Assembly: GCA_964444425.1 (NCBI GenBank)
Contig: CAYUHK010000004.1
Coordinates: 12,837 to 76,836 of the forward strand
DNA: 64,000 nt
Source of the DNA: an uncultured Verrucomicrobiota bacterium
Lineage (GTDB): Bacteria > Verrucomicrobiota > Kiritimatiellia > JAAZAB01
Direction of reading: 5' to 3'
Shown here piece by piece: positions 1 to 64,000 of the stretch. A program made the translations under genes and the position numbers. How positions within the stretch are numbered: the stretch's first letter is position 1; each line of letters starts with the position of its first letter. The notes below the pieces were generated by a model that was given only the letters and a program-made list of their open reading frames with translations, did no database searches and was not told where the DNA came from.

Positions 1-56
1 TTATTTGATGAGAGCATAAGATTTTTCCGTAGGCGGCAACCCCGGCGGTTAAGGCG

Positions 57-1205
57 TTAGGGAGCTGCCGGCGCGCTCGCGCGGATTTCCAGAGCATTAG
101 GAATGATAACCGCGCCTTTGCGGCAGGCCAAGCTAGAACGTACGGCAACCCGCCGCGCTATAGTGGGGCAGGCAGGATCGCAAAGGCCCAGCTGGATTTG
201 ATAGCTGCCAGGCACAGCGTTAGTTGGAATCTTTAGCACGCGTTTCACGCGCAAATCGCGCACGTCGTGGGCGACTGGCGGATAATGGTCATCTTGAAAG
301 TGATAACCTTTCGGGCCGTTAAAATGGACGAAGGCCACGCAGGGTTCAGGGTCCCAGTCCGGCGGCCGGTCCCAGAAATAACGGATATATGCTGAGCTGC
401 CCGGGTAGATAGGCTTGTCCTGAATATCTAAGCTCAACAGGCGGACGCCATTAGCGAACTGGGCCAGCGGCGCTTCGGCGTGGCGGGTTAATTCATCCAG
501 GGTTACCAAATGAAAGCCGGCGGCGATCAAACGCTCTAGAATTGGGCCAAGGATGACGGGGAGGTAGCGGCGCCCCGGCACATCGGGGTGTGCGTCGTGA
601 CCATCATGCAAGAGTATAATATCACCAGCGGTTACTTGAGAAATCATCAGCTCGAAGAGCTCCTGCTTGGAGTGAGGGTTCCAGTCATTGGCATCGGTAG
701 ACCAGCCCGCGATGGTCAGACCATGTGCGCGGCAAAAATCTTCTAGGCCAACTCCATTGATGCCATAAGGCGGGCGCAGCCAAGTTGGCTTAATGCCGGT
801 GATTTCGCTGATCACCCTTTCGCTCGCCAGGATGTCCTGCTGGATGGCCTCGGCTGAGAGCTGGTCAAAGCGCTGATGCGCGAAACCATGATTACAGATA
901 AGATGACCCTCGCGTGCCATGCGCTTGACTATTTCGGGATCAGAGATGGCATTGGCGCCCAGTAGAAAGAAATTGGCTCGCACGTTAAAGTTTCGCAGTA
1001 TGTCCAGGATGTTTGCGGTGACTATGCCGTTGGGGCCGTCATCAAAACTCAGGCTGATCATTTTTTTGGCATTGGGTACAAAGTATATCGTAGTACCGGG
1101 CTGGCTGGAAGCTGGCGGCCGGCAAGCCATGAAATTAAAGACGCCGGCCGTCAACAGGCTTAGCAGAAGATAACGCTTGATTTGTATGAAAGAGGGCCGC
1201 TTCAT
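57..1205 (-). CDS. polysaccharide deacetylase (NodB/CE4 domain), probable lipoprotein
   Basis: 382-aa ORF. N-terminal signal peptide with lipobox-like FMAC. NodB-type motifs SFDDGP, HGFAH, RPPYG. About 120-aa C-terminal extension of unknown function. Confidence 0.8.
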   Translation of the reverse strand: MKRPSFIQIKRYLLLSLLTAGVFNFMACRPPASSQPGTTIYFVPNAKKMISLSFDDGPNGIVTANILDILRNFNVRANFFLLGANAISDPEIVKRMAREGHLICNHGFAHQRFDQLSAEAIQQDILASERVISEITGIKPTWLRPPYGINGVGLEDFCRAHGLTIAGWSTDANDWNPHSKQELFELMISQVTAGDIILLHDGHDAHPDVPGRRYLPVILGPILERLIAAGFHLVTLDELTRHAEAPLAQFANGVRLLSLDIQDKPIYPGSSAYIRYFWDRPPDWDPEPCVAFVHFNGPKGYHFQDDHYPPVAHDVRDLRVKRVLKIPTNAVPGSYQIQLGLCDPACPTIARRVAVRSSLACRKGAVIIPNALEIRASAPAAP

Positions 1206-1267
1206 ATCAAACGCCTGTATGAAAATATTTGGCTATTCCAAGAAAGCTTTTTGAAGCTGGGCCTTTC

Positions 1268-1657
1268 CTAACTGGCTCGTTCCCTGGCTATCGGCGCCTG
1301 AGCTAATTTCGTTAATAGCGTGTGCGCGGCCGGATCGCCTTGGTCGGCGGCGCGTTGCAGCCATTGCAGAGCCTGAGGCATGTCTTGGTGCACGCCCAAG
1401 CCTACGCGTAACATGTTGCCGATTTGAAATTGGGCGGCAACGTGGCCGCCTTCCGCCGCCCGGCGATACCATTCCGCCGCCGCGCTGTAGTTTTGGGTAA
1501 CCTGTTCGCCATCGTAATACATGTCGGCTAAGCGGCACTGGGCTTCGCCGTCGCCAGCGGCGGCGCGTTGGCGCACGGCTAGCAGCGCCGGCGGCTCGCT
1601 CAGCGCTGACGAGTCGACGTTGAGCAAGCGCTTAAGCATTTGTAAAAAAGCACGCAT
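1268..1657 (-). CDS. Sel1-like repeat protein
   Basis: 129-aa ORF with Sel1/TPR-like repeats (AEWYRRAAEGGHVAAQFQIGNML, LQWLQRAADQGDPAAH). The overlapping ORF at 1233..1538 in another frame is taken as spurious. Confidence 0.55.
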   Translation of the reverse strand: MRAFLQMLKRLLNVDSSALSEPPALLAVRQRAAAGDGEAQCRLADMYYDGEQVTQNYSAAAEWYRRAAEGGHVAAQFQIGNMLRVGLGVHQDMPQALQWLQRAADQGDPAAHTLLTKLAQAPIARERAS

Positions 1658-1658
1658 A

Positions 1659-2444
1659 TCATCGCAAGGTTTTCAGAAAACCAGCTATCCTTTTTAACAC
1701 TGCGACCTCAGCGGCGTCGGCGCCTTCATATTCCACCGAGAGAAAACCACGAAAGCCGGCTTGCGCCAGGATGGAGTGAATGCGCGCCCAATCAAAATTC
1801 TGATCGCGGCCATCCGCGAGAACATCGAAGAATTTAGCATGCACGATGGCGGCGTGGGGCGCACAACGCTGAATGGATTGATAGGTCTGCGGGCCCACCT
1901 GGCTGGTTGGCGGAAAATTACCCGTGTCTAAAGTGAATTTAAAAAATTCGTTGTCGACATCGCGCTGCAGCTTGAGCAGCTGATCGGCAGTGGTGCCGCC
2001 ATGGTTTTCCATCGCCATGACAATGCCTTGGCGGGCGCCCAACTCAGCGATTTGTTTGATCGCCTGGAGCACCTTTTGATATAGGCTGCTGCCGCCAGCT
2101 TCCAGCTCGGCGCCGCTGCCGCAGAAAAAGCGTACGCAGGGCGCTCCCAAGAAGGCGGCTACCTCCACCCAACGGGCGATCCCTTCGATCTGCTTCTGGC
2201 GTTCGGCGTCGTCATCAACTGTTAAGTGGCCATCGGCGGAAACCATTGCAATGGTCAAAAAATTATCGCTGCAGGCCTTTTTAAGTTTAATGAGATAATC
2301 GCGCTGTGTGCTCGGAAAATGACAGCCTAATAATTCCACTCCATCCAGGCCCAAGGCGGCACATTCCTTCAGCCATTGTATTTGATCCATAGAACCTTTT
2401 TCGAAGGCGCGGTGATAACTCCAAGAGCTACAAGATGTCTTCAT
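1659..2444 (-). CDS. sugar phosphate isomerase/epimerase (xylose isomerase-like TIM barrel)
   Basis: 261-aa ORF with the typical AP-endonuclease-2 / xylose-isomerase-like barrel pattern (LDGVEL, HAKF, VEYEG). Confidence 0.7.
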   Translation of the reverse strand: MKTSCSSWSYHRAFEKGSMDQIQWLKECAALGLDGVELLGCHFPSTQRDYLIKLKKACSDNFLTIAMVSADGHLTVDDDAERQKQIEGIARWVEVAAFLGAPCVRFFCGSGAELEAGGSSLYQKVLQAIKQIAELGARQGIVMAMENHGGTTADQLLKLQRDVDNEFFKFTLDTGNFPPTSQVGPQTYQSIQRCAPHAAIVHAKFFDVLADGRDQNFDWARIHSILAQAGFRGFLSVEYEGADAAEVAVLKRIAGFLKTLR

Positions 2445-2630
2445 GCTATTCTCCTTGTAATTTATGGATTAATGGGGCAAAGCCTAACAAGTCAAGCTTG
2501 GAAGTCAAGCAGAAGATGTATTGTGGGCGCGCACTTGATGATTAAGCTCTAGGCCCAGCTTGGCTGGAGCGGCCTAGCTTGGATTGCAGCCTTGAAATAA
2601 TAGGCTTAAACAACTATCCTTTGGCATCGC

Positions 2631-3620
2631 ATGAGAGCTCGGACGGCTTTATTTTTTAAGCGCTATAAATCTCTCCTCAGGGTGCTGATCAGCCTGTTGC
2701 TGCTGGCTTATGTCGCGCGGCAGATTGATTGGCGCGCCGGCCTGAGCCTGATGCCGCGCGCCAATCTGGTTTTAATGGCCCTAGCGGTTATCCTGCTAAC
2801 TCTTGAACGCATCGTGAGCGTGCTTAAGTGGTTCTTGCTTTTGCGCGCGCGCGGCGGCCGGATTTCTTTTGGGCGGCTATTGATTATTAATTACGTGGGC
2901 GGCTTCTGGGGCCTGATCCTGCCATCCAGCGTCAGCGCCGATATCGTCCGCGGCTATTATCTGGCGCGGACATCCGCCGGCCTGGCTCTAACGGTAACCT
3001 CCATGTTTATGGATCGGGTCCTATCGGGATTGGCCTTGCTTTCTTTGGCAGCGCTCGGCGGCTGGCTGGCCGGCAATCGTTTTGGCTTTGTGCATCATCG
3101 CGCAGTCATCGCCCTGGGCTTGGGCCTCGCCGGTCTGGCGCTGGCGCTGCTGACGCGGCCGGCTGTCTTGGGTTGGCTTGAGCGAGTTATAGCCCAGCGC
3201 GGCGGCCAGCGGCCCTTGCAACAGCGCTTGCGCGCTTGGCTGCAGTTTTGTTTGGAATATCGGCGATATCGCGGGTTGCTGGCACGAACCTTTGGGCTAT
3301 CCATCCTGATGCAGGTGATCAGGGTGTTGGTGTTTTATCTGGTGGCCGAGGCTTTTCAGGTTCATATTCCCATGCTCTATTATTTATTGTTTACGCCGAT
3401 CATTACGGTTTTAATCATGTTGCCGGTGGCCTTTGGTGGAATCGGCATCCGCGAGGGTAGTTTCGTGGCTTTCTTCACGCTGGTGGGGGTAGGTTCAGCC
3501 GACGCCTTCGTGATTTCCTTTACTGTCTCCCTGCTGACCATTTTGACGACAGCCGTGGGCGGGGTCATTTATCTATGCGATAAAGGCGCCCAGCCGCCGG
3601 CGCCCAGTCAGTCGACTTGA
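2631..3620 (+). CDS. flippase-like / lysylphosphatidylglycerol-synthase TM-domain family membrane protein
   Basis: 329-aa polytopic membrane ORF. Basic N-terminus followed by about 8 hydrophobic segments, resembling the UPF0104/LPG_synthase_TM family. Confidence 0.55.
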   Translation: MRARTALFFKRYKSLLRVLISLLLLAYVARQIDWRAGLSLMPRANLVLMALAVILLTLERIVSVLKWFLLLRARGGRISFGRLLIINYVGGFWGLILPSSVSADIVRGYYLARTSAGLALTVTSMFMDRVLSGLALLSLAALGGWLAGNRFGFVHHRAVIALGLGLAGLALALLTRPAVLGWLERVIAQRGGQRPLQQRLRAWLQFCLEYRRYRGLLARTFGLSILMQVIRVLVFYLVAEAFQVHIPMLYYLLFTPIITVLIMLPVAFGGIGIREGSFVAFFTLVGVGSADAFVISFTVSLLTILTTAVGGVIYLCDKGAQPPAPSQST

Positions 3621-3724
3621 ACGGCCTGGGCCAGCTAAAAATCCAATCTAAAAATTCTTGCCAAGCGCGCGGTCTTCTCGACATAATGCCTTTTTTGATC
3701 AACCCAGCAGGGAGGAATCCAGCT

Positions 3725-4297
3725 ATGACGCTCAGCGCATCGGATCTGCGCAAGGGTTTGCGCCTGGAAATCGACGGCGCCCCTTACATCATCACCGAGT
3801 TCAATTTTCTTAAACCGGGCAAAGGCGCATCCATTTATAACTGTAAGCTTAAAAACCTGATCACCGGCGGCAGCTTGACCAAGAGTTATCGCTCTAACGA
3901 TGTCTTTGATGAACCTAATCTGGACGAGCGCAGCATGCGCTATTCCTATATCGATGGCGATCAATATGTGTTCATGGATAAAAATTATGAACAGATCCAT
4001 GTTGACGCCAGCGTTTTGGGCGATCAACGCTTTTTTCTAGTGGAAGATATCGAGGTGCGCGTGCTGATTCATAACGGTCGGCCGATTGGCGTGGAGCTGC
4101 CTACCTTCGTGGAGAAGACCATCGTGGAGACAGAGCCGGGCTTCCGTGGCAATACGGCTACCAACGTTCTCAAGCCAGCCAAAATCGAAGGCGGCTATGA
4201 AATTCAGGTGCCCCTGTTCATCAACCAGGGCGATATCGTCAAGATCGATACGCGTAGCGGCGGCTATAGCGACCGCGTCCGCATCGCCCGGAATTAA
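3725..4297 (+). CDS. efp: elongation factor P
   Basis: 190-aa product MTLSASDLRKGLRLEIDGAPYIITEFNFLKPGKGASIY... with the conserved KPGKG loop. GGGAGG RBS lies 9 nt upstream of ATG 3725. The six-frame ORF starts earlier at 3617, but that N-terminus is not EF-P-like. Confidence 0.9.
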   Translation: MTLSASDLRKGLRLEIDGAPYIITEFNFLKPGKGASIYNCKLKNLITGGSLTKSYRSNDVFDEPNLDERSMRYSYIDGDQYVFMDKNYEQIHVDASVLGDQRFFLVEDIEVRVLIHNGRPIGVELPTFVEKTIVETEPGFRGNTATNVLKPAKIEGGYEIQVPLFINQGDIVKIDTRSGGYSDRVRIARN

Positions 4298-4334
4298 AAT
4301 GGCCAGCTCTAGCGCCGGCCGGCGGAAAGAGCCT

Positions 4335-5246
4335 ATGCAAGCTTCTTTAGCTTCCCACAAATCGGTTCTGGAACTGCGCGCCGCCACCCTGCGGGCCATT
4401 CGCCAGTTCTTTTGCGAACGCGCTTTTTTGGAAGTGGATACCCCGCTGCGCGTGCCAGCGCCGGCCTTGGAGTTGTATATCGACGCCATTCCCGCCGGCG
4501 GCGAATACCTGCGCACCTCGCCTGAGCTGCAAATGAAACGTTTGTTGGCAGCCGGCTACCCGCGTTTATTTCAAATCGGACCTTGTTTTCGCCAGGATGA
4601 GCGTGGCGATCGCCACCATCCTGAATTCAGCATGCTGGAATGGTACCGCGCCCAGGCCGATTATATGACGGTATTGGCCGATGCCAAAGCCCTGATCGCG
4701 GCTGTGGCTCAAGCCGTCTTAGGCCGCAGCTGCCTGAATTGGCCCGGCCGCCCCCCGCTTGAATTGCTGCCGGTTTGGGATGTGTTGACGGTGAGCCAGG
4801 CTTTTAAGAACTTTGCCGGCTGGGATCCAGTGGCCGCTTTCGACCCTGAACGCTTTGATCTGGATTTGGTAAATAAAGTGGAGCCAAACCTGTCTCTTGA
4901 GCGGCCGGTGGTACTGATGGATTATCCAGCCGCGGCCGCCGCCCTGGCGCGCCGCCGCCCCAGTGATCCGCGGCTGGCCGAGCGCTGGGAACTTTATATC
5001 GGCGGGCTGGAGCTGGCCAATGCCTGCAGCGAACTAACCGATCCCAAGGAACAGCGCGCCCGCTTCGCCGCCGCCGCCGCCGCGCGGGCTGCCCGCGGCG
5101 CGCCGGTTTATCCATCGGATGAGAAATTTCTGGCGGCCCTGGATGCCGGCCTGCCGCCATCGGCCGGAGTGGCCTTGGGGATCGACCGCCTAATCATGTT
5201 ATTGACCGGCGCGACTTCCTTGGATGCAGTTCTGCCTTTTCGGTGA
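4335..5246 (+). CDS. epmA: EF-P lysine-34 beta-lysyltransferase (class II Lys-tRNA synthetase-like, EpmA/GenX/PoxA)
   Basis: Class II aaRS catalytic core motifs (RAIRQFFCERAFLEVDTP, FRQDERGDRHHPEFSMLEWY, GIDRLIMLL) with no anticodon-binding domain, located directly after efp. An alternative start at 4299 overlaps the efp stop. Confidence 0.8.
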   Translation: MQASLASHKSVLELRAATLRAIRQFFCERAFLEVDTPLRVPAPALELYIDAIPAGGEYLRTSPELQMKRLLAAGYPRLFQIGPCFRQDERGDRHHPEFSMLEWYRAQADYMTVLADAKALIAAVAQAVLGRSCLNWPGRPPLELLPVWDVLTVSQAFKNFAGWDPVAAFDPERFDLDLVNKVEPNLSLERPVVLMDYPAAAAALARRRPSDPRLAERWELYIGGLELANACSELTDPKEQRARFAAAAAARAARGAPVYPSDEKFLAALDAGLPPSAGVALGIDRLIMLLTGATSLDAVLPFR

Positions 5247-5250
5247 ACTT

Positions 5251-5985
5251 ATGAATTTCATGGAAACTTTTTTGGGGGCCTGCCTGGTGCTGGCGGCCAC
5301 CGCCTTGGGCGCCGCCGGCATTTTGGCATTTCGTAAGATCGAGCGGCGCTATTTCGTGTTGATGGTGGCCTTTAGCGCTGGGGTGATGGGGTTCTCGGCC
5401 TTGGAGATGATCCTGGGAGCCTATGCCTTGACTGGCTCAGCTCCGGCCCTGAGCAGCTTCTTGATAGGCCTGCTATGTTTCTTCTTGCTTGATAGCCTGA
5501 TGCCGCACGCCCACATGATCCTTACCGGCAACCCCCTGCAGAGCGCCCGCCGCAAGGTGGCTCTGCTGGTTGGCACTATTACCCTCCATAATATCCCGGA
5601 AGGGCTGGCGGTGGCTTCGGCCTTCGCCGAGTCTTCCTCACTGGGCTGGCTGGTTACCCTTACCATAGCCCTGCAAGATATCCCCGAAGGATTGATAGTC
5701 TCGGCGCCAGCGTTGTGTTATGGCGTAACCACCCGGCGTTCCTTTGGCTGGGGCGTGTTGTCCGGAGTGGTGGAGTTTCTCGCCGCCTTGGGCGGATTCC
5801 TCTTTTTAAGTGCGGTGGCTAACGCCACGCCCTGGGCCCTGGGCTTTTCCAGCGGAGCCATGACCTATGTGGTTTTAGCTGAGCTGCTGCCGGATATCTT
5901 GCGCGCTGGTAATCGCCAGACGGCGCTGGCTCTCTTTCTGGTGGGTCTAGCTGCCGGCGCTGGTTTTGCAGCCTTGCTTAGCTAA
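5251..5985 (+). CDS. ZIP family metal (Zn/Fe) transporter
   Basis: Multi-TM protein with the ZIP signature HNIPEGLAV and a second repeat QDIPEGL. The ORF is open from 5224. Start 5251 (MNFMETF) is chosen to avoid overlap with epmA. Confidence 0.75.
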   Translation: MNFMETFLGACLVLAATALGAAGILAFRKIERRYFVLMVAFSAGVMGFSALEMILGAYALTGSAPALSSFLIGLLCFFLLDSLMPHAHMILTGNPLQSARRKVALLVGTITLHNIPEGLAVASAFAESSSLGWLVTLTIALQDIPEGLIVSAPALCYGVTTRRSFGWGVLSGVVEFLAALGGFLFLSAVANATPWALGFSSGAMTYVVLAELLPDILRAGNRQTALALFLVGLAAGAGFAALLS

Positions 5986-6221
5986 GCGCCCCCCCCTCCG
6001 GCCGCCTTGAGTTGCCTTCCTGCATTATCAGGTTTAGAGCGTGTCCCGCCTAAGTATAATTCCTGACGATGATGGTGGATACGACCCCGACTGTGGCTTG
6101 CAGGGAATCGCCGCTCAGGTATAATTCATCCTCTTGCAGGATATCTTTGCGCCGGCCAATCCCCTGGATGGGTGGCTATGAAGGGCGCCAGGGCGCTGGA
6201 GGGCGCGCGCGCCTGCGGCTC

Positions 6222-7577
6222 TCAAATGATGATGGCGCCGCCGGCCTGCAATAGGCGCCTGGTTTCGGCTGGGTTGACGCTGGCCACGCCGTGTTGACCC
6301 TTCCAGGCCTGCCAGGCCGCCACCCCGGCCGCTTCGCCGCATTGGTTCAGGTTGACCATGACGCGGACGGCGCCGAAGGCATCTCGATCCGCGTCCAGCA
6401 TGCGGCCAGCAACCAGGACATTGAAAGCCTTTTTGGGTATCAGGCAGCTCAGCGGTATCTGGTAAAATGGCAGCACCTCGCCCTCCGGCAGCCAGCGCTC
6501 GGCAGAAAGGAGTTGGCCGGCCCGATAAACGCGCGCTGTGCCATTCAAGGCTTTAAGGGAAATGGTTGCATCGGTGTCGTTATGAATGTCCACTGGGTAG
6601 GTGCCGTTGGCGATGGCATCGGGAAAGCGGCGTCCAGCCAGCAACTCTTCGCCGCGGAGCGTTCCTACGGAATAAATATGCAGACCTTCGCGAATGCCGA
6701 TTGCCGCTGGCAGAGTCTCTAGGCAGATCTGGCGCTGGGGAAATTCCATCCGGAGCATTGCCAGAATGGCTTTGATCTGGCGGCGGGCGGTAAGTTCCGC
6801 CCGGGTGATTTCATCGGCGTCGTTGCAGTCGCATTGCAAGACTCGCGTTCCAGCCAGCATATGGAGCTGGCTATTGGGAATTGACATATCCCAGTAATAG
6901 CCGCAGGGCAGGTCTGGCAGCTTTTCTCGATATTTATCCATGCATGCTTGCAGATTAAATCCGTCTGGGAAGGACCAGCCACTAAACCGGGCGCAGCTGG
7001 TTGGCGGCTGAGGATGCTCGGGGCGCCGCATGGCTAGGCCGGCGCTGCGCGTCAGCACGCCATCACCGGAAGCGTCGATAAATACTTTGGCACGAATGGC
7101 GTAACGGCCCGATTTATCCTCAGCGACAATCGCCTGCACCTGGCCGGGAGCGGCCATGACTGCCTGCGAAAAGGAGGTCTGTAGGTACAAAGTAATGTTT
7201 TTCTCGGCCATCACCATGGCATCGAGTTCCAGGGTGAGCTCCTCGGAATTCAAGCGGATACCATAATAGTCGGTCGGTTGACGGAAGGTGCTGCAGGCCG
7301 CGGTCTTCTCCAGGCGCTCAAGAGTTTCGAAGGTGAGCCCGCCGATGATCTGGCGGCTGCGCGTGATATCAAACAGCGAATGCCACATGCCGACCAGGCC
7401 CAAGGTGGCGACGCCGCCCAGCCGGTTCGACTTTTCCAGCAGCACAACCTTCGCGCCCAAGCGCGCCGCCCGCAATGCCGCAAACACGCCAGTGCAGCTG
7501 CCGCCGACCACGCAAATGTCGGCTTCAGTTTTGACAGCTAGCGTCTCGGGCGGCAGTAAAATTTTATTTTTATTCAT
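6222..7577 (-). CDS. FAD-dependent oxidoreductase (FAD_oxidored family)
   Basis: 451 aa with N-terminal dinucleotide-binding motif VVGGSCTGVFAALRAARLGAKVVLLEK. Lies 30 nt downstream of the btuD-like gene on the same strand. Confidence 0.7.
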   Translation of the reverse strand: MNKNKILLPPETLAVKTEADICVVGGSCTGVFAALRAARLGAKVVLLEKSNRLGGVATLGLVGMWHSLFDITRSRQIIGGLTFETLERLEKTAACSTFRQPTDYYGIRLNSEELTLELDAMVMAEKNITLYLQTSFSQAVMAAPGQVQAIVAEDKSGRYAIRAKVFIDASGDGVLTRSAGLAMRRPEHPQPPTSCARFSGWSFPDGFNLQACMDKYREKLPDLPCGYYWDMSIPNSQLHMLAGTRVLQCDCNDADEITRAELTARRQIKAILAMLRMEFPQRQICLETLPAAIGIREGLHIYSVGTLRGEELLAGRRFPDAIANGTYPVDIHNDTDATISLKALNGTARVYRAGQLLSAERWLPEGEVLPFYQIPLSCLIPKKAFNVLVAGRMLDADRDAFGAVRVMVNLNQCGEAAGVAAWQAWKGQHGVASVNPAETRRLLQAGGAIII

Positions 7578-7607
7578 GTTAGCCTGATTTATTTCTATTG
7601 ATTAATT

Positions 7608-8912
7608 TCATCCTAACCCAGGTTGACTGGGGCGGCCCTGGGGCATGAGCGCGGCGGCCAAGCTGGCCAGGGCCTCATGGACTTGGCTCCAAGGTCGCGC
7701 GCCATTTTGAAGCATTATTTTAATGCGCGCGGAAGCGGCCTGGTCGGCGGTATAATCGCGGCCAGCCAGGTCGCGATCGTTGATCAGCACGATTTTACCG
7801 CTCCGCAGGGCGCTGGCGGCTATGTCCAGATTGACCAAGTTACCAGGTCCGAAGGGCACCTGGCAGACTATCACGGCAGCGGCAGCGGCGGCCAGCCGCT
7901 GAGCCTCTGCTAAGGCGGCCGGCGCGATTGGTGAAAATGGTTTTTCGAGGGCTTGCTCTGCGCCTAGCGCGGCGGCAGTTTGGGCGTCGGAATCCAACTG
8001 GTTAAGCACGCCGCAGGAGAGGCGGTAGCCGCTCAGCGAAAGTCGCCGCAAGAGCTCAGCGCCGCTGCCGCCGCCAGCAATCAAATGCACGCGCGCGTTG
8101 GTGTCACCGGCTGATTGGGGCAAGCGCCGCGAGGGCGCCACGAAGAGGCCGCCGGTTTGGTTATCCTGTTGCACGTGCAGGTCGCAGCGATAAACCTCTC
8201 GCAGGATGTCTTTCTGCAGCACCGCCGCCGGCGGGCCATCGGCGGCCACGCGGCCTTGATCTAGCAGGACCAAGCGTTGGCAGAACTCGGCGGCCAGGTT
8301 TAAATCGTGGCTGGTCATAAGCACGGTTACGCCTTGTTCGCGGTTGAGGCGTTCAACTATTTGCATGATTTCCAGCGAATGGTTTAGGTCGAGATGGGTG
8401 GTAGGTTCGTCCATCACGATCAGGCGGGGTTGCTGGGCCAGGGCCATGGCTATGATGGCGCGTTGCTTTTCGCCGCCGCTCAGGGCATCGAGGGGACGGT
8501 CGCCTAGCTCGTGCACATCTGTTTGGGCCATGGCGCGTTGGGCCACCTGGCGGTCGGCGGCGGAGGGTTGTTGCCAGGGTTTAAGCAGAGCTGCGCGGCC
8601 CATCAAGACCAGCTCGGCAACGCTATAGGCCATGGGAGTCTTGAGTTCCTGGGGCACTACCGCCACCAGCCGGGCGCGCTCGGCGGCGCGCAGCTTATTT
8701 AGATTTTGACCGAACAAGCGCACCGTGCCGCTGCTTGGCGGCAGCAGGCCGGTAAGCACGCGCAGCAAAGTGGATTTGCCGGCGCCATTAGGACCTAGCA
8801 GGGCGACGCTTTCGCCGGCAGCCACACTCAGGTTAAGGTTTTGAAATATCAGAGCCGTGCCATAGCCGGCGCTTAATTGTTGGAGTTCGCAAGCCGGTTT
8901 CATTCCAGCCAC
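7608..8912 (-). CDS. ABC transporter ATP-binding protein (BtuD/FecE-like) with ~170-aa C-terminal extension of unknown function
   Basis: Walker A GPNGAGKST, ABC signature LSGGEKQR, Walker B LIVMDEPT and H-loop in the first ~260 aa. The C-terminal ~170 aa (HLIAGGGSGAELL...VIVCQVPFGPGNLVNL...) match no motif I recognise. Confidence 0.8.
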   Translation of the reverse strand: MAGMKPACELQQLSAGYGTALIFQNLNLSVAAGESVALLGPNGAGKSTLLRVLTGLLPPSSGTVRLFGQNLNKLRAAERARLVAVVPQELKTPMAYSVAELVLMGRAALLKPWQQPSAADRQVAQRAMAQTDVHELGDRPLDALSGGEKQRAIIAMALAQQPRLIVMDEPTTHLDLNHSLEIMQIVERLNREQGVTVLMTSHDLNLAAEFCQRLVLLDQGRVAADGPPAAVLQKDILREVYRCDLHVQQDNQTGGLFVAPSRRLPQSAGDTNARVHLIAGGGSGAELLRRLSLSGYRLSCGVLNQLDSDAQTAAALGAEQALEKPFSPIAPAALAEAQRLAAAAAAVIVCQVPFGPGNLVNLDIAASALRSGKIVLINDRDLAGRDYTADQAASARIKIMLQNGARPWSQVHEALASLAAALMPQGRPSQPGLG

Positions 8913-9916
8913 CCATGTTTGCGGCGTTGGCGCAAGAGCATCAAAAAAAATGGTCCGCCGATCAAGGCGGTGATGACGCCTACCGGTATTTCCCGTGGCG
9001 CCAAGGCCGTTCTAGCTAAGGTATCGCAAAGGACCAGGAACCAGCCGCCGGCCAGGGCCGCGGCCGGCACCAGGCGGCGATGGTCTGGGCCAACCAGGCT
9101 GCGCATGTAATGGGGTACGATCAAGCCGACAAAGCCGATTAAGCCGGCCAGGCTTACCGCCGCGGCCGTGGTCAGGGTGGCCAGACCCAATCCCAAGCCA
9201 ACGGCCAACTCGGTGCGGATGCCGAGATGGTAGGCCATTTCACGGCCGAGAGTTAAGGCGTTGAGGTCGCGTGCCAGGCCCCAGATGCCCAGCATGCCGA
9301 TGGCTATCAGTAGGCTACTGATCAATAGCAACCTGGATGACATTACCTGCAGATTGCCCAGCAGCCACCAGGTTATGCTGTGCAGGCCTTCGATCGGGGC
9401 TAAGGAGATGATCAACATCAAGATGCTTGAGCACATCGCGCTGATGATAACGCCGCTAAGCAGCAGCCCGTAAATGGATGGAGCGCCGCCGTGGTGTGCC
9501 AAGAGCACCACCAGGCTAAGGGTTAAGATGGCGGCGCCGAAGGCGCTCAACGGCAGCACTCCAGTGATGGCGGCCAGACCCGATACGATCGCCAGGGCGG
9601 CGCCGAGTCCGGCGCCGCTGCTCACTCCCAGGATATAGGGGTCGGCTAAGGGGTTGCGCAATAGGGCCTGAAGAACCACTCCGGAACTGGCCAGGCCAGC
9701 GCCAACCACAAAGCCGGCGATCACGCGGTGGAGGCGCAGGGCAAGGATGGCGCGGCCTATGGCGTTGTGCCAATCCAGCTGGCTAAATCCGCCGGCGCCG
9801 AGCAAGAGGCTGGCGCCCAGGATGAGAGGCGTCAGCGTCAACAACAGCCAAACCAGCGCCGGCCGCCGCCAGCTCGCTGGGGGCATATTTTTTTTACAGC
9901 TCATGGCTAATTCCAA
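8900..9916 (-). CDS. FecCD-family ABC permease (BtuC-like)
   Basis: 338-aa polytopic membrane protein with typical FecCD/BtuC sequence (LLRNPLADPYILGVSSGA). Overlaps upstream and downstream genes, consistent with operon coupling. Confidence 0.85.
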   Translation of the reverse strand: MELAMSCKKNMPPASWRRPALVWLLLTLTPLILGASLLLGAGGFSQLDWHNAIGRAILALRLHRVIAGFVVGAGLASSGVVLQALLRNPLADPYILGVSSGAGLGAALAIVSGLAAITGVLPLSAFGAAILTLSLVVLLAHHGGAPSIYGLLLSGVIISAMCSSILMLIISLAPIEGLHSITWWLLGNLQVMSSRLLLISSLLIAIGMLGIWGLARDLNALTLGREMAYHLGIRTELAVGLGLGLATLTTAAAVSLAGLIGFVGLIVPHYMRSLVGPDHRRLVPAAALAGGWFLVLCDTLARTALAPREIPVGVITALIGGPFFLMLLRQRRKHGWLE

Positions 9917-9927
9917 TTAGTTTGCTT

Positions 9928-10950
9928 TCAGTTTAGCGCAGCGGGTTTGTAAAAGCAGCATTTTTTAGTGTCGCGCCGTGCCGCGCCGGCGCCTAAGGGG
10001 CCGGGCTTGAAGGGGCTTTGGCCACTTGGGCGGATATCATCCTCTATGCATTGGCGCAGGGCGGCAATGCCTTCTAGCACCCTGGGACCCGGGCGCAAAA
10101 TGGCGTTATTATCCAAGCCGCCATAAACGCGCTGATTTTTTACCGCTTGGCTGGCGGCCCAGCCTATTTGTTTGGAGAGGCCCCAGGCCGACTCCTGGTT
10201 CTCGCGCTCAACCTGAGCCATATCAAGGCAAATGATGATATCCGGATTTTGTTTAAGCACCCATTCGGGTGCAACGGTGAAATAATCGCGCGCGGTTATG
10301 CTGTTGCCAATATTGCAGCCGCCAGCTAAATCAATCAGGTCGGCCACAAAGGAACCTTGGCCCACCGTGGTAAGGGGATCGTTCCAAATCCTTACGAAAA
10401 CCGTGGGCGCTGTTTGGCCGGCCAGCTGGCGTTCCGTCCTTGCGCTGCGGAGCTCGGCCAGGCCCCTTTGAATTGTTTCCGCCAAGGCTTGAGCCTTGGT
10501 TGGCGTATGGGTGAGGTCGCCAACCTGGCGAATGGCTCGGGGTATATCGTCTAACTTGGCACAGGCGATCTGCTGGTGGCGCAGGCCGATTTGTGCGAAC
10601 ATGTCTCTCAGGGCTTTATCCTCCAAATCAACTTCCAGGACCAGGGTCGGCTGCAGCCGCAGCAGGGCATCTAGGGTCGGCGCGCCAAAGCCGCCGACGA
10701 TCGGGATGGCCTTTACTTGATCGGGTGGGTAATCGCAAGCGCTGGTGCGACCGACCAATTGGGTTCCGGCGCCGATGGCATAGATGATTTCCGTCAAGCT
10801 AGGCGCCAGCGAGATCACCCTTGGGGCTGATTGATCACTTGAGGGCGCCCGCGCCGGTTGACAACTGGTCAATAGGATTAGGCCTATCAAGAGCAGAGCG
10901 TTGGCAACAGCTCGGGCTACTCCGGCGCTTAGGCTAGAAGCTAAATGCAT
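9928..10950 (-). CDS. periplasmic binding protein (BtuF-like, cobalamin/iron-complex family), lipoprotein
   Basis: 340 aa with signal peptide and lipobox LLTSC. PBP class III fold motifs (VISLAPSLTEIIYAIGAG..LVG). Sits between the FecCD permease and cobS. Confidence 0.8.
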   Translation of the reverse strand: MHLASSLSAGVARAVANALLLIGLILLTSCQPARAPSSDQSAPRVISLAPSLTEIIYAIGAGTQLVGRTSACDYPPDQVKAIPIVGGFGAPTLDALLRLQPTLVLEVDLEDKALRDMFAQIGLRHQQIACAKLDDIPRAIRQVGDLTHTPTKAQALAETIQRGLAELRSARTERQLAGQTAPTVFVRIWNDPLTTVGQGSFVADLIDLAGGCNIGNSITARDYFTVAPEWVLKQNPDIIICLDMAQVERENQESAWGLSKQIGWAASQAVKNQRVYGGLDNNAILRPGPRVLEGIAALRQCIEDDIRPSGQSPFKPGPLGAGAARRDTKKCCFYKPAALN

Positions 10951-11788
10951 GAATCACCTTTGCATAGGGGGCCAGGGCTGCCAGAGTGAATAGCAGGATG
11001 CACTCGCTGGTTTCGTTGGCCAGGCCCAATAGATCTCCCGTTACCCCTCCGAAAGAGCGTCGCATCCAACTAGCCAAGGGCCAGCCCAACAGGCCAGCCA
11101 GAAGAAGGATTAAGCCGCCCGCCCAACCTAGCAGCAACAGGCTAAGCAGCAACGCCAGGCCGGCGGCACCAAGCAAGTGTTTGGGCCGAGCCTGTTTAAC
11201 GAAAGCGCCGGCGCCGCCGCCTTCGGCGCGAGCATAGGGCAAGGTTACCGCCAGTAGCACCATGATCAGGCGCGAGAGTATAAAGGGTATGGGCATCCAG
11301 GTCCATTGGCCCAGTTGGACCAATTGGGCTAGGGCGATTGTTTTAAGCAGTAAGGCCGCGGCTATGGCTGTAGCGCCAAAGGCCCCCAGATGGTGATCCT
11401 TCATTATGGCCAGCATGCGCTCACGCGGGCGCCCGGGGGCATAGGCATCGGCGCTATCGCCCAGGCCATCGAGATGCAATCCGCCGGTGATCCAGGCCAG
11501 CAGAATCACGCCAGCGGCGGCCGCGCCGTTGGGCCAGCCGAGCCAAGCACCGATCAGCCAGGTTAGCCCGGTCAATAATCCGCCGATCAGGGCACCGACC
11601 AGGGGGAAAAATATCAAGGCGTCGGTTAGGCGGGTTGAGTCTTGGCCTGGCAGCCTGAGAATGGTTAAGGTTTTACATGCCGTTATTAATCCGTTCAGCA
11701 GCATAGCTAAACTCCCGCTCAGTTGAGCCAATTCGCCCTCCAGCTTATATTGAAGCAGGGCCTGCTTGCAAACCAGAAAGTCGGCCAA
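10934..11788 (-). CDS. cobS: adenosylcobinamide-GDP ribazoletransferase (cobalamin synthase)
   Basis: Polytopic membrane protein with CobS signatures (GGLHLDGLGDSADA, GGVTGDLLGL). The true start may be the internal Met at about 11704 (MLLNGLITA...), based on comparison with E. coli CobS length. Confidence 0.8.
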   Translation of the reverse strand: MADFLVCKQALLQYKLEGELAQLSGSLAMLLNGLITACKTLTILRLPGQDSTRLTDALIFFPLVGALIGGLLTGLTWLIGAWLGWPNGAAAAGVILLAWITGGLHLDGLGDSADAYAPGRPRERMLAIMKDHHLGAFGATAIAAALLLKTIALAQLVQLGQWTWMPIPFILSRLIMVLLAVTLPYARAEGGGAGAFVKQARPKHLLGAAGLALLLSLLLLGWAGGLILLLAGLLGWPLASWMRRSFGGVTGDLLGLANETSECILLFTLAALAPYAKVIHAFSF

Positions 11789-11799
11789 GCCCCAGCGGC

Positions 11800-12864
11800 T
11801 CAGGCGCCCGGGGCGATGCCGGCCTCAGCAAAACTGGCCATGTGATTATAGATTGCTAAGGCATCCTCGATTATTTGTATGGCGATGACTGCGCCGGTGC
11901 CTTCGCCCAGGCGCAGACCTAGGTCCACTAACGGCCGGAGATTCTCTCGCGCAAAAAAGATCCGGTGTCCTGGTTCGGCGCTCATGTGGGCGAAGAAAAG
12001 ATAATCCCTTACGGCGGGACAAATCCGCATGGCCGCCAGCGCGCCGGCACTGGCAATGAAGCCATCTACCACCACCGGGCGGGCCTGGGCGGCGCCCCCC
12101 AAGCATAGGCCGCAGATGCCGGCTATTTCTAAGCCACCCAGCGCCGCTAGCGTTCCCAGGGCGTCTTGGCAAAGGGGGCGGTTGCGCGCGATGGCCTGAT
12201 CCACCACTTCTATTTTATGATTGACACCGGAGACGTCGAGGCCGGTGCCCGGGCCAACGGTTTGGCTGGCCGGCAGGTTTAAGAAGGCCGAAAACAAGGC
12301 GGCCGCTGAGGTGGTATTACCGATGCCCATGTCGCCGGTAGCCAGCAGGGCAATGCGTTGCCGGGCTGTCTGCTCGGCCTGTTTAATGCCCACGGCTATG
12401 GCTTTTAAGGCCTGGTCGGGAGTCATGGCAGGCCCTTGCGCGATGTTGTCGGTTCCGCGTTTAACATTGCATCTTTGCAGGCCCTTGACCCGGCCCAGAT
12501 CTTGGGCCATGCCGATATCAATGATTTTAATTTTGACGCCGGCTTGGCGAGCCAAGACATTGATGGCCGCAGCGCCACCCAGAAAAGATTTTACCATCAG
12601 AGCGGTAACGGTGGAGGGATAGGCGCTGATGCCTTCCTGGACTACGCCATGGTCGCCGGCGAACACGAAGACATGCTTGCTTGCCAGGCGCGGGCTTTCT
12701 TGCGGGAGCATGGCTGCGCAGCGCGCGGCGATCTCCTCGAGATATCCCAGACTGCGGCGCGGCTTGGCCAGGGCATCCAGGCGCTGAAAGGCCCGCGCCA
12801 GCGCGGCCGGGGCTATCGGTCGGATGCGGCTGATGGTTTGTTCGAGCAAAGCGGCGGAGCGCAT
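11800..12864 (-). CDS. cobT: nicotinate-nucleotide--dimethylbenzimidazole phosphoribosyltransferase
   Basis: 354 aa with CobT-family motifs (FAGDHGV, GDMGIGNTTSAAA, GGLEIAG). Confidence 0.85.
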   Translation of the reverse strand: MRSAALLEQTISRIRPIAPAALARAFQRLDALAKPRRSLGYLEEIAARCAAMLPQESPRLASKHVFVFAGDHGVVQEGISAYPSTVTALMVKSFLGGAAAINVLARQAGVKIKIIDIGMAQDLGRVKGLQRCNVKRGTDNIAQGPAMTPDQALKAIAVGIKQAEQTARQRIALLATGDMGIGNTTSAAALFSAFLNLPASQTVGPGTGLDVSGVNHKIEVVDQAIARNRPLCQDALGTLAALGGLEIAGICGLCLGGAAQARPVVVDGFIASAGALAAMRICPAVRDYLFFAHMSAEPGHRIFFARENLRPLVDLGLRLGEGTGAVIAIQIIEDALAIYNHMASFAEAGIAPGA

Positions 12865-12908
12865 AGGCGGTTTTCTCTTTATGACATGGCCTCCATGAGC
12901 ATAGCAGC

Positions 12909-13442
12909 TTATTTTGGCAAGGCGCCTTTCAAGGCCAGCGGCAGACCGGCTACTACCAGCACCACATTGGTTGCCAGCGCTGCCAGATCTTGATTGAACC
13001 AGCCAGCCAGGTCGCGGAAGCTGCGGCCCAATTCATGTTCCGGCACAATGCCCATGCCGACTTCATTACTTACCAAAATCAGGTTTTGCCGGCAGGCTCC
13101 CAGGGCCTCCAGCAGGGTCTGGCGCCTTTTAGGATAAGAGTCCAGGCCTTCTTTTAAAATGACGTTGGTTAGCCAGAGGGTTAGGCAATCTACCAGCAGG
13201 CCATCGCCATCGGCGCTAGCCAGGGCCGCTGCCAGTTCCAAAGGTTCCTCGCGACAGCGCCAGTGCGCGCCACGCGCTTGGCGATGGGCCTGAACCCGCC
13301 GGGCCATTTCGGCATCCTTAACCTCGGCAGTGGCCAGGTAAAGGGGCCGCTGCCAATGACGCTCGGCCAAGCGCAAGGCATAGTTGCTTTTCCCGCTGCG
13401 GGCGCCGCCCAGCACCAACACGCGCATTAAGTTAGCAGGCAT
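12909..13442 (-). CDS. cobU: bifunctional adenosylcobinamide kinase / adenosylcobinamide-phosphate guanylyltransferase
   Basis: 177 aa with P-loop GGARSGKS at the N-terminus, typical CobU/CobP size and sequence. Confidence 0.85.
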   Translation of the reverse strand: MPANLMRVLVLGGARSGKSNYALRLAERHWQRPLYLATAEVKDAEMARRVQAHRQARGAHWRCREEPLELAAALASADGDGLLVDCLTLWLTNVILKEGLDSYPKRRQTLLEALGACRQNLILVSNEVGMGIVPEHELGRSFRDLAGWFNQDLAALATNVVLVVAGLPLALKGALPK

Positions 13443-14284
13443 TGTGATAACCTCTTTAGCGACTGCTGCAAAGCCTTGGCATTAAATAGCTCCAGTGTCA
13501 GGACGCCGTTAAAATTGTCAATAGAATTCAAAAACTGCTGCAGCCAGCCAGCCGGCCGGTCGGGCAGGGGTTGATGGTCGCGCCCGGCCTTGACGCCATG
13601 CAAATGAATCACTCGGGTGCGCTCGGCATAGCCTTGGTAATGGCGGCAAAGGGCGCCGCCGGCCAGCTGGAGATGGCCGGTATCCAGGCAGACTCCCAGT
13701 CCAAAAAGTTCTAGAAAAACCTCGCACCAGGCAAAGGGGTAAGCCAAGTTTTCCAGACAGAGTTGCCCGGGCATATCCAGCTGATCGCAGATAGCAGGGA
13801 GCAGCTGGGCGATGCGGCCCTGCCAGTTTTTGACGCTGCTAGCCTTGGCCTCAGGCGCTATGCCCTCTAGATGCAGGATATAGGCATAGGGCCGCAGCGG
13901 CCTAACCCGCTTGATGATTTTGATGATCTGGCCTAGCAGCTCCCTGCGTTCGGCTGGCTGGGCGGAGCCCAATTGACGATCGATCGGCAAGTGAATGGTG
14001 TAGGTCAAGGAATGTTCGGCGGCGAGTTGGCCCAGCAGCGCGATGGTCTTAGGCGTTGGTATAGCCTGGCGGGTTTTCGATTCAAAAAGGATTAACTCGA
14101 TATCATCCAAGCCCGGTGCCAAGGCCCGCACGTTAGTCAATATGTCAGCTGGGTAGACGTAGGAAGGCGCGCCCAATCGAAAATGGTGTTTAGCCGGGAA
14201 GGGCGGCAAGGGCAAAAATTGCCTGGCTGTATTCGAGCGTGGGCCGGGCACGGTTTTTTCAGATTCCAACATCTGGCTGATCAA
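13427..14284 (-). CDS. cbiR: xylose-isomerase-like TIM-barrel protein, candidate cobamide-remodelling phosphodiesterase (CbiR-like)
   Basis: 285-aa AP-endonuclease-2/xylose-isomerase-like barrel (HLEG, LDTGH, IHLHG metal-ligand-like motifs). First gene of the cobU-cobT-cobS-btuFCD operon, overlapping cobU by 16 nt. The cbiR assignment is by family plus context only. Confidence 0.5.
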   Translation of the reverse strand: MISQMLESEKTVPGPRSNTARQFLPLPPFPAKHHFRLGAPSYVYPADILTNVRALAPGLDDIELILFESKTRQAIPTPKTIALLGQLAAEHSLTYTIHLPIDRQLGSAQPAERRELLGQIIKIIKRVRPLRPYAYILHLEGIAPEAKASSVKNWQGRIAQLLPAICDQLDMPGQLCLENLAYPFAWCEVFLELFGLGVCLDTGHLQLAGGALCRHYQGYAERTRVIHLHGVKAGRDHQPLPDRPAGWLQQFLNSIDNFNGVLTLELFNAKALQQSLKRLSQCLLT

Positions 14285-14596
14285 ACCCTGGGATTAATTT
14301 TATAGATTGAAAGGATAGGGCCCTTCCAGCTGATAGTGTAAGCCGGGTCGGCTGGGATAGCGCTGGCCCGTCCGCATAGGCATTCCGATCAAAAGCATTT
14401 TAAGGTATTGAGTAAAACAGGTCCCCGCGCCGCCCAAATCACGCTCAAGGTTTCTTACATATTGCAGGGCTAGGTGCGAGTGCCAAGGCAAATTAACAAA
14501 CAGCAGCCAGCAGAGCAAGGGCTTATAGGGGCCTATCAAGCCAGGCGCGACTAAGAGGGTTTAAATAGTTTTAAGGCCATGCTATAGTTTAGCCCC
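14285..14596 (-). promoter_or_regulatory. long 5' leader of the cobamide operon; candidate cobalamin riboswitch (unverified)
   Basis: 312-nt non-coding leader between divergent tatD and the cbiR-like gene. Contains GC-rich helices and a CACUAUCAGCUGGAAGGGCC segment loosely resembling the GCCACUG...GGGAAGGC region of cobalamin riboswitches. A covariance-model search was not possible here. Confidence 0.3.
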
Positions 14597-15409
14597 ATGA
14601 ATATATCGCCGCCAGCGCCAAGCCATTTATTCGACAGCCATGTTCATTTTCAAGGCTTGCTTGAGAAAAACAACCTGGCTGCTGCTGCCATCATAGTTCG
14701 CGCGGCGGCCCAGGGGGTTGAGCGCATGATAGCTGTAGGCGGCGCGCCGGACAGCAATCAGCAGGCCTGCGACATTGCTCGGGAGCATCCGCGCCAAGTC
14801 CGCGCCGCGGTTGGTATTAATCGAGATCAGGCCCTTACGGATTGGTCGGAGGCTGCTCTAGAGCAATTGGCTTTGGCTCCGGAAACGGTGGCCTTGGGAG
14901 AAATCGGTTTAGATTTTCATCATGAATCCGCCACGCGCGCCGCGCAGCTGGTCTTGTTTGAGCGCATGCTAGCGCTAGCCCGCCAGCAGCGCTTGCCGGT
15001 TATTATTCATAGCCGTGCGGCGGAAGCAGCTACTAGCGCTTTATTGGAGCAACATGTTCGGGCTTGGCCTGGTGCACCCGATCAGGTTGGAGTACAGCAT
15101 TGTTTCAGCGGCAGTCGTGATTTTGCTGAACGTTTGTTGGAGCTTGGTTTTTTTATCAGTTTCAGCGGCATAGTTACTTTCAAAAACGCTGGCGCCTTAC
15201 GGGAGATAGCCGCTATGATTCCAGCTGAGCGGCTGCTCATCGAAACCGACGCGCCCTGGCTGACGCCGGAGCCCTGGCGCGGCCGGCCCAATGAGCCGGC
15301 CAATGTCCATCGGGTGGCCGAGGAACTGGCCCGTATTCGCAATCAGCCGCTTAGCGAGATAGCGCTGATCACCTATCGCAACGCCGTGCGGCTCTTTGGC
15401 ATTGAATAG
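14597..15409 (+). CDS. tatD: TatD-family metal-dependent hydrolase/DNase
   Basis: 270 aa with HVHF metal-binding start, ETDAP motif and typical TatD length. Confidence 0.85.
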   Translation: MNISPPAPSHLFDSHVHFQGLLEKNNLAAAAIIVRAAAQGVERMIAVGGAPDSNQQACDIAREHPRQVRAAVGINRDQALTDWSEAALEQLALAPETVALGEIGLDFHHESATRAAQLVLFERMLALARQQRLPVIIHSRAAEAATSALLEQHVRAWPGAPDQVGVQHCFSGSRDFAERLLELGFFISFSGIVTFKNAGALREIAAMIPAERLLIETDAPWLTPEPWRGRPNEPANVHRVAEELARIRNQPLSEIALITYRNAVRLFGIE

Positions 15410-15430
15410 GCTGGCCAGCCGCTTGATAAT

Positions 15431-16366
15431 GTGCCATCATTTTATTCTTCTTCTTCGGCTAAGCTGAAAGCGTTCAAGCAGATGCAGGCGAACTGGCAGG
15501 CTAGTATAGTGGAGCTGATCCGGCGGACATCAACGGTATTGCCGCGTGATGTCGTTGCCGCTCTGCAGCGCGCTCGGCGCCGTGAGCAACCTGGCACATC
15601 GGCGCGCTGGGCTTTAGATACGATCCTTCATAACGTTGATTTAGCACGCCAGCGCTCAGCGCCACTTTGTCAAGATACGGGAGCCTTGCTGTTTTATTGT
15701 CGGGTGCCGGCCTGTTACGATGTCTTGGCCCTAACCAACCATATCCGCTGGGCAACGCGCCAGGCCACCCGCTTGGGCTATCTGCGCCAAAACACGTTAG
15801 ATGGGCTTACTGGAAAAACTTGTCTTGGCAACGTCGGCTGGGGCGCGCCGGTGATCCATTATAAGGCTAGTCGGCGGCGCGCAGTAGAAATCAGGCTGAT
15901 TATGAAGGGCGGTGGCAGCGAGAATGTCAGCCTTCAATATAGTCTGCCAGATATGCGGTTAAATGCCGGCCGCGATTTGGATGGGGTACGGCGTTGTGCG
16001 TTGGATGCCGTCTGGCGTGCTCAGGGCAATGGCTGTGCTCCGGGGGTATTAGCTCTGGGAATCGGTGGCGATCGCGCCAGCGGTGCAGAATTGGCCAAGG
16101 AGCAGTTATTGCGGCCTTTGCATAGCCCAGCCGCCGATCGTCAGCTGGCTCGCTGGGAACGGCGTATTTTGCGGGAGGCCAATCAAATTGGGATTGGTCC
16201 GATGGGGTTTGGCGGGAGCACAACGCTTTTGGGGGTTAAAATTGGCGTCGCTAGCCGTTTGCCGGCCTGTTATTTCGTGAGCGTGAGCTATATGTGCTGG
16301 GCCTTGCGTCGGCGCGGTGTGCTTCTGGGTTTGGATGGTCTGGCCCGGCGCTGGCTTTATCCATAG
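15431..16366 (+). CDS. Fe-S hydro-lyase, tartrate/fumarate subfamily, alpha subunit (class I fumarate hydratase N-terminal-type)
   Basis: 311 aa containing the CQDTG cysteine-ligand motif of class I fumarase / L(+)-tartrate dehydratase alpha subunits. Confidence 0.75.
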   Translation: MPSFYSSSSAKLKAFKQMQANWQASIVELIRRTSTVLPRDVVAALQRARRREQPGTSARWALDTILHNVDLARQRSAPLCQDTGALLFYCRVPACYDVLALTNHIRWATRQATRLGYLRQNTLDGLTGKTCLGNVGWGAPVIHYKASRRRAVEIRLIMKGGGSENVSLQYSLPDMRLNAGRDLDGVRRCALDAVWRAQGNGCAPGVLALGIGGDRASGAELAKEQLLRPLHSPAADRQLARWERRILREANQIGIGPMGFGGSTTLLGVKIGVASRLPACYFVSVSYMCWALRRRGVLLGLDGLARRWLYP

Positions 16367-16393
16367 TTCCCTACGCGGCCGAAAACATGCGTT

Positions 16394-16960
16394 ATGCAAA
16401 TAATCTATCCATTTAACCGCCAGCAGATTTTGAAACTGGTTGTGGGCGAGCAGGTATTGATCAGCGGCCGAATATTTACTGGCCGCGATCGGCTGCATCG
16501 CTTCTTGGCGGAAAATAAAAAATTACCGGTTAACCTGCGCTGCGGAGCACTCTATCATTGCGGTCCCTTAATCATTCGTCGCCGCGGGCAATGGCAGCTG
16601 CGTTCGGCGGGACCCACCACCTCGATCCGCACTGAGGCCTATATGCCGATGATCATTCGGCGCTACGGATTGAGTGTCATCATCGGCAAGGGCGGCATGG
16701 GTCCGGGCACCCGGCAGGCTTGCGCCAAATATGGCTGCGTCTATCTCCATGCTGTAGGCGGCGCCGCCCAGATTTTGGCCGATAAGGTAGCCAGAGTGCT
16801 GGGGGTTAATTTTCTGGATAGTTTTGGGTCAACCGAGGCCATGTGGGAATTGATGGTCAAAGATTTCCCGGCGCTGGTAACCATAGATGCCCGCGGCAAT
16901 AGCTTACATGAGCAAGTTGCGGCGCGCTCCGCTAGCCAGCTGGGCAAGCTTTTGGAGTAG
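16394..16960 (+). CDS. Fe-S hydro-lyase, tartrate/fumarate subfamily, beta subunit
   Basis: 188 aa resembling FumA C-terminal / TtdB domain (GRIFTGRD, GKGGMG), located directly downstream of the alpha subunit. Confidence 0.75.
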   Translation: MQIIYPFNRQQILKLVVGEQVLISGRIFTGRDRLHRFLAENKKLPVNLRCGALYHCGPLIIRRRGQWQLRSAGPTTSIRTEAYMPMIIRRYGLSVIIGKGGMGPGTRQACAKYGCVYLHAVGGAAQILADKVARVLGVNFLDSFGSTEAMWELMVKDFPALVTIDARGNSLHEQVAARSASQLGKLLE

Positions 16961-17070
16961 CCGACTGGACGATGCTGGCATAAGCCTCCAGCGGCCGCCA
17001 ATGAGCTCAGCCTGTATGCCTGGGTGCATTCGGGCTGGCAGGCTATTTTTATCATAAAAGAGGATATTTT

Positions 17071-18036
17071 ATGCGTATAGTTTTCATGGGCTCGGCTGAG
17101 CTGGCCTGTTGCTCACTGGATAGTTTACTAGCCAGTCCGGCGGACAGGCTGGTGGGGGTGATCGCTCAGCCAGATCGACCCAAAGGGCGCACCCTGCAGC
17201 TGGCGGCATGTCCGGTGCGCGCCCACATCGGTCGGCGCCAGATTCCGGTTTTAACCCCAGTATCCGTCAATACGCCTGAGAGCCAGCAAGCGATAAAGGC
17301 GCTGGCGCCGGACTTGATCGTGGTGGTGGCCTACGGACAAATTTTAAAACCAGCCCTGCTGGATATTCCGCCGCGCGGCTGCGTCAATCTGCATGCATCT
17401 TTGTTGCCGCGCTATCGCGGCGCCGCGCCGATCCAATGGGCCATCGCGCGTGGGGAGCGGCGCACCGGCGTGACCACCATGTTTCTCAATGCGGCCATGG
17501 ATGCCGGCGATATCATTGATCAGATCGAGGAGCCGATCCATGTCGATGATACGGCTGGGACTCTTCATGAGCGCCTGGCCAGTTTAGGCGCTCAACTGCT
17601 GCTTCGCAGCCTGGATGCTATTCGTCAAGGCACTGCCCGCCGCCTAGTCCAGGATCATGCCGCCGCCACCTACGCACCCAAGCTTAAAAAGAGCGATGGC
17701 TATCTGGACTGGCGGCGGCCGGCTATTGAGCTTTATAACCGCATTCGCGGGTTTAACCCATGGCCGGGCTCTTATTTTGAACTGGGCCGGCCAGGTTTGG
17801 GCAGTGGCGCGATCAAGGTACTGCAAGCCAGCGTCGTGCCGGCGCCGGGCGCGGCGCGGGGCCAACCCGGGGAAGTGCTGGCCCTATCGTCGGCTGGGCC
17901 GGTGGTGCAAACCGGGGAGCAAGCTTTATGCCTATTGGAACTACAACCAGCTGGTCGTAAGGCCATGAGCGCAAACGCCTTTCTTTGTGGCCATCCCTTA
18001 AAGGTTGGCACGCGCCTGGCCTTAATGAAAACCTAA
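17071..18036 (+). CDS. fmt: methionyl-tRNA formyltransferase
   Basis: 321 aa starting MRIVFMGS, with formyl-transferase motif NLHASLLPRYRGAAPIQWAI and a C-terminal Fmt domain. Confidence 0.9.
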   Translation: MRIVFMGSAELACCSLDSLLASPADRLVGVIAQPDRPKGRTLQLAACPVRAHIGRRQIPVLTPVSVNTPESQQAIKALAPDLIVVVAYGQILKPALLDIPPRGCVNLHASLLPRYRGAAPIQWAIARGERRTGVTTMFLNAAMDAGDIIDQIEEPIHVDDTAGTLHERLASLGAQLLLRSLDAIRQGTARRLVQDHAAATYAPKLKKSDGYLDWRRPAIELYNRIRGFNPWPGSYFELGRPGLGSGAIKVLQASVVPAPGAARGQPGEVLALSSAGPVVQTGEQALCLLELQPAGRKAMSANAFLCGHPLKVGTRLALMKT

Positions 18037-19703
18037 TCGGTCGGAGCAGTTTCTTGGATGTTGGCTGCCCAAGGCTGGGCCCCCAGTTGTCTCAAGCGCT
18101 CAGCTTCATCGATCACCTGGCCGGTGGTTGGGTCTAGGGCTAGACAAGCCCCATCAATAATGGCAGTTGGCGTGGCGCTGCGGGCGCCGCCGGCGCCAGC
18201 CAGACCGGGGGCGTCGAGCAGACCCCGTTGGACTGCTTCATTAAGAACGGTTGGGTTGCCCCAAGGATCCGGATCGGTCGGCGCAAGTTTTTTGATGGCC
18301 TGCAGGAGCAAGCGTGTTTCGGATACGAGCTTGGTTTGGCGTTGCTGCAGGGCCTGATCGAGAGTGCAATCGGGCAGGCCATCTAAGGCGTTCTGCAAGG
18401 TCCCGCGGGCGATTTCACAGGATTCGATAACTTCATCGGCTGTGGCAGCGTGATCGCCTTCACTAAAGCCTACCACGTGCAGGATATGCGGCCGCATGGC
18501 TAACGAGATTACCGCAGTAGCGGCCATTTGGCCCTTGGCGATATTGCCATGGGGTGAAAGGCTTGCCAATCCAGCGCGCACTTGGTTATAGACGGTGAAA
18601 TGCTCATCTTCCAGGCTATGGATGAGTTCCTGTTTGGCTAGCATCTTGGCTAAATCCATGCGTGGGGTTGTTCCCGGCGGGGTATTGAACATATATTGCG
18701 AAACATAGTGTTTCACACCGCAACGCTTGGCGTTGTAGGCGGCTAGGAAGGCGGTAGCCACTGCTACAGTATCATGAGCGTTGCGCAGGCTCCATTGGTG
18801 CGCTTCATTGACTTCGACTGGCACGGCATGCTGGGCGTACCAGCGAATCGCTTGCAAGTTTTCGCGCAGCGCCGCCAGCAGCGGCCGTTGGGAACGACCA
18901 TCCAATTGGCTATACCAGCTTAAGGGGATAGCGCCCCAGGCAATCTTAATGGTGCGCAGGCTCATCTCCGCCCAGCGCTCCAAATCATTGGTGCCGCTAT
19001 AACAGCGCAAGAGGGGGTGATTACCGCAGCGCGTGGCGTTATAGATGTCTAGCAAGTCGGCAGGTTGACGGAGCGGCACGCCGCCGGCGCCGGCCTGGGC
19101 GGGGTTCATCTTGGCTGGGCGAAAAAAATATTCCTGGGCGTTTTGGTCCGGGCCCAGAGACAAAACATCTAGCGCCGCGGCCGCGGCGATGCGCGCGGCT
19201 CCGCTGACAGTTTCTGTCAGGCTGGGGCGACCATAGTGATGCCGCAGCAGCGGCATGGGGTAGCTTTGGGCGATGCGCGCGCTGAGGCTTTGGGCCGGAA
19301 TAGCGGGGCTGGTGGCGGCCGCGCCGCCGCGTAAAAATTCAGATACTTCATTCAGGCTTTCGGTGCCGGCAAAGCTGCGTTCGAAAATGCCGGAGCGCTC
19401 GGCGACTGCAGCCACCGGCGGCGTTCCGCCAAAGACCAAGCGGGTTGAGCTGTCAGCCGCCTGTGGCAGCAGTTGCTTGAATTCGGCCAAGAGTTGCGCG
19501 GCCGTTTCCGGTGTAAGTCGGTAACTAATGGCGAGCAGAGCCGGTTTTTGTTTAATCAATTGCTCAACCAGTTGTTGGGGAGACAGGCGTGTGCCCAGGA
19601 AGCGCGTGAGGTAGCCCTCGGCCGCGGCCAGGCGCAGAAAGCCTTGAATCCCGGCAACATGGACGCAATCGCCAATAGTGGCGCCTAAAACCAAGCCCTT
19701 CAT
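18033..19703 (-). CDS. cobalamin (B12)-binding-domain protein with large C-terminal domain of unknown function
   Basis: 556 aa. N-terminal ~130 aa resemble a Rossmann-like B12-binding domain with the DxHxxG motif (GDCVHVAGI). The remaining ~420 aa match no enzyme family I can name. Start overlaps the stop of the upstream opine-DH gene (ATGA at 19700-19703). Confidence 0.55.
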   Translation of the reverse strand: MKGLVLGATIGDCVHVAGIQGFLRLAAAEGYLTRFLGTRLSPQQLVEQLIKQKPALLAISYRLTPETAAQLLAEFKQLLPQAADSSTRLVFGGTPPVAAVAERSGIFERSFAGTESLNEVSEFLRGGAAATSPAIPAQSLSARIAQSYPMPLLRHHYGRPSLTETVSGAARIAAAAALDVLSLGPDQNAQEYFFRPAKMNPAQAGAGGVPLRQPADLLDIYNATRCGNHPLLRCYSGTNDLERWAEMSLRTIKIAWGAIPLSWYSQLDGRSQRPLLAALRENLQAIRWYAQHAVPVEVNEAHQWSLRNAHDTVAVATAFLAAYNAKRCGVKHYVSQYMFNTPPGTTPRMDLAKMLAKQELIHSLEDEHFTVYNQVRAGLASLSPHGNIAKGQMAATAVISLAMRPHILHVVGFSEGDHAATADEVIESCEIARGTLQNALDGLPDCTLDQALQQRQTKLVSETRLLLQAIKKLAPTDPDPWGNPTVLNEAVQRGLLDAPGLAGAGGARSATPTAIIDGACLALDPTTGQVIDEAERLRQLGAQPWAANIQETAPTD

Positions 19704-20797
19704 TCAGTGGTCTCCTCGCCGATAGCCAGCAGGCGCAGGCTGCGCACCGACATATCTTTGATGCCCAGGCGTTCAACCGTGCGGCCTTCTTGCCAGAAAT
19801 CTATGCCGCATAAAGCGCTGGCCATTTGGATCACCGCCCGGATGGTTGGCGTGGGGACTTTTAGCATCTCTCCCAAGCTGGCGATAGGCACTAGGCTCAT
19901 GGGCACGTCTTCGGTTAGGTAACGGGTGTGGATGCCGGTGGGGGCCATGATGCCCCGATAGCCAGGATTAGCGTGCATGGCATGCCAGATATCCGGTCCA
20001 TTGGCTTCATAGGCGAAGTGCATCCATTGTCGGGCGGTCATGGCTTGAATGCCAATGGCCTCGGCCACGGCGATCCGCTCGGCATCCACTTCCTCCAGCA
20101 CTTGAGCCACCGAAGGGCTGCAGCCTTGCAAATAAAATTGGAATTCCGAATCATCTTCAATCCAGCCGGCATTAAGGACCGTGATAGTGGGGTGAAATAC
20201 CGCGCCGATGTTATTGAGGCTGGTTTTGAAAACGTTATCTCCGGGAACGAACTGAGGATAGGCTGCCTTCAGCAGGCTCAGTACCTCCGGTATGCGATGG
20301 GCATTGATCGCGGCAACCGGAATAGCGTTTTTAATGCGAAATATACGTACCTGGCCGGGGTTATTTACGCGGGAGGCGTAGATCAATGTTTGGGCCTCAG
20401 CGATGGTTACATCAGCCTTAATGCCTTCAGCAGTTAAGACTTGCCTGAATTCCAGGGCGCCAAAGGTGCGTCCCGGGTTCAAAACCACCACTTGCCCATC
20501 GGCCAGGTGGGGTCCAATAGTTTTAGCCATATCGTGGTGGGCGGTAGCCGGCACCACGACCATCAAGATATTAGCGCCTTGCAGGGTTTCAATGGGATCG
20601 GTGCTGGCTATGGCGATCTTTGCAAAGCCTTCCACCTCGCCTTCCAGAGTGATGCCGCCGGTCATCTTGATAGGGAGCAGACGCTCGGGCGAGCGATTAT
20701 ATAGGCGCACCTCGAAACCCATCAGGGCGAGGTGTCCGGCCATGGCTAGGCCGCCATGGCCGGCGCCGAGCACGGCAAAAACCGGTTTAGCTGTCAT
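19700..20797 (-). CDS. NAD(P)-dependent opine dehydrogenase family protein (octopine/nopaline DH-like)
   Basis: 365 aa with N-terminal GxGxxG (AVLGAGHGGLAMAGHLA) and C-terminal octopine-DH-like helical domain. Confidence 0.75.
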   Translation of the reverse strand: MTAKPVFAVLGAGHGGLAMAGHLALMGFEVRLYNRSPERLLPIKMTGGITLEGEVEGFAKIAIASTDPIETLQGANILMVVVPATAHHDMAKTIGPHLADGQVVVLNPGRTFGALEFRQVLTAEGIKADVTIAEAQTLIYASRVNNPGQVRIFRIKNAIPVAAINAHRIPEVLSLLKAAYPQFVPGDNVFKTSLNNIGAVFHPTITVLNAGWIEDDSEFQFYLQGCSPSVAQVLEEVDAERIAVAEAIGIQAMTARQWMHFAYEANGPDIWHAMHANPGYRGIMAPTGIHTRYLTEDVPMSLVPIASLGEMLKVPTPTIRAVIQMASALCGIDFWQEGRTVERLGIKDMSVRSLRLLAIGEETTE

Positions 20798-21087
20798 AGC
20801 GATAATTCCTTTGAACTATAGCCAACGTTAAAATCATGGTTTGCTGTTGTCAGGGTGGCGGTGCATATGTTGGAGCGATTTTCTAATAAGGGTAAGCCAA
20901 GGTTTTTAAGATGTCCACTTTATTTTTAATAACACTGAGACGGCGAGTAAGCCAGGCGCTGTCGGGGGGTGGTCGGCTTAGCTAGGGCGCTGGAGCAATG
21001 GGCAGCCCAGCTCAAAAAAAAGATTTGCGTTAGGCCGGCGGATCTGCTTAGCTGCTGACCTGACGTAAAACAAGAGGCATTTGGATT

Positions 21088-21288
21088 ATGAAAGCAAAAA
21101 TTCATCCTAAGTATGATGATGCCACCATCAGCTGCATTTGTGGCAATGTTATTCATACGCGCTCCACGGTTAAAGATATCAAAATCAATACCTGCTCGGC
21201 CTGTCATCCTTTTTTCACGGGCACGGCGAAATACGTGGATACGGCTGGACGCGTTGAACAATTCCGCAAACGCTACAGCAAGAAATAG
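21088..21288 (+). CDS. rpmE: 50S ribosomal protein L31 (Zn-binding C+ form)
   Basis: 66 aa MKAKIHPKYDD...CxC...CxxC motif, highly conserved. Confidence 0.9.
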   Translation: MKAKIHPKYDDATISCICGNVIHTRSTVKDIKINTCSACHPFFTGTAKYVDTAGRVEQFRKRYSKK

Positions 21289-21394
21289 CGCCCTACCTTT
21301 CTGTGGGTCAGCCATCTTTGGCCAACGGCCTTTTAGCTTTCCTGTTTGATCGGATAAGGATCTAGCTGGATAGCGGAAGCGCAGGGCTCATGCC

Positions 21395-22495
21395 ATGATA
21401 GATCAGGCATTTATTGATAAGATCAGCGCGCGGCTAGCGGAGTGTGAAACTCAACTAGCGACGCCGGCGGCTAATCCTCGCCAACTCAAAGAGCTCACCA
21501 AGGAGTACGCGCGCCTAAAGAGGCTGCTGGAAAAGGCTACTGGCCTGTTGCGGCTAAAAAAAGATATTGAACAAAATCGTGAATTGCTGACCCTGGCAAC
21601 GGCGGATCCGGAATTAAAGCAACTGGCTCAAGAAGAACTATTGGAATTAGAGCGGCGCTGGCCGGAAGCCCAACAAGCTATGCTTATCGCTCTGCTGCCG
21701 GCCCTGCCGGATGAAGGCCGCAACACCATTATGGAGATTCGCGCTGGCACTGGTGGCCATGAGGCGGCCTTGTTTGCTGGTGATCTCGTGCGCATGTATA
21801 TGCGCTATGCCGAGAAGCGCGGCTGGAAAGTTGAATTCATAGACGCCAATTTGTCCGAGCGGGGCGGCTATAAAGAGGCGGTTTTTTCGATTCAGGGCGA
21901 TCATGTTTATCGCACCTTGCAATTTGAGGGCGGCGCGCACCGGGTTCAACGGGTTCCCATTACCGAGGCTCAAGGCCGCGTGCATACTTCGGCGGCGACA
22001 GTGGCAGTTTTGCCAGAAGCCGAAGACCTGGATGAAATTGAAATCAAACCCGAGGATTTACGCGTTGATGTTTATCGGGCGTCGGGCGCCGGCGGCCAAC
22101 ACGTCAATAAAACCGATTCGGCCGTTCGCCTGACCCATCTGCCCACTGGCATTGTAGCGGCCAGCCAGGAAGAGCGTTCGCAGCATAAAAATCGAGCTCA
22201 GGCTTTGCGAGTGCTTCGCTCACGTTTGCTGGAGCTTAAGCGTCAGCAAGCCGAGACACAGCTGGGCAATGCGCGCCGTTCGCAGATCGGCAGCGGCGAT
22301 AGAAGCGAGCGCATTCGCACCTATAATTTTCCTCAGAACCGGCTGACCGATCATCGGATCAATTTCACGCTTTATAATCTTGGCAATATCATGGATGGTG
22401 AAATAGAACCGATCTTAAAGGCGCTCTACGACCACGATCTGGCTGAGCGCTTAAAACAGATCAATACCGGATTGCCAACCAGCTCGGCACCCTGA
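21395..22495 (+). CDS. prfA: peptide chain release factor 1
   Basis: 366 aa with [13 protein letters not shown] motif and RF1-type [13 protein letters not shown] region, in the canonical rpmE-prfA-prmC arrangement. Confidence 0.9.
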
Positions 22496-22617
22496 GTAGA
22501 TAATCAAACCATACTTATAAAAAATCTGGCCAGATCGTTTAGCCCAGGATGGTTGGTTAACAGCCTGGCTCCCCGGCGGCTGACTATGCTTCTGCGCTCA
22601 AAGGTTTTTTCTACGCC

Positions 22618-23496
22618 ATGATCCTTAATTTACAGCTGCCGCCATTAATGCCAGCCGCGCTTCATCAGGCCGTGCAATTTCTACAAAATTATGGCAATGC
22701 TGAGGCCCAGCTAAACGCGGAATGGCTTTTTAGCCAGGCCTTAGGCTGCGGGCGACTTGAGCTTCATCTACAGCGTGGCATCAGGCTCGCCCCGGAGACC
22801 CTGAGCCATTTAGAGATTCAGCTGCGCCGGCTGGCCGCCGCTGAACCTTTGCAATATGTTTTGGGGATGGCATGTTTTTTAGGGCATGAGTTCAAAGTAG
22901 ATCGCCGCTGCCTTATCCCGCGTCCGGAGACCGAGTTGTTGGCTGAATGGCTAATCGAAGAAACCCGGCCGGCTGGGCGGCTGCCCGACGTGGCACTGGC
23001 GGATGTTGGCACTGGCAGCGGCTGTATCATTATTAGCCTGGCTCTAGCTAGGCCGGGCGGCATTTATCATGCCATTGATATCGCGCCGGCGGCTTTGGAT
23101 CTGGCTCGAGAAAACGCGGCTCGTTTTGGCGTTGCCGATCGCATCCGGTTTTACCAAGCTAATTTGCTTAGCCCCATGCCGCCGGCCAGTCTGGATTACG
23201 TGGTTGCTAATCCTCCTTATGTTAGCACTGATGAATGGCGCTGCCTGCCAGCGCAGATTCGCGACTACGAGCCGCGCGTAGCGTTGGATGGCGGGCCGCA
23301 GGGCTTGGCCAGCATTAATCCACTTATAGCTCAGGCGGCGCGGGCCTTAAAACCGGGCGGCCTTCTATGCATGGAGATCGGCGCTGGCCAATGGCCAGCT
23401 GTGCGCCAATTGTTGGCTAGCCATGGATTCCAGAATAGCCAGATTCGCTCGGATCTCGCCGGCCATGCTCGCTTTATCAGTGCCCGCCAGCCCTAG
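22618..23496 (+). CDS. prmC: release factor glutamine N5-methyltransferase (HemK/PrmC)
   Basis: 292 aa with SAM-binding DVGTGSGCI and NPPY motif (VVANPPYVS), directly downstream of prfA. Confidence 0.85.
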   Translation: MILNLQLPPLMPAALHQAVQFLQNYGNAEAQLNAEWLFSQALGCGRLELHLQRGIRLAPETLSHLEIQLRRLAAAEPLQYVLGMACFLGHEFKVDRRCLIPRPETELLAEWLIEETRPAGRLPDVALADVGTGSGCIIISLALARPGGIYHAIDIAPAALDLARENAARFGVADRIRFYQANLLSPMPPASLDYVVANPPYVSTDEWRCLPAQIRDYEPRVALDGGPQGLASINPLIAQAARALKPGGLLCMEIGAGQWPAVRQLLASHGFQNSQIRSDLAGHARFISARQP

Positions 23497-23521
23497 CCAG
23501 TCTGAAGGCTAAGAGCTTGTT

Positions 23522-23541
23522 AGCTGGGCCAGCTTTTTCTC
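23522..23541 (+). terminator. weak intrinsic terminator after prmC
   Basis: 5-bp stem AGCTG-GGC-CAGCT followed by TTTTTCT. The stem is short, so confidence is low. Confidence 0.3.
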
Positions 23542-24469
23542 AGTCCGATATATTATCCGTGGGGCAGTGTTGCCCAGCGCCCGCGCAAGCCGGTTCCACA
23601 TGGAGGGTAACTATAGTGCCGGGATAGCGCGCGTTAATCGCCTGCGTAATGGTTCGGATAATTTTATGCGATTCAGCGATCGTCATATCGGCCGACACAG
23701 TTAGGTGCACTTCCATAAAACGATCGGCTCCCGCCCGGCGGGTGCGCAGATTATGAAAGCCGTGGATAGTTGGCTGCAGATCGTTTAAAAAGTTCTGAAT
23801 CCAATCCATTTCATCGCTTGGCCAAGCTGCGTCTAAAAGGTCGCGCCCCGAGTGAATCAATACGTGCCAGCCGGCTCGGCAAATGAATAGCGCCACAGCG
23901 ATAGCCGCAATCGGATCAATCCAGCCCAGGTATGCTTGGGGCCAGAGGATGTTGCCGATCCAGATTGTTAGCAGGGCGAACATAACTCCGAGCGAGGTAT
24001 AGACATCGGTTAGCAGGTGCCAGCCGTCAGCCTGTAGGGCCACGGATTGGGTCTTGCGCCCCACCACGAACAGCAGTCGGGCGACAATGCTATTGACCAC
24101 GGCGGAAAACAACATAAGACCAGCTCCCCAATTGGTTAGAGCGATAGGTTGCGGGTTTATCAAATCCCGGACGGCTTCTATAACGATCCAGGCCGCTGCT
24201 AGAAAGATCAGCAAAGCCTCCACGGCGCCGGAGATGTTTTCTATCTTGCCGTGGCCGAAAGGATGTTTTACATCCGCCGGATGTTTTACCATCCAGACCG
24301 CGAAGAGGGCGATGCCGGCGGCCAGCAAGTCAATGCCTGAGTGAATACTCTCGGAGATTACTGCCACCGATCCTATCAGCCAGCCGATCGTGAATTTGGA
24401 AATAACCAGAATGCTGTTGGTGGCCACCGCTAGCGTGGCTACAGCGATTTTTTGTTGGTGAGCGCGCAC
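23540..24469 (-). CDS. cation diffusion facilitator (CDF) family metal efflux transporter
   Basis: 309 aa with 6 TM helices then a cytoplasmic domain, and typical CDF motifs (SDSLHSGIDLL-like ESIHSGIDLLAA, HLLTD). Confidence 0.8.
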   Translation of the reverse strand: MRAHQQKIAVATLAVATNSILVISKFTIGWLIGSVAVISESIHSGIDLLAAGIALFAVWMVKHPADVKHPFGHGKIENISGAVEALLIFLAAAWIVIEAVRDLINPQPIALTNWGAGLMLFSAVVNSIVARLLFVVGRKTQSVALQADGWHLLTDVYTSLGVMFALLTIWIGNILWPQAYLGWIDPIAAIAVALFICRAGWHVLIHSGRDLLDAAWPSDEMDWIQNFLNDLQPTIHGFHNLRTRRAGADRFMEVHLTVSADMTIAESHKIIRTITQAINARYPGTIVTLHVEPACAGAGQHCPTDNISD

Positions 24470-24837
24470 GGCTTAAGGGATCTTTATTGTTTGGGCAAGT
24501 TGCCTGGGCTAATTTATTTTATAAGCTTCATTTAATTTAGCGCATATCCAACTGCTAGGACGGCGAGGCATTAATAAGTATTATTGATGAAAACTAGCTT
24601 AGGGACAAGCTTTCATATCTTCGATTTTTTGCGGATAAATTCTGGACAATGCAACAAATCAATAACATACTGCGAGCTTAACGGATGATTATAACCATGC
24701 CGGGATTCAGGCCTGGGGCGTTAGGCGCCTAGCATGGGCTGTTGCGCCGCGCCAATCAACACCAAGGCTTCTTAAGATCATCAATTAGCCAGATCTAACT
24801 GATCGTTCGGAAGAGCGCTGCAGGCGCGCTCACTATT

Positions 24838-25998
24838 ATGGAAAGCTTAAAGCAGCAGAGCGCCCGCCAGTGGCGCGGCGGAGTTTGGGCGGCCATTATA
24901 TTAGCGCCGATCCTAGCCATAGCCTGGCTGAAGCTTGCGGCCCCAGTGCTCCCAGCTGTTCAACTTACTCGAACCATAACCGACCTGGCCGGGCGAGAGG
25001 TGCTGATTCCGAAGGAGGTTAAGCGTCTTATTGCTTTAGGCCCCGGCGCACTGCGGCTGGTGGTATATCTTGGCGCGACCGATAAAATTGTTGGCATCGA
25101 AGACATGGAATACCGCATGGCCCGCAGTCTGTACGAGCGACCTTACGCCCAGAGCCTTAAGGAAGCTTTTTTTGCCTTGCCGGTCGTCGGCGCCGGCGGC
25201 CCTGGAGTGCTTCCTGATTTCGAGAAAGTATTGATGTGCCGCCCAGATCTGATCGTTGCCGTGAGCATGGCGCCGGGCCAATTGGATAATATCCAGGCGA
25301 AAACCGGCGTCCCGGCGATTTACCTTTCCTATGGCGAATTAGGCGTCTGGCGCGATCAGGCTCGCCGTTCCTTGGCGCTGTTGGGTGAAGCCATTGGCCA
25401 AAGCGCGCGTGCGGCGGCCATCAATGCTTATGTGGCATTTTTGGAACAAGACCTGGCCCGACGGGTTCAAGGGATTGCCGAGAACGCCAAACCTCGGGTA
25501 TATTTTGGAGGGGTTTCATATAAGGGCTCGCAAGGCCTGGCCAGCACGGAAGCCGATTATTCTTCTGGTCGCCTAGTTGGGGCGCGCAATCTGGCCGATG
25601 GACTGGGCCTGCGCGGCCACTTTTTAGTGGACAAGGAACAGATCTTGCTGTGGGATCCCGATTATATCTTTGTTGATATTGCCAGCCGTGTGATTCTGGA
25701 TCAAGAGTTTGAGCGCAACCGGGAATACTATCAGCTGCTAAGCGCAAGCCAAGCAACCAGGATTTATTCATTATTGCCTTATAACTATTACAACACCAAC
25801 ATCGAATTGGCTTTGCTCAATGCTTATTTCATAGGTAAAACTCTTTATCCTGAAAGGTTCGGCGATATTCAGATGGAAGAGCAGTCAGCAAAGATTCTGG
25901 GGACATTTCTGGGCGTTCAGTTTGATCGGCAGATGCCGGAGATTCCGGCTTACCGGCCCTTACGCTTTAGCGAGGGTTCCGCGCCGTTATGGAGATGA
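24838..25998 (+). CDS. ABC transporter periplasmic binding protein (iron-complex/cobalamin class, PBP-III)
   Basis: 386 aa with N-terminal signal/TM segment and PBP-III style sequence (LIALGPGALRLVVYLGATDKIVGI). First gene of the PBP-FecCD-ATPase set. Confidence 0.75.
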   Translation: MESLKQQSARQWRGGVWAAIILAPILAIAWLKLAAPVLPAVQLTRTITDLAGREVLIPKEVKRLIALGPGALRLVVYLGATDKIVGIEDMEYRMARSLYERPYAQSLKEAFFALPVVGAGGPGVLPDFEKVLMCRPDLIVAVSMAPGQLDNIQAKTGVPAIYLSYGELGVWRDQARRSLALLGEAIGQSARAAAINAYVAFLEQDLARRVQGIAENAKPRVYFGGVSYKGSQGLASTEADYSSGRLVGARNLADGLGLRGHFLVDKEQILLWDPDYIFVDIASRVILDQEFERNREYYQLLSASQATRIYSLLPYNYYNTNIELALLNAYFIGKTLYPERFGDIQMEEQSAKILGTFLGVQFDRQMPEIPAYRPLRFSEGSAPLWR

Positions 25999-25999
25999 T

Positions 26000-27067
26000 A
26001 TGCCATCAATCAATCTGCCAGAACAATACGCTCGGCACCTCAAGCGCAAGCAGCTGGCGGGCTGCGCCTTGCTGTTATTGATTTTTATCGCCAGTTTATT
26101 TTCCTTAGGCGTCGGGGCCTATCCTATCGGCCTAGATGACATGGTGGCTGCCTTGACCGGTCGCGCTGCCGCGCCTACCCAGCATGTTTTTTGGAGTATT
26201 CGCCTGCCGCAATTATTGGCGGCGCTGCTGGCCGGAGCCAGCCTTGGACTAGCAGGGACAGCGCTGCAGAACGTGCTTAGAAATCCACTGGCCGCGCCGA
26301 TCACCTTGGGGATCTCTCAGGGGGCGGTTTTTGGCGCCGTGTTTGCTATTACCATATTAGGCGCTGGCAGTGCCGTTGCCAGCGGGACGAGTTTTGCTAC
26401 GCCTTGGATTCCATATAGCATTGTGCTTTGTGCCTTTGCTGGGTCATTGATTACGGTGGGCACGTTGGTGTGTCTCTCCACGCTGCGGGCGCTCTCGCCC
26501 ACGGCGCTTATCTTGGCCGGTGTGGCCATCAGCGCCTTCTTTGGGTCGGCCACCATGCTGCTGCAATATTTCGCCACCGATATTGAGATAGCCGCGGCGG
26601 TTTTTTGGACCTTTGGCGACCTTAAGAATGCGCAATGGCCGCAGTTGGCTGTGATCGCCGGCATACTGCTGCCAGCCGGCTTGTATTTTCAGCGGCGCGC
26701 CTGGCATTTCAATGCGCTGATTTGGGGGGACGATACCGCCCAAAGCTTGGGCATAGGGGTGCGCTCGCTGCGGCTGACTGCGCTGGTGCTGGCTGCCTTA
26801 GCGGCGGCGGTAACCACAGCGTTCATGGGCATCATTGGTTTCGTTGGCCTGATCGCGCCACATGTGGCGCGCATGATCGTAGGCCAAGACCATCGTTTTT
26901 TGTTTGCTTATTCGGCTCTGGTCGCTGGCCTGCTGCTGCTGCTTGCCGACTTGCTGGCCCGGACGATATTAGCGCCAATAGTTTTGCCGGTCGGCATTCT
27001 GACTTCCTTTGCCGGCGCGCCGCTTTTTCTATATCTGCTGATGAAGCATAGAGAGATCCGAGCATGA
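26000..27067 (+). CDS. FecCD-family ABC permease
   Basis: Polytopic membrane protein with FecCD motifs (LRNPLAAPITLGISQGA). GGAG RBS lies 5 nt upstream of ATG 26000. The six-frame ORF is open from 25922, overlapping the PBP gene end. Confidence 0.8.
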   Translation: MPSINLPEQYARHLKRKQLAGCALLLLIFIASLFSLGVGAYPIGLDDMVAALTGRAAAPTQHVFWSIRLPQLLAALLAGASLGLAGTALQNVLRNPLAAPITLGISQGAVFGAVFAITILGAGSAVASGTSFATPWIPYSIVLCAFAGSLITVGTLVCLSTLRALSPTALILAGVAISAFFGSATMLLQYFATDIEIAAAVFWTFGDLKNAQWPQLAVIAGILLPAGLYFQRRAWHFNALIWGDDTAQSLGIGVRSLRLTALVLAALAAAVTTAFMGIIGFVGLIAPHVARMIVGQDHRFLFAYSALVAGLLLLLADLLARTILAPIVLPVGILTSFAGAPLFLYLLMKHREIRA

Positions 27068-27915
27068 TTTTACGGGTAAACGATCTGTATTTTTCGTATC
27101 GCGGCATGGATGTCTTACGAGGGCTCACCTTCGAGGTGCCTTCAGGTTGTCTCACAGCCATCCTGGGGGAAAATGGTTCAGGGAAAACGACCTTGCTGAA
27201 GACCATCAATCGTTTGCTTAAACCACGGCGCGGCACAGTCTTTCTGGATGACCAGGCGACAACCGCCTTGCCCGGAGCTGCTCTTGCCAGATACTTTGGC
27301 TATATGCCTCAACGCCAGGAGCTGGTTCATTGCAGTGTCTATGAAACAGTCTTGCTTGGCCGCAAAAGCGCCAGCAGCGGGCGCACCAGCGCCGTAGATC
27401 TGGAGAAGGTTGCGGCCATCCTGCGTTTGGTGAATCTGGAGAAGCTAGCCATGCGCTCCATAGCCGAGCTCAGCGGCGGCGAACTACAGAAAGTTATCTT
27501 GGCTCGCGCCTTGGCTCAGGAGCCCAAGGTTCTGCTGCTGGATGAGCCGATTAACCACCTGGATCCAGTCAATCAGCTAGAGGTGATGAGCTTGCTGCGC
27601 GCCGTAACCCGTGATCTTGACATCGTCAATCTGCTTGTTACTCATAATCTAAACAACGCGCTACAGTTTGCAGATCGCTTTATTCTGCTCAAGGCTGGCG
27701 CGGTTTGGGCTGCTGGCGGCAGAGAGGTGGTTACGCCAGCCGCCATTCGGGAGGTTTTCCGTATAGATGTTAAGATCGAGCAGGTGGCTGGAGTTCCCGT
27801 GGTGATTCCGATACAATGCGGCCAGCGGCCTCATTGGCATTTCGTAGAATCGGGTGGCTTGCGTCAACACACGCACATGGTTGATGGCCATATATATGAC
27901 CATCAGCATGGTTAA
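27064..27915 (+). CDS. ABC transporter ATP-binding protein (FecE/BtuD-like)
   Basis: Walker A GENGSGKTT, signature LSGGELQK and Walker B LLLDEP. Start overlaps the permease stop (ATGA). Confidence 0.85.
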   Translation: MILRVNDLYFSYRGMDVLRGLTFEVPSGCLTAILGENGSGKTTLLKTINRLLKPRRGTVFLDDQATTALPGAALARYFGYMPQRQELVHCSVYETVLLGRKSASSGRTSAVDLEKVAAILRLVNLEKLAMRSIAELSGGELQKVILARALAQEPKVLLLDEPINHLDPVNQLEVMSLLRAVTRDLDIVNLLVTHNLNNALQFADRFILLKAGAVWAAGGREVVTPAAIREVFRIDVKIEQVAGVPVVIPIQCGQRPHWHFVESGGLRQHTHMVDGHIYDHQHG

Positions 27916-27939
27916 GCTGCCTAGCGCCGCCCAGTTGCT

Positions 27940-28812
27940 TCAGGGTGTTTTTTTACCATAAACCGCCGCTTCCAAGGCTTGGCGCATAGCCGGCACAGGC
28001 GCCTGTATGCCAGTCCAGATGGTGAAGGAAAGGGCGCCTTGATGCAATAACATGCCTAAGCCATTAGCGGCGCGCGCGCCGCGCGCGCGGGCCATTCGCA
28101 TGAGCGGGGTTTCCGGAAACATGTAGATCAAATCATACAGCGCTTGCCCTGGTCGAAAAGTTTCTGGCGGCAACGGCGCGGCTTCTTCTGGATTCATGCC
28201 ACATGGCGTGGCCTGTACGATCAGGTCCGCAGCCTGCCCGGCTTGCGCCCAGGCGGTCGTTTCGGGCGCTAGCGGTTGGGCTACTAATGGATTGGGCAAG
28301 CTGGTTAGTTCCTGGGTTAATTTTTCTACGCTGAGCATATTTTTATCGGCTAACAGCAAGCGCCGCGCTCCAGCGCGGGCCGCGGCCAAGGCTACAGCGC
28401 GGCCAGCGCCGCCGCAGCCGAGGATGAAAAGCGTAGAGTTGGCTACGGATAACTGCAAATCCTCCTGAATGGCCCGCAGGAAACCTTCACCATCCGTGCT
28501 GAAGCCTTCCAACCCGTTGGATGTGAATTTAACGGTATTGACTGATCTAAGCTGGCGGGCCGATTCATCTAGATGGGCGATGCCCTGGAAGGCGACTTCC
28601 TTCAGCGGGATGGTTAGGTTGACGCCAATAAATCCCAGTTCGGCCAAGCTTGTTAAAGTTGCTAGCAGGCGCGCTGGCGCCACATCGAAGGCCAGATAGA
28701 GCGCTTCTTTTTTTAGGGCCTGGAAGGCCGCGTTATGCATGGCTGGGGAAAGCGAATGGCCGATAGGATGACCAAGCACGGCAAAAAGCTGGGTATGCGG
28801 AGATATATTCAT
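27940..28812 (-). CDS. aroE: shikimate dehydrogenase
   Basis: 290 aa with N-terminal substrate-binding motif (LFAVLGHPIGHSLSP) and GAGGAARA NADP-binding glycine motif. Confidence 0.8.
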   Translation of the reverse strand: MNISPHTQLFAVLGHPIGHSLSPAMHNAAFQALKKEALYLAFDVAPARLLATLTSLAELGFIGVNLTIPLKEVAFQGIAHLDESARQLRSVNTVKFTSNGLEGFSTDGEGFLRAIQEDLQLSVANSTLFILGCGGAGRAVALAAARAGARRLLLADKNMLSVEKLTQELTSLPNPLVAQPLAPETTAWAQAGQAADLIVQATPCGMNPEEAAPLPPETFRPGQALYDLIYMFPETPLMRMARARGARAANGLGMLLHQGALSFTIWTGIQAPVPAMRQALEAAVYGKKTP

Positions 28813-28868
28813 GCCTAGAGACCTATCGAGCTATCCGGCTAGCGCATCTGGCGCGTAATCTGGCCGGC

Positions 28869-30401
28869 CTATTTTTTTTGGCGCGCGTATAAAACCCGGT
28901 TAATACAGCTTAAATAGGCGGCTGCGCTGGCTTGAACGATATCGGTGCTGGCAGCTTTGCCGCCAACTACATCATCGTCAAAGGCTACGCGCAGACTGAC
29001 TTCGCCCAAGGCATCCTTGCCAACCGTTACGGCTTGGATATTGTAGTCCAGCAATTTCCCATGATTTCCGGTGATGCGATCTATGGTCTTTAAGGCCGCG
29101 TCCACGGGGCCATCGCCACAGGCGGCATCCTGGATTATCTCCGAGCCTTTTTGCAGACGCACAGTGGCGGTGGGCACGGTATTGGTGCCAGTGGCTACGT
29201 GTAGATAATCGAGCACATAAATGGCGGGCACATCCTCCATCTCATCTCGGGCAATGGCCACCAGATCATCATCATAGATGGTTTTTTTCTTGTCGGCCAG
29301 GTCAATGAAGCGGTTATAGGCGCGTTCCAATTCCTGGGGATTCAAGCGAAAACCCATTTTAGCCAGTCGATCTACAAAAGCATGGCGTCCGGAATGCTTG
29401 CCGAGCACCAGATCAGATCCTTCAATGCCGATGTCTTCGGCGCGCATTATTTCATAGGTGGAGCGTTCTTTTAGAATGCCGTCTTGATGGATGCCGGCTT
29501 CATGGGCAAAGGCGTTGGCGCCGACGATCGCCTTATTGCGCTGCACCACCATTCCAGTAAGGCGGCTGACTAAGCGGCTGGTTTTATAGAGCTCACGGGT
29601 ATTTATGGCAGTGGTGGCATTAAAGGCGTCGCCGCGCGTCCGCAGCGCCATGACCAGCTCTTCAAGGGCGCAATTGCCGGCGCGCTCGCCCAGTCCATTA
29701 ATGGTGCATTCGATGCCGCCGGCGCCGTTTTGCACGGCAGCGAGCGAGTTGGCTACCGCCAGGCCTAAATCGTTATGACAATGCACGTTAATCAACGCTT
29801 GTTGGATATTGGATACACGCTCGAACAGGAAGGCGATCAAGCGGCCAAATTCATCCGGCAAGGCATAGCCGACGGTATCGGGAATATCAACGGTTGCCGC
29901 GCCGGCGTCGATGACGGCCTGGGTTATTTCGGCAAGGAAATCGGCTTCGGTGCGGGTGGCATCTTCGGCGCTGAATTCTACATCGGCGCATAATTTGCGT
30001 GCATAAGCAACGGCGGAGGTCGCCTGTTTAAGGATGGCTAGTTTATCCTTTTTTAGTTTGAATTGCCGATGGATCGGCGAGGTGGCCAGAAAAACATGGA
30101 TCCGGCCGCGCTCTCCAGCTGGCGCCAGGGCCTCAGCGCAACGCTCAATATCCTTATTCAGGCAGCGCGCCAGGCCGGCGATGCGTGGGCCCTTGATTGT
30201 CTCGGCGACCGCTTGCACGGCCAAAAAATCATTGGGCGAGGCGATGGGAAAACCGGCTTCGATAACGTCAACATTCAAGCGCGCCAGCTGCTGAGCTATC
30301 TCCAATTTTTCGCGATGATTCAGGCTAGCGCCCGGGCATTGTTCGCCATCCCGCAGGGTGGTATCAAGAATCAATATTTTTTTATTAGCTTTGCTTTGCA
30401 T
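28869..30401 (-). CDS. leuA: 2-isopropylmalate synthase / citramalate synthase family (LeuA-type with C-terminal regulatory domain)
   Basis: 510 aa starting LILDTTLRDGEQ (DRE-TIM metallolyase), with HCHNDLGLAVANSLAAV motif and a C-terminal LeuA-dimer domain. Confidence 0.8.
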   Translation of the reverse strand: MQSKANKKILILDTTLRDGEQCPGASLNHREKLEIAQQLARLNVDVIEAGFPIASPNDFLAVQAVAETIKGPRIAGLARCLNKDIERCAEALAPAGERGRIHVFLATSPIHRQFKLKKDKLAILKQATSAVAYARKLCADVEFSAEDATRTEADFLAEITQAVIDAGAATVDIPDTVGYALPDEFGRLIAFLFERVSNIQQALINVHCHNDLGLAVANSLAAVQNGAGGIECTINGLGERAGNCALEELVMALRTRGDAFNATTAINTRELYKTSRLVSRLTGMVVQRNKAIVGANAFAHEAGIHQDGILKERSTYEIMRAEDIGIEGSDLVLGKHSGRHAFVDRLAKMGFRLNPQELERAYNRFIDLADKKKTIYDDDLVAIARDEMEDVPAIYVLDYLHVATGTNTVPTATVRLQKGSEIIQDAACGDGPVDAALKTIDRITGNHGKLLDYNIQAVTVGKDALGEVSLRVAFDDDVVGGKAASTDIVQASAAAYLSCINRVLYARQKK

Positions 30402-30610
30402 CGTAGGTCCTATCTGCGGTGGCCTAGTTGGCGCTTAGCCTTTAGGCCGGGCCATTTGATCCTCCGGGCGACCAAGATCTACGCTTGATCAGCTTTAGTC
30501 GGTCCGTTGCTGTCATCAATAAACTAGTCGGCTTAAAAAGCCAAGTTTTTTGGGCTAGCCCATGGAGCTTGGAGCCACGCCTGACAACAAGCCAAGCGGC
30601 TTTAAATCTA

Positions 30611-31090
30611 TTAATTCTCCAAGCCGGCCAAGGCAATAACTCCGGTTCGCGAAACTTCCATGATACCATTTGGCTTAAGCAACTCTAGGAAATTATCCAC
30701 TTCTTCGGTAGAGCCCACCAATTGCATGGTCAGCGACTGATTCTGGACGCAAATAATCTCGGCATGAAAAAGCGCGGCCAGCTCGATGAGCATCGAGCGG
30801 TTTTTAGCGCTCAGGTTGGTCTTCACCAATATTAATTCGCGGCCCATATATTTTTCTTTAGTAAGATCAAAGACCTTGATGACGTCCACTAATTTATTTA
30901 ACTGTTTGGTGACCTGCTCCAAAATGTGGTCGTCTCCCGGCACCACCATGGTAATGCGTGAAATGGTATTATCCTGAGTAGGCGCCACATTTAGGCTGTG
31001 AATATTATAGCCCCGCCCGGAGATCAGGCCGATAATCCGCGCCAGCACTCCTGGTCGGTTTTCCACCATTGCCGATATGATCCGTTTCAT
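30611..31090 (-). CDS. ilvN: acetolactate synthase small (regulatory) subunit
   Basis: 159 aa with ACT domain start (RIISAMVENRPGVLARIIGLISGRGYNI), typical IlvN/IlvH. Confidence 0.85.
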   Translation of the reverse strand: MKRIISAMVENRPGVLARIIGLISGRGYNIHSLNVAPTQDNTISRITMVVPGDDHILEQVTKQLNKLVDVIKVFDLTKEKYMGRELILVKTNLSAKNRSMLIELAALFHAEIICVQNQSLTMQLVGSTEEVDNFLELLKPNGIMEVSRTGVIALAGLEN

Positions 31091-31161
31091 AATATATTCC
31101 TTATCTTTATTCTATATCCCTCAAACATTTCGCGTTCAGTTCTGCGCCAGCGGCTGGCCAG

Positions 31162-32883
31162 CTAGGCCATACTTTGAATCATTTCGGTCAGCGTTGCACC
31201 AGAGGGCACCATCGGGTAGACATTGGCTTCCGGCTCCACCAGGCATTCGACCACGGCGGGGCATTCCGATTCAAAAGCCTGCTTCAACTTGGGCATCAGT
31301 TCAGCTTTTGATTGTACGCGCAGGCCCAGTGCGCCGTGAGCTTCCGCCAATTTCACGAAGTCTGGCAGGTATATATCGGCGGACTCAGGCGTGGATTGCT
31401 CTTTTTTATTCCGACAGCTGCGTCCAAGCTTAGTTGCCGAATATTGTTTATGATAGAAGAGCTCCTGCCATTGCCGCACCATACCTAGATAAGTATTGTT
31501 TAAGATCACCATCTTGACAGGGATCTGGTTTTCCACGGCCACCACCAGCTCCTGGAAATTCATTTGGGCGCCGCCATCGCCGGAAATGTTAACCACCAGC
31601 TGGTCGGGCCGGCCCATTTTAGCGCCGATCGCCGCCGGCAAGCCAAAGCCCATCGTGCCCAATCCTCCGGATGAGAGGAAAGTACGTGGTCGGGTATACT
31701 GATAATAATGTGCTGACCACATTTGATGCTGGCCCACGTCGGTTACGATTATGGCTTCGCCTTTGGTCAAGGCGTAGATTTGTTCAATGACGTATTGGGG
31801 CATTAAGCTTGAGTTGTTTTGCTCGTATGAGAAGGGATATTTCTCCTTCCATTCCGCTATCCGATTTAGCCAGAGCTGGCGCTCCTTGGCTTCCACCAAG
31901 GGGATAAGCTCCAGCAGCACTTGCTTGGCATCGCCTACCACAGGGATATCCACCGGCACGCTTTTGGAGATGGCCGTGGGATCGATATCGATATGGGCTA
32001 TTTGTGCGCGCGGGGCGAATTCGCTGATCTTGCCGGTGACCCGGTCATCAAAGCGGGCGCCGATAGAGACCAGTAAATCGCAATGTTGGGTTGCGTAATT
32101 TGCGCTCACGCTCCCATGCATGCCGAGCATGCGCAAGGCCAGCGGATCGGTTTCCGGAAAGCTGCCTAGGCCTTGCAAGGTGGTGGTCACCGGTATTTTT
32201 GCTTTGCGGGCCAACTGGATTACTTCGTTAGCGGCATTGCTGATGATCGCGCCGCCGCCCACGTATAATAGCGGTTCTTTGGCCTTGTTGATGGCATCAG
32301 CCAGCTTGATGATCTGCTTAGGGTGCCCCTCGCGGGTGGGGTTATATCCGCGGATGTTCACAGCGTTAGGGGTTGGCGCCTTGGTTTTGGCCTGTTGCAC
32401 ATCCTTGGGGATATCCACCAACACTGGACCAGGCCGGCCAGAGCCGGCGATATAAAAAGCCTCGGCAATGATTCGGGGCAAATCATCCACATTGCGCACC
32501 AGGTAATTATGTTTGGTTACCGGGCGAGTGATGCCAGTGATGTCGGCTTCCTGAAAAGCATCGTTGCCGATCATTAAGGAGGGCACTTGGCCGGTGATGC
32601 AGACCACTGGGCTGGAATCCATACAGGCGGTGGCCAGGCCGGTTACCGTATTGGTGGCGCCCGGGCCAGATGTGACTATGCAACAGCCCACTCGCCCGGT
32701 TGCCCGCGCATAGCCGTCGGCCATATGGGCGGCTCCCTGTTCATGGCGGCACAGTAAAAATTTAAATGGCGCATTGTATAACTTATCAAAAATATCCAAC
32801 ACGGCGCCGCCGGGCAGGCCGAAAATAGTTTCCACACCAGCCTTTTTAAGGCCATCCATCAAACATTCCACACCAGTTCTCAT
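31162..32883 (-). CDS. ilvB: acetolactate synthase large (catalytic) subunit
   Basis: 573 aa ThDP enzyme with GLPGGA motif, ThDP-binding GDGGAQMN...NN motif and strong AAGGAG-like RBS (AAGGAG, 7 nt upstream). Confidence 0.9.
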   Translation of the reverse strand: MRTGVECLMDGLKKAGVETIFGLPGGAVLDIFDKLYNAPFKFLLCRHEQGAAHMADGYARATGRVGCCIVTSGPGATNTVTGLATACMDSSPVVCITGQVPSLMIGNDAFQEADITGITRPVTKHNYLVRNVDDLPRIIAEAFYIAGSGRPGPVLVDIPKDVQQAKTKAPTPNAVNIRGYNPTREGHPKQIIKLADAINKAKEPLLYVGGGAIISNAANEVIQLARKAKIPVTTTLQGLGSFPETDPLALRMLGMHGSVSANYATQHCDLLVSIGARFDDRVTGKISEFAPRAQIAHIDIDPTAISKSVPVDIPVVGDAKQVLLELIPLVEAKERQLWLNRIAEWKEKYPFSYEQNNSSLMPQYVIEQIYALTKGEAIIVTDVGQHQMWSAHYYQYTRPRTFLSSGGLGTMGFGLPAAIGAKMGRPDQLVVNISGDGGAQMNFQELVVAVENQIPVKMVILNNTYLGMVRQWQELFYHKQYSATKLGRSCRNKKEQSTPESADIYLPDFVKLAEAHGALGLRVQSKAELMPKLKQAFESECPAVVECLVEPEANVYPMVPSGATLTEMIQSMA

Positions 32884-32938
32884 AACGATCTCCTTTGCTT
32901 GCTATGACTTTATCATTGGCATTATCGGCACCATTTAC

Positions 32939-32966
32939 AAAAAAACCCACCGTTTTTTACGGTGGG
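32939..32966 (-). terminator. intrinsic terminator of the ilv leader (attenuator)
   Basis: On the minus strand: CCCACCG-uaaaaaa-CGGUGGG hairpin (7-bp GC-rich stem) followed by UUUUUUU, 55 nt upstream of the ilvB start. Confidence 0.6.
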
Positions 32967-32998
32967 TTGTTATACCGGTTCAAAGAGAGGTTGCGGTT

Positions 32999-33109
32999 TT
33001 AGCCGCACTCCGGTCCCACCGCGCAGCGGACCACGAGCGCCAAGACCAACAATACAAGGCCCAGGACGTTTGCAAGACGCATTTGCGCGATGGAAGCCTG
33101 ATAATTCAT
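32999..33109 (-). CDS. ilv operon leader peptide (Val/Leu-rich), attenuation control
   Basis: 36-aa ORF MNYQASIAQMRLANVLGLVLLVLALVVRCAVGPECG. It has 14/36 branched-chain residues, including the run VLGLVLLVLALVV. It ends 33 nt before the terminator hairpin. Its codons 29-31 (GCGGUGGGA) duplicate the terminator 3' stem and can pair with the 5' stem as an antiterminator. Confidence 0.55.
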   Translation of the reverse strand: MNYQASIAQMRLANVLGLVLLVLALVVRCAVGPECG

Positions 33110-33317
33110 AAGTGCAGTTAATTTCTCACAACCGGCGGAACAATGTCAATTGCTTTTTTTATATTTTTACTGCTGGGCTTAGGCTGCCAGTCTAATCAAC
33201 TTGCCTTTTGGAGTGATCCTGTTATAAGCAGCTTATCGAGCGGGCTTATCGATTATTAACAGCTATAAAATCGATGTTCGTTGGCTGGCGCCAACGGATC
33301 AGCGCGGCATAGGTCTC

Positions 33318-33503
33318 TTGGCTGTCGGCCAGCCCATTTTGGAAATTAGCACTCATCACTATACGGCGGATGATTTTACACGTGCGCGGCACACGTTCGA
33401 ATTACAACGCCGCAATGGAACGATCCTTAACCTCGACTACCGTCGCGGGGGTCTTGGCAGCAACCGGCGCGGGCCCTTGCCCTTACCCCCCAATATCTGT
33501 TAA
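33318..33503 (+). pseudogene. remnant of the C-terminal end of a GH2 beta-galactosidase (truncated fragment)
   Basis: 61-codon ORF ...LEISTHHYTADDFTRARHTFELQRRNGTILNLDYRRGGLGSN resembles the extreme C-terminus of LacZ-type GH2 enzymes (..[43 protein letters not shown]). No upstream GH2 body is present. Confidence 0.3.
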
Positions 33504-33679
33504 TGCCAGGGGAGATATCTTTTTCCGTGCGTCAGAGGGCCTTCTCGTCGGCAACCGATACGCCCATGCAGCTAAGCCATTAGATGCCAGAGTTGGCTTA
33601 ACTATAAGCTTGATATAAAATACTTGTTTATAAAGCTCGGCTAAATTAGCATGATCTCTAAAATAAAAATGGAGTTAAC

Positions 33680-34741
33680 ATGGAAAACAAACTGATGCAA
33701 GCGGCCGTCATTAAAAGCCCCGGAGTCATTGCCATCGAGATGATTCCTAGGCCGGTGCCAGCGGCAGGCGAGGTCTTGTTGAAGATAGAGGCCTGTGCTT
33801 TGTGCGGCACAGATCAACGCGTTTTAAAGGGCGAGAAGCACGTGGATGTCGCCATCGTTGGCCATGAGATTAGCGGAACAGTTGTGGCCTTAGGCCAGGA
33901 GGTTCGGGGCGTTAGTCTGGGTCAACGCTATATTGTACAAACTGTGATTGGCTGTGGCGTCTGCCCGATGTGTCGAATTCAGCGCGAAAATCTTTGCGAA
34001 AAGGGATTCATCGCCATGGGCTATCAGTTCAACGGTGGATTTGCTGAATATATGATCATGCCCCGAGTGGCGGTGGAGCAAGGCTGTTTGATCCCCATTC
34101 CGAATGATCTGCCCGCCGAAATCGGCACTCTGATCGAGCCACTGAGCTGTTGTGTTAACGGTATGAAATACATACCTCTGGAGCAGACGGAACATGTTGT
34201 TATTTTCGGCGGCGGAATCATTGGGGTACTCAACGGTCTAGTGGCTCGCGCGCGCGGCGCAAAAACCATTACCATCATGGATGTGTCTCAAGCGCGCCTG
34301 GATTTGCTGCGCCGGCTTGATTTGCCGTTCGATAATCTAATCAATTCGGCTCAAGTAAGCCCGGCGGCCTGGGTTAAAGATGCTACGGCCGGCCGCGGCG
34401 TGGATGCGGTAGTGGTGGCCGTCTCGCTGAAAAAATTGGTAACCGAAGGCCTTGGGCTATTGCGCCGCGCTGGCCATCTTTCCATATTCGCGGGCATGCC
34501 GAAATCAGATGCCTTGGAATTAGTAGACTTGAATAAAATTCATTATTATGAGTTGAGCTTGCATGGTGCCAATAGCTCGGCGCAAGCCGAATATCTACAA
34601 GCTCGTGATTTCTTAGTTAGCGGCAAGATCAAAGGGGCCCCCTTGGTAACCCACCGCTTTTCTTTAGAGCGTTTTCATGAGGCGGTAAAAATACAGGCTG
34701 ATCCAGCCCAGGGATCTTTAAAGGTGATTATTATACCCTGA
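33680..34741 (+). CDS. zinc-dependent alcohol/polyol dehydrogenase (MDR family, sorbitol/threonine-DH-like)
   Basis: 353 aa with catalytic Zn ligands (CGTD, GHE) and structural Zn cysteine cluster (CGVCPMCRIQRENLC), plus Rossmann GGGIIG. Confidence 0.8.
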   Translation: MENKLMQAAVIKSPGVIAIEMIPRPVPAAGEVLLKIEACALCGTDQRVLKGEKHVDVAIVGHEISGTVVALGQEVRGVSLGQRYIVQTVIGCGVCPMCRIQRENLCEKGFIAMGYQFNGGFAEYMIMPRVAVEQGCLIPIPNDLPAEIGTLIEPLSCCVNGMKYIPLEQTEHVVIFGGGIIGVLNGLVARARGAKTITIMDVSQARLDLLRRLDLPFDNLINSAQVSPAAWVKDATAGRGVDAVVVAVSLKKLVTEGLGLLRRAGHLSIFAGMPKSDALELVDLNKIHYYELSLHGANSSAQAEYLQARDFLVSGKIKGAPLVTHRFSLERFHEAVKIQADPAQGSLKVIIIP

Positions 34742-34771
34742 GCAATCGGGGCGTAAAGGAGCGTAACAAGC

Positions 34772-35572
34772 ATGACTGCTGAGTGCATAAAGCTGAAGGG
34801 CAAGCGAGCAATCGTCACTGGCGCCGGCCAGGGCCTAGGAGCAGCTATCGCCGGGCGGCTCTTGAAGGAGGGCTGCAGGGTGATCATATCTGATATACAA
34901 GAATCGCAGATCGCCAGCGCGGGCGCTGGGCTTAAACAGTGCCAGGGAGGCGAGATCAGCGCGGCTGTCGCCGATGTAACAATCGAATCGGATGTTGAGG
35001 CTTTGGTGGCCCGTGCTCTGCAGCAGTGGGGTGGCCTGGACATTTTTGTGGCCAACGCGGGCATCTTGATTTCGGGAGCGCTTAGCGAGTTTGATGTTGC
35101 CAGCTGGCGCAAGGTCATCGAGGTTAATCTGGTGGGCCAAATGCTTTGTATGAAGCACGCCTTGCGAGTCATGGCGCGGCAGGGCAGCGGTTCCTTTATC
35201 CAAATTAACTCTAAATCTGGCAAAAGGGGTTCCTTTAGGAATTCAGCTTATGCGGCTTCCAAGTTCGGCGGCATCGGGCTGGTTCAGAGCGCGGCTCTTG
35301 AAATGGCTGATCAAGCAGTGCGGGTTAATGCCGTCTGTCCGGGAAATTTATTGGATTCGCCGCTCTGGACGAACAGTCTATTCAAACAATACGCGCAAAA
35401 CCAGGGTATTACTGAAGCAGCTGTGCGCCAGAAATATATCGATCAAGTTCCCATGAAGCGCGGATGTAGTTACGACGATGTTTGCAATGTGGTGGTATTT
35501 CTAGCTTCGGATCAAGCGGCCTATATGACTGGGCAGGCCATTAATGTGACCGGCGGGCAAGAGATGGGCTAG
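34772..35572 (+). CDS. short-chain dehydrogenase/reductase (SDR)
   Basis: 266 aa with TGAGQGLG cofactor motif, NAG and catalytic YAASK. Confidence 0.85.
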   Translation: MTAECIKLKGKRAIVTGAGQGLGAAIAGRLLKEGCRVIISDIQESQIASAGAGLKQCQGGEISAAVADVTIESDVEALVARALQQWGGLDIFVANAGILISGALSEFDVASWRKVIEVNLVGQMLCMKHALRVMARQGSGSFIQINSKSGKRGSFRNSAYAASKFGGIGLVQSAALEMADQAVRVNAVCPGNLLDSPLWTNSLFKQYAQNQGITEAAVRQKYIDQVPMKRGCSYDDVCNVVVFLASDQAAYMTGQAINVTGGQEMG

Positions 35573-35661
35573 GAGAGAGCTTTCGGTACGTTTAATTTTG
35601 GATTAGCTCCGTTTGATCTTGTTGCAAGGCTTTATGTACATGCAAAGTTCAATGACGTGCT

Positions 35662-37167
35662 ATGAATGCTAAGCGTTTTTTGGCTATAGATTTGGGGGCG
35701 TCGGGCGGGAAATGTTTTGCCGGCATTTTTGATTCCCGAGGATTTTCCATGCGGGAGATCCACCGTTTTGCGCACGAGAATGTTGCCTTATATATTCCCG
35801 ATCGCAGCGGCCTTGTTCAAGAGCGCATGGTTTGGGATGATACCTTGATTTATGCCAACATCCTGGCCGGATTGCATGCTTACCGCCGCGAGCTGGGCAA
35901 CCATTTGGACGCCATTGGCATTGACACCTGGGGTGCCGATGGCCATATCATCAGCGCCGATGGAGATATGCTGGGCAAGGTTTATGCCTATCGCGATCAT
36001 CGCTTGGATGAGATGATTGGGCAGGTTCAAGCACGCCTGGCGGCGGCGCGCATTTACGCAATCACCGGCATCCATTTCCAGCCGTTTAATCTCAGCAATC
36101 AGCTGTTGTGGTTCATGCAAAATCGGCGTTATTTATTACATCCGGGATGTCGGTATGTGCCAATTTCTGCGCTATTTTATTATTATTTGGGGGGGATCAT
36201 TAAGGTGGATTCCACCTGGGCTAGCATTACCCAATTGATGGATGCCCAGAACCAAACTTGGAGCCACGAGATTCTTGAGAAGCTTGAAATCCCTTTGGAA
36301 ATCATGCCAGAAATTACACCTCCCGGCACCATCATCGGCCAATTGCACCAGGCCCTTTCGCAAACAGTTGGCTTGAACAGTGCGCAGTTGGTTGCGGTGG
36401 GCGGCCATGATACCGCTAGCGCTTTTGCGGCGGCGCCGATCAGCGATCCCAGCGAAGCTCTAATAATAAGTTCTGGCACCTGGTCGCTGGTGGGGCGCTT
36501 GGTCCCGCAGCCCATTACCACGCCGGCAGCCATGGCATTGAATTTGAGCAATGAAGGCGGCATTGGCAACATCCGCCTTTTGAAAAACTGTATGGGCGGC
36601 TGGCTGGTACAGGAACTCCGCCGAGTCTGGCGCGAAGCGGACGGCCAAGAAATGGAATGGGCAGATATGTATCAAATGGCACAAAGGGCTCCCGCCTTTA
36701 GCGCGCTCATTGATCCAGACGACCCCAGTTTTTATAATCCGCCTAATATGGAAAAGGCGCTTGTGGAATATTGTCATAAAACGCACCAGCGCGCCCCCCG
36801 CGAGCGCGGCGGTCTGTTGCGCATGATCTATGAAAGCTTGGCGCTTAAATATCGCCTGATCAATGATGCTCTCGCCGGCGTCTCTGGGCAAACCAGCAAA
36901 ATAATTCATATCGTAGGCGGGGGATCACGCAATGAAATGTTAAACCAATTTACAGCCGATGCCTGCGGTCTGCCGGTGCTGACCGGACCGGTTGAAGCCA
37001 CGGCGATCGGCAACATTATGGTTCAAGCCATCGGCCTGGGATTGATAGATTCCTTGCTGGAGGCTATGCCCATAATCAAGGCGGCCTTCCCCATTCGACA
37101 ATATCAGCCGCGCGATCCGGCTGTCTGGAACAAGATTTACGAGCGGTTTAAAAAGATCACCAACTGA
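35662..37167 (+). CDS. FGGY-family carbohydrate kinase (rhamnulokinase-like)
   Basis: 501 aa with FGGY N-terminal LAIDLGASGGK and C-terminal GGGSRN motifs. Confidence 0.8.
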   Translation: MNAKRFLAIDLGASGGKCFAGIFDSRGFSMREIHRFAHENVALYIPDRSGLVQERMVWDDTLIYANILAGLHAYRRELGNHLDAIGIDTWGADGHIISADGDMLGKVYAYRDHRLDEMIGQVQARLAAARIYAITGIHFQPFNLSNQLLWFMQNRRYLLHPGCRYVPISALFYYYLGGIIKVDSTWASITQLMDAQNQTWSHEILEKLEIPLEIMPEITPPGTIIGQLHQALSQTVGLNSAQLVAVGGHDTASAFAAAPISDPSEALIISSGTWSLVGRLVPQPITTPAAMALNLSNEGGIGNIRLLKNCMGGWLVQELRRVWREADGQEMEWADMYQMAQRAPAFSALIDPDDPSFYNPPNMEKALVEYCHKTHQRAPRERGGLLRMIYESLALKYRLINDALAGVSGQTSKIIHIVGGGSRNEMLNQFTADACGLPVLTGPVEATAIGNIMVQAIGLGLIDSLLEAMPIIKAAFPIRQYQPRDPAVWNKIYERFKKITN

Positions 37168-37200
37168 GCCGCCGGCTTAGAGGCCCCGCCTAGAAGCATT

Positions 37201-38013
37201 TTAGCCTAGCTTGAATTCAGCTGCCATAACGGTGTGGTCTGATGGCGTCTGGCTTAAGCGGGGTTTCAGGTCAATATAAGCATCCAGCGATTTGGCTGCC
37301 AAGGCCGGCGTGGCTAGGATATGGTCTACCCGCCAGCCCATCTTACGCTGCACGGCGTTGGGCGTGCGATAATCGAAATAGCTATATTGACCCGGTTCCG
37401 GCCGGTGTTTACGAAACACGTCCAAAAATCCCCAAGCAACTGTTGCCGCAAATGCTTGGCGAACCGATTGATGATAGCAGACGTTGTTTGCCTGCTTGGC
37501 CGCGTTATGGACATCTTTGGCTTCTGGGGCAACATTCAGATCGCCCACCCAAAGCAGCGGCATATTGGGCTTGAAATGCCGGCCAAACCAGGCGCGCAGC
37601 CGCTCGAACCATTGCAGTTTATATTGATACATGGCATGTTCAATATCGCGCCCCTGCGGGACATAGGTGTTGACGACATATATCGACCCAACTTTAGCTG
37701 ATACTAGGCGGGTTTCATCGGGCGCTAGCCCATCATCCAGTCCAAAGCGAATCTTAGTTGGCTTTAATTTAGAAATCAGCGCGACGCCGTTATAAGATTT
37801 TTCTCCACGAAAAATCACCTGCCAACCAGCCTCAAGCAGTGGCAGAGCTGGAAAGGCTTGGTCCTGCACTTTAGTCTCTTGCAGACATAAAACATCCGGC
37901 TGATGGCGCGCCAGCCAATCTAAAATAATAGCTAGGCGCGCGCGGATAGAGTTCACATTAAATGTAGCGACTTTCAACAATAAACCCGATCTTTCTTTAT
38001 ATCTTTGTGGCAT
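37201..38013 (-). CDS. xth: exodeoxyribonuclease III (AP endonuclease, EEP family)
   Basis: 270 aa with FNVNSIRARL, LCLQETK, GDLNVAP and SDHTPV-like SDHTVM motifs. Confidence 0.85.
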   Translation of the reverse strand: MPQRYKERSGLLLKVATFNVNSIRARLAIILDWLARHQPDVLCLQETKVQDQAFPALPLLEAGWQVIFRGEKSYNGVALISKLKPTKIRFGLDDGLAPDETRLVSAKVGSIYVVNTYVPQGRDIEHAMYQYKLQWFERLRAWFGRHFKPNMPLLWVGDLNVAPEAKDVHNAAKQANNVCYHQSVRQAFAATVAWGFLDVFRKHRPEPGQYSYFDYRTPNAVQRKMGWRVDHILATPALAAKSLDAYIDLKPRLSQTPSDHTVMAAEFKLG

Positions 38014-38135
38014 CCTAATACAAGACCACCGGCCTTTTATTTATAGCTGCTGTTAATAGCTTGAGGCTGGAAGCCAAAAGACAGCATCTTAGGCATAGCA
38101 GCTTCTTTTTTTGGGTCAATATAAGTAATAGCGCC

Positions 38136-38558
38136 TCATTGGTTAGCAGCTGGATCAGCTGGAGCCAGCGCGGCGGGCGTGGCCGGAGCGGCCATGCCTG
38201 ATTCAACACTAATGATGTTCTTCAAGATAATAGCCTGGCCTATTTTGTGACCCTCGCCAACCAACTCGATATTCTTGCCTAGGCATTGCTCTAGATCAAG
38301 CAGTTCTGGCTTGGTTTCCGGCAGCACGATTTTATTGCCCTGTGCTGTTGTCAGCACGTATTTAACCTTAGCTTCTTTGGTTCGGGGCTCTTCCTTAGAC
38401 AATTTTCCAGCCGTCGTGATTTTAACCAATGGTTTTTCTTTCATAGTCTTAGCCAGGCCCGAATGCTTCGGGTTAGTCGGAACAGTTTTTTCGGTGGCCA
38501 TAACAGGCCAAGCGGTCGTAAAACCAAGAAGCATGATTCCAATCAATAAATATTTCAT
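38136..38558 (-). CDS. hypothetical secreted protein
   Basis: About 140 aa starting MKYLLIGIMLLGFTTAWPVMA (signal peptide), Lys-rich, Ala/Pro-rich C-terminus. No recognisable domain. The ORF is open from 38585. Confidence 0.45.
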   Translation of the reverse strand: MKYLLIGIMLLGFTTAWPVMATEKTVPTNPKHSGLAKTMKEKPLVKITTAGKLSKEEPRTKEAKVKYVLTTAQGNKIVLPETKPELLDLEQCLGKNIELVGEGHKIGQAIILKNIISVESGMAAPATPAALAPADPAANQ

Positions 38559-39077
38559 AAATTCGGATTCCTTTAAGATTAACAACGCATGGGGTTTAAT
38601 TCGCTGCTCAAGAATAGGCGCTGGCGAGGTCTGCCGCGTTGCACCTCCTTCTGGTGATTTGTTGGGGAGAACAAACTAGTCCTTTATAGCAGAAAATTGG
38701 GAAAACACAAGGCTGTCCGTGATGTTGAAGCCAGTTGCAGCAAAATTCTCTAGCGCTTCGGCAACAAGGCCTGCGTCCGGGTTTTTAAGCGCGCGTTAAC
38801 TATGGCAGGAGCATTGGTTAGCTTGGCTTTCTTCGATTTCTTGCTTGTAAGAGGGACCCGCTCTTTCCTATCCTATGCCTGGCTTTAAATCGGGTGAATT
38901 ATTTCAGAATGGTTGATAGGCCCGAGAACAGATGCTAACTGGTCTTGGCCATTGCAAGGGTTTCCGGCTACGCTGCAATCATTATGCTTTTGGCGTAGCG
39001 TAATCAAGCCGATCGGCTCTGAGGCAACACTAGTTTTTAAAAAGCAGTCTTTAGAATAAGTTGGATCGTTTAAATAT

Positions 39078-39153
39078 GGGGCAGTAGCTCAGTTGGTAGA
39101 GCATCACGTTCGCAACGTGGGGGCCAGGGGTTCGAATCCCCTCTGCTCCACCA
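39078..39153 (+). tRNA. tRNA-Ala (anticodon CGC)
   Basis: 76-nt cloverleaf. Acceptor stem GGGGCAG/CTGCTCC with G3:U70 Ala identity pair, D-arm GCTCAGTTGGTAGAGC, anticodon loop TTCGCAA, T-arm AGGGGTTCGAATCCCCT, encoded CCA. Confidence 0.9.
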
Positions 39154-39636
39154 TTGATAAAGATAGTTTTTTTAAGCAGCGCCGATAGGCTATTAGCAGC
39201 CGGGTATTGAAAGAGGCTTTTGGCCTCTGCCATTCACACGCGGATCAGGACTGATAATAACCGGCGAGCCATTTGCGTCTGTCATAAAACTCTTAAAAAT
39301 TTTTTGCCGCGCTTTTCTTCTGCAACGATCGGCTTGGCTCTTCAGCTAGGCGCCTAAAAATCCACTTTGTGTTTTACTGAAAAATATGCTTGGTTTTTTG
39401 GAAAAGTTTTTCAACAGCAGCTCGGCCGATATAGCGGAGTAGGCTAGCAGTGCTTTAGAGCAGCAGGCTAGAGTTGATCAGGTCGTCGCCGCGGTTTGGC
39501 TATCAAAACGGGATTTCAGAAATGTTATTTTCAAAAGTTTTTGATAAAATGCGCTTGTTAAAAACTATAAATTAGTGTAGGTTTCGGCCTCGGCGCTTGA
39601 CCGCGCGCGCTCGCAAGAAGTAAGGAGAAAAGCCCT

Positions 39637-40575
39637 ATGCTCAAAGTATTTAATCTACGGAAAACATTTGGCCCTATTCAGGCGGTCAAAGATGTTTCTT
39701 TCCATGTGGATAAAGGAGAAGTGCTTGGTTGCCTGGGCCCTAATGGAGCTGGCAAGACCACGACGATGCGGATGATCACGGGGTTTTTGCCGCCCACTTC
39801 GGGCAGCGCTGTCATTGCTGGGCACGACATCATAGCCAATCCTGTTGCAGCCAAAAAGCTGATCGGCTATTTGCCGGAGAACGCGCCGGTTTACTCTGAT
39901 ATGGCCGTATGGCGCTACTTGGCTTTTATCGCAGAAATTCGAGGTTACCGCGGTGGCCAATTACAAGAGCGGGTGGAGCAAACCATCTCGCAATGTCGGC
40001 TTGAGCCGGTTAAGCATCGGACCATCGGCACCTTGTCCAAAGGCTACCGTCAGCGCACCTGTTTTGCGCAAGCCTTGATTCATGATCCGCCGATTCTGGT
40101 AATGGATGAGCCCACTGATGGCCTTGATCCGAACCAAAAACAAGCCGTACGCGAAATGATCCGTAGCATGGCAGCTCAGAAGGCTATTGTTATTTCCACC
40201 CATATTCTGGAAGAGGTGGAGGCTATTTGCACGCGTGCCATCATAATAGGTAATGGCACTATAGTGGCCAATGGATCTCCTGAGGAATTAAAGACCCGCA
40301 GCCGCAGCTACGGTGCTATCGAGCTGAGGTTTCCGTCTCGGCCGAGCGAACTGCTATCCAACTTGGAGCATTTGACTTCGGCGGCTCAGGTGGAATTACA
40401 CGACCAGTCCGTTATGGTCTATCCGCGCGATCCGCGGCGGCTGTTTGAAGATATAATGCAGCTGCTTAAAGCACATGCCGAGTGGCCCATAACAGGAATA
40501 AAAACATTGGATGGACGCCTGGATGATGTGTTTCGGGATTTAACTCAAGCCGACCCAACTGGCTCGCGTCGTTAA
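39637..40575 (+). CDS. ABC transporter ATP-binding protein (GldA-like, ABC-2 type)
   Basis: 312 aa with Walker A GPNGAGKTT, signature LSKGYRQR and Walker B LVMDEPT. AAGGAG RBS upstream. Confidence 0.85.
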   Translation: MLKVFNLRKTFGPIQAVKDVSFHVDKGEVLGCLGPNGAGKTTTMRMITGFLPPTSGSAVIAGHDIIANPVAAKKLIGYLPENAPVYSDMAVWRYLAFIAEIRGYRGGQLQERVEQTISQCRLEPVKHRTIGTLSKGYRQRTCFAQALIHDPPILVMDEPTDGLDPNQKQAVREMIRSMAAQKAIVISTHILEEVEAICTRAIIIGNGTIVANGSPEELKTRSRSYGAIELRFPSRPSELLSNLEHLTSAAQVELHDQSVMVYPRDPRRLFEDIMQLLKAHAEWPITGIKTLDGRLDDVFRDLTQADPTGSRR

Positions 40576-40592
40576 AGCACAGGAGAACACGC

Positions 40593-41336
40593 ATGGACTC
40601 GATTCGAAATATCACGGCGATCAGCAAGCGAGAATTATTTTCCTATTTTGAGTCGCCGGTGGCTTATGTCTTTCTGGTTGTATTTATAACTCTGATAGGA
40701 TTCCTAACTTTTTTTGTCTCGCGCTTCTACGAGATGGGCCAAGCCGATCTACGTCCGTTTTTCTTTTGGCACCCATGGATGTTTTTGATCCTGGTTCCGG
40801 CGGTGGCGATGCGGCTGTGGGCGGAAGAGCGTCGCTCTGGCACAATTGAAACGCTTTTGACTTTGCCGATCACGCTGACCCAAGCCATCTTGGGTAAATT
40901 TATTGCTGCTTGGATTTTTCTGGGCTTGGCGATTTCGCTTACCTTTCCGATCGTCTTGACTACAGTTTATTTGGGCGCGCCGGATCGCGGCGCCATTATT
41001 GGTGGATATATCGGCAGTTTATTGTTGGCCGGCGCATACCTATCGGTGGGCATGTTGACCTCGGCCTTTACTAGGAACCAGGTGATAAGTTTTGTGCTCG
41101 CGGTGGTGATCTGCTTATTTTTACTTTTGGCCGGCTGGCCGCCAGTGACCGACTTACTGGTGAATTGGGCGCCGAACTGGCTGGTTCGCGGAATAGCCTC
41201 TTGTAGTTTTATGCCTCATTATGAGGCCTTTCAGAAAGGGGTATTGGATATTCGTGATTTTGCCTATTATGTTAGCGTCATGCTTTTTATGCTCTGCGGC
41301 ACTGCCCTGGTGCTAGAGAATCGCAAAGCGGCTTAA
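40593..41336 (+). CDS. ABC-2 family permease (GldF-like)
   Basis: 247 aa with 6 hydrophobic segments, directly downstream of the ATPase. Confidence 0.75.
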   Translation: MDSIRNITAISKRELFSYFESPVAYVFLVVFITLIGFLTFFVSRFYEMGQADLRPFFFWHPWMFLILVPAVAMRLWAEERRSGTIETLLTLPITLTQAILGKFIAAWIFLGLAISLTFPIVLTTVYLGAPDRGAIIGGYIGSLLLAGAYLSVGMLTSAFTRNQVISFVLAVVICLFLLLAGWPPVTDLLVNWAPNWLVRGIASCSFMPHYEAFQKGVLDIRDFAYYVSVMLFMLCGTALVLENRKAA

Positions 41337-41398
41337 GCAGCCCGTGCCGGACTGGCCGAACATAAAACGCAGATTGAAATAGAGGATTAATAAAAACT

Positions 41399-43378
41399 AT
41401 GAACGCTTTGACGCCTCAAAAACCCTCCATCAAAACCGCTGCGCAATCCCGCCGCCTTTGGGGTCTGAGCGGTAGCATTATTGGGATTTTGGTTTTATTG
41501 GCCATTCTATTTGCCGCCAACATCATTCTCGGTACACTGCGCCTGCGAGTTGATCTAACCGAGGATAAAATATTCACGCTCTCAGAAGGCACGCACGGCG
41601 TCCTTAAGAAGCTGGATGCGCCGATTACCTTAAAATTATTTTTTTCGGAGCATGCGGCGAATGCGCCTATGCCTCTTAAAAGCTTTGCGCGCCAGGTGTT
41701 GGATCTTTTGCGCGAATATCAGCTGGCGGCCGGCGGCAATATTTTATTGGAAACATATGATCCCTTGCCGGATTCAGATGCTGAGGAATGGGCTGAGCGG
41801 TATGGTTTGGCCGGCCAAAATCTTAGCTTGCTCGGCGGCCCGGACGCGACCATGTATTTCGGCTTGGTGGCAGTCAAAGGCGACGTCAACTTAGCTATTC
41901 CTTTCATAGATCCTCGGGCCGAAACCTTATTGGAATACAATATTACGCGTTTGATCGCCCGTGTGGCGAATCCTCGCAAACCAAGCGTGGGCGTCATGAG
42001 TAGCCTTGCGGTTTTGGGCGTGCAAAGTTTTCCCTATGCTATGCCGGGGCAAGCGCTTCCTCAGAGCCAGCCGCCCTGGGTTATCTTTCAAAATTTAGCG
42101 GAAGATTATGAGATTCGCCCAATCGCTATGGATGTCGACCAGATCCCTGCCGATATAGATGCCTTGATCATGGTGCATCCTAAAAACTTGTCTGAACAAA
42201 CCCAGTTTGCCATCGATCAATTTGTACTGCGGGGCGGCCGTCTTTTGGCTTTTCTGGACCCCTTGTGTCTGGCCGATGCTGCCAACGCAGATCCCGCGAT
42301 GGCGCGGGGCGCCTCCAAACCTTCATCGGATCTCGGCAAATTGCTTGAGGCATGGGGCATCAACTATGCGTCGGATCTAGTATTGCTCGATATGGAAGCG
42401 AGCACGCGCATCCGCCAGAGCGATAACGCGGTGGAGGATAGCCCTGTATTTTTAAGTTTGCGCGAAGGCAATATAGATGCTCAGCATATAATTACCGCTA
42501 ATCTGCAATCGCTGATCCTGCCTTGCGCTGGCGCCTTTACGGCCAACGAAACTAGCGACCATAATGTTAACTCTTTGCTGGTTTCATCCGAACAATCGCA
42601 ATTGGTTAATTCCATGTCGGCGCCAATGGGGGCGGAAGCTTTGCGCCGAGATTTTAATCCCGGATTAAAACGCAGAAATATTGCGCTGTCCTTGCAGGGC
42701 AATTTTAAGACGGCCTTCCCAGAAGGTCGGCCAAAAGCAAAACTTGATTTAGAAACCAATGATCAGAATACGGATTCAGATCAGGATAAATCGGAAACTC
42801 CCCTTGAGGCGCTTGAGGCCAGTGCGCAGCCAACCAGCATTATTTTGGTGGCTGATGTGGACATGCTATTTGATCAGTTTGCCGTTCAAGAGCTCAGCTT
42901 TTTTGGCCAGCGGGTATTCCAACCCATTAATGATAATATCAATTTCTTCATCAATGCTTTGGAGCAATTGGCCGGCAGCACGGACTTAGCTCAGGTCCGT
43001 TGTCGCGGGCGTTTTGAGCGACCCTTTGACCGCGTGTTGGTGTTACAGCATGCGGCTCAAAAGCGCTGGCTGCTGCAGGAACGGACGCTTCAGGAAAAGC
43101 TCGATGCTACTCGTCAGCGTCTGGAAGCCTTGCAATCGCAGAAGGATAAGAATCAACGCTATATTCTCAGTCCCGAACAGGAACAAGAAATCAACAGCTT
43201 TAAGCAGGAACAAATCAAAACATTGGCTGAACTCAAGAAGGTGCGCAAGAATCTGCGTGAAGGAATTGAGCAACTTGGCGTGATTGTGAAGGTTATCAAT
43301 ATCGCGCTGATGCCTATATTGGTTATCCTAGCTGGCGTGGGGTTAGGCCTTTATCGGCGCCGCCAGACCAAGCAATGA
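41399..43378 (+). CDS. GldG-like ABC-transporter auxiliary protein
   Basis: 659 aa with N-terminal TM, large periplasmic region, a coiled-coil segment and C-terminal TM, third gene of a gldA/F/G-like module. Confidence 0.65.
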   Translation: MNALTPQKPSIKTAAQSRRLWGLSGSIIGILVLLAILFAANIILGTLRLRVDLTEDKIFTLSEGTHGVLKKLDAPITLKLFFSEHAANAPMPLKSFARQVLDLLREYQLAAGGNILLETYDPLPDSDAEEWAERYGLAGQNLSLLGGPDATMYFGLVAVKGDVNLAIPFIDPRAETLLEYNITRLIARVANPRKPSVGVMSSLAVLGVQSFPYAMPGQALPQSQPPWVIFQNLAEDYEIRPIAMDVDQIPADIDALIMVHPKNLSEQTQFAIDQFVLRGGRLLAFLDPLCLADAANADPAMARGASKPSSDLGKLLEAWGINYASDLVLLDMEASTRIRQSDNAVEDSPVFLSLREGNIDAQHIITANLQSLILPCAGAFTANETSDHNVNSLLVSSEQSQLVNSMSAPMGAEALRRDFNPGLKRRNIALSLQGNFKTAFPEGRPKAKLDLETNDQNTDSDQDKSETPLEALEASAQPTSIILVADVDMLFDQFAVQELSFFGQRVFQPINDNINFFINALEQLAGSTDLAQVRCRGRFERPFDRVLVLQHAAQKRWLLQERTLQEKLDATRQRLEALQSQKDKNQRYILSPEQEQEINSFKQEQIKTLAELKKVRKNLREGIEQLGVIVKVINIALMPILVILAGVGLGLYRRRQTKQ

Positions 43379-43394
43379 AAGGAACCAATAAGAT

Positions 43395-44672
43395 ATGAAG
43401 CCGAAAACTCTACTAATGCTAGTTGTCCTGGCCGGCCTGCTGGGGGCTGGGGCTTGGTGGACCATCCAAAAGGAGTCAGCCGCGCCGCCGGCCATGGTAG
43501 GCTCTCAGGTATTGCCGGCCCTCCCGATCAACGCAGTTAATAAAATTATAATACAAACTTCGGCCACTAACACCATCATCGCTAAAACGCAGGGCCTTTG
43601 GAGGGTGGTGAATCGCTTCGAATATCCCGCAAAGTTCGATAAAATTGTTGAGGTCCTTCAGGAACTTAGCGCTCTGAAGATTGGTCAGCTGGTGGCGGCG
43701 AGCGAGGTCCAACTGGAGCAGTTTGATTTACTGCCTCCGGCGCCGGAGGCTCAGCAACCGCTGGCTGCTAAGACCGGCAGCTTGCTGCAGCTGTTCGATG
43801 CCCAAGATCAGATGTTAGCGTCGCTGCTCATCGGCAAACATTTCATGCGGCCGCCACCGGCGGGCCAGCCGAGCAGCCCCTTTGCGCTAGGAGGTTATCC
43901 AGGCGGCCAATACGTCCGCACAGCTTCCGGGCAGGTGTTATTGGTGACCCAGACTTTAGACCAGCTGACCGAAGACGTTAAATATTGGCTGGACGATGAA
44001 TTCATCAATGTAGCGGCCCAGGATATTATAGAAATGAGTGTGACCGGCCCGGGTCGCAACGCCATTTTACTGCAACGTGAAACAGCCGATGCTGCCTTGA
44101 AGCTAATGGATACCGCAGCGAACGAGGATTCGCTGGATACGGCTAAACTTAATCAACTGGCCGGCGCCTTGCAATATCTTAGCTTTGACGATGTAGCTGC
44201 GCCAACACTGCCGGCCGAGGAAACCGGCTTGGATCAACCCAATATCATCAAGGTTCGTACTAAACAGGGTCAGATCTACATCTTGAGCGTTGGCAACACT
44301 GTCAATCCCGATAACTTTGATCGCTACATGCAGGTGAGCTTGGCCTACGAGCCGCCCCCTCAGGCAAGCATTACCGCGGCCGAGGGCGGCTTAGAGAATG
44401 AGGCCGAACAGCTGGCGCAGAAAGCCGATAGCGCGGCCAGCGAGATTTTAGCGGAGCAAACTAAAACCTTACATAGCAAGCTGAGCCCTTGGATTTATGT
44501 GCTTAAATCCTATCGCGCCGAATCCTTACTGATAAAACGCGAAGATTTGATCAAGCAACCCGAGCCGCTTAAGAGCGATAACGCCGCGAGAGCGCTTCCA
44601 CTGGGACCGTCCGCAGGTGGCAGCGCTCAGCCGCTTGTTTGCGCCAAGAATATTGTAAGCCAAGCCGTCTAA
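43395..44672 (+). CDS. DUF4340-like secreted protein associated with GldG-type ABC modules
   Basis: 425 aa with N-terminal signal/TM. Placement directly after the GldG homolog is conserved for DUF4340 proteins. Confidence 0.45.
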   Translation: MKPKTLLMLVVLAGLLGAGAWWTIQKESAAPPAMVGSQVLPALPINAVNKIIIQTSATNTIIAKTQGLWRVVNRFEYPAKFDKIVEVLQELSALKIGQLVAASEVQLEQFDLLPPAPEAQQPLAAKTGSLLQLFDAQDQMLASLLIGKHFMRPPPAGQPSSPFALGGYPGGQYVRTASGQVLLVTQTLDQLTEDVKYWLDDEFINVAAQDIIEMSVTGPGRNAILLQRETADAALKLMDTAANEDSLDTAKLNQLAGALQYLSFDDVAAPTLPAEETGLDQPNIIKVRTKQGQIYILSVGNTVNPDNFDRYMQVSLAYEPPPQASITAAEGGLENEAEQLAQKADSAASEILAEQTKTLHSKLSPWIYVLKSYRAESLLIKREDLIKQPEPLKSDNAARALPLGPSAGGSAQPLVCAKNIVSQAV

Positions 44673-44776
44673 GTTCAAGCGCCTGCGCTCCGCGCCAGGC
44701 ATCCTTATGACCCAGGTTGATTGAGCGTAGAATTTCGATAGTTAAATGCAGTTGAATTACTGATTCGGAGGCCGCT

Positions 44777-45766
44777 ATGGAGCATGCAGATATCACTAAA
44801 ACTAGTAATTTGATCCAGGAACAAGCCAAATCAATTGATCTTTTGCGTCAAGAAGTCATGAAGATCTTGGTGGGTCAGGAACAGCTGTTGGATCGTATGT
44901 TGATGGCTTTGATTACTGGAGGCCATATTTTATTGGAGGGAGTTCCCGGACTAGCCAAGACCACGGCCGTTAAAACCATGGCCCAGGCCATCGGCCTAAA
45001 ATTTCAACGGATCAGTTTTACCCCTGATCTATTACCAGCCGATCTAACCGGCACCATGGTTTATGACCCTCGCAATGGGACTTTTTCGGCCAAAAAGGGG
45101 CCGGTTTTCACCAATCTTTTATTGGCCGATGAAATCAACCGTGCTCCTGCCAAGGTGCAGTCGGCCCTCTTGGAGGCCATGCAGGAGCATCAAATAACTA
45201 TTGGCGACAGCACTTTTGCCCTGCCGGAACCCTTTCTGGTTATGGCCACCCAAAACCCCATAGAACAGGAGGGCACCTATCCCTTGCCGGAGGCCCAGAT
45301 AGATCGTTTTATGTTGAAGTGTAAAGTAAGCTACCCCTCTAAGGACGATGAGCGTCGGATCATGAACCGTTTTACTCGGAAGCATAACGCTCAAGTCAAC
45401 GTTGTCATGCCAGCCGATCGTCTGGCTGCCTTACGCGGGCTTCTCGAGGAAATTTATTGCGACGAGAAGGTAGGCGACTATATCTTAGATTTGGTTGTGG
45501 CGACTCGCCAGCCCTCTGCTTATGGCATCTCCATCGATCACCAAATCGAATACGGCGCTTCGCCGCGCGCCACTCTCTATCTAAACTTGATGGCTAGAGC
45601 TAACGCCATGCTACATGGGCGCGGATATGCTACGCCTCAAGATGTCAAGGAAATCGCCCCCGATGTGTTGCGCCATCGCATCATGCTTACCTATGAAGCG
45701 GAAGCCGAGGAAGTCACTAGCGACGACATTATTGCACGCTTGCTGAACGAGATTTCGGTGCCCTGA
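44777..45766 (+). CDS. MoxR-family AAA+ ATPase
   Basis: 329 aa with Walker A GVPGLAKT and Walker B LLADEINR, typical MoxR length. Confidence 0.9.
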   Translation: MEHADITKTSNLIQEQAKSIDLLRQEVMKILVGQEQLLDRMLMALITGGHILLEGVPGLAKTTAVKTMAQAIGLKFQRISFTPDLLPADLTGTMVYDPRNGTFSAKKGPVFTNLLLADEINRAPAKVQSALLEAMQEHQITIGDSTFALPEPFLVMATQNPIEQEGTYPLPEAQIDRFMLKCKVSYPSKDDERRIMNRFTRKHNAQVNVVMPADRLAALRGLLEEIYCDEKVGDYILDLVVATRQPSAYGISIDHQIEYGASPRATLYLNLMARANAMLHGRGYATPQDVKEIAPDVLRHRIMLTYEAEAEEVTSDDIIARLLNEISVP

Positions 45767-45803
45767 ATAATGTTGAACGAATCAGAGGGCCTAAGCAGGC
45801 TCG

Positions 45804-46739
45804 GTGGCTAGCATTTTATGGTTTGGTAGTATCTGGGATAAGATATCTATGGCCATTGATACTCAAGAATTAATGAAGCAAGTCCGCCGGATCAGAGTGT
45901 TCACCAGCAAGCTGGTGAACGAGCATGTTTCCGGAGAATATCACTCGGTCTTCAAAGGCCGCGGCATGGAATTCGACACTGTGCGTGCCTATGTTGCGGG
46001 CGATGATATCCGCTCGATTGATTGGAATGTTACCGCGCGCACGGGAAATCTCTTTGTTAAGCGTTTCTGCGAGGAACGCGAATTGACCATTATTTTTCTG
46101 GTGGATATTTCTGGCTCCATGCTCTTCGGCAGCCAGTCGCGCTCAAAGGCTGCCGCCGCGGCCGAGTTAACTTGTTTACTGGCTTTATCGGCCATTAAAA
46201 ACCAGGATAAAGTAGGCATGATCTTATTTAGCGATCGTATCGAGCGTTATCTGCCGCCGCGTAAGGGCCGCACGGCTGCCATGCGTTTGGTGCGGGAGGT
46301 ATTGGCGGCCGAGAAGACCCGCCGTGGCACGAATATTAACGCCGCTTTACAATTTCTTAACCGGGTTCAGAAGCGCCGTGCTGTGGTATTTCTGATTTCT
46401 GATCTCATGGCCGACGCTTATGATAACAAGCTGCGCGTTAGCGCACGCCATCACGATCTGATAGTTTGTTCAGTGGCTGACCCGCGCGAGACGGAGCTGA
46501 TCAATATCGGCGTACAGGAAATACTCGATCCCGAAACCGGCGAGCTATTGCTGTTGGATACCAGCTCGCCGGCGTTGTTAAAAAACTTTCGGAATCGAGT
46601 TAAGGCCGAAGAGGCCTCCCGCCAAAAGTTGTTTCAAAAACTGCATGTGGACACCATTTCCATATCAACTGTGAGGCCTTTTGTAGATGACGTGCGGCAT
46701 CTGTTCCATCAGCGTCAGCGCCGGGCCAAGCGGGGCTGA
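45804..46739 (+). CDS. DUF58 (vWA-like) protein, MoxR partner
   Basis: Degenerate vWA fold (LVDISGSM) immediately after moxR. The probable true start is the internal Met at about 45849. Confidence 0.75.
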   Translation: MASILWFGSIWDKISMAIDTQELMKQVRRIRVFTSKLVNEHVSGEYHSVFKGRGMEFDTVRAYVAGDDIRSIDWNVTARTGNLFVKRFCEERELTIIFLVDISGSMLFGSQSRSKAAAAAELTCLLALSAIKNQDKVGMILFSDRIERYLPPRKGRTAAMRLVREVLAAEKTRRGTNINAALQFLNRVQKRRAVVFLISDLMADAYDNKLRVSARHHDLIVCSVADPRETELINIGVQEILDPETGELLLLDTSSPALLKNFRNRVKAEEASRQKLFQKLHVDTISISTVRPFVDDVRHLFHQRQRRAKRG

Positions 46740-46762
46740 TATTTTATATTGTTATTAAGACT

Positions 46763-47776
46763 ATGCCCTCTCGATCCATAATAATATGGCTGCAAGTTTT
46801 GTTGGGCAGCGTCTGGCTATGTCTGCTGGGCGCTTGTCGGCAGTTAGATCAGCCTGCCGCAGCCAGCCCGCCGGCGCGGGTTGAGCAGATGAATGTTGCT
46901 GGCATGGAATACCGCATCACCGCGCAGCCAGCCGAAGTGCGCTTGGATCGCGATGTTTTGCTAACCATTCAAATCAAGGCGCCGATTGGGGCGCTTATCC
47001 AGTTGTCTTCATTAACCAATCGACTGCAAGGCTTTGTGCTTAGCGGCGCATATGATCAAGAGCCGGTTGCTCTAGATGGATTTGTGACCTACGAACATAA
47101 TTTTAAATTGACCCCGACGCTGACGGATGAATATCGCCTAGGAGCCTTGGCGGTAAACTATCTTGATCATAGCCGGGCTCCGCCACAAACCAACTGGTTT
47201 GCCACGCAGCCGATCCTATTTAAAAGCATCCCTTTAACATCCGCCTCAGCATCAACAACCAGTGCCGATATTTTGGGTCCAGCTTGGATTCATCCTTCCT
47301 GGCAGGTTGTTCTATTGTGGAGCTTTGTGCTTCTGCTGTTGGGATTGCTCAGCTATGGGATCTACAAGCTTGGTCGGCGGATGCGCCGGCATATGCAGCT
47401 GCGGCGAATGACGCCCAAAGAACGAGCGCAACGCGAACTGGCTGAGCTATTGGCCAAGGATTTGATCGCTCATAGTCGGTTTAAGGAATTTTATCTGGAA
47501 ATCACTGCAATCGTTCGGCGTTACATTGAGCGGGCGCATGCCATCCGAGCCCCCGAGCAGACCACCGAAGAGTTCCTTGCCGCGGTAACCCAAGATCACC
47601 GTTTCCAGCGCGCAGTAATCCTTAAGCTGCAGATGTTTCTACAGACGGCTGATCTGGTTAAATTCGCCGCTCTTCGGCCGGATCGGCCGACGATTGATAA
47701 AACCGTGAGCACTGCGCGCGACTATCTTGAGACAGATGAACAGAGCCTAAAATCACAGGAAGATAACCATGTTTAG
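46763..47776 (+). CDS. hypothetical membrane protein of the Bat operon (DUF4381-like)
   Basis: 337 aa with signal peptide and a central TM helix (VVLLWSFVLLLLGLLSYGIY), positioned between DUF58 and batA as in Bacteroides/Leptospira bat loci. Confidence 0.45.
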   Translation: MPSRSIIIWLQVLLGSVWLCLLGACRQLDQPAAASPPARVEQMNVAGMEYRITAQPAEVRLDRDVLLTIQIKAPIGALIQLSSLTNRLQGFVLSGAYDQEPVALDGFVTYEHNFKLTPTLTDEYRLGALAVNYLDHSRAPPQTNWFATQPILFKSIPLTSASASTTSADILGPAWIHPSWQVVLLWSFVLLLLGLLSYGIYKLGRRMRRHMQLRRMTPKERAQRELAELLAKDLIAHSRFKEFYLEITAIVRRYIERAHAIRAPEQTTEEFLAAVTQDHRFQRAVILKLQMFLQTADLVKFAALRPDRPTIDKTVSTARDYLETDEQSLKSQEDNHV

Positions 47777-48803
47777 CTTTGCTCATCCTTATTGTTTTCT
47801 ATTGGGCTTGCCTTTAGCCTTGGCCGCCTGGTTTCTCTACAGCAGACGTGTTCGGCAGGCCATGCTGTTTGCGCCAACTCATCGCCTGCCGCGCGCACAG
47901 CGCTCCTGGCGCTTACGCACGCGCGCGGCCTTGCCGTTATTCTACCTCGCAGGATTGGCTTTATTGATCATCGCTTTGGCCCGTCCTCAGACGCTATTAT
48001 CCAGGAGCACTCACAGAACCAATGCCATTGCCATTCAGATGGTGGTGGATGTATCCGGCTCGATGGAGGCGCTAGATTTTTCAACCCGTGATCAACATCG
48101 TAGTCGCCTGGATGTAGTTAAAGAAACTTTTGTTAAATTCATAGAGCGGCGACCGGATGACCTGATCGGGCTAGTGACCTTCGGCGGATTTGCCACTAGT
48201 CGAGTCCCTTTAACCATTGATCACGGGATCCTACGACATGTCCTGCAAGGGATTCAGATCCCCAAGCCCAGCTTGAATTCCGCTGGGCAGGTGGCCAATC
48301 ATGAGGAGTTATTGACGGCTATCGGCGATGCTCTAGCGGTCGCCTGTGCGCGCTTAGAACAAAGCGTTGTTAAATCTAAAATAATCGTCCTTCTGAGCGA
48401 TGGCGAGTCTAACACTGGCTTGATAAAGCCGGAGGATGCCATGAAAGCGGCCAAGGCGCTGGGGATCAAGGTATATACCATTGGGATCGGATCCAATGGC
48501 CGGGCGCCCTTCATGGTTCAAGACCTGTTCGGCCGCAACGTGATTCAGTACGCGGAGGTGCGTATGGACGAAGATCTGCTTAAATCTATAGCTATAACTA
48601 CTGGCGGCCATTATTTCAATGTTACCAATCCCCAAGGATTGGATCAGGCCCTAGTCGAAATCAACAAGCTGGAAAAGACTGCAATCCACAGCCACGTGTA
48701 TAATCAATATAATGAATTATTTTTATGGCCTTTGTTGCTAGGGCTTTTGCTCTGCATCATGGCGGTTAGCGCAAATATGTTGATCTCCCGGCAATTGATT
48801 TAG
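47769..48803 (+). CDS. batA: vWA-domain membrane protein BatA
   Basis: 344 aa with N-terminal TM helices, vWA MIDAS motif DVSGSM, C-terminal TM. Confidence 0.75.
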   Translation: MFSFAHPYCFLLGLPLALAAWFLYSRRVRQAMLFAPTHRLPRAQRSWRLRTRAALPLFYLAGLALLIIALARPQTLLSRSTHRTNAIAIQMVVDVSGSMEALDFSTRDQHRSRLDVVKETFVKFIERRPDDLIGLVTFGGFATSRVPLTIDHGILRHVLQGIQIPKPSLNSAGQVANHEELLTAIGDALAVACARLEQSVVKSKIIVLLSDGESNTGLIKPEDAMKAAKALGIKVYTIGIGSNGRAPFMVQDLFGRNVIQYAEVRMDEDLLKSIAITTGGHYFNVTNPQGLDQALVEINKLEKTAIHSHVYNQYNELFLWPLLLGLLLCIMAVSANMLISRQLI

Positions 48804-48867
48804 GCGGATAATTTGTGTTAACGCTAGTTTAGAAACTAATGCTTAAAACCTATATTTTGGATTAGAT

Positions 48868-51723
48868 ATGCCGCTAGAATTTGCCAATGCTTGGATGCTA
48901 TATGCCCTCTGGTTAGTCCCCATTATCGGGCTGATTGGGCTGCGGCACCACCAGCGCGGCGCGCGGATCTTAGAGCAATTCATAGCGCCGGCCATGCACC
49001 GAACAATGTGTTCTCCGCCAGCGCGGCGGCGGTTTTATTGGCAGTGGGCTAGTCTGTTGTGCGGATGTCTGCTGGCTATCATGGCTGCCGCCCGGCCTCA
49101 ATGGGGATTACGGGAAGAGACTGTTATCCAGCGGGGCCGCGATCTGATTATCGCTCTGGACGTGTCGCGCTCCATGCTGGCTGAAGATGTGCACCCCAAT
49201 CGCCTGCAGCGCGCCAAGGCGGATATCCAAGATCTGTTGAGAGAACTACGTGGCGACCGCGTTGCGCTGGTGAGCTTCCGTGCTCGGGCGATTCTACTGT
49301 GTCCGCTAACGATTGATTATGCCTATCTGGAACAAATTCTAAGCACGCTGACGCCGGATTCAGCGCCTCGCGGCGAGACAGATATCGGCGATGCCATCCA
49401 AAAAGCCTTGGCTGCTTTCGAGTGTGACCAGGGCGCACATCAGGCTATCGTGCTTGTTTCCGATGGGGAGGACCTGGCCGGCCGCGGGCGCAAAATGGCT
49501 GAAGAAGCGCAAAAGAGAGGCATTGTTATCTTTACCGTTGGGCTTGGCGATCCGGATGGCGCCACCATACCAAGTCCCCTGAAAGAGACCGAAGCTATGC
49601 AATATCAAGGCCAAGAGGTGATCACTAGGCTGGAACACGAAACTTTAAAAAGCATTGCCGAAATGACCGGAGGAGTTTATGTGCCGGTTGGCACCTCCAA
49701 TGTTAAATTAGGGACCCTTTACCGCGATCATTTGAGCAGAATAGCAGCACAGGACTTTGCTGAATCAACTCAGCGACGCTATCACGATCGTTTCCAGTGG
49801 TTTCTAGGTCCCGCTTTGATTTTTCTACTAGCCGCAGCCTATCTGAGCCGTGGCCGCTTAGCTAAAACAGCCGTTTGTGTCAAAAGCAGCTCTCGTGGCT
49901 CATCCGCCGCGCCAGCAATCGTTGGGTTGTTCATAGGGCTAATTGGCAGCAGCATGGCCGCCAATGTGCTGGCTGCTTCCAATCTGGTCAGGCCCAGCCT
50001 GGTCACTGAATCTAACCAGGCTGCGCTTGCCGCTGGGCTAGCCCAAGCGGAGATCAAAGCGCTTCCCGGTTTAGCGGGCGCGCGCAATGGCCAGAAGCTT
50101 TATTTTCAGGGCAAATATCTAGAATCGGCGGCAGCCTATCTTCAGGCAGCTCAGACGGCGACCCGTCAATTACGTAATGATTTTATCTTCAACGCTGCCT
50201 GCGCTCTCTATCGTGCTGGTCATTATCAGGAGGCGGCTGATAAATTCAATGAAGCCGCTCTGCGCCAAGATACTAGTCGGACTGCAGCTGCTCATTATAA
50301 CAGTGGCTGCGCCTGTTTCCGGCTTGCCGAACAGCTGACAGGCGCCGCAGCTTCAAACCGCAATTATGCCGCAGCAACGGGGCTGTTTGAACGCGCCGGC
50401 CTGGAATTCCAGCGGGCCTTACGACTGGACCCCCAGCTATCATCGGCGCGTGCTAATTTGGCAGGCGTGGCTCAAATCTTGCCTACGGTGCGCCAGCAGG
50501 CCAAGCTTCAGGCGCTGCTGGAGAAATATGGCCAAGCCTCACCAGATCAAATTGCTGACGAGATGCTAATTGCTCAGCAAAGCATCCTGGCGGCTCTGCC
50601 AGCAGCTATAAGCAATGCTAGCCCCAGCCGTATTGCCATGTTGGAAGCTTTGAGCGAACGCCAATATCAAAACAGCGATTTATTGATTCCTTTGCAGGCT
50701 AGTCTTGCGGCCTTGGCTGCTCAGTCGGCCAGTAACGCGCCAACAAGCCAACAAATCCAGGAGCATTTAGAGGCCTTGCGCAATACCATGCTGCAATCAC
50801 GAGAAAGCCTGAGAAATCTGGATGAGGGCGCTTACACCTCTGCCGCCGCTGCCGAATCGGGTATTTATGCTTTCTGGAAAACCTTGGCATCTTTTTCGCA
50901 ACTTCTTCGTGAAGATATGCGCCAACAAACCAACTGCATTGTTATGACGGAAGGTATTTTGAACTCAGCCGCCGCGCGCGAGCGCCAGACTGTTTTAGCT
51001 CAACAGGAGGCAGCCGCACAACTGACGCAACTATTCAGCGAACGCTTCTCTCAAGCTGTTCCGCCCGAAGGCATCAGGGCGCCAACAAGCGTCGGGACGA
51101 ATCTAAGCTCTGCTCCAGCTAGTCAGGACGCAATAGCGTTGGGCAGCCTGGCGAGTCCAACCAACCTGCCGTTGGCTAAAGAGATAACTCCGGAACAGCG
51201 CAGGCGTATTTTAAGCCTGGCTCAGGCAGCTCAGACGTCTCAGGAGCAAGCTGGCCAACTAATAGCTAGCATCGATTTAGCAAAATCTCTGACTGAGCAG
51301 CAGGAGGCCTATGATCTTTTACAGGCCATCGCGGAGCTGTTGCCGCAGGAGCAGTCGGAGCAGCCAGTGCCGCAGGAGCAGTCGGAGCAGCCAGTGCCGC
51401 AGGAGCAGTCGGAGCAGCCAGCGCCGCAGGATCAACAGAGCGAGCAACCTCAGGAACGGGAAACGGAACAACAACCCGAACAATCTCAACAGGACCAGCA
51501 ACAAAATGAGGATCAAGGCTCATCCCAAGAAGCGCCTGCCCAACAACAGCCCGCTCAACCGACTGCTCCTGCTCAGCCGCCGCGCCAAGATGAGGAGATG
51601 TCTTTGGATCAAGCCAGGGCGCTTTTAGAGCAAGCCCAGCAGCGCGAAAAAGATCGGCGCGAGGAACAAGAACGTGCTCACGATCGCTATATCCCGCCGG
51701 CGCCGCTAGAGAGAGATTGGTAA
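48868..51723 (+). CDS. batB: vWA + TPR protein BatB, unusually long (951 aa) with acidic Q/E/P-rich repeat tail
   Basis: N-terminal TMs, vWA MIDAS DVSRSM, TPR-like region (YLQAAQTA...ALYRAGHYQEAADKFNEA), then a ~200-aa low-complexity tail including 3x PQEQSEQPV. Confidence 0.7.
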   Translation: MPLEFANAWMLYALWLVPIIGLIGLRHHQRGARILEQFIAPAMHRTMCSPPARRRFYWQWASLLCGCLLAIMAAARPQWGLREETVIQRGRDLIIALDVSRSMLAEDVHPNRLQRAKADIQDLLRELRGDRVALVSFRARAILLCPLTIDYAYLEQILSTLTPDSAPRGETDIGDAIQKALAAFECDQGAHQAIVLVSDGEDLAGRGRKMAEEAQKRGIVIFTVGLGDPDGATIPSPLKETEAMQYQGQEVITRLEHETLKSIAEMTGGVYVPVGTSNVKLGTLYRDHLSRIAAQDFAESTQRRYHDRFQWFLGPALIFLLAAAYLSRGRLAKTAVCVKSSSRGSSAAPAIVGLFIGLIGSSMAANVLAASNLVRPSLVTESNQAALAAGLAQAEIKALPGLAGARNGQKLYFQGKYLESAAAYLQAAQTATRQLRNDFIFNAACALYRAGHYQEAADKFNEAALRQDTSRTAAAHYNSGCACFRLAEQLTGAAASNRNYAAATGLFERAGLEFQRALRLDPQLSSARANLAGVAQILPTVRQQAKLQALLEKYGQASPDQIADEMLIAQQSILAALPAAISNASPSRIAMLEALSERQYQNSDLLIPLQASLAALAAQSASNAPTSQQIQEHLEALRNTMLQSRESLRNLDEGAYTSAAAAESGIYAFWKTLASFSQLLREDMRQQTNCIVMTEGILNSAAARERQTVLAQQEAAAQLTQLFSERFSQAVPPEGIRAPTSVGTNLSSAPASQDAIALGSLASPTNLPLAKEITPEQRRRILSLAQAAQTSQEQAGQLIASIDLAKSLTEQQEAYDLLQAIAELLPQEQSEQPVPQEQSEQPVPQEQSEQPAPQDQQSEQPQERETEQQPEQSQQDQQQNEDQGSSQEAPAQQQPAQPTAPAQPPRQDEEMSLDQARALLEQAQQREKDRREEQERAHDRYIPPAPLERDW
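51343..51423 (+). repeat. 3 x 27-bp tandem repeat inside batB
   Basis: CCGCAGGAGCAGTCGGAGCAGCCAGTG repeated three times (third copy has one mismatch), encoding PQEQSEQPV units. It produces artefactual ORFs on other frames. Confidence 0.85.
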
Positions 51724-51748
51724 AGATTTTGATATTTCGCTTCCCATA

Positions 51749-53716
51749 ATGCGAGTTTCATTCATAGGTAAACTTATAGAGTTTAGAGCCTGGACTATGG
51801 CTTGCGCTGGGCTGGGCCTATTGATGTTTCTGCCAACGACAGCAGCAGCACAGGAACTCAAGCTGCAAGTGGAAGCTAATCGGAGCCAAATTTATCTGGG
51901 CGAATCTTTCATTTTACAAGTAATAGTCAGCGGATCCAGTCAGCCCGCCTTGCCCAATCTATCCGCGATCAAAAACTGTACGATCAAATTGTTAGACAGT
52001 CGCGATATCAGCAATTACAGCATCACCATCATTAACGGGCGTTTGGTGAAGGAAGGCTTCAGTGGGCGAGTCGTTAGCTATGAAATCACACCAACCCTGG
52101 CTGGCCAATTGACGATTGGTCCAGTCTCGGTCGCAGTAGATGGTCAGCAGCTAAGCGAGCCTGGTCCCAGTGTCTTGGTAACCGACATAGAGCAACAGGA
52201 CCGGGTTATCATTTCCGTGACGTCTTCCCAAGCCACTGTGCTGGTTGATGAGCCATTTGAGATTACACTCAAAATCTTGATCCGCCGTTTGGCCGGCGCT
52301 TATGCTGATAGCGACCCTATTTTCATAGATCAGCCTCCGGACCTAACTGTGCCCTATCTTGCCGGCGAGGGCTTGGCAGGGCTTGCCTCACCTGATCTGC
52401 GGCGTATTTTAGAAGATCTATTGGTGGCGGCGCGCAATCAGCCTGGACTGGCTATCAATCATCTCAGCCTAGCGCCGGACCTTTTTGATTTTGATAGCTT
52501 CTTCCGGGAAATGGCTGGCCAGGGTCGCAAGGCTAAATTCATGCTGCCTCGGCGTGAGGCCCAACAGGATCATCAGCTTTATTTTGAATATAGTCTGACC
52601 GTGCCATTCGTTCCCCAGGATGAGAATAATTATGTATTTGGCCCAGTGGTCTTCAAGGGCACTGTGCCGACAGAGATCAGCTCACAAGGGCAAGCTAAAG
52701 GAATGCCAATATTTGCGGTAGGGCCTGCTTGTACGGTGCGTGTGGTTCCGCCACCTGAGGAAGGCCGCCCCTTGTCGTTTACTGGCGGCTTGGGCACGAA
52801 TTTGGCAGCAACAGCCGCGCTGGATGTTGTTGAAGGCAAAGTCGGTGATCCCTTGAAACTAACCTTGGCTTTATCAGGCCAAATTCGTTTCGATAAAATG
52901 TTGCCACCAAAACTTAACTTGCAAACGAATATCACTCGGCATTTTACCGTTTACGACGATACAGTACAAACCGTTAAGCAGGATAATCAACGTAAATATA
53001 TTTATATCCTGCGCCCTGATCATCCCGGATCATTTGAGCTCCCGCCAATTGAAATAGCCTATTACGATACGCAATGTCGTAAATATAAAACGATATCCAC
53101 TCAGCCGGTACCGATCACAATCATGCGTGGCGCGGAAGTATCGGCGGCTCAACTTATCGGGAATACCAATGTTTGGCGAGAAGCGCAGCCGGATTCAGAT
53201 GCTGCGACAATGCTGCCGGCGCCTATTCGTCCAGTGGCCGGAGGAGCTAATTCACAACCTCTAGGCAGCCGCGGACTCCTGGCAGCGGCTGCGGCAGGGC
53301 CATTGGTTTATCTTCTAGTTGTTCTGGCTGGTCTCATCCGCGAACACTATGGTCAATGGAGACAAGCCTCCCGCCGGCGGCTGGCTCTGCGTCATACTTT
53401 AAGGCATTTGCAGCTGGCCAAGCGGCAGGCGCAGCGCGAACCGGGCAAGGTCGGGCAGGTGATTCGTACGGCTATCTGTTATTACCTAACCAGCCGGCTG
53501 GCCGCTTGCGCCTCTAGTCTAACCCCTGATGATGTTCGCCGGCTGCTTTCAGAAGCCGATATTTCTCAACCGACTCGCGACGATCTTGTTGCTATCTTTG
53601 AACGATGTTTCAATGCAGACTATTCAAAGCAGAATTCAATCAGTCATGCTTTAGCCGCTGATGTCCATCAGGTTCGTCGCTTGTTGCAAACAATTGATGG
53701 CGAGATAAGATCATGA
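51749..53716 (+). CDS. batD: BatD-like oxygen-tolerance protein
   Basis: 655 aa with signal peptide, large extracytoplasmic region, C-terminal TM (LVYLLVVLAGLI) and cytoplasmic tail, in the canonical position after batB. Confidence 0.55.
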   Translation: MRVSFIGKLIEFRAWTMACAGLGLLMFLPTTAAAQELKLQVEANRSQIYLGESFILQVIVSGSSQPALPNLSAIKNCTIKLLDSRDISNYSITIINGRLVKEGFSGRVVSYEITPTLAGQLTIGPVSVAVDGQQLSEPGPSVLVTDIEQQDRVIISVTSSQATVLVDEPFEITLKILIRRLAGAYADSDPIFIDQPPDLTVPYLAGEGLAGLASPDLRRILEDLLVAARNQPGLAINHLSLAPDLFDFDSFFREMAGQGRKAKFMLPRREAQQDHQLYFEYSLTVPFVPQDENNYVFGPVVFKGTVPTEISSQGQAKGMPIFAVGPACTVRVVPPPEEGRPLSFTGGLGTNLAATAALDVVEGKVGDPLKLTLALSGQIRFDKMLPPKLNLQTNITRHFTVYDDTVQTVKQDNQRKYIYILRPDHPGSFELPPIEIAYYDTQCRKYKTISTQPVPITIMRGAEVSAAQLIGNTNVWREAQPDSDAATMLPAPIRPVAGGANSQPLGSRGLLAAAAAGPLVYLLVVLAGLIREHYGQWRQASRRRLALRHTLRHLQLAKRQAQREPGKVGQVIRTAICYYLTSRLAACASSLTPDDVRRLLSEADISQPTRDDLVAIFERCFNADYSKQNSISHALAADVHQVRRLLQTIDGEIRS

Positions 53717-54438
53717 GTAAAATCGTTGCATACTTAGCTGCTGTCAAGCATCTCTCAAAGGGTTGTTGGATAGCGCCGCCGCGTTGGCTAAATAATATAA
53801 GCTTGGTTCTATTCATACTGTTTATGGCAACTCTGCCAGCGCGGAGTATGGATGCATCTGAAGGAAGTTTCATTTGGAACGAGGCTAATGCGCTTATGGG
53901 TTCGGCCACGGCGGTAGAAGATTATTGGCGCGCTGCCCAAACCTACCAAAAGCTGGTTGATGCTGGCATTCGCAACGGCCCTTTATTCTATAATCTGGGA
54001 ACCGCCTTGCTTAAAGCCGAGCGCTATGCAGAGGCGTTGGATGCGCTCGCGCGCGCCGAGCGTTACTTAGGTTACCAAGCAGATATAGCCCACAATATGA
54101 AAATCGCTATGGGCGGAAAGCAAAAAACCTTAGGAGTCGAATGGCCCTGGTATAGAACCTTGTTGTTTTGGCATTTCACTTTGCCCAGCTCCATGCGCTT
54201 AGCCATTGCCACGATGTGCTTTACGTTATTTTGGCTGGCCTTAGCTTTGCGCCGCCTGGGGTTGGAGCGCGGGATAAACACCGTTATCATATTGGCCTTG
54301 CTGGCCTGCTTCGCTTTTGGATCCAGCGCTGCCACGACTTGGTATCAGGAAAATACAGCTCGTCGCTATATTCTGGATATTCCGGCTTTGCCGCTTCCAA
54401 ATAATCCCTGGCCCCCGCCGGCCGCGTCAGCATCGTAA
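53713..54438 (+). CDS. TPR-repeat membrane protein (BatC/BatE-like), last gene of the Bat operon
   Basis: 241 aa with TPR motif (YNLGTALLKAERYAEALDALARAERYLG) followed by TM helices. Start overlaps the batD stop (ATGA). Confidence 0.5.
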   Translation: MSKIVAYLAAVKHLSKGCWIAPPRWLNNISLVLFILFMATLPARSMDASEGSFIWNEANALMGSATAVEDYWRAAQTYQKLVDAGIRNGPLFYNLGTALLKAERYAEALDALARAERYLGYQADIAHNMKIAMGGKQKTLGVEWPWYRTLLFWHFTLPSSMRLAIATMCFTLFWLALALRRLGLERGINTVIILALLACFAFGSSAATTWYQENTARRYILDIPALPLPNNPWPPPAASAS

Positions 54439-54555
54439 ATAAATGTCAGGAGAGAGCCAGGCCAGGTTAAGCGCCTCTGACTCTCAACAGGAGAGGCAGG
54501 GGGCATTGCTGAGTTAAGCAATATGCTCGGATAGGATCTCGGTTCAACTTACCAG

Positions 54556-54598
54556 AACGCCTGCGGCAAGCGCGATTGGCTGCCGCAGGCGTTGTTTT
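54556..54598 (+). terminator. strong intrinsic terminator ending the Bat operon
   Basis: Perfect 13-bp stem AACGCCTGCGGCA / TGCCGCAGGCGTT with a 12-nt loop, followed by GTTTT. Confidence 0.6.
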
Positions 54599-54616
54599 AG
54601 GCATCTATTTTATTTG

Positions 54617-55591
54617 TTAGCGATAAAGAAAATAATAGGCCCATTGTAGGTAGTAATTATAGTAATAGTTAGCGTAAGAAGTATAGCCATAATACATGTA
54701 ATAACACCATAGAGCATAGCCGTAGTAATGGTAAGCATAGGCAAGATGCCGGTATGTCCTCGCATTATCATAATAATAATTGGCTAGCTTATAGTAATAG
54801 GCGAAATTGGTGGCATAGGTATAAAGATCATAATAATGCTTAGCATATTTAGCATAGTATTGGTAGGCTTGCGTCGCTAAAGAGCTATTGCCATGGTAGA
54901 GATAGTAGTAATAGTTGGCATAGGCATAGTATAAATAGGCGTTGTACAGGTAGTAGTATGATCCGGTTTTTTGGTAGTAGCTTAAATAGCTCATGGCCTG
55001 GTTATAATTTTGCCTATACCTGGTGTAGTTAGCCTCTGCGGCGCTGGCTTTAAGTGTCAGGGTATGGGTCCAAGTATGCCCGCCGGCTTTGCAAACCCAG
55101 TTATATGTATTAACGCTTGGGCCGTTGTCTGGCCAAGGATCGTTCAGATAGACAGATTTATTGGCGATTCCCCGTATAACCAGCATATGTCCGCCGCCGC
55201 CATCCCATCCCCAGCGAATGAGGACTGGACGCGACTGGGCTATTTCTGTTTGTAAACTGCTTAACGATAAAGCGGCAGCGTGGCTCTGGGTATCCAGTTT
55301 TCCAAAATGTTTAAGGATTAAGTCAGCTCCGCGCCTGCTGGAATCGGAGCCATAAAGGTAATTAGCTACATTTTTGCCGCCTACCGCCCATTTAGCAATA
55401 GCCGCTTGCGAATAGGAATAGCCTTTGAACAGCAGAACCATCTGAGAGCTAGCGCACCAACACCACTGATTTTTTTCTTGGTAACGTTGGGGCACGTTCA
55501 ATACGGCTCCTTGGCATAAATGAGCCGCCGCCAGCATAGCAACAACCAGGCCAGTTGCTATGGTTTTAGTAAAATGATGGCAAGGGTTCAT
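54617..55591 (-). CDS. secreted papain-like cysteine peptidase (C39-like domain) with extreme tyrosine-rich C-terminal tail
   Basis: 324 aa with signal peptide. Nucleophile region NQWCWCASSQMVLLFKG and His region GGGHMLVIRGIANKSVYLNDPW resemble the Peptidase_C39_2 fold. The last ~140 aa are ~40% Tyr (YYYLYNAYLYYAYANYYYYLY...). Confidence 0.55.
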   Translation of the reverse strand: MNPCHHFTKTIATGLVVAMLAAAHLCQGAVLNVPQRYQEKNQWCWCASSQMVLLFKGYSYSQAAIAKWAVGGKNVANYLYGSDSSRRGADLILKHFGKLDTQSHAAALSLSSLQTEIAQSRPVLIRWGWDGGGGHMLVIRGIANKSVYLNDPWPDNGPSVNTYNWVCKAGGHTWTHTLTLKASAAEANYTRYRQNYNQAMSYLSYYQKTGSYYYLYNAYLYYAYANYYYYLYHGNSSLATQAYQYYAKYAKHYYDLYTYATNFAYYYKLANYYYDNARTYRHLAYAYHYYGYALWCYYMYYGYTSYANYYYNYYLQWAYYFLYR

Positions 55592-55611
55592 AAAGTTTTT
55601 CTCCTCTTGGG

Positions 55612-56286
55612 TTATTTGGAAGATTTAATCGCGTTCTGAACGGTAGGCTTTAATTCTCCAACGGTAGCGGCTACCGTATCCAAAGTTGAATAATCTAGCT
55701 CAACGGCTGGCGTGGCTAGCGCGGCGCCGGCCGATGGGGCCTTTAGTGTGGATAGCTTAGTTAAGTTATAGGCATCCTTTTCGGGAACGGTAAACAAGTA
55801 TTGTTGGGCCTGATATACAGCTATTAATATAGGATGATAACCATCCGCTGCCTTCCATTGACGATTCAGCACTGCTAACTTTTGAGCTAAAACGGCATAT
55901 CCCAAGGATACCGCTTGCCATTGATTATCCTGCCGATCAACGACTAAAATCGCGCGTGCTTGTCCGGCGATCAGCACTGGAAAATACCAAGAGGTTGTTG
56001 GGCTGATTAATGATGCTACGGCCAAGCCCTCGCGATATTGATCTAAAGCTGCTGGTGTGATGGTATGCAATAGAAAAGGAGCAGCTAGCGTGGCTTTTTG
56101 TAGATCATCGCCACTACGAAACCCATATTGATCTAAGGCATCGCTGGAGATTTGATTTAGAAATGGAGCCAGACCCGCTTGAGCAGCCTGCTGAACATCA
56201 TTAGGAACATTCGGTGCGGCCAATAAGCAGGGGACAGCAAAAACCCCAATCGTTATTAACACGCTTAAAAATTTATATATTTGCAT
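55612..56286 (-). CDS. hypothetical secreted protein, co-transcribed upstream of the C39-like peptidase
   Basis: 224 aa with signal peptide (MQIYKFLSVLITIGVFAVPCLLAAP), no recognisable domain, 20-nt gap to the peptidase gene. Confidence 0.45.
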   Translation of the reverse strand: MQIYKFLSVLITIGVFAVPCLLAAPNVPNDVQQAAQAGLAPFLNQISSDALDQYGFRSGDDLQKATLAAPFLLHTITPAALDQYREGLAVASLISPTTSWYFPVLIAGQARAILVVDRQDNQWQAVSLGYAVLAQKLAVLNRQWKAADGYHPILIAVYQAQQYLFTVPEKDAYNLTKLSTLKAPSAGAALATPAVELDYSTLDTVAATVGELKPTVQNAIKSSK

Positions 56287-56598
56287 AACAAATTTCCTCT
56301 TGGTTTGTTTAGGTTGTCCACATAATCCAGCCTGATATTAAATATTTCCTCCAAGTAAGGCTAGTGCTTTTATATTCTAGCCGGTTAAGGACTATATTCC
56401 AAGATAAAAAATATCCCTAATTTGAGCTCTAATATCAACATCTTTTTAAGAATCGAGTCTTGAGGGCGCTTAGCTTATGCATAATTATGGCTAATTTTGG
56501 GTACATAAGCCTGTTTTGAGCATAATTGGCCATTAAACAGGTTCTTCATTTTAAAGCAGATTTCCGCATACTAGGTTTTAAGGAAATACTTTTTTTAT

Positions 56599-58437
56599 AT
56601 GAATCAGCCTGTTATCCTTGCCAACATGGTTTGTCTTAGGCCTAAGACTTATTGCCGGCTATCCAGTGGGGCTCTCTTGTTGTTAGTGCTTCTCGCCTTG
56701 ACAGCTGGCTGTGCGCGGGAGACAACTGATTTATCGGCCGATGTTTTATTTGGTGAAACCACTCGTATCCGTGGGTTCGATCCAGTAAAAGCTGGCGATT
56801 TTGCCAGCGCTCTAGCAGTCAGTCGCATTTATGAGGGTTTATTGCAGTATGCTTATCTTGAAAGGCCATATCGTTTAGAGCCGCTCTTGGCCGAGTCCAT
56901 GCCGGCGGTGTCGCCGGATGGATTGACTTATGTTTTCGCTCTACGCCGCGGTATATATTTCCAAGATGATCCCTGTTTCGTGGCTACTGGCGGTAAGGGC
57001 CGTGAATTGACCGCGGCTGATTTCGTTTACTCCATTTTGCGTGTCGCCGACCAAAAAAACGCTTCCACAGGCTATTGGGCTTTCCAGGATCGTATCGTTG
57101 GTTTGGATGCCTTTCGTGCTGCTTCCGGCACTGCCGGGCCAACTGATTATGGACTGCCAGTGGCCGGATTATGTGCCATTGATCGTTATACATTGAAGAT
57201 CACTCTAACGCAGCCTTATCCACAAATTCTTTGGGTGTTAACCATGCCATATGCCGTGGCTCTGCCATGCGAGGCTGTAGAATTTTATGGCAATGAGTTG
57301 GTTAATCACCCAGTGGGGACGGGGCCTTTTATGCTTAAATCTTGGTGGCGCAATTATCGTTTGGAATATGTGCGTAATCTCAAGTGGGCGGAATCTGGCC
57401 GCCAGGATTGTTATCCTTTGAGCGGCTCAAAGGAAGATCATGCTCAAGGATTGTTGGCGGATGCTGGTCGGTCGCTGCCATTTCTAAAAAGCATTGTCGA
57501 ATATGTCGTTGCCGATGATAGTACTAAATGGATGATGTTTGTCACCGGTCGCTTGGATCGTTTCCGTTCGATTTCACGGGATAACTGGAGCATGGTGGCG
57601 ACGGCTGATCGGCAATTGCATAACGATTTAGCGGCGCGCGGGGTCCGGCTCATTTCTCAGCCCACGCTGGAGATTTATTATGTAGGATTTAATATGGATG
57701 ACCCAGTGCTTGGGAGCAATCGCGCTTTGCGCCAAGCCCTAACCTGTGCGTTTAACACAGCAAGCTGGCTGCATTTCTATGATCAACGCGTGATCCGGCC
57801 AACCTGTCCAGTGCCTGCTGAGTTGATCGGCGGGGCCATCCCAGAACGTTTCCCTTTCGATCTAGCCCGCGCCCGGAGCTTGCTGGCGCAAGCTGGTTAC
57901 CCCCAAGGAGTGGATCCAAAAACCGGGCGGCGCCTTCAATTAACCATGGAGCTGGCATCGGCGGATAACGTTGAAATACGCCAATCCAGCGAACTGATCA
58001 TTGACTTTATGAATAAGATTGGAGTGGCTATTCGGCCGATATATAACAACAAGCCAGCGTTTTTTGACAAAATCGAGCGGCGCCAGGCTCAGATGTTTCG
58101 CCTGAGTTGGTCAGCCGATTATCCTGATGCACAGAACTTTCTACAATTATTTTATAGCGCTAACGTGTCGCCTGGACCCAATCGAACTAATTATATCAAT
58201 CCGGCCTTTGATCAGCTATATGAGCAAGCCCGCCTGATGGCGGATTCTCCGCAACGCCTGGCATTGTATCGCCAGCTGGCCGATTTAATAAGCGAAGATT
58301 GCCCATGGATTTTTACACATCAACCCTTAGCCTATGAGCTTCAACAAGCTTGGGTAGCAAATGTTAAACTACACGACTTCCCTTTTGGCATGGCTAAATA
58401 TTACCGGGTTCTAGGCCGGCCCCAAGCTGCTCCATGA
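56599..58437 (+). CDS. ABC transporter substrate-binding protein, family 5 (peptide/nickel/opine type), lipoprotein
   Basis: 612 aa with signal peptide and lipobox LTAGC, SBP_bac_5-like sequence. No cognate permease or ATPase genes are adjacent (orphan). Confidence 0.75.
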   Translation: MNQPVILANMVCLRPKTYCRLSSGALLLLVLLALTAGCARETTDLSADVLFGETTRIRGFDPVKAGDFASALAVSRIYEGLLQYAYLERPYRLEPLLAESMPAVSPDGLTYVFALRRGIYFQDDPCFVATGGKGRELTAADFVYSILRVADQKNASTGYWAFQDRIVGLDAFRAASGTAGPTDYGLPVAGLCAIDRYTLKITLTQPYPQILWVLTMPYAVALPCEAVEFYGNELVNHPVGTGPFMLKSWWRNYRLEYVRNLKWAESGRQDCYPLSGSKEDHAQGLLADAGRSLPFLKSIVEYVVADDSTKWMMFVTGRLDRFRSISRDNWSMVATADRQLHNDLAARGVRLISQPTLEIYYVGFNMDDPVLGSNRALRQALTCAFNTASWLHFYDQRVIRPTCPVPAELIGGAIPERFPFDLARARSLLAQAGYPQGVDPKTGRRLQLTMELASADNVEIRQSSELIIDFMNKIGVAIRPIYNNKPAFFDKIERRQAQMFRLSWSADYPDAQNFLQLFYSANVSPGPNRTNYINPAFDQLYEQARLMADSPQRLALYRQLADLISEDCPWIFTHQPLAYELQQAWVANVKLHDFPFGMAKYYRVLGRPQAAP

Positions 58438-58477
58438 CCGATAGGCTAGGGCGATTGCCCGCTTAAATAGGCATTCC

Positions 58478-58506
58478 TTGACACTGTGGTAGGGCTGGTG
58501 TAATCT
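58478..58506 (+). promoter_or_regulatory. putative sigma-70-type promoter for the TPR gene
   Basis: TTGACA (58478-58483), 17-nt spacer, TAATCT (58501-58506). GAGGAG RBS lies 9 nt upstream of ATG 58537. Confidence 0.3.
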
Positions 58507-58536
58507 GTCAAAAAAATTAATGAGGAGCCTAGCGCA

Positions 58537-59934
58537 ATGGCTGAATTAATAGAGGCAGATGTTCCTAAGCGCGCGCGGGAATTGTTTGAAAAGGGCATGA
58601 TAGCCATGGAGCGAAATAATTTGCCCTACGCCATGGATATGTTCATCGCGACTTTGGATATCGAGCCCCGCTATCTAAAGGCTCGTAAATTTCTCCGCGC
58701 GGCCGGCCTCAAACATTTCAGCGCAGCGCGCAACGATGTTATCTCTCATTTGCTGGCGACCCTGGCCGGCGGCGTAAGTCTGCTTAAAGGTTTATGGGCC
58801 TTAAAAAGCGGCAAGCCTTTGGTGGCCCTACGGATCGCCGAGCAACTCTTGCGGACCGACGCATTAAACCTGGTTTTTATTAAATTTCTATGTCAGGCGG
58901 CGGTGGCTGCGGATATGCAAGAGGTTGCCATTCAGATGCTGTCGGTAGCTCGCGAATACTATCCTACTCGGCCCGACCTGCTCTTGAAACTGGGCAATCT
59001 ATATACAGCTACCAATCAGATGGCTGCCGCCCAAGAGTGCTTTGAGGCTTTGGTAGACTTACGGCCTCACGATGCCCAGGCCATGAAAGCATATAAGGAT
59101 GCCATGGCGCGCGACAGCATGGTAAAGGGCGGTTGGATAGATGCTGCTAAAGAAGGCGGCTCCTATCGCAGCGTTATTAAAGACGTGCAGGCAGCGGTTG
59201 CCTTGGAACAGGAAGCCAAATCCGTGCGCAGCCAACAACATCTGGAACTGTTGATCCAGGACGCTATCGCCAATGTCAAGCGCCAGCCTGATAACCTGCA
59301 ATTGCGCCGGTCATTGGCCAACTTATATGTCGAAGCCAAGCGGTTCGATTCCGCAATCCGGGCGCTTGAGGAAGCGCGCCGCTTGCCGGGGATTGATGAT
59401 TCTCAGCTTGACGAACTGCTATCCACTGTCCGGCTCCAACAGTTAGATAGCGAAATCGCCTTGCTTAGGGAAAACGGCGACGCTGCCGGCGCGGCTGCCA
59501 AGCAGACCGAAAAAGATGAGTTTTTGTTTCAAAATATCCAAATGCGCGTAGAGCGCTATCCCAATGATCTACCTCTGCGCTTTGAATATGGCGTGTTGTT
59601 GTATGCACGCGAACAATTGAACGAAGCGATTCAACAATTTCAAACAGCTCAACGTTATCCGCGCAATCGTATCCGCTCTCTGTACTATCTGGGGCTCTGT
59701 TTTCGGAAAAAACATCAGCTAGATATGGCGCGTGAACAGTTGGAAAAAGCTACAGTTGATCTTGCTGAAATGAATGATCTAAAAAAAGAAATCTTCTACG
59801 AACTGGGTAGTATCTTGGAAAGTTTGGGCAAGCCTGCCGAAGCGGTGGAGCGCTATTATAAAGAAATCTATCAGGTGGATATCGGCTATAAGGATGTCGC
59901 CGCTAAGATCGAGGCCGCCTATAAATCGCCTTAG
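58537..59934 (+). CDS. TPR-repeat protein
   Basis: 465-aa all-helical protein with multiple TPR-like repeats (e.g. LGNLYTATNQMAAAQECFEALVDLRPHDAQA). No signal peptide. Confidence 0.6.
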   Translation: MAELIEADVPKRARELFEKGMIAMERNNLPYAMDMFIATLDIEPRYLKARKFLRAAGLKHFSAARNDVISHLLATLAGGVSLLKGLWALKSGKPLVALRIAEQLLRTDALNLVFIKFLCQAAVAADMQEVAIQMLSVAREYYPTRPDLLLKLGNLYTATNQMAAAQECFEALVDLRPHDAQAMKAYKDAMARDSMVKGGWIDAAKEGGSYRSVIKDVQAAVALEQEAKSVRSQQHLELLIQDAIANVKRQPDNLQLRRSLANLYVEAKRFDSAIRALEEARRLPGIDDSQLDELLSTVRLQQLDSEIALLRENGDAAGAAAKQTEKDEFLFQNIQMRVERYPNDLPLRFEYGVLLYAREQLNEAIQQFQTAQRYPRNRIRSLYYLGLCFRKKHQLDMAREQLEKATVDLAEMNDLKKEIFYELGSILESLGKPAEAVERYYKEIYQVDIGYKDVAAKIEAAYKSP

Positions 59935-60295
59935 ACTTCCGCATAACCCGCCTGTATTCTCTGGCTAGTTTTCTCAGTTCTTATTGAGTGAGCTAGTATT
60001 ATTTAGTCTGAGCCGCTCGGGCCGCATCCTATTTCAGCGGCTGCAGCGTCAACGCTGTTGATAGCCTTTGGCGCCTGAATTATTAGCCGATAGGTTTCCC
60101 TCGATAACTTAAGCTAATCATCTAAGCTTGGTATACAAGAGAGTCCTTGAATCATCAATGCGGCTTGGATGAGGCCTAATGCGGCGCGCTTGCTTGGAAC
60201 CAGCACCTAATCCGATTGGCAAGCTTGCTAACGCAGCCTTGCCGACGCCTTGCAATGTTATCGAACCAGGATCTAAGATCCGCTTATTTCAAGCT

Positions 60296-61471
60296 TTAAT
60301 TTTCCAGATAGAGCAGGGCGCAGCGGGCCATCAAGGCGGCGCCACGAGCTAGAATACGGTCGTCAAAATTAAACCGATTGCTATGCAGGGGGGGCTGATC
60401 AGCATTTTTGCGGATGCCCAGATCGATATAGACGCCAGGAGCGAATTTCTGATAGGTGGAAAAGTCTTCCGCGCCCATGGTGAGCTCGAATTTTTTTACG
60501 GGAATACGCAATTCGGCCGCGGCGCGGCTGGATAGTTTTGTCAGGGCGGCGTTATTGGAAACCACCGGGTAACCCCGCATGAGATGGAATTCACAACGCA
60601 CCCCGAAGCCTGTTTCAACGCCTAAAATAATCTGGCGCATACGGCGGATGATCGTGTTGCGCACTTTTTGGTCGAAGGTGCGAATCGTTCCTAACATTTC
60701 AGCTGTTGTGGGAATTACGTTGAAAGTGGTGCCGCCAGACAAGGTGCAGACGGATAAGACATGCGGATCATAGCCTTTAAGATTGCGTCCAATCGATTGC
60801 AAGCCCTGATAAATTTGTTGAGCTGCTAAAAGGGGATCCACGCAGAGCTCGGGATGAGCGGCATGTCCACCGCGCCCGATGATGTGCAACTGGAAACGAT
60901 CCGCCGCCGCCATGATGGGACCGGGACTGATGCCTAAAACGCCATAATCTTGGCGGACGCTTATATGCATACCAAAAATAGCGTCTACTTTAGGATCTCG
61001 CATAGCGCCTGCTTGGATCATGGCTTCGGCGCCACCAAGACCTTCTTCGGCGGGTTGAAATAAAAATTTAACGTTTCCGGGTATATGGGACTGTAGACGC
61101 TTAAGGATCATGGCCGCACCTATGACCATGGCAACATGGCCATCATGGCCGCAGGCATGCATCACACCGCGAACCCGTGATCGATAGGAAACAGAGTTGG
61201 TTTCTTCAACCGGCAGGGCGTCGATATCCGCTCGCAGGGCCACAGTTTTAGTGCCTTGGCGGCCACCTTGTAGAATTCCTATTACGCCAGTTTTAGCCAC
61301 GGGCGCCAGCAGCTGATCCAGCCCGATCTGGCGCAATTGCTGCGTAATTTTTCGGCAAGTGCGCTGCTCCTGGAAGCCGAGTTCCGGATATTGGTGTAAG
61401 TCCCGCCGAATCGCAATCAAGCGTTTACTGAAAGCGGCGGCGCTGGTTAGAATTTCCTTATTGATGTTCAT
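60296..61471 (-). CDS. M20D-family amidohydrolase (N-acyl-L-amino acid amidohydrolase / hippuricase-like)
   Basis: 391 aa with MHACGHDGH metal-binding motif and M20 dimerisation domain. Confidence 0.8.
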   Translation of the reverse strand: MNINKEILTSAAAFSKRLIAIRRDLHQYPELGFQEQRTCRKITQQLRQIGLDQLLAPVAKTGVIGILQGGRQGTKTVALRADIDALPVEETNSVSYRSRVRGVMHACGHDGHVAMVIGAAMILKRLQSHIPGNVKFLFQPAEEGLGGAEAMIQAGAMRDPKVDAIFGMHISVRQDYGVLGISPGPIMAAADRFQLHIIGRGGHAAHPELCVDPLLAAQQIYQGLQSIGRNLKGYDPHVLSVCTLSGGTTFNVIPTTAEMLGTIRTFDQKVRNTIIRRMRQIILGVETGFGVRCEFHLMRGYPVVSNNAALTKLSSRAAAELRIPVKKFELTMGAEDFSTYQKFAPGVYIDLGIRKNADQPPLHSNRFNFDDRILARGAALMARCALLYLEN

Positions 61472-62126
61472 CGTCTGGTTTTCTTAGAGATCTTAATAGT
61501 TAAGGCTTCATATTAAAAGATAAATTAAAGCCTTTACACATGTTAAATGGTCAGGCAAAACATTTCAGCCAGCCGTCTTCGCCACAAGATAATATGTCTG
61601 GCCAAGCCGATGGGCGGGCTCACACGGCCGAGATGCCTTGGCGCCGAATTCGTTTGGCTCCAAGTATATTTTTAGGGCTGCGCTAAGCCCGTCAGCACAA
61701 CTATTTTCTTTATGAGCATTGCCCGGCCAGAGGTCATCTTCAAATTCTGGTTAGCGGCAGTGCGTGCTTGAATCACGCTGGCATTGATTATTGGCACTGT
61801 ATGCCGAATGAGTCAATTAGTCTTTTTGGTGTTTCAATGAATAAAATCAAACGGCCGATAGGTTAGCCGCTTATGGCTTAGCATTTGCGCCTGAGTGGCA
61901 CTATTTAATTGCTTTCCATGCTCTAGCATGGCATTTTATCGCCCTTATAAGCCCAAGCGGACTGAGCCGTATCCAATCGGGCATTAGCCTTGTTTTGGCA
62001 GCTGTTTATTGCGAATAATATCGCTAAAACACCCAGCGGCAGCTTTAGCATGATCTTGGCCGGTTCTGTTTCGGGTGCTGTCGGCCAGCTGGAAGTGCAT
62101 AGAACCATAGGAATACATAACCAGGT

Positions 62127-63017
62127 TTGAATCCTATTACGATCAGAGCCATAAACAATATGAATAAAATTATTGAAAAACGCCAATTGTCTTCAGATGT
62201 GTATTGGATGAGGATTGAGGCTCCCTTGATAGCACGGGAACACAAGGCTGGCCAGTTTATTATACTGCAATTAGATAATGATTTGGGCGAGCGGATTCCT
62301 TTAACCATAGTTGATGCTGACGCAGCTTCTGGATCCATAGTGATAGTTTTTCAGATAGTCGGGAAAACCACCGCCCTGTTGGCGGCTTTGGATTCCGGCG
62401 ATTCAATCGCCCATCTGGTGGGCCCACTTGGCCGCCCTATGGATGTCGAGAAAGCGGGCCGGGTTGTTGGCGTTGGCGGAGGGGTTGGCATTGCCGCGCT
62501 TTACCCCATCGCTCGTAGCTTGCGCCAGGCTGGCAATCAGATGATTATTATTTTGGGGGCGCGCACTCAGGCATTACTTATGCTGGAAAAAGAAATGGCT
62601 AGCCTAGCTGATGAATTAATCGTTTGCACCGATGATGGTTCTTACGGCCGTCACGAGCTGGTGTCGACGCCTCTTAAAGAAGTTTGCGAGCGGAATCCTA
62701 AACCAGATTTGGCTGTTATCATTGGGCCGCCGATCATGATGAAAGTTTGTGCCGCTATAACTCGGCCGTATAATGTGCCTACCCGCGTCTCTTTGAATAC
62801 CATCATGGTGGATGGCACCGGCATGTGCGGCAGCTGCCGGGCCACGGTCGGCGGGCAAACCAAATTCGCCTGTGTCGACGGGCCTGATTTCGACGGCCAT
62901 CAAGTAGATTTCGATAATATGCTGGCGCGCCTAAACGCTTACCGAGAGCAGGAACGCGCTGCCTATGAACGTTGGCGGCAAGCCAAGGCCAGGCCGGCCG
63001 GAGGATCCAATCAATGA
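62127..63017 (+). CDS. NfnA/SudB-like FAD + [2Fe-2S] electron-transfer subunit (PyrK family)
   Basis: FAD-binding RIPLT-like motif region and C-terminal 2Fe-2S cysteine cluster (GTGMCGSCRATV...FACVDGP). The real start may be the internal Met at 62160 (MNKIIEKRQL). Confidence 0.75.
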   Translation: MNPITIRAINNMNKIIEKRQLSSDVYWMRIEAPLIAREHKAGQFIILQLDNDLGERIPLTIVDADAASGSIVIVFQIVGKTTALLAALDSGDSIAHLVGPLGRPMDVEKAGRVVGVGGGVGIAALYPIARSLRQAGNQMIIILGARTQALLMLEKEMASLADELIVCTDDGSYGRHELVSTPLKEVCERNPKPDLAVIIGPPIMMKVCAAITRPYNVPTRVSLNTIMVDGTGMCGSCRATVGGQTKFACVDGPDFDGHQVDFDNMLARLNAYREQERAAYERWRQAKARPAGGSNQ

Positions 63018-64000
63018 GTGATCATCCAACACCAGCAGCTTTAGAGGAACAAGCAGGTTGGGAGCTGACGCAAATTCTTGCGCGTCAAGAACCTTTAACC
63101 CCGCAACTCCGTTTACGTATTCCAGTTCAAGCCATGCCTTCTCAGGATCCCCAAACTCGGCGGGGCAATATCCAAGAAGTAGCTTTGGGCTATGGACCTC
63201 ATCAGGCTCGACTGGAAGCATTGCGTTGTCTGCAATGTAAAAATGCTCCCTGTGTGCGCGGTTGTCCTGTGCGCATTGACATTCCAGGGTTCATCAAGGC
63301 GTTGGCCGATGGCCAATTCCAAAATGCCATTAAAGTTATTAGGCGCAATAGCTTATTGCCCGCAGTTTGCGGCCGGGTCTGTCCACAAGAAAGCCAGTGT
63401 CAAGCTGTCTGCACGGTTGGCCGGGCCTTGAAAGACGTTGCTCAAGCCGTATCTATTGGTAGACTCGAACGCTTTGCAGCCGATTGGGAGCGCGACCACG
63501 GAGAAACACCAAGCCTCACCGTAAAACCGGAAACCGGCCGGCGGGTCGGGGTTATCGGTAGCGGCCCAGCCGGCATCACCGTGGCCGCGGATGTACGCCG
63601 CAAAGGGCATGCGGTCACTTTGTTTGAGGCGTTCCATAAGCCAGGCGGGGTGTTGCAATATGGCATTCCCGAGTTTCGGCTACCCAAAAAGGTAGTGCGC
63701 CAGGAAACCGAGATGTTGCGGGCCATGGGCGTTGAGTTGCGGACCGATGTTTTTATCGGACGGACTCGCGCCCTACAGGATCTGCTGAACCGGGATGGCT
63801 ATGAGGCATTGTTTATAGGGACCGGCGCCGGCCTGCCAAAATTCATGAACATCCCAGGCGAAAATTTGGTGGGCGTGTTTTCCGCCAATGAATATTTAAC
63901 CCGGGCCAATTTAATGCGTGGCTACGATATTGGCCGCGCCGACACACCGCTCGTTCATGCCCGCCGGGTGGCCGTGCTGGGCGGCGGTAATGTAGCCATG
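63014..64000 (+). CDS. NfnB / GltD-like NADPH-dependent oxidoreductase large subunit (glutamate-synthase small-chain family), 3'-truncated by window end
   Basis: Open frame from ATG 63014 (ATGA overlap with the upstream stop) to the window edge. Two [4Fe-4S] cysteine clusters (CLQCKNAPCVRGCP, CGRVCPQESQC) then FAD/NADPH GxGxxG motifs (GVIGSGPAG, VAVLGGGNVA). It is absent from the ORF track because it has no stop codon. Confidence 0.75.
   Translation, partial: MSDHPTPAALEEQAGWELTQILARQEPLTPQLRLRIPVQAMPSQDPQTRRGNIQEVALGYGPHQARLEALRCLQCKNAPCVRGCPVRIDIPGFIKALADGQFQNAIKVIRRNSLLPAVCGRVCPQESQCQAVCTVGRALKDVAQAVSIGRLERFAADWERDHGETPSLTVKPETGRRVGVIGSGPAGITVAADVRRKGHAVTLFEAFHKPGGVLQYGIPEFRLPKKVVRQETEMLRAMGVELRTDVFIGRTRALQDLLNRDGYEALFIGTGAGLPKFMNIPGENLVGVFSANEYLTRANLMRGYDIGRADTPLVHARRVAVLGGGNVAM

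Follow-up and report, generated by a model that had tools for sequence, protein, structure and literature searches.

A cbiR-led gene cluster for probable corrinoid import and lower-ligand exchange in an uncultured Verrucomicrobiota bacterium

RESULTS

Layout of the cluster

The window analysed here, a 64,000-nucleotide stretch of DNA from an uncultured Verrucomicrobiota bacterium, carries seven co-oriented minus-strand genes at 7608-14272: cbiR, cobU, cobT and cobS, then the genes of a BtuF/BtuC/BtuD-like ABC importer (Table 1). Profile searches gave the expected family match for each of eight minus-strand ORFs, the eighth encoding an FAD oxidoreductase, in agreement with the initial annotation as to gene order and the placing of the oxidoreductase gene downstream of the BtuD-like gene. 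Called starts were taken from gene calls on near-identical public contigs, and several fall slightly inside the maximal ORFs: cbiR starts at ATG 14272 (281 aa; maximal ORF to TTG 14284), cobS at ATG 11704 (256 aa; maximal ORF to TTG 11788), btuC at ATG 9904 (334 aa) and btuD at ATG 8903 (431 aa). Of the six core junctions, three show the overlaps of 4-17 nt originally claimed throughout and three are gaps; the cluster is nonetheless compact from end to end. We infer that the seven genes form one transcription unit.

Table 1. Features of the cluster, in order of transcription, with the junction between each gene and the next
Feature	Called coordinates	Maximal ORF (family match)	Strand	Evidence	Junction with next gene (called starts)
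Leader/promoter region between divergent tatD and cbiR	14273..14596		-	324 nt	
cbiR, cobamide-remodelling phosphodiesterase homolog, 281 aa	13427..14272	13427-14284 (AP_endonuc_2 / CbiR)	-	NF041277, PF01261, AF2 model	overlap 16 nt
cobU, bifunctional cobinamide kinase / cobinamide-phosphate guanylyltransferase	12909..13442	12909-13442 (CobU)	-	PF02283 1.1e-59	gap 44 nt
cobT, nicotinate-nucleotide:base phosphoribosyltransferase, activates lower ligand	11800..12864	11800-12864 (CobT)	-	PF02277 2.7e-124	gap 95 nt (11 nt with TTG start)
cobS, cobamide-5'-phosphate synthase (adenosylcobinamide-GDP ribazoletransferase), 256 aa	10934..11704	10934-11788 (CobS)	-	PF02654 3.1e-48	overlap 17 nt
BtuF-like substrate-binding lipoprotein (cluster A, TroA-like)	9928..10950	9928-10950 (Peripla_BP_2)	-	PF01497 2.6e-26	gap 23 nt (11 nt with TTG start)
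BtuC-like FecCD-family permease	8900..9904	8900-9916 (FecCD)	-	PF01032 8.5e-82	overlap 4 nt
BtuD-like ABC ATPase domain	8115..8903	7608-8912 (ABC_tran; whole btuD)	-	PF00005 3.8e-33	
Rossmann-like C-terminal domain on BtuD, ~170 aa (PF27219, MJ0874-like)	7608..8114		-	precomputed PF27219 assignment	gap 30 nt
FAD-dependent oxidoreductase	6222..7577	6222-7577 (FAD_oxidored)	-	PF12831 256.9 bits	

The leader showed no unusual structure (fold z-score +1.06), and its sequence is kept in same-species contigs only. No Rfam match of any kind reached the gathering score anywhere in the window, none, to the RF00174 aptamer or a clan relative included, occurred before the operon (14100-14700) at E <= 10, and the region preceding cbiR in 10 relatives likewise yielded no cobalamin riboswitch. 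The initial annotation makes no mention of this riboswitch-less leader. At the other end, scanning the 30 nt after btuD gave no terminator-like site, and the FAD oxidoreductase gene may be co-transcribed with the operon. It lies outside the conserved module: an ortholog stood beside cbiR in 0 of 80 related loci.

The lead gene is a CbiR family member

The lead protein matched the curated CbiR equivalog HMM (NF041277) over the full length of the profile, residues 35-281 corresponding to profile positions 1-249 of 249, at 240.6 bits against a cutoff of 105; no other NCBIfam family, sugar-enzyme models included, matched it at E <= 0.001. It also scored 51.9 bits against PF01261 (cutoff 31.1), and its AF2 model (pLDDT 91.9) is a xylose-isomerase-like TIM barrel, which together confirm the AP-endonuclease-2 / xylose-isomerase-like barrel proposed at the outset. 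The top Foldseek matches of this model (TM 0.71-0.73) were 3wqo, the best PDB entry at TM 0.71, and UlaE; the nearest solved folds are ketose 3-epimerases, and no solved epimerase exceeds 19% identity to the protein.

Seven residues are invariant in 66 CbiR family representatives (H94, H134, E174, H200, H223, H233 and E261) and three more are at least 90% conserved (D98, D197 and D232). All ten are present in the window protein, which favors CbiR on the question of metal-binding residues raised by the initial annotation. In a profile search against solved structures, five conserved CbiR residues aligned with identical residues of endonuclease IV, at positions that we take to be metal ligands there, and all of the conserved His/Asp/Glu aligned to identical residues of MJ1311. 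Grouping of the lead gene with sugar epimerases, the other outcome considered earlier, was not found: it is a second AP_endonuc_2 gene in the window (1659-2444), sugar-epimerase-like, that has no match to the CbiR model; compared with the CbiR family by profile, this second gene reached only E = 0.12.

The CbiR homolog of Lentisphaerae MAG AS06rmzACSIP_375 (locus L032) shares 47% identity with the window protein, and Mok et al. (PMC7733943) reported that the homolog from the AS06rmzACSIP_375 isolate is 29% identical to Amuc CbiR. Judged by sequence, the window CbiR is no more than a distant relative of the characterised Akkermansia enzyme. Biochemical characterisation of CbiR in the literature concerns Akkermansia (A. 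muciniphila) and no other homolog; the activity that we predict for the lead gene comes from family membership and context.

The three loop-assembly proteins each pass an equivalog model: CobU passes NF004469 (202.5 bits vs. cutoff 161), CobT TIGR03160 (416.7 vs. 319.3) and CobS TIGR00317 (125.3 vs. 110).

The importer and its extended ATPase

The importer is of the FecCD type (type II). Its binding protein, in which a lipobox-like LLTSC behind a hydrophobic N-terminus was read by eye from the sequence, passes the TroA_like subfamily model and scored 75.8 bits against the BtuF equivalog NF002894 (cutoff 234). For the permease the best NCBIfam model was BtuC NF007081 (243 bits, cutoff 461), and for the ATPase it was NF007082, a corrinoid ABC transporter ATPase (280.8 bits, cutoff 537); the ATPase also scored 130.9 bits against NF002981 (cutoff 281). 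Because BtuF, BtuC and BtuD thus all fall below their equivalog cutoffs, the probable specificity of the importer for corrinoids is read from context and from the fusion protein described below.

The BtuD-like protein exceeds a plain ABC ATPase by about 170 aa, an extension absent from the initial annotation. The NF007082 match spans residues 7-366 and so runs into this C-terminal domain, which bears the conserved motifs GGGSG, LNxxDSD, PFSPI, PFGPGN and RDYT. The AF2 model covering it has a pLDDT of 91.8, and in the PDB the domain weakly resembles NAD(P)-binding Rossmann domains (TM about 0.4).

Linkage and fusions in related loci

We gathered related loci with CbiR peptide patterns from the window's clade. 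In 67 of 73 related loci cobU lies directly downstream of cbiR; because of this clade-specific sampling, such linkage frequencies are not family-wide estimates. The near-universal pairing suggests a hand-off of substrate from CbiR to CobU. The closest relative (L008) has the identical seven-gene set, L007 has the six genes that precede btuD but gave no match for btuD itself, and L088 has the set in changed order; linkage of cbiR, cobU and btuFCD recurs in these three (with btuF and btuC only in L007) and in L019 and L044.

Natural fusions occur elsewhere: CobU-CbiR, CobS-CbiR, BtuD-CbiR and also CbiJ-CbiR. The BtuD-CbiR case, P0267 from locus L088, on a single contig, places an MJ0874-like domain between ATPase and CbiR, and its ATPase part shares 48% identity with the window BtuD over 421 aa.

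Genes missing from the window

As stated in the initial annotation, no de novo corrin-ring genes were found, either among the larger ORFs of the window over about 0-38.0 and 39.6-63.0 kb or in the 10 kb past its left end. A scavenging lifestyle had been proposed from this absence, and 64 kb cannot decide the matter because CbiR occurs in de novo corrinoid producers too, among them 26 Akkermansia strains (PMC7733943). Those strains and the CbiJ-CbiR fusion show that the CbiR family is not restricted to scavengers. Neither a CobC-type phosphatase nor an adenosyltransferase was found in the window.

DISCUSSION

Proposed pathway and alternatives

We consider it probable that a single transcription unit here couples corrinoid import to lower-ligand exchange. 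The importer would supply the cytoplasm with complete cobamides or with cobinamide. There CbiR, as a metal-dependent phosphodiesterase of the xylose-isomerase fold, would open the nucleotide loop by hydrolysing its phosphoribosyl bond, leaving cobinamide-phosphate and the unwanted base as its free alpha-riboside. CobU would guanylylate the cobinamide-phosphate to cobinamide-GDP, and its kinase activity would make imported cobinamide usable too; CobT would supply the alpha-ribotide of the preferred base, which CobS would join to cobinamide-GDP to give a new cobamide 5'-phosphate, and the final step would fall to a phosphatase encoded elsewhere. For the reaction chemistry and for the idea that remodelling is coupled to uptake we draw on the characterised enzyme of Akkermansia, which cleaves the phosphoribosyl diester to cobinamide-phosphate and alpha-ribazole (PMC7733943).

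An alternative that we judge improbable is that the CbiR homolog serves loop assembly rather than remodelling, either replacing CobC as a phosphoesterase acting on alpha-ribazole-5'-phosphate or cobamide-5'-phosphate, or as a housekeeping or proof-reading hydrolase in a de novo producer. The lack of a CobC-type phosphatase in operon and window would fit such a role, as would the position nearly always beside cobU, a frequent position of cobC, and the CbiJ-CbiR fusion and de novo-producing Akkermansia strains (PMC7733943). However, the sole characterised member cuts the phosphoribosyl diester, and its equivalog model recognises the window protein above cutoff. That CbiR is linked and fused to a corrinoid-type importer agrees with an enzyme working on complete cobamides taken up from outside.

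There is still less to be said for an importer of heme or siderophore whose genes just happen to be transcribed together with the cob genes, which we regard as very improbable even though the binding protein has the heme receptor IsdE as its top NCBIfam match, all three components miss the Btu cutoffs, and a similar second importer lies 10 kb away. Corrinoid models score best for both permease and ATPase, the linkage of cbiR, cobU and btuFCD is recurrent with the ATPase fused to CbiR in P0267, and the second importer has neither the C-terminal domain nor cob neighbors. Finally, an ordinary sugar-phosphate isomerase/epimerase in an incidental cob neighborhood, the label that sources give several homologs and the one toward which the nearest solved folds lean, is effectively refuted by the CbiR HMM score next to no sugar-enzyme match, by the low identity to solved epimerases, by the different behavior of the window's true epimerase-like paralog, and by a cobU adjacency and fusions that cannot be incidental.

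HMM score, conserved residues, barrel, cobU linkage and fusions therefore bear out the proposal of a CbiR-type gene heading a loop-reassembly and import operon. More speculatively, and in our view rather unlikely, there may be a physical coupling between cobamide cleavage and import, with the MJ0874 domain of BtuD docking or regulating CbiR so that a cobamide is cut on leaving the transporter and passed to CobU. Hints in this direction are the BtuD-MJ0874-CbiR fusion (P0267, L088), the overlap of cbiR with cobU and the CobU-CbiR fusion. Such coupling, if true, would explain how the cell's finished cofactor is spared by CbiR, a question left by Mok et al. (PMC7733943), and could explain how the operon does without a B12 riboswitch.

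Comparison with known systems

The operon most likely imports B12-type cofactors and rebuilds their lower ligand after a CbiR-type enzyme has cut it off; this kind of system is already described, and the window locus is an uncharacterised addition. The nearest known case is the CbiR (Amuc_1679) locus of Akkermansia muciniphila MucT (Mok et al., mBio 2020, PMC7733943), which likewise has an AP-endonuclease-2 / xylose-isomerase-fold enzyme whose gene is co-oriented with cobU, cobT and cobS beside transport genes, and whose NCBIfam model and conserved His/Asp/Glu set the window protein shares. The window locus differs in lacking cobDQ and cbiB, in having cbiR as first gene overlapping cobU, in enclosing a full BtuFCD-like importer within the tightly packed unit, in the extra MJ0874-like domain of its ATPase, and in its host, an uncultured environmental PVC bacterium rather than a gut Akkermansia.

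CbiZ salvage and remodelling with BtuFCD (Halobacterium, Rhodobacter sphaeroides, Dehalococcoides) follows a common logic, a loop-opening hydrolase beside a corrinoid importer and loop-assembly genes, and the NF007082 match of the window BtuD is a further likeness. CbiZ, absent from our locus, is an amidohydrolase unrelated to CbiR; because it cuts the amide bond to give cobyric acid, CbiB and CobD are required after it, whereas CobU, CobT and CobS suffice after CbiR because CbiR cuts the phosphodiester.

Endonuclease IV and MJ1311, of the metal-dependent AP endonuclease 2 superfamily, have the TIM barrel and the aligned His/Asp/Glu positions in common with CbiR, and endonuclease IV is also a phosphodiesterase. 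Sequence similarity to the CbiR family profile is marginal, however (E = 1e-7 to 1e-3), their substrates are DNA abasic sites or sugars, and unlike them the CbiR clade has a near-invariant Cys195, joined in the window's subclade by W182-C183.

Significance

The locus leaves the current understanding of cobamide salvage unchanged. It presents a clean, minimal pathway in an environmental PVC lineage, consisting of importer, CbiR, CobU, CobT and CobS without the linker-rebuilding cobD and cbiB of the Akkermansia locus. Its practical value is that of a test case, and the BtuD-CbiR fusion opens the published proposal of a coupling between uptake and remodelling to direct testing. The locus is further support for a wide occurrence of lower-ligand remodelling beyond the gut.

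The lead gene encodes a predicted CbiR

The initial annotation had read the lead gene of the minus-strand cobamide cluster as a CbiR-like TIM barrel heading a salvage and remodelling operon. The finding is real, and profile, residue and model evidence indicates that this interpretation is essentially right. The lead protein matched NF041277, the NCBIfam curated equivalog for the cobamide-remodelling phosphodiesterase CbiR, scoring 240.6 bits where the cutoff is 105 (residues 35–281, full model length), and no other NCBIfam family matched it at E ≤ 0.001. The CbiR assignment is based on this model and on family-wide invariant residues, used in place of a direct alignment to Amuc_1679, the characterised CbiR of Akkermansia muciniphila.

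Residue conservation was assessed across 23 aligned homologs and across a wider set of 66 representatives (30–46% identity), with numbering from the 281-aa window protein. Positions H94, H134, E174, H200, H223, H233 and E261 were invariant, and D98, D197, D232 and C195 were at least 90% conserved; the window protein carries every one of them, so that inspection of the conserved metal-ligand residues, proposed earlier as a check, found all family-invariant His and Glu kept. Against PDB sequences the CbiR-family profile matched MJ1311 (3wqo; E = 1e–7), which has identical residues at all of these invariant positions, and endonuclease IV (E ~1e–3). The profile alignment places H94, H134, E174, D197 and H200 at the HD, H, E and D..H motifs of endonuclease IV, whose zinc ligands H69, H109, E145, D179 and H182 we take to be their counterparts. 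The AF2 model (pLDDT 91.9) is an eight-stranded barrel, whose best solved fold matches were ketose 3-epimerase-like proteins and UlaE (TM 0.7, identity at most 19%); no solved CbiR structure was found by sequence or by fold. Besides the ≥90% conserved C195, a W182-C183 pair is invariant within the subclade of the window protein, and we speculate that these residues may have to do with the reported O2 sensitivity of Akkermansia CbiR and its need for DTT.

A second AP_endonuc_2 barrel gene in the window (261 aa), with Sel1-repeat and polysaccharide deacetylase genes next to it, served as an internal control. Its generic Pfam score is stronger than that of the lead gene, and its similarity to inosose dehydratase and sugar epimerases is only weak. 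It gave no NF041277 match at all and reached only E = 0.12 in profile comparison with the CbiR family, and we rejected it as a second CbiR. Since this epimerase-like paralog misses the CbiR model, the lead gene is set apart from the sugar epimerases, grouping with which had been named as grounds against the CbiR reading.

Gene order and leader

ORF reading and Pfam assignment gave eight consecutive minus-strand ORFs between 6222 and 14284, bearing out the row first described. Gene calls on near-identical public contigs (L002–L004) place four starts slightly later, and with these the overlaps originally put at 4–17 nt hold for three junctions (cbiR/cobU 16 nt, cobS/btuF 17 nt, btuC/btuD 4 nt), whereas the genes at the remaining core junctions are separated by 44, 95 and 23 nt.

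Features of the window; alternative ATG positions are from the gene calls on near-identical contigs
Feature	Coordinates	Strand	Later ATG	Basis
Second AP_endonuc_2 gene	1659-2444	-
FAD_oxidored	6222-7577	-		Pfam
ABC_tran (btuD)	7608-8912	-	8903	Pfam
BtuD C-terminal domain	7608-8114	-		PF27219
FecCD (btuC)	8900-9916	-	9904	Pfam
Peripla_BP_2 (btuF)	9928-10950	-		Pfam
CobS	10934-11788	-	11704	Pfam
DBI_PRT / CobT	11800-12864	-		Pfam
CobU	12909-13442	-		Pfam
AP_endonuc_2 (cbiR)	13427-14284	-	14272	Pfam
Leader	14273-14596	-
556-aa protein gene	18033-19703	-
Octopine_DH / G3P-dehydrogenase-like gene	19700-20797
Second Peripla_BP_2/FecCD/ABC_tran importer	24838-27915	+
tRNA-Ala(CGC)	39078-39153	+
BatA-BatD-like row	44777-54438	+

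The FAD oxidoreductase gene does lie 30 nt downstream of btuD, across an AT-rich spacer in which a scan found no terminator-like site, but its place in the operon is not conserved: tblastn found an ortholog near cbiR in 0 of the 80 related loci, and we rejected it as a functional partner. Paralogs at 25–28% identity, in varying orientation, occur in three loci.

A cobalamin riboswitch or other structured leader was likewise rejected. The 324-nt leader ahead of cbiR gave no match to a cobalamin riboswitch or other Rfam element even at E ≤ 10, was no more stable than shuffled sequence and showed no excess structure; its conservation is confined to the same species, and no riboswitch was found ahead of cbiR in ten related loci.

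Elsewhere in the window, a 556-aa protein with a non-canonical GDCVHVAG motif has a sub-threshold N-terminal match to a B12-binding domain (27.8 bits, cutoff 32.1) and no NCBIfam family match; its gene begins within the last 4 nt of the Octopine_DH / G3P-dehydrogenase-like gene upstream. The only RNA gene is a tRNA-Ala(CGC), near which a related 117-kb contig (SRR8925716_24642) ends. A further row encodes a MoxR-type AAA ATPase, a DUF58 protein, several VWA proteins and BatD, resembling BatA-BatD (aerotolerance-type) rows.

Linkage in related loci

Our scan of species-representative genomes yielded 80 loci, all of them from other species; its peptide patterns picked up no Akkermansia. The best were from Verrucomicrobiota MAGs (58–59% identity), followed by Kiritimatiellia, Lentisphaerae, Fibrobacterota, Desulfobacterota and Chloroflexota. 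By tblastn with the window's proteins, cobU lay immediately 3' of cbiR on the same strand in 67 of the 73 loci having enough downstream sequence, while cobT or cobS occurred within 10 kb of cbiR in 38 of 80, btuF or btuC within 10 kb in 13 and the BtuD C-terminal domain in three. Gene order in L008, one of the two closest relatives, is cbiR-cobU-cobT-cobS-btuF-btuC-btuD, as in the window; in the other, L007, the six-gene row runs through btuC, and no btuD match was found beyond it. The ORFs inserted in these two loci comprise one for a 23S-rRNA-IVS protein and others without assignment, none of them cobamide-related; in L008 the 23S-rRNA-intervening-sequence protein gene (PF05635) sits at 5450–5836, between cobU and cobT.

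A CbiR homolog from isolate AS06rmzACSIP_375 has been listed as 29% identical to Akkermansia CbiR (Mok et al., PMC7733943), and window CbiR is 47% identical to the protein at the locus of this Lentisphaerae MAG (L032); by these identities the window protein is thus a distant but recognised relative of Akkermansia CbiR. Searched exhaustively, 1.84 billion representatives gave 274 clusters at E ≤ 1e–30 and 686 at E ≤ 1e–10, so CbiR is a family of modest size.

The importer and its possible coupling to CbiR

First described as a BtuD-like ATPase, BtuD (431 aa) carries an overlooked separate domain in its last ~170 aa, assigned (precomputed) to PF27219, MJ0874-like. The domain has conserved GGGSG, LNxxDSD, PFSPI, PFGPGN and RDYT motifs and a confidently predicted Rossmann-like fold; its PDB matches were weak and generic (NAD(P)-binding Rossmann, TM ~0.4), and we derive no function from them. 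The alignment to NF007082 ("corrinoid ABC transporter ATPase") reaches into this domain, ending at residue 366. All three transporter components score under their NCBIfam Btu equivalog cutoffs, so the importer's putative corrinoid specificity is contextual. A second importer of the same Pfam composition lies ~10 kb from the cluster; its ATPase is without the MJ0874-like domain, its best models (FhuB/BtuC and a heme ATPase) are all below cutoff, and no riboswitch was found for it.

Four natural fusions were present among the CbiR clusters: CobU-CbiR (P0228), CobS-CbiR (P0287), CbiJ-CbiR (P0164, from another organism) and ABC-ATPase-CbiR (P0267). The last is 48% identical to window BtuD across all 421 aligned residues, C-terminal domain included, and joins the CbiR barrel through a linker of ~8 residues. 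It is a single 694-aa ORF (2118–4202 of metagenomic contig L088), uninterrupted at the junction, in the order btuF-btuC-[btuD-MJ0874-cbiR]-cobU-cobS-cobT; known from this one contig, it may be an assembly artefact. The possible coupling of the importer ATPase, with its C-terminal domain, to CbiR is the only element with some potential for novelty.

Proposed remodelling route

Under PGAP-style annotation the lead gene would already be called CbiR, and Mok et al. had noted transport-linked loci, with 25% of homologs adjoining putative transport genes (PMC7733943); the system is therefore of an already known type, and this member of it uncharacterised. The absence of de novo corrin-ring genes, claimed at the outset, held for the larger ORFs of the window up to ~38.0 kb and from ~39.6 to ~63.0 kb, and for a further 10 kb. 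It says little about the genome as a whole, and Akkermansia strains that produce cobamides de novo also have CbiR (PMC7733943), while in another organism P0164 joins it to CbiJ. The final phosphatase and adenosyltransferase are not encoded in the window.

The Akkermansia enzyme, which requires anoxia, reductant and metal, breaks AdoCbl, MeCbl and other cobamides at the phosphoribosyl bond to give cobinamide-phosphate and an alpha-riboside (PMC7733943). Judging from family membership and linkage, CbiR here would likewise cut imported cobamide to cobinamide-phosphate, which would enter the guanylyltransferase half-reaction of CobU, and CobT and CobS would then put in the new base. That cobinamide-phosphate is the substrate of this half-reaction would account for the near-obligate pairing of cbiR with cobU. 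Since CbiB and CobD are not required for this route and neither is present, the cluster would combine an importer with a minimal gene set for cutting and rebuilding cobamides.

Follow-up and report, generated by a model that had tools for sequence, protein, structure and literature searches.

Two overlapping genes in the window (the whole 64,000-nucleotide stretch analysed, from an uncultured Verrucomicrobiota bacterium) are, in the reading that we cautiously favour, predicted to encode an adenosylcobalamin-dependent isomerase and an opine dehydrogenase that would together convert a substrate derived from an amino acid, possibly into a compatible solute. By its fold, the 556-aa product is recognisable as a putative coenzyme-B12 isomerase in which GlmS-like and GlmE-like parts are fused. 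Its 365-aa partner is a true opine-type dehydrogenase and probably depends on NADPH. Both genes are intact (Table 1). The first-pass annotation had called the two reading frames correctly, together with the ATGA in which the stop codon of one gene overlaps the start codon of the other. A GAGGAG hexamer is located 8 nt upstream of the B12 gene ATG, within the end of the dehydrogenase gene. The ATGA overlap suggests translational coupling, and at least 10 further loci show the same -3/-4 overlap.

Table 1. Coordinates of the features of the gene pair (positions in the window)
Feature	Position	Strand	Basis
Opine dehydrogenase gene, CENDH type, 365 aa	19700..20797	-	ORF; PF02317; PDB 1bg6
Fused B12-binding domain and GlmE-like TIM barrel gene, 556 aa	18033..19703	-	ORF; homologues; AF2; Foldseek
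ATGA, overlap of dehydrogenase stop codon and B12 gene start codon	19700..19703	-	sequence reading
GAGGAG, Shine-Dalgarno-like hexamer	19712..19717	-	sequence reading
B12-binding Rossmann domain, ~aa 1-125, without helical cap	19329..19703	-	PF02310 covers residues 4-102; profiles; Foldseek
C13-V-H15-V-A-G18, family variant of the His-on DxHxxG motif, Cys for Asp	19650..19667	-	alignments to corrinoid proteins and GlmS
GlmE-like (beta/alpha)8 barrel and C-terminal subdomain, ~aa 140-545	18069..19286	-	predicted secondary structure, Foldseek, hhalign

The pair is surrounded by housekeeping genes, with no transporter or regulator adjoining it. As had been pointed out, genes for taking up and salvaging cobamides (BtuFCD-like, CobS, CobT, CobU and a CbiR-like gene) form an operon close by, at 7608-14284, 3.7 kb from the pair. 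However, its position beside the pair is not conserved: neither the neighbour-gene clusters of the 80 loci nor the flanking-gene tally contains a recurrent cobamide gene family. The presence of the operon indicates only that the organism has a way of obtaining corrinoids.

More than 6600 homologues of the 556-aa protein were found. Its N-terminus had been taken for a B12-binding Rossmann domain, and all 40 family members tested match Pfam PF02310 (best E=1.7e-14), though the window protein as a single sequence scores 27.8 bits, under the cut-off of 32.1, which counts against the favoured reading. The family profile matches the solved corrinoid proteins 4jgi, 1y80 and 7xcn_M with E values of 5e-8 to 3e-6 (4.8e-8 for 4jgi). 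The domain aligns with E. coli GlmS (hhalign, E=4.6e-4), and Foldseek superposes it on 1y80 and 4r3u_C with a TM score of 0.8. The fingerprint consists of CxHxxG, 41 residues, S60..L63, 28 residues and G92-G93; His15, G18, S60, L63 and G92-G93 are invariant in the family and their spacing is canonical. The ligand motif had been read as DxHxxG in GDCVHVAGI, which is out of register: in alignments to corrinoid proteins and GlmS, Cys13 falls on the Asp position and His15 on the ligand His. The form C-[VIA]-H-x-x-G is found in 119 of 120 homologues and D12 is not conserved. The replacement of Asp by Cys is a further point counted against the favoured reading.

The C-terminal part had been described as fitting no known B12-enzyme family and as not glutamate-mutase E-like. 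Neither statement holds, as homology searches align the barrel to GlmE. The best Foldseek match of the AF2 model (pLDDT 89.8) is GlmE 6h9e_B (E=3.6e-15, 435 columns, TM 0.56/0.64), followed by 1cb7_B (E=3.0e-14) and then by OraE, KamD, MCM, IcmF and HCM, all adenosylcobalamin isomerases. Apart from matches to B12-binding domains, all of the 50 matches listed are of this kind. At the sequence level, the superfamily profile aligns with GlmE by hhalign (E=4.6e-5, residues 207-525 against GlmE 122-432). The Pfam profile Met_asp_mut_E gives weak matches in 8 of 40 family members, and its cut-off is exceeded by a fusion relative, P0257. The family and GlmE have the motifs G-T-x-D and GxLDxP...G...TR..dGA in common. 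Identity to glutamate mutase is about 12-14%, and the first third of the barrel gives no sequence alignment to GlmE, a point also counted against the favoured reading. Each predicted barrel strand is followed by invariant polar residues: RHH154-156, D186/Q187, R233-C234-Y235, W263-Y264, E297/N299/H302, Q336, R376 and H406/H409/E415/H418. The CxxxCxxC motif is absent, as had been stated.

Among the known systems, the best structural match is glutamate mutase with its accessory protein (GlmS/GlmE and GlmL; C. cochlearium 1cb7 and 6h9e, E. coli O157 ECs_0762-0764), which also combines a small cap-less His-on B12 domain with a TIM barrel. However, glutamate mutase consists of two subunits whereas the window family is a single polypeptide with the S part ahead of the E part, has Cys in place of the Asp of DxHxxG, and has an opine dehydrogenase rather than methylaspartate ammonia-lyase as its obligatory partner. 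Two glutamate-binding residues of GlmE are not conserved either (R148 corresponds to Tyr235 and E170 to Gly257, E. coli numbering, in a low-confidence alignment), and this too is counted against the favoured reading. OraSE (3kp1) and KamDE (1xrs), the second-best structural matches, likewise join a TIM barrel to a Rossmann B12 domain.

The 365-aa gene had been assigned to the opine dehydrogenases, and this is borne out by a match to PF02317 (E=1.3e-48) and by a full-length match to the Arthrobacter N-(1-D-carboxyethyl)-L-norvaline dehydrogenase 1bg6 (CENDH, from Arthrobacter sp. 1C; E=1.4e-79), with which it is collinear over residues 5-355 of both proteins. Residues 11-16 form a GxGxxG motif. 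The proposed catalytic residues of CENDH, His202, Arg292 and Asp297, are kept as H202, R292 and D297; together with N34-R35 after beta-2 they are at least 97% conserved across 74 operon-partner dehydrogenases. Because of this Asn-Arg pair and the usual rules for Rossmann folds, a preference for NADPH is suggested. CENDH, in contrast, is a stand-alone, NAD+-dependent enzyme from an aerobe, whereas the dehydrogenase gene of the window family is always coupled to the B12 enzyme.

That the two genes form a functional pair, as had been proposed, is supported by their adjacency in 78/78 and 75/75 informative loci (153/153, from many phyla) and, for a distantly related sister family, in 6/6 loci, as well as by gene fusion. 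Members of the sister family are about 1220 aa long, read GDCVHSLG at the ligand motif and are fused to a GlmL/MutL accessory protein (PF13941, E=7e-76; NCBIfam accessory_GlmL, E=2.6e-75). P0476 is a triple fusion of dehydrogenase, B12/barrel protein and GlmL. Since GlmL is the accessory protein of glutamate mutase, its fusion to the sister family argues for an adenosylcobalamin mutase. As a separate observation, also counted against the favoured reading, GlmL, adenosyltransferase and MeaB-type genes are present neither in the window nor alongside the main family. An AsnB-like (asparagine-synthetase-like) gene adjoins the pair in 57/80 and 56/69 loci (about 75%), the Cys-type copy scoring 579.7 vs 499 bits, above the asparagine synthase B equivalog cut-off. 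Other immediate neighbours are mixed (n=134: MarC 10, amino-acid permease 8, AsnC regulators 8, MscS 3).

The system had been presented as possibly undescribed. A novel B12-dependent family was, however, predicted by Zhang, Rodionov, Gelfand and Gladyshev in 2009 (BMC Genomics 10:78; PMC2667541), with an N-terminal B12-binding domain, a pfam02317 dehydrogenase always adjoining, and, in the vicinity, genes for asparagine synthase and for D-Ala-D-Ala-ligase-type (ATP-grasp) enzymes; it was then known from 11 genomes of four phyla. The present operon and an ATP-grasp fusion found among the relatives fit this description, and it is very probable that the two families are the same. The 2009 report gives no C-terminal fold, GlmL or dehydrogenase fusions, CxHxxG observation, or regulatory or physiological clue. 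We found no later characterisation of the family in the literature, and no assignment of function in curated families, solved structures or papers.

What is new here is the association with riboswitches and mechanosensitive channels. Six relatives carry a total of seven nhaA-I riboswitches, on the operon strand and immediately 5' to genes of the operon: L001, L005, L015 (two), L092, L094 and L167. They score 42-48 bits (cut-off 37). A structure-aware scan of 160 loci found no others, so that carriers number 6/160. The nhaA-I class senses Li+, or Na+ in variants (PMC9646797), and the osmolyte genes ablA and eam are regulated by the related Na+-I (DUF1646) class (PMC9337991). In six lineages (L008, L017, L022, L005, L026 and L063) the operon itself includes genes for MscS or MS channels, and a Na+/H+ exchanger with a CBS domain and a trehalose-6-P synthase adjoin it in some loci. 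Known osmolyte systems offer parallels. With ablA and eam (PMC9337991), as in the six carrier loci, a riboswitch of the Li+/Na+ classes precedes amino-acid-modifying enzymes. In the NAGGN pathway (Ngg ATP-grasp and AsnO amidotransferase) an AsnB-family amidotransferase is likewise the finishing step, and an ATP-grasp variant exists there as in the relatives of the window family. However, the core enzymes of those systems are radical-SAM aminomutases or GNAT/ATP-grasp enzymes, entirely unlike the window family. The window copy carries none of the salt-related accessories of the family, lacking an AsnB-like gene as well as a riboswitch, a small TM gene and a channel. Also counted against the favoured reading are this bare copy, the small share of loci with a riboswitch, the mixed neighbours and the sister family discussed below.

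In this organism the pair might instead be catabolic, an imported opine-like or gamma-glutamyl/peptide-like compound being isomerised and then oxidatively cleaved to an amino acid and a 2-oxo acid, with no link to salt stress. The genes missing around the window copy are consistent with this, and the sister family, always beside a dehydrogenase, looks catabolic in its context of Opp-type ABC or TRAP transporters, GntR/RpiR regulators, Peptidase_C26, CN_hydrolase and amidohydrolases. CENDH, the closest characterised dehydrogenase, also comes from an opine-degrading isolate. However, transporters and regulators are neither beside the window pair nor typical of the main family, the dehydrogenases of which have a conserved N34-R35 that would favour NADPH and hence an anabolic role, and the commonest third gene encodes an ATP-consuming amide synthetase. 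We consider a catabolic pair unlikely.

It appears somewhat less likely again that the B12 enzyme is an aminomutase, shifting an amino group rather than the carbon skeleton, like the ornithine 4,5- and lysine 5,6-aminomutases. The amine so formed would be the substrate of the dehydrogenase, just as 2,4-diaminopentanoate dehydrogenase follows OraSE; in the OraSE and KamDE pathways an NAD(P)-dependent dehydrogenase comes after the aminomutase, an established pathway logic. OraE and KamD provide Foldseek matches 3-9 (E=1.6e-9 to 1e-7), OraE and KamE are also among the matches of the N-terminal domain, and the barrel lysines K353 and K357 are invariant. However, GlmE is clearly the better structural match and the sole barrel family detected by sequence. 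The PLP-binding lysine of the aminomutases resides in the Rossmann-domain subunit, while no Lys is invariant within residues 1-130 of the family, and the fused accessory protein scores better as GlmL (254 bits) than as the ornithine-pathway Or-4 (155 bits). Very improbable, finally, is a methylcobalamin-type corrinoid protein with a methyltransferase barrel, or a B12-like domain that has ceased to bind cobamide and has a purely structural or regulatory role. By sequence, the N-terminal domain best matches corrinoid proteins from methyltransferase systems (4jgi, 1y80, MttC), and both the Cys for Asp and the sub-threshold Pfam score could be read in this way. Against it, the protein lacks a helical cap domain and the operon a methyltransferase partner, no methyltransferase barrel is among the 50 Foldseek matches listed, fusion to GlmL is specific to adenosylcobalamin mutases, and the His15, S..L and GG fingerprint is invariant.

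In the favoured reading, a mutase paired with an opine dehydrogenase, the 556-aa protein would be a single-chain relative of glutamate mutase. We infer that its GlmS-like domain binds a cobamide base-off/His-on, with His15 as cobalt ligand, and that its TIM barrel holds the substrate. Adenosylcobalamin would initiate a 1,2-rearrangement by a radical route, in a small amino-acid derivative rich in carboxylates. The dehydrogenase may supply the substrate of the mutase or use up its product by condensing an amine reductively with a 2-oxo acid, a step that would draw onward a rearrangement close to equilibrium. Where an AsnB-like enzyme is encoded beside the pair, in about three quarters of the genomes, it would then amidate an aspartate-like carboxylate. 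The Li+/Na+ riboswitches and mechanosensitive-channel genes of several lineages therefore suggest salt-induced synthesis, and the likeliest physiological role of the family would be to make a small solute in response to salt.

The dehydrogenase and B12 protein genes are two intact minus-strand open reading frames by ORF calling. As the first-pass annotation reported, they overlap by ATGA, where the dehydrogenase stop codon overlaps the start of the 556-aa gene, with a GAGGAG hexamer 8 nt upstream of that start. Both N-termini align with those of homologues, and the start codons of both genes are therefore right. Upstream lies a divergent prfA-prmC pair, and further neighbours are the fumarase subunits and tatD. 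The pair thus forms a self-contained two-gene unit surrounded by housekeeping genes. The overlap between fmt and the B12 gene at 18033-18036 leaves no intergenic room for terminators. A 129-aa ORF of odd-looking composition has no Pfam match and no homologue across the 80 genome loci searched, and is probably spurious. Elsewhere in the window, a gene with a lysyl-phosphatidylglycerol-synthase-type membrane domain (329 aa) precedes a 386-aa class II (Asp/Lys/Asn) tRNA-synthetase core, whose only Pfam match is to the catalytic core (tRNA-synt_2). These two may form an aminoacyl-lipid or EpmA-like system.

Positions of features in the window and in the loci of relatives (L numbers)
Locus	Feature	Position	Strand	Context
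Window	Membrane-domain gene and tRNA-synthetase-core gene	2631-5246	+	
Window	Cobamide uptake and salvage operon	7608-14284	-	adjacent to the region of the gene pair
Window	AP_endonuc_2 TIM-barrel gene	13427-14284		overlaps the cobU start
Window	B12 protein gene (556 aa)	18033-19703	-	
Window	fmt	ends 18036	+	convergent with the 556-aa gene, which ends at 18033; 4-nt overlap
Window	Opine dehydrogenase gene (365 aa)	19700-20797	-	
Window	129-aa ORF	20926-21315	-	upstream of the dehydrogenase gene
L001 (Phycisphaerales)	nhaA-I aptamer	6266-6319	operon strand	ahead of a small TM gene that precedes the dehydrogenase gene
L001 (Phycisphaerales)	~120-aa membrane protein gene	6396-6755		between riboswitch and dehydrogenase gene
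L092 (metagenome)	nhaA-I aptamer	2985-3038	operon strand	as in L001
L092 (metagenome)	~120-aa membrane protein gene	3396-3746		between riboswitch and dehydrogenase gene
L094 (metagenome)	nhaA-I aptamer	3308-3360	operon strand	as in L001
L094 (metagenome)	~120-aa membrane protein gene	3431-3766		between riboswitch and dehydrogenase gene
L005 (Firestonebacteria)	nhaA-I aptamer	163-223	operon strand	directly before the B12 gene
L167 (metagenome)	nhaA-I aptamer	4866-4925	operon strand	directly before the B12 gene
L015 (Desantisbacteria)	nhaA-I aptamers (two)	6760-6813, 11453-11505	operon strand	one before the dehydrogenase gene, one before the AsnB-like gene
L083	Aminomutase-like and ATP-grasp genes	871-4880		5 kb upstream of the operon
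L101	Fluoride riboswitch (42 bits)	6740-6810		directly downstream of the B12 gene

The 365-aa protein belongs to the octopine/nopaline dehydrogenase family, as first proposed. It matches the Pfam profile PF02317 (Octopine_DH, CENDH type) with 165.2 bits (E = 1.3e-48; cut-off 30) and is collinear over residues 5-355 (E = 1.4e-79) with 1bg6, the solved N-(1-D-carboxyethyl)-L-norvaline dehydrogenase (CENDH) from Arthrobacter, in which His202, Arg292 and Asp297 are the proposed catalytic positions. These three residues, the G11-x-G13-x-x-G16 motif and an Asn34-Arg35 pair following strand β2 are each at least 97% conserved among 74 dehydrogenases adjoining B12-protein homologues. Score, full-length collinearity, the GxGxxG fold and the His/Arg/Asp residues all identify an opine dehydrogenase of the CENDH type. 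According to general Rossmann-fold rules, Asn34-Arg35 suggests NADPH rather than NADH as cofactor.

The B12-binding nature of the 556-aa protein, proposed at first pass, holds for the family but falls short for the window sequence by itself, which scores 27.8 bits against PF02310, under the gathering cut-off of 32.1. All of 40 homologues match this profile (best E = 1.7e-14), and the family profile matches the solved corrinoid-binding domains of 4jgi (E = 4.8e-8), 1y80 (E = 2.7e-6) and MttC (E = 3e-6) as well as mutase and aminomutase B12 domains; an hhalign comparison with E. coli GlmS yields E = 4.6e-4. The predicted structure adopts a flavodoxin-like Rossmann fold that superimposes in Foldseek on solved B12 domains with TM(target) 0.81 (1y80) and 0.80 (HcmB, 4r3u_C) and an rmsd of about 2.5 Å. 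His15, Gly18, Ser60, Leu63 and Gly92-Gly93 are invariant in the family alignment, with canonical 41- and 28-residue spacers; the Ser/Leu pair reads S-Y-R-L. However, the initial reading of GDCVHVAGI as DxHxxG is out of register: in alignments to corrinoid proteins and GlmS it is Cys13, not Asp12, that falls on the Asp, and Asp12 varies. The strict DxHxxG...SxL...GG fingerprint is accordingly absent from the window protein, the Asp being replaced by Cys. Of 120 homologues, 119 have this Cys, which makes CxHxxG the signature of the family; distant relatives fused to GlmL (the glutamate-mutase accessory protein) carry GDCVHSLG. Assignment of a predicted B12-binding domain is solid at the family level, and the near-invariant Cys beside the predicted cobalt-ligand His represents an unexplored variation of the His-Asp pair.

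The C-terminal part of the protein, about 420 residues, was originally thought to belong to no known B12-enzyme family. Searching PDB sequences with the 556-aa protein alone gave nothing significant, neither the single sequence nor the family profile gave a PDB match for the C-terminal part, and NCBIfam contains no model for the protein. The predicted structure nevertheless contradicts that view, which is refuted under the criterion set at first pass. The AlphaFold model built from 40 homologues (pLDDT 89.8, pTM 0.75) is confident and shows a (β/α)8 barrel in which invariant polar residues follow every strand and many invariant Arg and His residues form the lining. The model's first-ranking Foldseek match in the PDB is GlmE, the E subunit of glutamate mutase (6h9e_B, E = 3.6e-15 over 435 columns, TM 0.56/0.64; a second structure, 1cb7_B, E = 3.0e-14), with which it shares the TIM barrel and C-terminal subdomain. 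The next matches are ornithine 4,5-aminomutase, lysine 5,6-aminomutase, methylmalonyl-CoA mutase, IcmF and 2-hydroxyisobutyryl-CoA mutase, which are all, like GlmE, adenosylcobalamin isomerases. At the profile level the window protein has no match to PF06368 (Met_asp_mut_E) at E<=1; 8 of 40 homologues match weakly (best E = 3.5e-5), and only the fusion relative P0257 passes the cut-off (27.5 vs 26.6 bits, profile positions 21-383). Compared with a GlmE alignment built from the E. coli O157 gene, the narrow family alignment gives a marginal hhalign score (E = 0.03-0.04), and significance is reached only with a broader superfamily profile of 64 members (E = 4.6e-5, 294 columns). The family and GlmE have two motifs in common, G-T-x-D following strand 3 and GxLDxP...G...R..GA in the C-terminal part.

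Several classes of B12 protein can be weighed against this GlmE-like assignment. A corrinoid protein of a methyltransferase system is not indicated: the B12 domain starts at residue 2-4, neither Pfam nor the family profile reveals a helical cap (B12-binding_2) ahead of it, and no methyltransferase occurs among the conserved neighbours. Nor do the features of a B12-dependent radical SAM enzyme appear, as already noted at first pass, the seven cysteines including no CxxxCxxC and Pfam giving no PF04055 match. The PLP-dependent aminomutases OraSE and KamDE are among the nearest folds but carry a conserved PLP lysine in the B12-domain subunit, whereas no Lys is invariant in residues 1-130 here. Glutamate mutase itself is the closest comparison. 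However, the E. coli O157 operon has separate glmS and glmL genes and a methylaspartate ammonia-lyase, while the S and E parts are fused here, and GlmL, methylaspartate ammonia-lyase and ATP-grasp genes are all absent from the window and the 80 loci searched. The glutamate-binding residues of GlmE are the arginine claw R66/R100/R149 with E171/Y181 (C. cochlearium numbering). A low-confidence hhalign alignment places GlmE R148 (E. coli numbering) on Tyr235 and E170 on Gly257, the region of the first two claw arginines falling outside it. On this alignment neither of the two glutamate-binding residues is retained, and the substrate would therefore probably bind in a different way from free glutamate in GlmE.

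Fusions in relatives tie the GlmE-like protein to adenosylcobalamin-mutase biology. When 1.84 billion representatives were searched exhaustively with the profile, 246 clusters matched at E<=1e-30 and 647 matched at E<=1e-10. They include a sister family of at least 433 members from Anaerolineae and Bacillota, whose proteins are about 1220 aa long and continue beyond the B12 domain and barrel into a GlmL/MutL domain (PF13941, E = 7e-76; NCBIfam accessory_GlmL, E = 2.6e-75). In P0476 (1657 aa) opine dehydrogenase, B12/barrel and GlmL form a triple fusion, which ties the dehydrogenase to the mutase. P0257 (863 aa) has an extra ATP-grasp domain of the glutathione-synthetase/RimK type.

Relatives are encoded on at least 583 contigs when one genome for each of 185,579 species is scanned, and the family spans more than 6600 protein clusters. 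Hosts among the matches listed are Planctomycetota, Bacteroidota, Ignavibacteriota, Aminicenantes, Clostridia, Spirochaetes, several candidate phyla and one Methanomicrobia archaeon. Conserved synteny, the lack of which would have weakened the functional link proposed at first pass, holds throughout the informative loci: the dehydrogenase adjoins the B12 gene in 78 of the best 80 of these loci, the other two being cut by a contig end, and in 75/75 informative cases from 80 independent metagenome loci. It is also the gene immediately upstream in all six sister-family contexts inspected. Those contexts contain Opp/TRAP transporters, GntR/RpiR regulators, Peptidase_C26 and CN_hydrolase, as if the sister family served uptake, de-amidation and degradation of the same kind of compound.

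An asparagine-synthetase-like (AsnB-like) third gene follows in 57 of the best 80 genome loci and 56 of 69 metagenome loci, and is absent from the 64-kb window. In most copies the N-domain is shortened and Ala or Ser replaces the glutaminase Cys. The loss of this Cys led us to consider a role like that of β-lactam synthetase, which we reject as the principal interpretation. About 11 operons retain an enzyme with MCGI, and this Cys type passes the NCBIfam equivalog cut-off for asparagine synthase B (579.7 vs 499 bits). Moreover, both types are much nearer to AsnB (1ct9, E = 2.3e-49) than to β-lactam synthetase or the carbapenam synthetase CarA (about E = 1e-16). Based on the equivalog score and this closeness, amidation of an aspartate-like carboxylate is the most likely AsnB-like step.

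Rfam scans of relatives identified seven nhaA-I aptamers (RF03057, 42.0-48.1 bits; cut-off 37) in six relatives, all on the operon strand and each 5' of an operon gene. The aptamer stems covary. One copy precedes each half of the operon in the Desantisbacteria locus, and the two metagenome loci L092 and L094, which share the Phycisphaerales arrangement, are the closest relatives of the window gene among the matches listed. The conserved membrane protein of about 120 aa encoded behind the riboswitch in L001, L092 and L094, the three closest relatives among those listed, has no Pfam or NCBIfam match and is absent from the window. A structure-aware scan of the 160 loci and the window found no further nhaA-I aptamers; the window has none 5' of its operon and does not belong to the nhaA-I regulon so defined. 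RNAs of this class turn on genes upon Li+ and variants answer Na+ (PMC9646797), while the related Na+-I (DUF1646) class governs ablA and eam, both osmolyte genes (PMC9337991). The accessible parts of the text and supplements of these two papers make no mention of an association with the present operon.

Other neighbours also relate to salt. MscS-type genes occur within the operon in three loci (L008, L017, L022), and in four (L005, L026, L063, L167) the dehydrogenase gene is followed by one for a mechanosensitive-channel TM-helix protein. Adjoining genes encode a Na+/H+ exchanger with a CBS protein (L015, L009), trehalose-6-P synthase (L009) and a ClC channel (L024). A systematic tally of the 134 immediately flanking genes is less striking, with 10 MarC, 8 amino-acid permeases, 8 AsnC-type regulators and 3 MscS. 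The salt link is suggestive; it appears in several independent lineages of relatives and is not universal. The window copy is a minimal two-gene version without salt-related accessories. Two further loci deserve mention. In L083, the closest long contig among those listed (68% identity), a lysine-2,3-aminomutase-like radical SAM gene stands beside two D-Ala-D-Ala-ligase/ATP-grasp genes, one fused to a GNAT acetyltransferase, a set reminiscent of N-acetyl-β-lysine-type osmolyte genes. The fluoride riboswitch of L101 probably has no connection with the operon and presumably acts on the gene that comes after it.

The cobamide operon noted near the pair at first pass is present, but is not a conserved neighbour of it. 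Its order is AP_endonuc_2 TIM-barrel gene, CobU, CobT, CobS, BtuF-like, BtuC-like and, last, an ABC ATPase of 434 aa, in which the C-terminal ~220 aa match nothing in Pfam. By analogy with the cobamide-remodelling enzyme of Akkermansia (PMC7733943), the AP_endonuc_2 gene may encode a CbiR-type enzyme. The operon shows that the organism is able to supply the cofactor. A cobalamin riboswitch was sought in the whole window and the relatives scanned and was not found.

The pair was first put forward as a possibly undescribed system. However, Zhang et al. 2009 (PMC2667541) had noticed a family, very probably this one, that has an N-terminal B12-binding domain and always adjoins a pfam02317 dehydrogenase; in some genomes asparagine synthase and D-Ala-D-Ala ligase genes lie close by. 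They had called for experiments. The gene pair by itself had thus been observed before; full-text searching of the literature found no characterisation of the family after 2009. The finding is real and better defined than originally thought: a predicted GlmSE-like coenzyme-B12 isomerase locked to an opine dehydrogenase, in a family that now has a testable link to cation/salt stress in relatives.

The evidence on mechanism is that a His-on-type B12 domain lacking a cap is fused to a GlmE-like barrel, that the dehydrogenase is an obligatory partner and an AsnB-like enzyme a frequent one, that relatives have GlmL fusions, and that some lineages have the operon under cation-riboswitch control. The B12 protein would carry out an adenosylcobalamin-started radical 1,2-rearrangement of a carboxylate-rich, amino-acid-derived substrate. 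The dehydrogenase would perform an NADPH-driven reductive condensation right before or after it, and such neighbouring steps would explain both translational coupling and fusion; the AsnB-like enzyme would then amidate. In a speculative version, a 2-oxo acid and an amine would give an N-(carboxyalkyl) amino acid, whose glutamate-like part would become methylaspartate-like before amidation. It is conceivable, though we consider it rather unlikely as a whole, that the module performs an undescribed coenzyme-B12 isomerisation of an N-(carboxyalkyl) amino acid (opine) or a glutamate- or aspartate-like precursor, yielding with AsnB-like amidation a new compatible solute that many anaerobic bacteria and some archaea would make upon Na+/Li+ and that the GlmL-fused sister system would degrade.

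Known adenosylcobalamin-dependent isomerase reactions number only about a dozen, to our knowledge. A widespread further one would appreciably extend B12 enzymology and bear on estimates of why microbes require cobamides. The fold assignment, the fusions and the riboswitch provide concrete experimental leads for a family predicted in 2009. If the salt link is true, the operon would point to an undescribed osmolyte in anaerobic sediment, digester and subsurface communities, and would bring a biosynthetic pathway into the small group of genes that alkali-cation riboswitches control.

Follow-up and report, generated by a model that had tools for sequence, protein, structure and literature searches.

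Most experimental demonstrations of leader-peptide attenuation come from Proteobacteria, Actinobacteria and a few Firmicutes. The enterobacterial ilvGMEDA (ilvL), ilvBN (ivbL), leu (leuL) and trp operons carry leader-peptide attenuators with 1:2, 2:3 and 3:4 pairings, and Pfam-A, NCBIfam and Rfam include models for enterobacterial leaders. In Corynebacterium glutamicum the ilvBNC operon has the leader peptide IlvL (MTIIRLVVVTARRLP), for which a three-hairpin model has been put forward (PMC11857589, PMC10272879). Transcription of this operon begins at a distance of 1 nt from the start codon of IlvL, and the anti-antiterminator, antiterminator and terminator hairpins were established experimentally (PMC11857589). 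Mycobacterium and Streptomyces have related leaders before ilvB (PMC1262725, PMC13236596). A similar-looking ilvB leader in Streptomyces coelicolor was reported to be unresponsive to mutation of its regulatory codons (PMC1262725), so a good-looking attenuator can fail an experimental test. Leader peptides also occur in Firmicutes (PMC2965389), and the ilv-leu operon of Staphylococcus aureus has a leucine-rich attenuator peptide (PMC5794164). The leaderless three-hairpin ilvBNC attenuator of C. glutamicum is the closest analogue of the locus that we describe here.

The window, by which we mean the whole stretch of 64,000 nucleotides that was analyzed, comes from an uncultured Verrucomicrobiota bacterium. 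A contig identical to this one is found in the sequencing runs SRR8925820, SRR8925823 and SRR8925826. We estimate at roughly 80% the probability that a ribosome-mediated (leader-peptide) transcription attenuator controls ilvB-ilvN-leuA-aroE in this window and responds to how much charged tRNA for Leu, Val and Ile is available. Such an attenuator would account for the approximately 225 nt without a called gene before ilvB. The operon and the elements upstream of it are as follows.

27940..32883, minus strand: the operon ilvB-ilvN-leuA-aroE, proposed to be regulated (Pfam; gene order the same in relatives).
32883..31162, minus strand: ilvB (Pfam TPP_enzyme N/M/C).
31090..30611, minus strand: ilvN (Pfam ACT_AHAS_ss, ALS_ss_C).
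30401..28869, minus strand: leuA (Pfam HMGL-like, LeuA_dimer).
28812..27940, minus strand: aroE (Pfam Shikimate_dh_N, SDH_C).
33153..33169, minus strand: A/T-rich, UP-element-like tract UAAAAAUAUAAAAAAAG, abutting the -35 box on its upstream side; a putative UP element.
33144..33149, minus strand: -35 hexamer TTGACA (TTGAC(A/T/G) at the same place in 12/12 loci).
33120..33128, minus strand: -10 region, either AGAAAT at 33126..33121 (17-nt spacer) or TG-n-GAAATT at 33128..33120 (18-nt spacer).
32999..33109, minus strand: leader ORF of 36 codons plus UAA, without a Shine-Dalgarno sequence; AUG 10-11 nt past the -10 hexamer.
33084..33098, minus strand: segment 1 (GG-CUUCCAUCGCGCA), 5' arm of the anti-antiterminator helix P1 in minimum free energy (MFE) structures.
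33029..33076, minus strand: putative regulatory codon run, codons 12-27 (L A N V L G L V L L V L A L V V), within the P1 loop domain.
33012..33026, minus strand: segment 2 (UGCGCGGUGGGACC), 3' arm of P1 and 5' arm of the antiterminator; core CGGUGG at 33021..33016.
32992..33007, minus strand: small hairpin UGCGGC-UAAAAC-CGCA, whose loop contains the UAA stop (33001..32999); nested in the antiterminator.
32959..32968, minus strand: segment 3 (AACCCACCGU), 5' arm of the terminator and 3' arm of the antiterminator (sequence, folding).
32939..32953, minus strand: segment 4 (ACGGUGGGUU) and U-tract, 3' arm and tail of the terminator (sequence, folding).
32881..32895, minus strand: Shine-Dalgarno sequence (AAGGAG) and start codon of ilvB (sequence).

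A preliminary description of this DNA had read the region as a ribosome-mediated attenuator ahead of ilvB-ilvN-leuA-aroE. Pfam agrees with these gene names, and the sequence-level predictions that we examined support the reading. Translation and counting gave the same minus-strand ORF of 36 codons (MNYQASIAQMRLANVLGLVLLVLALVVRCAVGPECG), with 7 Leu, 6 Val and 1 Ile, and with 11 branched-chain residues in one stretch of 13. The strong terminator that had been placed with its U7 tail 55 nt before the ilvB start was also recovered: AACCCACCGU-AAAAA-ACGGUGGGUU plus the U7 tail (32968..32939) forms 10 pairs, 6 of them G-C (-16.2 kcal/mol, z = -4.2), and the U-tract ends 55 nt ahead of the ilvB ATG (32883). 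The gap between ORF and terminator, given before as 33 nt, is in fact 30 nt from the stop codon to the first base of the stem and 32 nt to CCCACCG. The whole leader of the window folds better than its shuffles (z = -3.4), and terminator-like sites in the region are no more numerous than expected by chance. Taken alone, the enrichment of Ile/Leu/Val in the ORF of the window is modest (39% vs. 24% in the proteome background, binomial p ~0.04). It is conservation in relatives that lifts the observation above chance.

Close relatives were gathered through proteins homologous to IlvB and then through their encoding contigs. Eleven of 12 other related ilvB loci share the layout, which together with the window gives 12 loci; IlvB of these relatives is 66-83% identical to that of the window. 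The 12 loci are labelled Kiritimatiellia, Verrucomicrobia or Lentisphaerae, labels that are the submitters' names for IlvB homologues 69-83% identical. The exception is L173, where the leader is missing; its IlvB is 71% identical and its operon lacks leuA. Genome and metagenome contigs were also scanned with IlvB patterns; the best among the matches listed were 66% and 57% identical, and these scans contributed L001, where the terminator half lies at a contig end, and L002. MAFFT misplaced segment 1 in L172 and L002, and for this reason we used a 9-sequence alignment, realignment with a covariance model and anchor-based counting. The covariance model of the leader recovers three held-out relatives. 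In 60 ilvB loci of more distantly related genomes and metagenome contigs it returned nothing significant (best E 0.03), and a motif search and a scan for promoter-adjacent ORFs detected no second attenuator of this type elsewhere in the window. Absence of a branched-chain-rich leader ORF from related genomes had been named as a refutation of the attenuator; such an ORF, of 28-40 codons, is kept at the same place in 11/12 relatives.

The 12 loci have in common a TTGAC(A/T/G) hexamer, a 17-nt spacer, a -10 element and then the leader AUG. In the relatives the -10 element reads TAAATT, TAAAAA, TATAAA, TAGAGT, TAATAA, TAGATT and similar, and the AUG follows at 7-9 nt in all 11; in the window the -10 element (AGAAAT or GAAATT) is weak and the distance is 10-11 nt. 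A/T-rich tracts before the -35 box are present also in L164, L166, L168, L170, L171, and L172. No Shine-Dalgarno-like sequence precedes the leader AUG in any of the 12 loci, unlike ilvB itself, where AAGGAG indicates that the organism uses Shine-Dalgarno-led initiation for this structural gene. Since the AUG is close to the -10 element and lacks a Shine-Dalgarno sequence, the leader mRNA is probably leaderless, or else its 5' UTR is no longer than ~5 nt. A short 5' UTR is possible in the window, given the spacing of 10-11 rather than 7-9 nt.

The same attenuator could instead have a conventional leader, with the real promoter further upstream, an internal AUG, and a TTGACA/-10 site that is not the start site. 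A stricter promoter consensus scan of the window, in which the leader promoter fell below the threshold, leaves room for this arrangement, as do the weak -10 element at 10-11 nt from the AUG and a frame that is open upstream of the AUG in five relatives. We nevertheless consider it unlikely. TTGAC(A/T/G), followed after 17 nt by a TAnnn(T/A)-like hexamer and 7-9 nt on by the AUG, recurs in 11 relatives that otherwise differ, the in-frame upstream extensions vary in length, start codon and sequence, and a conventional leader fits poorly with the missing Shine-Dalgarno sequences (0/12 loci). A start of transcription at or beside the AUG is thus the reading that we carry forward, and the promoter-AUG layout is indirect evidence that bacteria of this group translate leaderless mRNAs.

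Four nearly invariant segments, CCAUCG / CGGUGG / CCACCG / CGGUGGG-U6-9, are found in the 12 loci and form the helices 1:2, 2:3 and 3:4, which are mutually exclusive in all related loci that have the leader. Alternative terminator and antiterminator structures, for which folding had been suggested as the check, are accordingly present in the window and in its relatives. The core of segment 1 (CCAUCG) occupies nt 17-22 of the ORF (codons 6-8) and has the same distance to the AUG in the 11 tabulated loci; in L175 it occupies nt 18-23. The core of segment 2 (CGGUGG) is identical in 12/12 loci, although L172 and L002 read it in another frame. RNAalifold predicted P1 and the terminator each independently. 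For P1, 98% of the cells are paired in the MAFFT alignment, with 3 two-sided pair changes and a covariation score reached by 0/500 shuffles; with the three held-out sequences added, the values are 96.7%, 4 two-sided changes and 0/500 shuffles (slid controls 35-54% paired). At the level of sequence, helix 1:2 is thus supported by compensatory changes.

The preliminary description had recognized a copy of the terminator 3' stem in GCG GUG GGA and had proposed that it pairs with the terminator 5' stem as an antiterminator. The pairing stands; the codons are 30-32 and not 29-31. The 6-bp core of this antiterminator (2:3) occurs in 12/12 loci; the paired share of cells is 88-90%, against 33-46% in slid controls, and one flanking pair varies between AU, CG, GC, and GU forms. 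A single two-sided pair change is found, and 14-16/500 shuffles reach the covariation score; covariation is weak because the core is invariant, and support for the antiterminator comes mainly from that invariance. The terminator is located between the leader ORF and ilvB in 12/12 loci, and CGGUGGG followed by U6-9 is invariant in 11/12; L175 has CGGCGGGC, with a weaker tail and one stem mismatch. Segments 1 and 3 are nearly identical, as are segments 2 and 4, which hints at an origin of the switch through duplicated terminator arms.

When the 5' part (segment 1) was removed and segment 4 was absent, 2:3 was the MFE structure in 11/11 sequences. With segment 4 present the terminator fold wins at equilibrium in 9/11 sequences, so the switch must be kinetic, as in the classical model. 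For the window, the predicted energies lie in a comparable range, with -36.3 kcal/mol for the P1 domain, -26.1 for the antiterminator domain and -16.2 for the terminator. The hairpin around the stop codon has -6.4 kcal/mol in the window, and all 11 relatives that were folded have a predicted hairpin between segments 2 and 3; it presumably has a role in the leader. This conserved hairpin, the anti-antiterminator helix and the likely leaderless nature of the ORF had been missed by the preliminary description.

In the 12 loci the leader frame is open throughout 28-40 codons. The two other frames contain 29 and 13 stops where the leader frame has 0, and the region shows 3-nt periodicity. Ile/Leu/Val make up 37% of the residues in frame vs. 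12% and 10% in the other frames, and U occupies codon position 2 in 42% of codons vs. 16% and 14%; in the leader ORFs of L171 and L172, Ile/Leu/Val reach only 28-30%. No clear bias in rare-codon use was seen in the leader, with GUA, CUC, and AUC somewhat commoner. The peptide sequences themselves diverge freely among relatives while the frame-specific enrichment of Ile/Leu/Val codons is kept. Nonsynonymous differences are at least as many as synonymous ones in 4/5 leader pairs (the exception is L168/L169, 5 vs. 6), and the pairs have no third-position excess. By these comparisons, selection acts on the leader reading frame and not on the peptide sequence. The stop codon is 14 nt beyond segment 2 in the window and 12-19 nt beyond it in the relatives, even where indels shift the frame (L172, L002); in L175 the distance is 2 nt. 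As far as the alignments tell, the position of the stop codon tracks the RNA rather than the frame.

These data bear on a translation-independent RNA switch, in which a protein, a small ligand or a tRNA would flip the hairpins and the ORF would be incidental. That conservation is strongest at the RNA level, with four invariant segments and a segment 2 that is kept whatever its frame, is what such a switch would predict, and the S. coelicolor leader that ignored mutation of its regulatory codons (PMC1262725) also speaks for it. An incidental ORF is, however, hard to reconcile with a frame that is specifically biased, periodic and open in 12/12 loci, with a stop codon that holds its distance to segment 2 despite frame shifts, or with an AUG whose spacing to the promoter and to segment 1 is constant. 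The leader also lacks a T-box, riboswitch or other Rfam match, even at E <= 10. We regard a switch of this kind as very improbable. The ORF could also encode a real small membrane protein, hydrophobic and equipped with a terminator of its own, that lies beside ilvB by chance. This reading has in its favor a hydrophobic peptide of the length of a transmembrane helix and the annotation of the L167 homologue as a protein, but it is hardly credible when the amino-acid sequence is unconserved (nonsynonymous ~ synonymous in close relatives) next to a highly conserved IlvB, when the conserved parts are the RNA pairing segments and the 3' end of the ORF forms part of the hairpins that compete with the terminator, when the ORF is directly upstream of ilvB in 12/12 loci, and when no Pfam or NCBIfam family matches.

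For the leader-peptide attenuator, we infer from these elements where transcription starts, that the ORF is translated, that ribosomes stall and how this regulates the operon, as follows. A strong sigma-70-type promoter would start the transcript at the leader AUG, or at most ~5 nt from it, and translation of the leader would be leaderless. On a leader without ribosomes, or behind a ribosome that has gone past, segment 1 (codons 6-8) would pair with segment 2 (codons 30-32); segment 3 would then be free for segment 4, the terminator would form and transcription would stop at 32939. When branched-chain aminoacyl-tRNAs are plentiful, the ribosome would reach the last codons and the stop codon and cover segment 2 while segments 3 and 4 are made, again resulting in termination. 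When these tRNAs are scarce, the ribosome would stall within the Ile/Leu/Val run that separates segment 1 from segment 2, holding both apart, and segment 2 would pair with segment 3 once this is transcribed, so that no terminator forms and transcription reads through into ilvB. Footprint-constrained folding gave matching predictions: segment 2 pairs with segment 3 when the ribosome is stalled at codons 3-17 or 23-26, and segment 3 is free for the terminator with the ribosome at codons 28 to the stop. These folds include no steric term, and in them a ribosome stalled at codons 18-22 need not prevent P1 from closing around it. Given a constant distance of 16 nt between the 5'-terminal AUG and segment 1, helix 1:2 may in addition control 70S loading, and the leader may then sense ribosome availability besides the charging of Leu/Val/Ile-tRNA.

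The likeness to the C. glutamicum system consists of a position before ilvB-ilvN, an Ile/Val/Leu-rich leader ORF, a Rho-independent terminator ahead of ilvB, three competing hairpins and a transcript that starts at or beside the leader start codon, as judged for the window from the promoter-AUG spacing only. The two differ in phylogeny (Actinobacteria vs. a Kiritimatiellia-type PVC bacterium), in leader length (15 vs. 28-40 codons), in the placement of the regulatory codons, here inside the loop of the 1:2 helix, and in operon content (ilvC there, leuA and aroE here). No shared Rfam, Pfam or NCBIfam family was detected, and the C. glutamicum attenuator has been tested experimentally whereas the element in the window is predicted from sequence. 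With the enterobacterial leaders it shares the four-segment logic, a multivalent control by Leu/Val/Ile codons that is here a proposed one, a leader of ~30 codons and a terminator not clearly less stable than the antiterminator, which implies a kinetic decision. The enterobacterial leaders have a 5' UTR and Shine-Dalgarno-led initiation, and their stop codon lies between segments 1 and 2 instead of downstream of segment 2; there is no sequence relationship, and Pfam-A, NCBIfam and Rfam gave no leader-family match at E <= 10. The S. aureus ilv-leu leader is likewise a leader-peptide attenuator of a branched-chain amino acid operon outside Proteobacteria and Actinobacteria, and its description sets it apart as Leu-specific, working together with CodY and belonging to another phylum.

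A search of the whole window and 7 relatives with Rfam 15 at gathering scores returned only a tRNA and a tmRNA. Near the leader, on the opposite strand, likenesses restricted to the terminator were seen to Hrs13 (20 bits, gathering score 52) and to the rimP leader (16 bits, gathering score 47). Assignment to a T-box, riboswitch or other Rfam family was rejected, the leader being without matches. Seven leader peptides had no Pfam match at E <= 10 and a single irrelevant NCBIfam match (HdeD, E = 0.017, far below the cut-off); with no leader match in either collection, membership in an enterobacterial leader-peptide family was also rejected. Our literature search, which did not extend to the 2010 survey of Lopatovskaya et al. 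(cited in PMC4833913), found no published leader-peptide attenuation in Verrucomicrobia, Planctomycetes or Kiritimatiellae.

The mechanism itself is textbook knowledge, and general understanding of attenuation is unchanged by this locus; for its occurrence in Kiritimatiellia we found no published example. The earlier remark that attenuators are annotated in very few non-proteobacterial genomes was fair and at the same time overstated, as they are known experimentally in Actinobacteria (PMC11857589, PMC13236596) and Firmicutes (PMC5794164). A conserved example in Kiritimatiellia, an uncultured-rich PVC lineage, would widen the phylogenetic range of leader-peptide attenuation. More tentatively, and with the odds slightly against it, the leaders may represent an attenuator family that evolved independently and is restricted to Kiritimatiellia-type PVC bacteria, and with it the first leader-peptide attenuator and the first regulation by a leaderless 5'-AUG mini-ORF described in the superphylum. 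The proposed cis-regulatory element comes with a usable covariance model for branched-chain amino acid regulation in organisms known almost only from metagenome-assembled genomes (MAGs). The attenuator reading also argues against annotating the leader ORF as a hypothetical protein, as has been done in one MAG; in L167, one annotation pipeline called the homologous leader ORF as a 44-aa protein. A generic scan of 174 ilvB loci for an Ile/Leu/Val-rich upstream ORF plus terminator, with a threshold too strict for a survey, picked up one unrelated candidate, L137.

On the minus strand, the window carried a short leader ORF, a terminator and, downstream of both, four biosynthetic genes:

ATG at 33109, stop codon 33001..32999, minus strand: leader ORF of 36 codons, MNYQASIAQMRLANVLGLVLLVLALVVRCAVGPECG, read from the sequence
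32968..32939, minus strand: terminator AACCCACCGU-AAAAA-ACGGUGGGUU followed by a U-tract, 10-pair stem
32883..31162, minus strand: ilvB (Pfam)
31090..30611, minus strand: ilvN (Pfam)
30401..28869, minus strand: leuA (Pfam)
28812..27940, minus strand: aroE (Pfam)

The terminator began 30 nt past the stop codon of the leader ORF, and folding gave its stem an energy of -16.2 kcal/mol (z = -4.2 vs. shuffles). The ilvB ATG at 32883 lay 55 nt past the U-tract and was preceded by a good Shine-Dalgarno sequence (AAGGAG). The arrangement proposed in the preliminary description, a leader ORF and terminator ahead of ilvB-ilvN-leuA-aroE, was borne out by sequence and folding, and the genes by Pfam. A recount agreed with its leader composition (7 Leu, 6 Val, 1 Ile; 11 branched-chain residues among 13 consecutive ones), and the triplets GCG GUG GGA, which it placed at codons 29-31, are codons 30-32. 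Ile, Leu and Val made up 39% of the window leader ORF vs. 24% in the window's long ORFs (P ~0.04), which is only mildly unusual alone, and the case therefore hangs on comparison with relatives.

An IlvB protein 100% identical to that of the window was present on 10 contigs (NCBI and Logan assemblies). The nearest other IlvB relatives were 69-83% identical and belonged to MAGs named by their submitters Kiritimatiellia/Kiritimatiellae, Verrucomicrobia or Lentisphaerae. Going by these names, the window probably derives from a Kiritimatiellia-type bacterium of the PVC superphylum; no confirming marker gene was seen in it. The ilvB loci of relatives (L numbers) were obtained by exact-protein look-ups (12 loci) and, for L002, by a genome scan; the L001 sequence stops inside the terminator. 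The same element lay directly upstream of ilvB in 11 relatives, making 12 loci with the window, and the order ilvB-ilvN-leuA-aroE was kept in the carriers. The leader peptides of the relatives were:

L164: MSSIFSIVHAQLANVRVLVLSALTLAVRFTVDPGRG
L166: MSNSLAIVTVVVGLLQALVLRLVEGRAFTVANGRG
L167: MRNFLAIVSVVVGLLQALVLCLVEGRAFTVANGCG
L170: MNGCFVIVKVVGGLLRALVLCLVEGRAFTVANGRG
L168: MKNKYPIVRLDKTGLLAVELLVVLLAPVGGTGR
L169: MKNKYPIVRLNATELLAVELLVVLRAPVGKTGR
L171: MSNKTSIARLKGAGLSVAGLLVVLRPAVGEPPG
L172: MKNYHTTVVIREVNGALRGALVLRLAVPGAWHGGQPLQPA
L174: MNMILSIVTTTVAVLLVLQRGVVCLVRPVAVGSTLEA
L002: MNESKPIATVLDNAVVVLRTAGVYLGLVLVRPPRWEGDC
L175: MKTQKVTVVSLLLGLALGLRVGLCPTVD

A leader ORF rich in branched-chain codons was thus kept at this site in 11 relatives and absent from L173 (IlvB 71% identical), the one examined relative without it, whose G+C-rich upstream region (2759-3000) held neither leader element nor terminator. 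There ilvB was preceded by a promoter (TTGACG-17-CATAAT) and the operon read ilvB-ilvN-aroE-pilD-like, with no leuA; in this single case loss of the attenuator coincided with loss of leuA from the operon.

Four short stretches of the leader RNA were almost invariant, segment 1 being similar to segment 3 and segment 2 to segment 4:

Segment 1: CCAUCG, nt 17-22 counted from the AUG in 11 tabulated loci (nt 18-23 in L175)
Segment 2: CGGUGG, codons 30-32 in the window
Segment 3: CC(A/G)CCG, 5' arm of the terminator
Segment 4: CGGUGGG + U6-9, 3' arm and tail of the terminator

RNA folding agreed with the mutually exclusive terminator and antiterminator structures that had been proposed. In 10 of 11 sequences the full leader folded into a long 1:2 domain (anti-antiterminator) around the Ile/Leu/Val run, a small stop-codon hairpin and the 3:4 terminator; the exception was L168, where segment 1 found its pairing partner further downstream. 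All 11 formed the 2:3 antiterminator when folded without the 5' part and without segment 4, as in a transcript that has yet to reach it. RNAalifold, given nine sequences aligned by MAFFT alone, predicted the 1:2 helix and the terminator unaided. In this alignment, 98% of cells for 1:2 and 3:4 paired (slid controls 37-53%), three pairs changed on both sides and the covariation score was reached by 0 of 500 shuffles. A pair flanking the core occurred as UG, UA, GC and CG in these nine. The corresponding values from the 12-sequence alignment, which leans towards structure because it was fitted to the covariance model, were 96.7%, four pairs and 0 of 500. For 2:3, 88-90% of cells paired vs. 33-46% in slid controls; the 6-bp core was without variation, only one flanking pair changed on both sides (AU, CG and GC; anchor-based counting added GU for the window), and 14-16 of 500 shuffles reached the covariation score. 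The 2:3 pairing is thus conserved, and covariation is not proof of it; scant covariation is expected here, since segments 2 and 3 each need two partners.

In the reading frame of the 12 leaders, 37% of codons were for Ile, Leu or Val, 42% had U at position 2 and none was a stop; the corresponding values in the other two frames were 12% and 10% for Ile/Leu/Val, 16% and 14% for U, and 29 and 13 stops. Nonsynonymous/synonymous codon differences in five close pairs were 5/5, 9/3, 9/4, 5/6 and 19/7, with nonsynonymous changes equal or in excess in four of the five, and close-relative comparisons of the leaders revealed no third-position excess. Segment 2 was unchanged in L172 and L002 though read in another frame, and their shifted stop codons still lay 12-19 nt past it; 8 of 11 tabulated loci had a distance of 14 nt. 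Judged by these comparisons, the frame and composition of the leader ORF are under selection and the amino acid sequence is not. This pattern is expected of a leader peptide, where translation, codon kind and geometry relative to the RNA are selected. It argues against the reading of the ORF as a functional small membrane protein.

Predicted energies in the window were -36.3 kcal/mol for the 1:2 domain, -26.1 kcal/mol for the antiterminator domain with the stop-codon hairpin nested in it, and -6.4 kcal/mol for that hairpin alone. A ribosome was simulated by forcing a 28-nt footprint unpaired at each A-site codon. With stalls at codons 3-17 and 23-26, 2:3 was the best fold of the transcript ending after segment 3; at codons 18-22, 1:2 closed around the ribosome because the model includes no steric term. 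A ribosome placed anywhere from codon 28 to the stop either covered segment 2 or let it re-pair with segment 1, leaving segment 3 free for the terminator. Adding segment 4 made the terminator the equilibrium fold of most sequences; the decision therefore has to be a kinetic one, as it is in the classical trp attenuator. A stall in the Ile/Leu/Val run would lead to the antiterminator, and a ribosome reaching the stop codon to the terminator. The attenuator interpretation is supported by the relatives, the frame-specific codons and the alternative pairings, and we put the probability of ribosome-mediated leader-peptide attenuation at roughly 0.8.

At all 12 loci a TTGAC(A/T/G) motif was separated by 17 nt from a TAnnn(T/A)-like hexamer, and most had an A/T-rich tract upstream. 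The leader AUG followed the hexamer by 7-9 nt in relatives and 10-11 nt in the window, where the -10 hexamer is AGAAAT, or TG-n-GAAATT; the window site was not among the results of a more stringent promoter scan. No Shine-Dalgarno sequence preceded the leader AUG in any of the 12 loci, whereas ilvB has one. On the simplest reading we infer an mRNA that is leaderless or has a UTR no longer than 5 nt.

Among known systems, the ilvBNC attenuator of C. glutamicum comes closest; it has anti-antiterminator, antiterminator and terminator hairpins and loses regulation when the Val codons or the AUG are mutated (PMC11857589). Similar ilvB leaders occur in mycobacteria and streptomycetes (PMC1262725, PMC13236596); the attenuator-like S. 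coelicolor ilvB leader did not respond to regulatory-codon mutation, a warning for such leaders (PMC1262725). According to a 2010 survey, leader peptides had by then been demonstrated in Proteobacteria and Actinobacteria alone, to which it added Firmicutes (PMC2965389). In the full-text literature covered, which excluded the broader survey of Lopatovskaya et al. 2010, leader-peptide attenuation was not found with Verrucomicrobia, Planctomycetes, Lentisphaerae or Kiritimatiellae. In its logic the element follows classical leader-peptide attenuation. It would be a well-known kind in a new phylum-level group, and the mechanism itself is not new. Beyond the preliminary description, the comparisons point to a conserved 1:2 helix, a probable leaderless start and lineage-wide conservation.

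R1, a covariance model built from nine sequences, matched the held-out L002 (E = 2e-11), L172 (E = 1e-9) and L175 (E = 6e-6) in the right place. Among 60 ilvB loci of more distantly related genomes and metagenome contigs, its best E was 0.03. At E <= 10 no Rfam family matched the window region, and at gathering scores none matched the element when the whole window and 7 relatives were scanned; Pfam and NCBIfam leader-peptide models did not match the leader peptides. The element thus appears to lie outside every described family tested in these databases. Across the whole window only one Rfam match reached its gathering score, a tRNA at 39078..39150 (plus strand).

The ilvN-leuA spacer (30402..30610, minus; 209 nt, 12 to 445 nt in relatives) had a weak terminator-like hairpin at 30544..30528 and no leader-like ORF was seen in it; it is a possible second internal control point. 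The gene aroE was consistently last in the ilvB-ilvN-leuA operon (window 27940..28812, minus; L164, L166-L175) and stayed with ilvBN in L173. As a shikimate dehydrogenase gene of the aromatic amino acid pathway it would be co-attenuated with the branched-chain genes, an odd cross-pathway linkage. Small 23S_rRNA_IVP/bAvd-type genes (PF05635, PF22296) lay between leuA and aroE in L164 (6912-7121), L167 (5106-5486) and L170 (7470-7722). L170 also had a 305-nt insert (2696-3000) between terminator and ilvB bearing 'TTCAGGATACAG'-like words, similar to ones upstream of ilvB in the unrelated L003. In L167 (734-868) an annotation pipeline extended the homologous leader ORF to an in-frame codon further upstream, within the promoter, and called it a hypothetical protein of 44 aa; this is probably a mis-annotated leader peptide. 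In L174 a tmRNA gene (2204-2558, minus) lay just upstream of the leader promoter. In the window, the ~530 nt (33150..33680) that separate the leader promoter from a divergent gene for a zinc-type alcohol dehydrogenase (33680..34741, plus) had no called gene in identical contigs, and two ORFs within it (33246..33392, minus; 33370..33618, plus) had no Pfam match. In L137, an unrelated metagenome contig, the stretch ~285 to 146 nt ahead of ilvB had an Ile/Leu/Val-rich uORF (MFLVSLVVVLLVSISLLLIGSQASLGGLRPD) and, after it, a terminator (GGCCTCC-aacacg-GGAGGCC-TTTTT); this is possibly another, independent branched-chain leader. In L011 (1-330), from an unclassified MAG, three tandem copies of a ~100-nt unit preceded ilvB; in every copy an inverted repeat (AACATGAATGTT / CTCAACATAAATGTTGAG) occurred together with the mini-ORF MTVSVHPQ*, which has a Shine-Dalgarno sequence.
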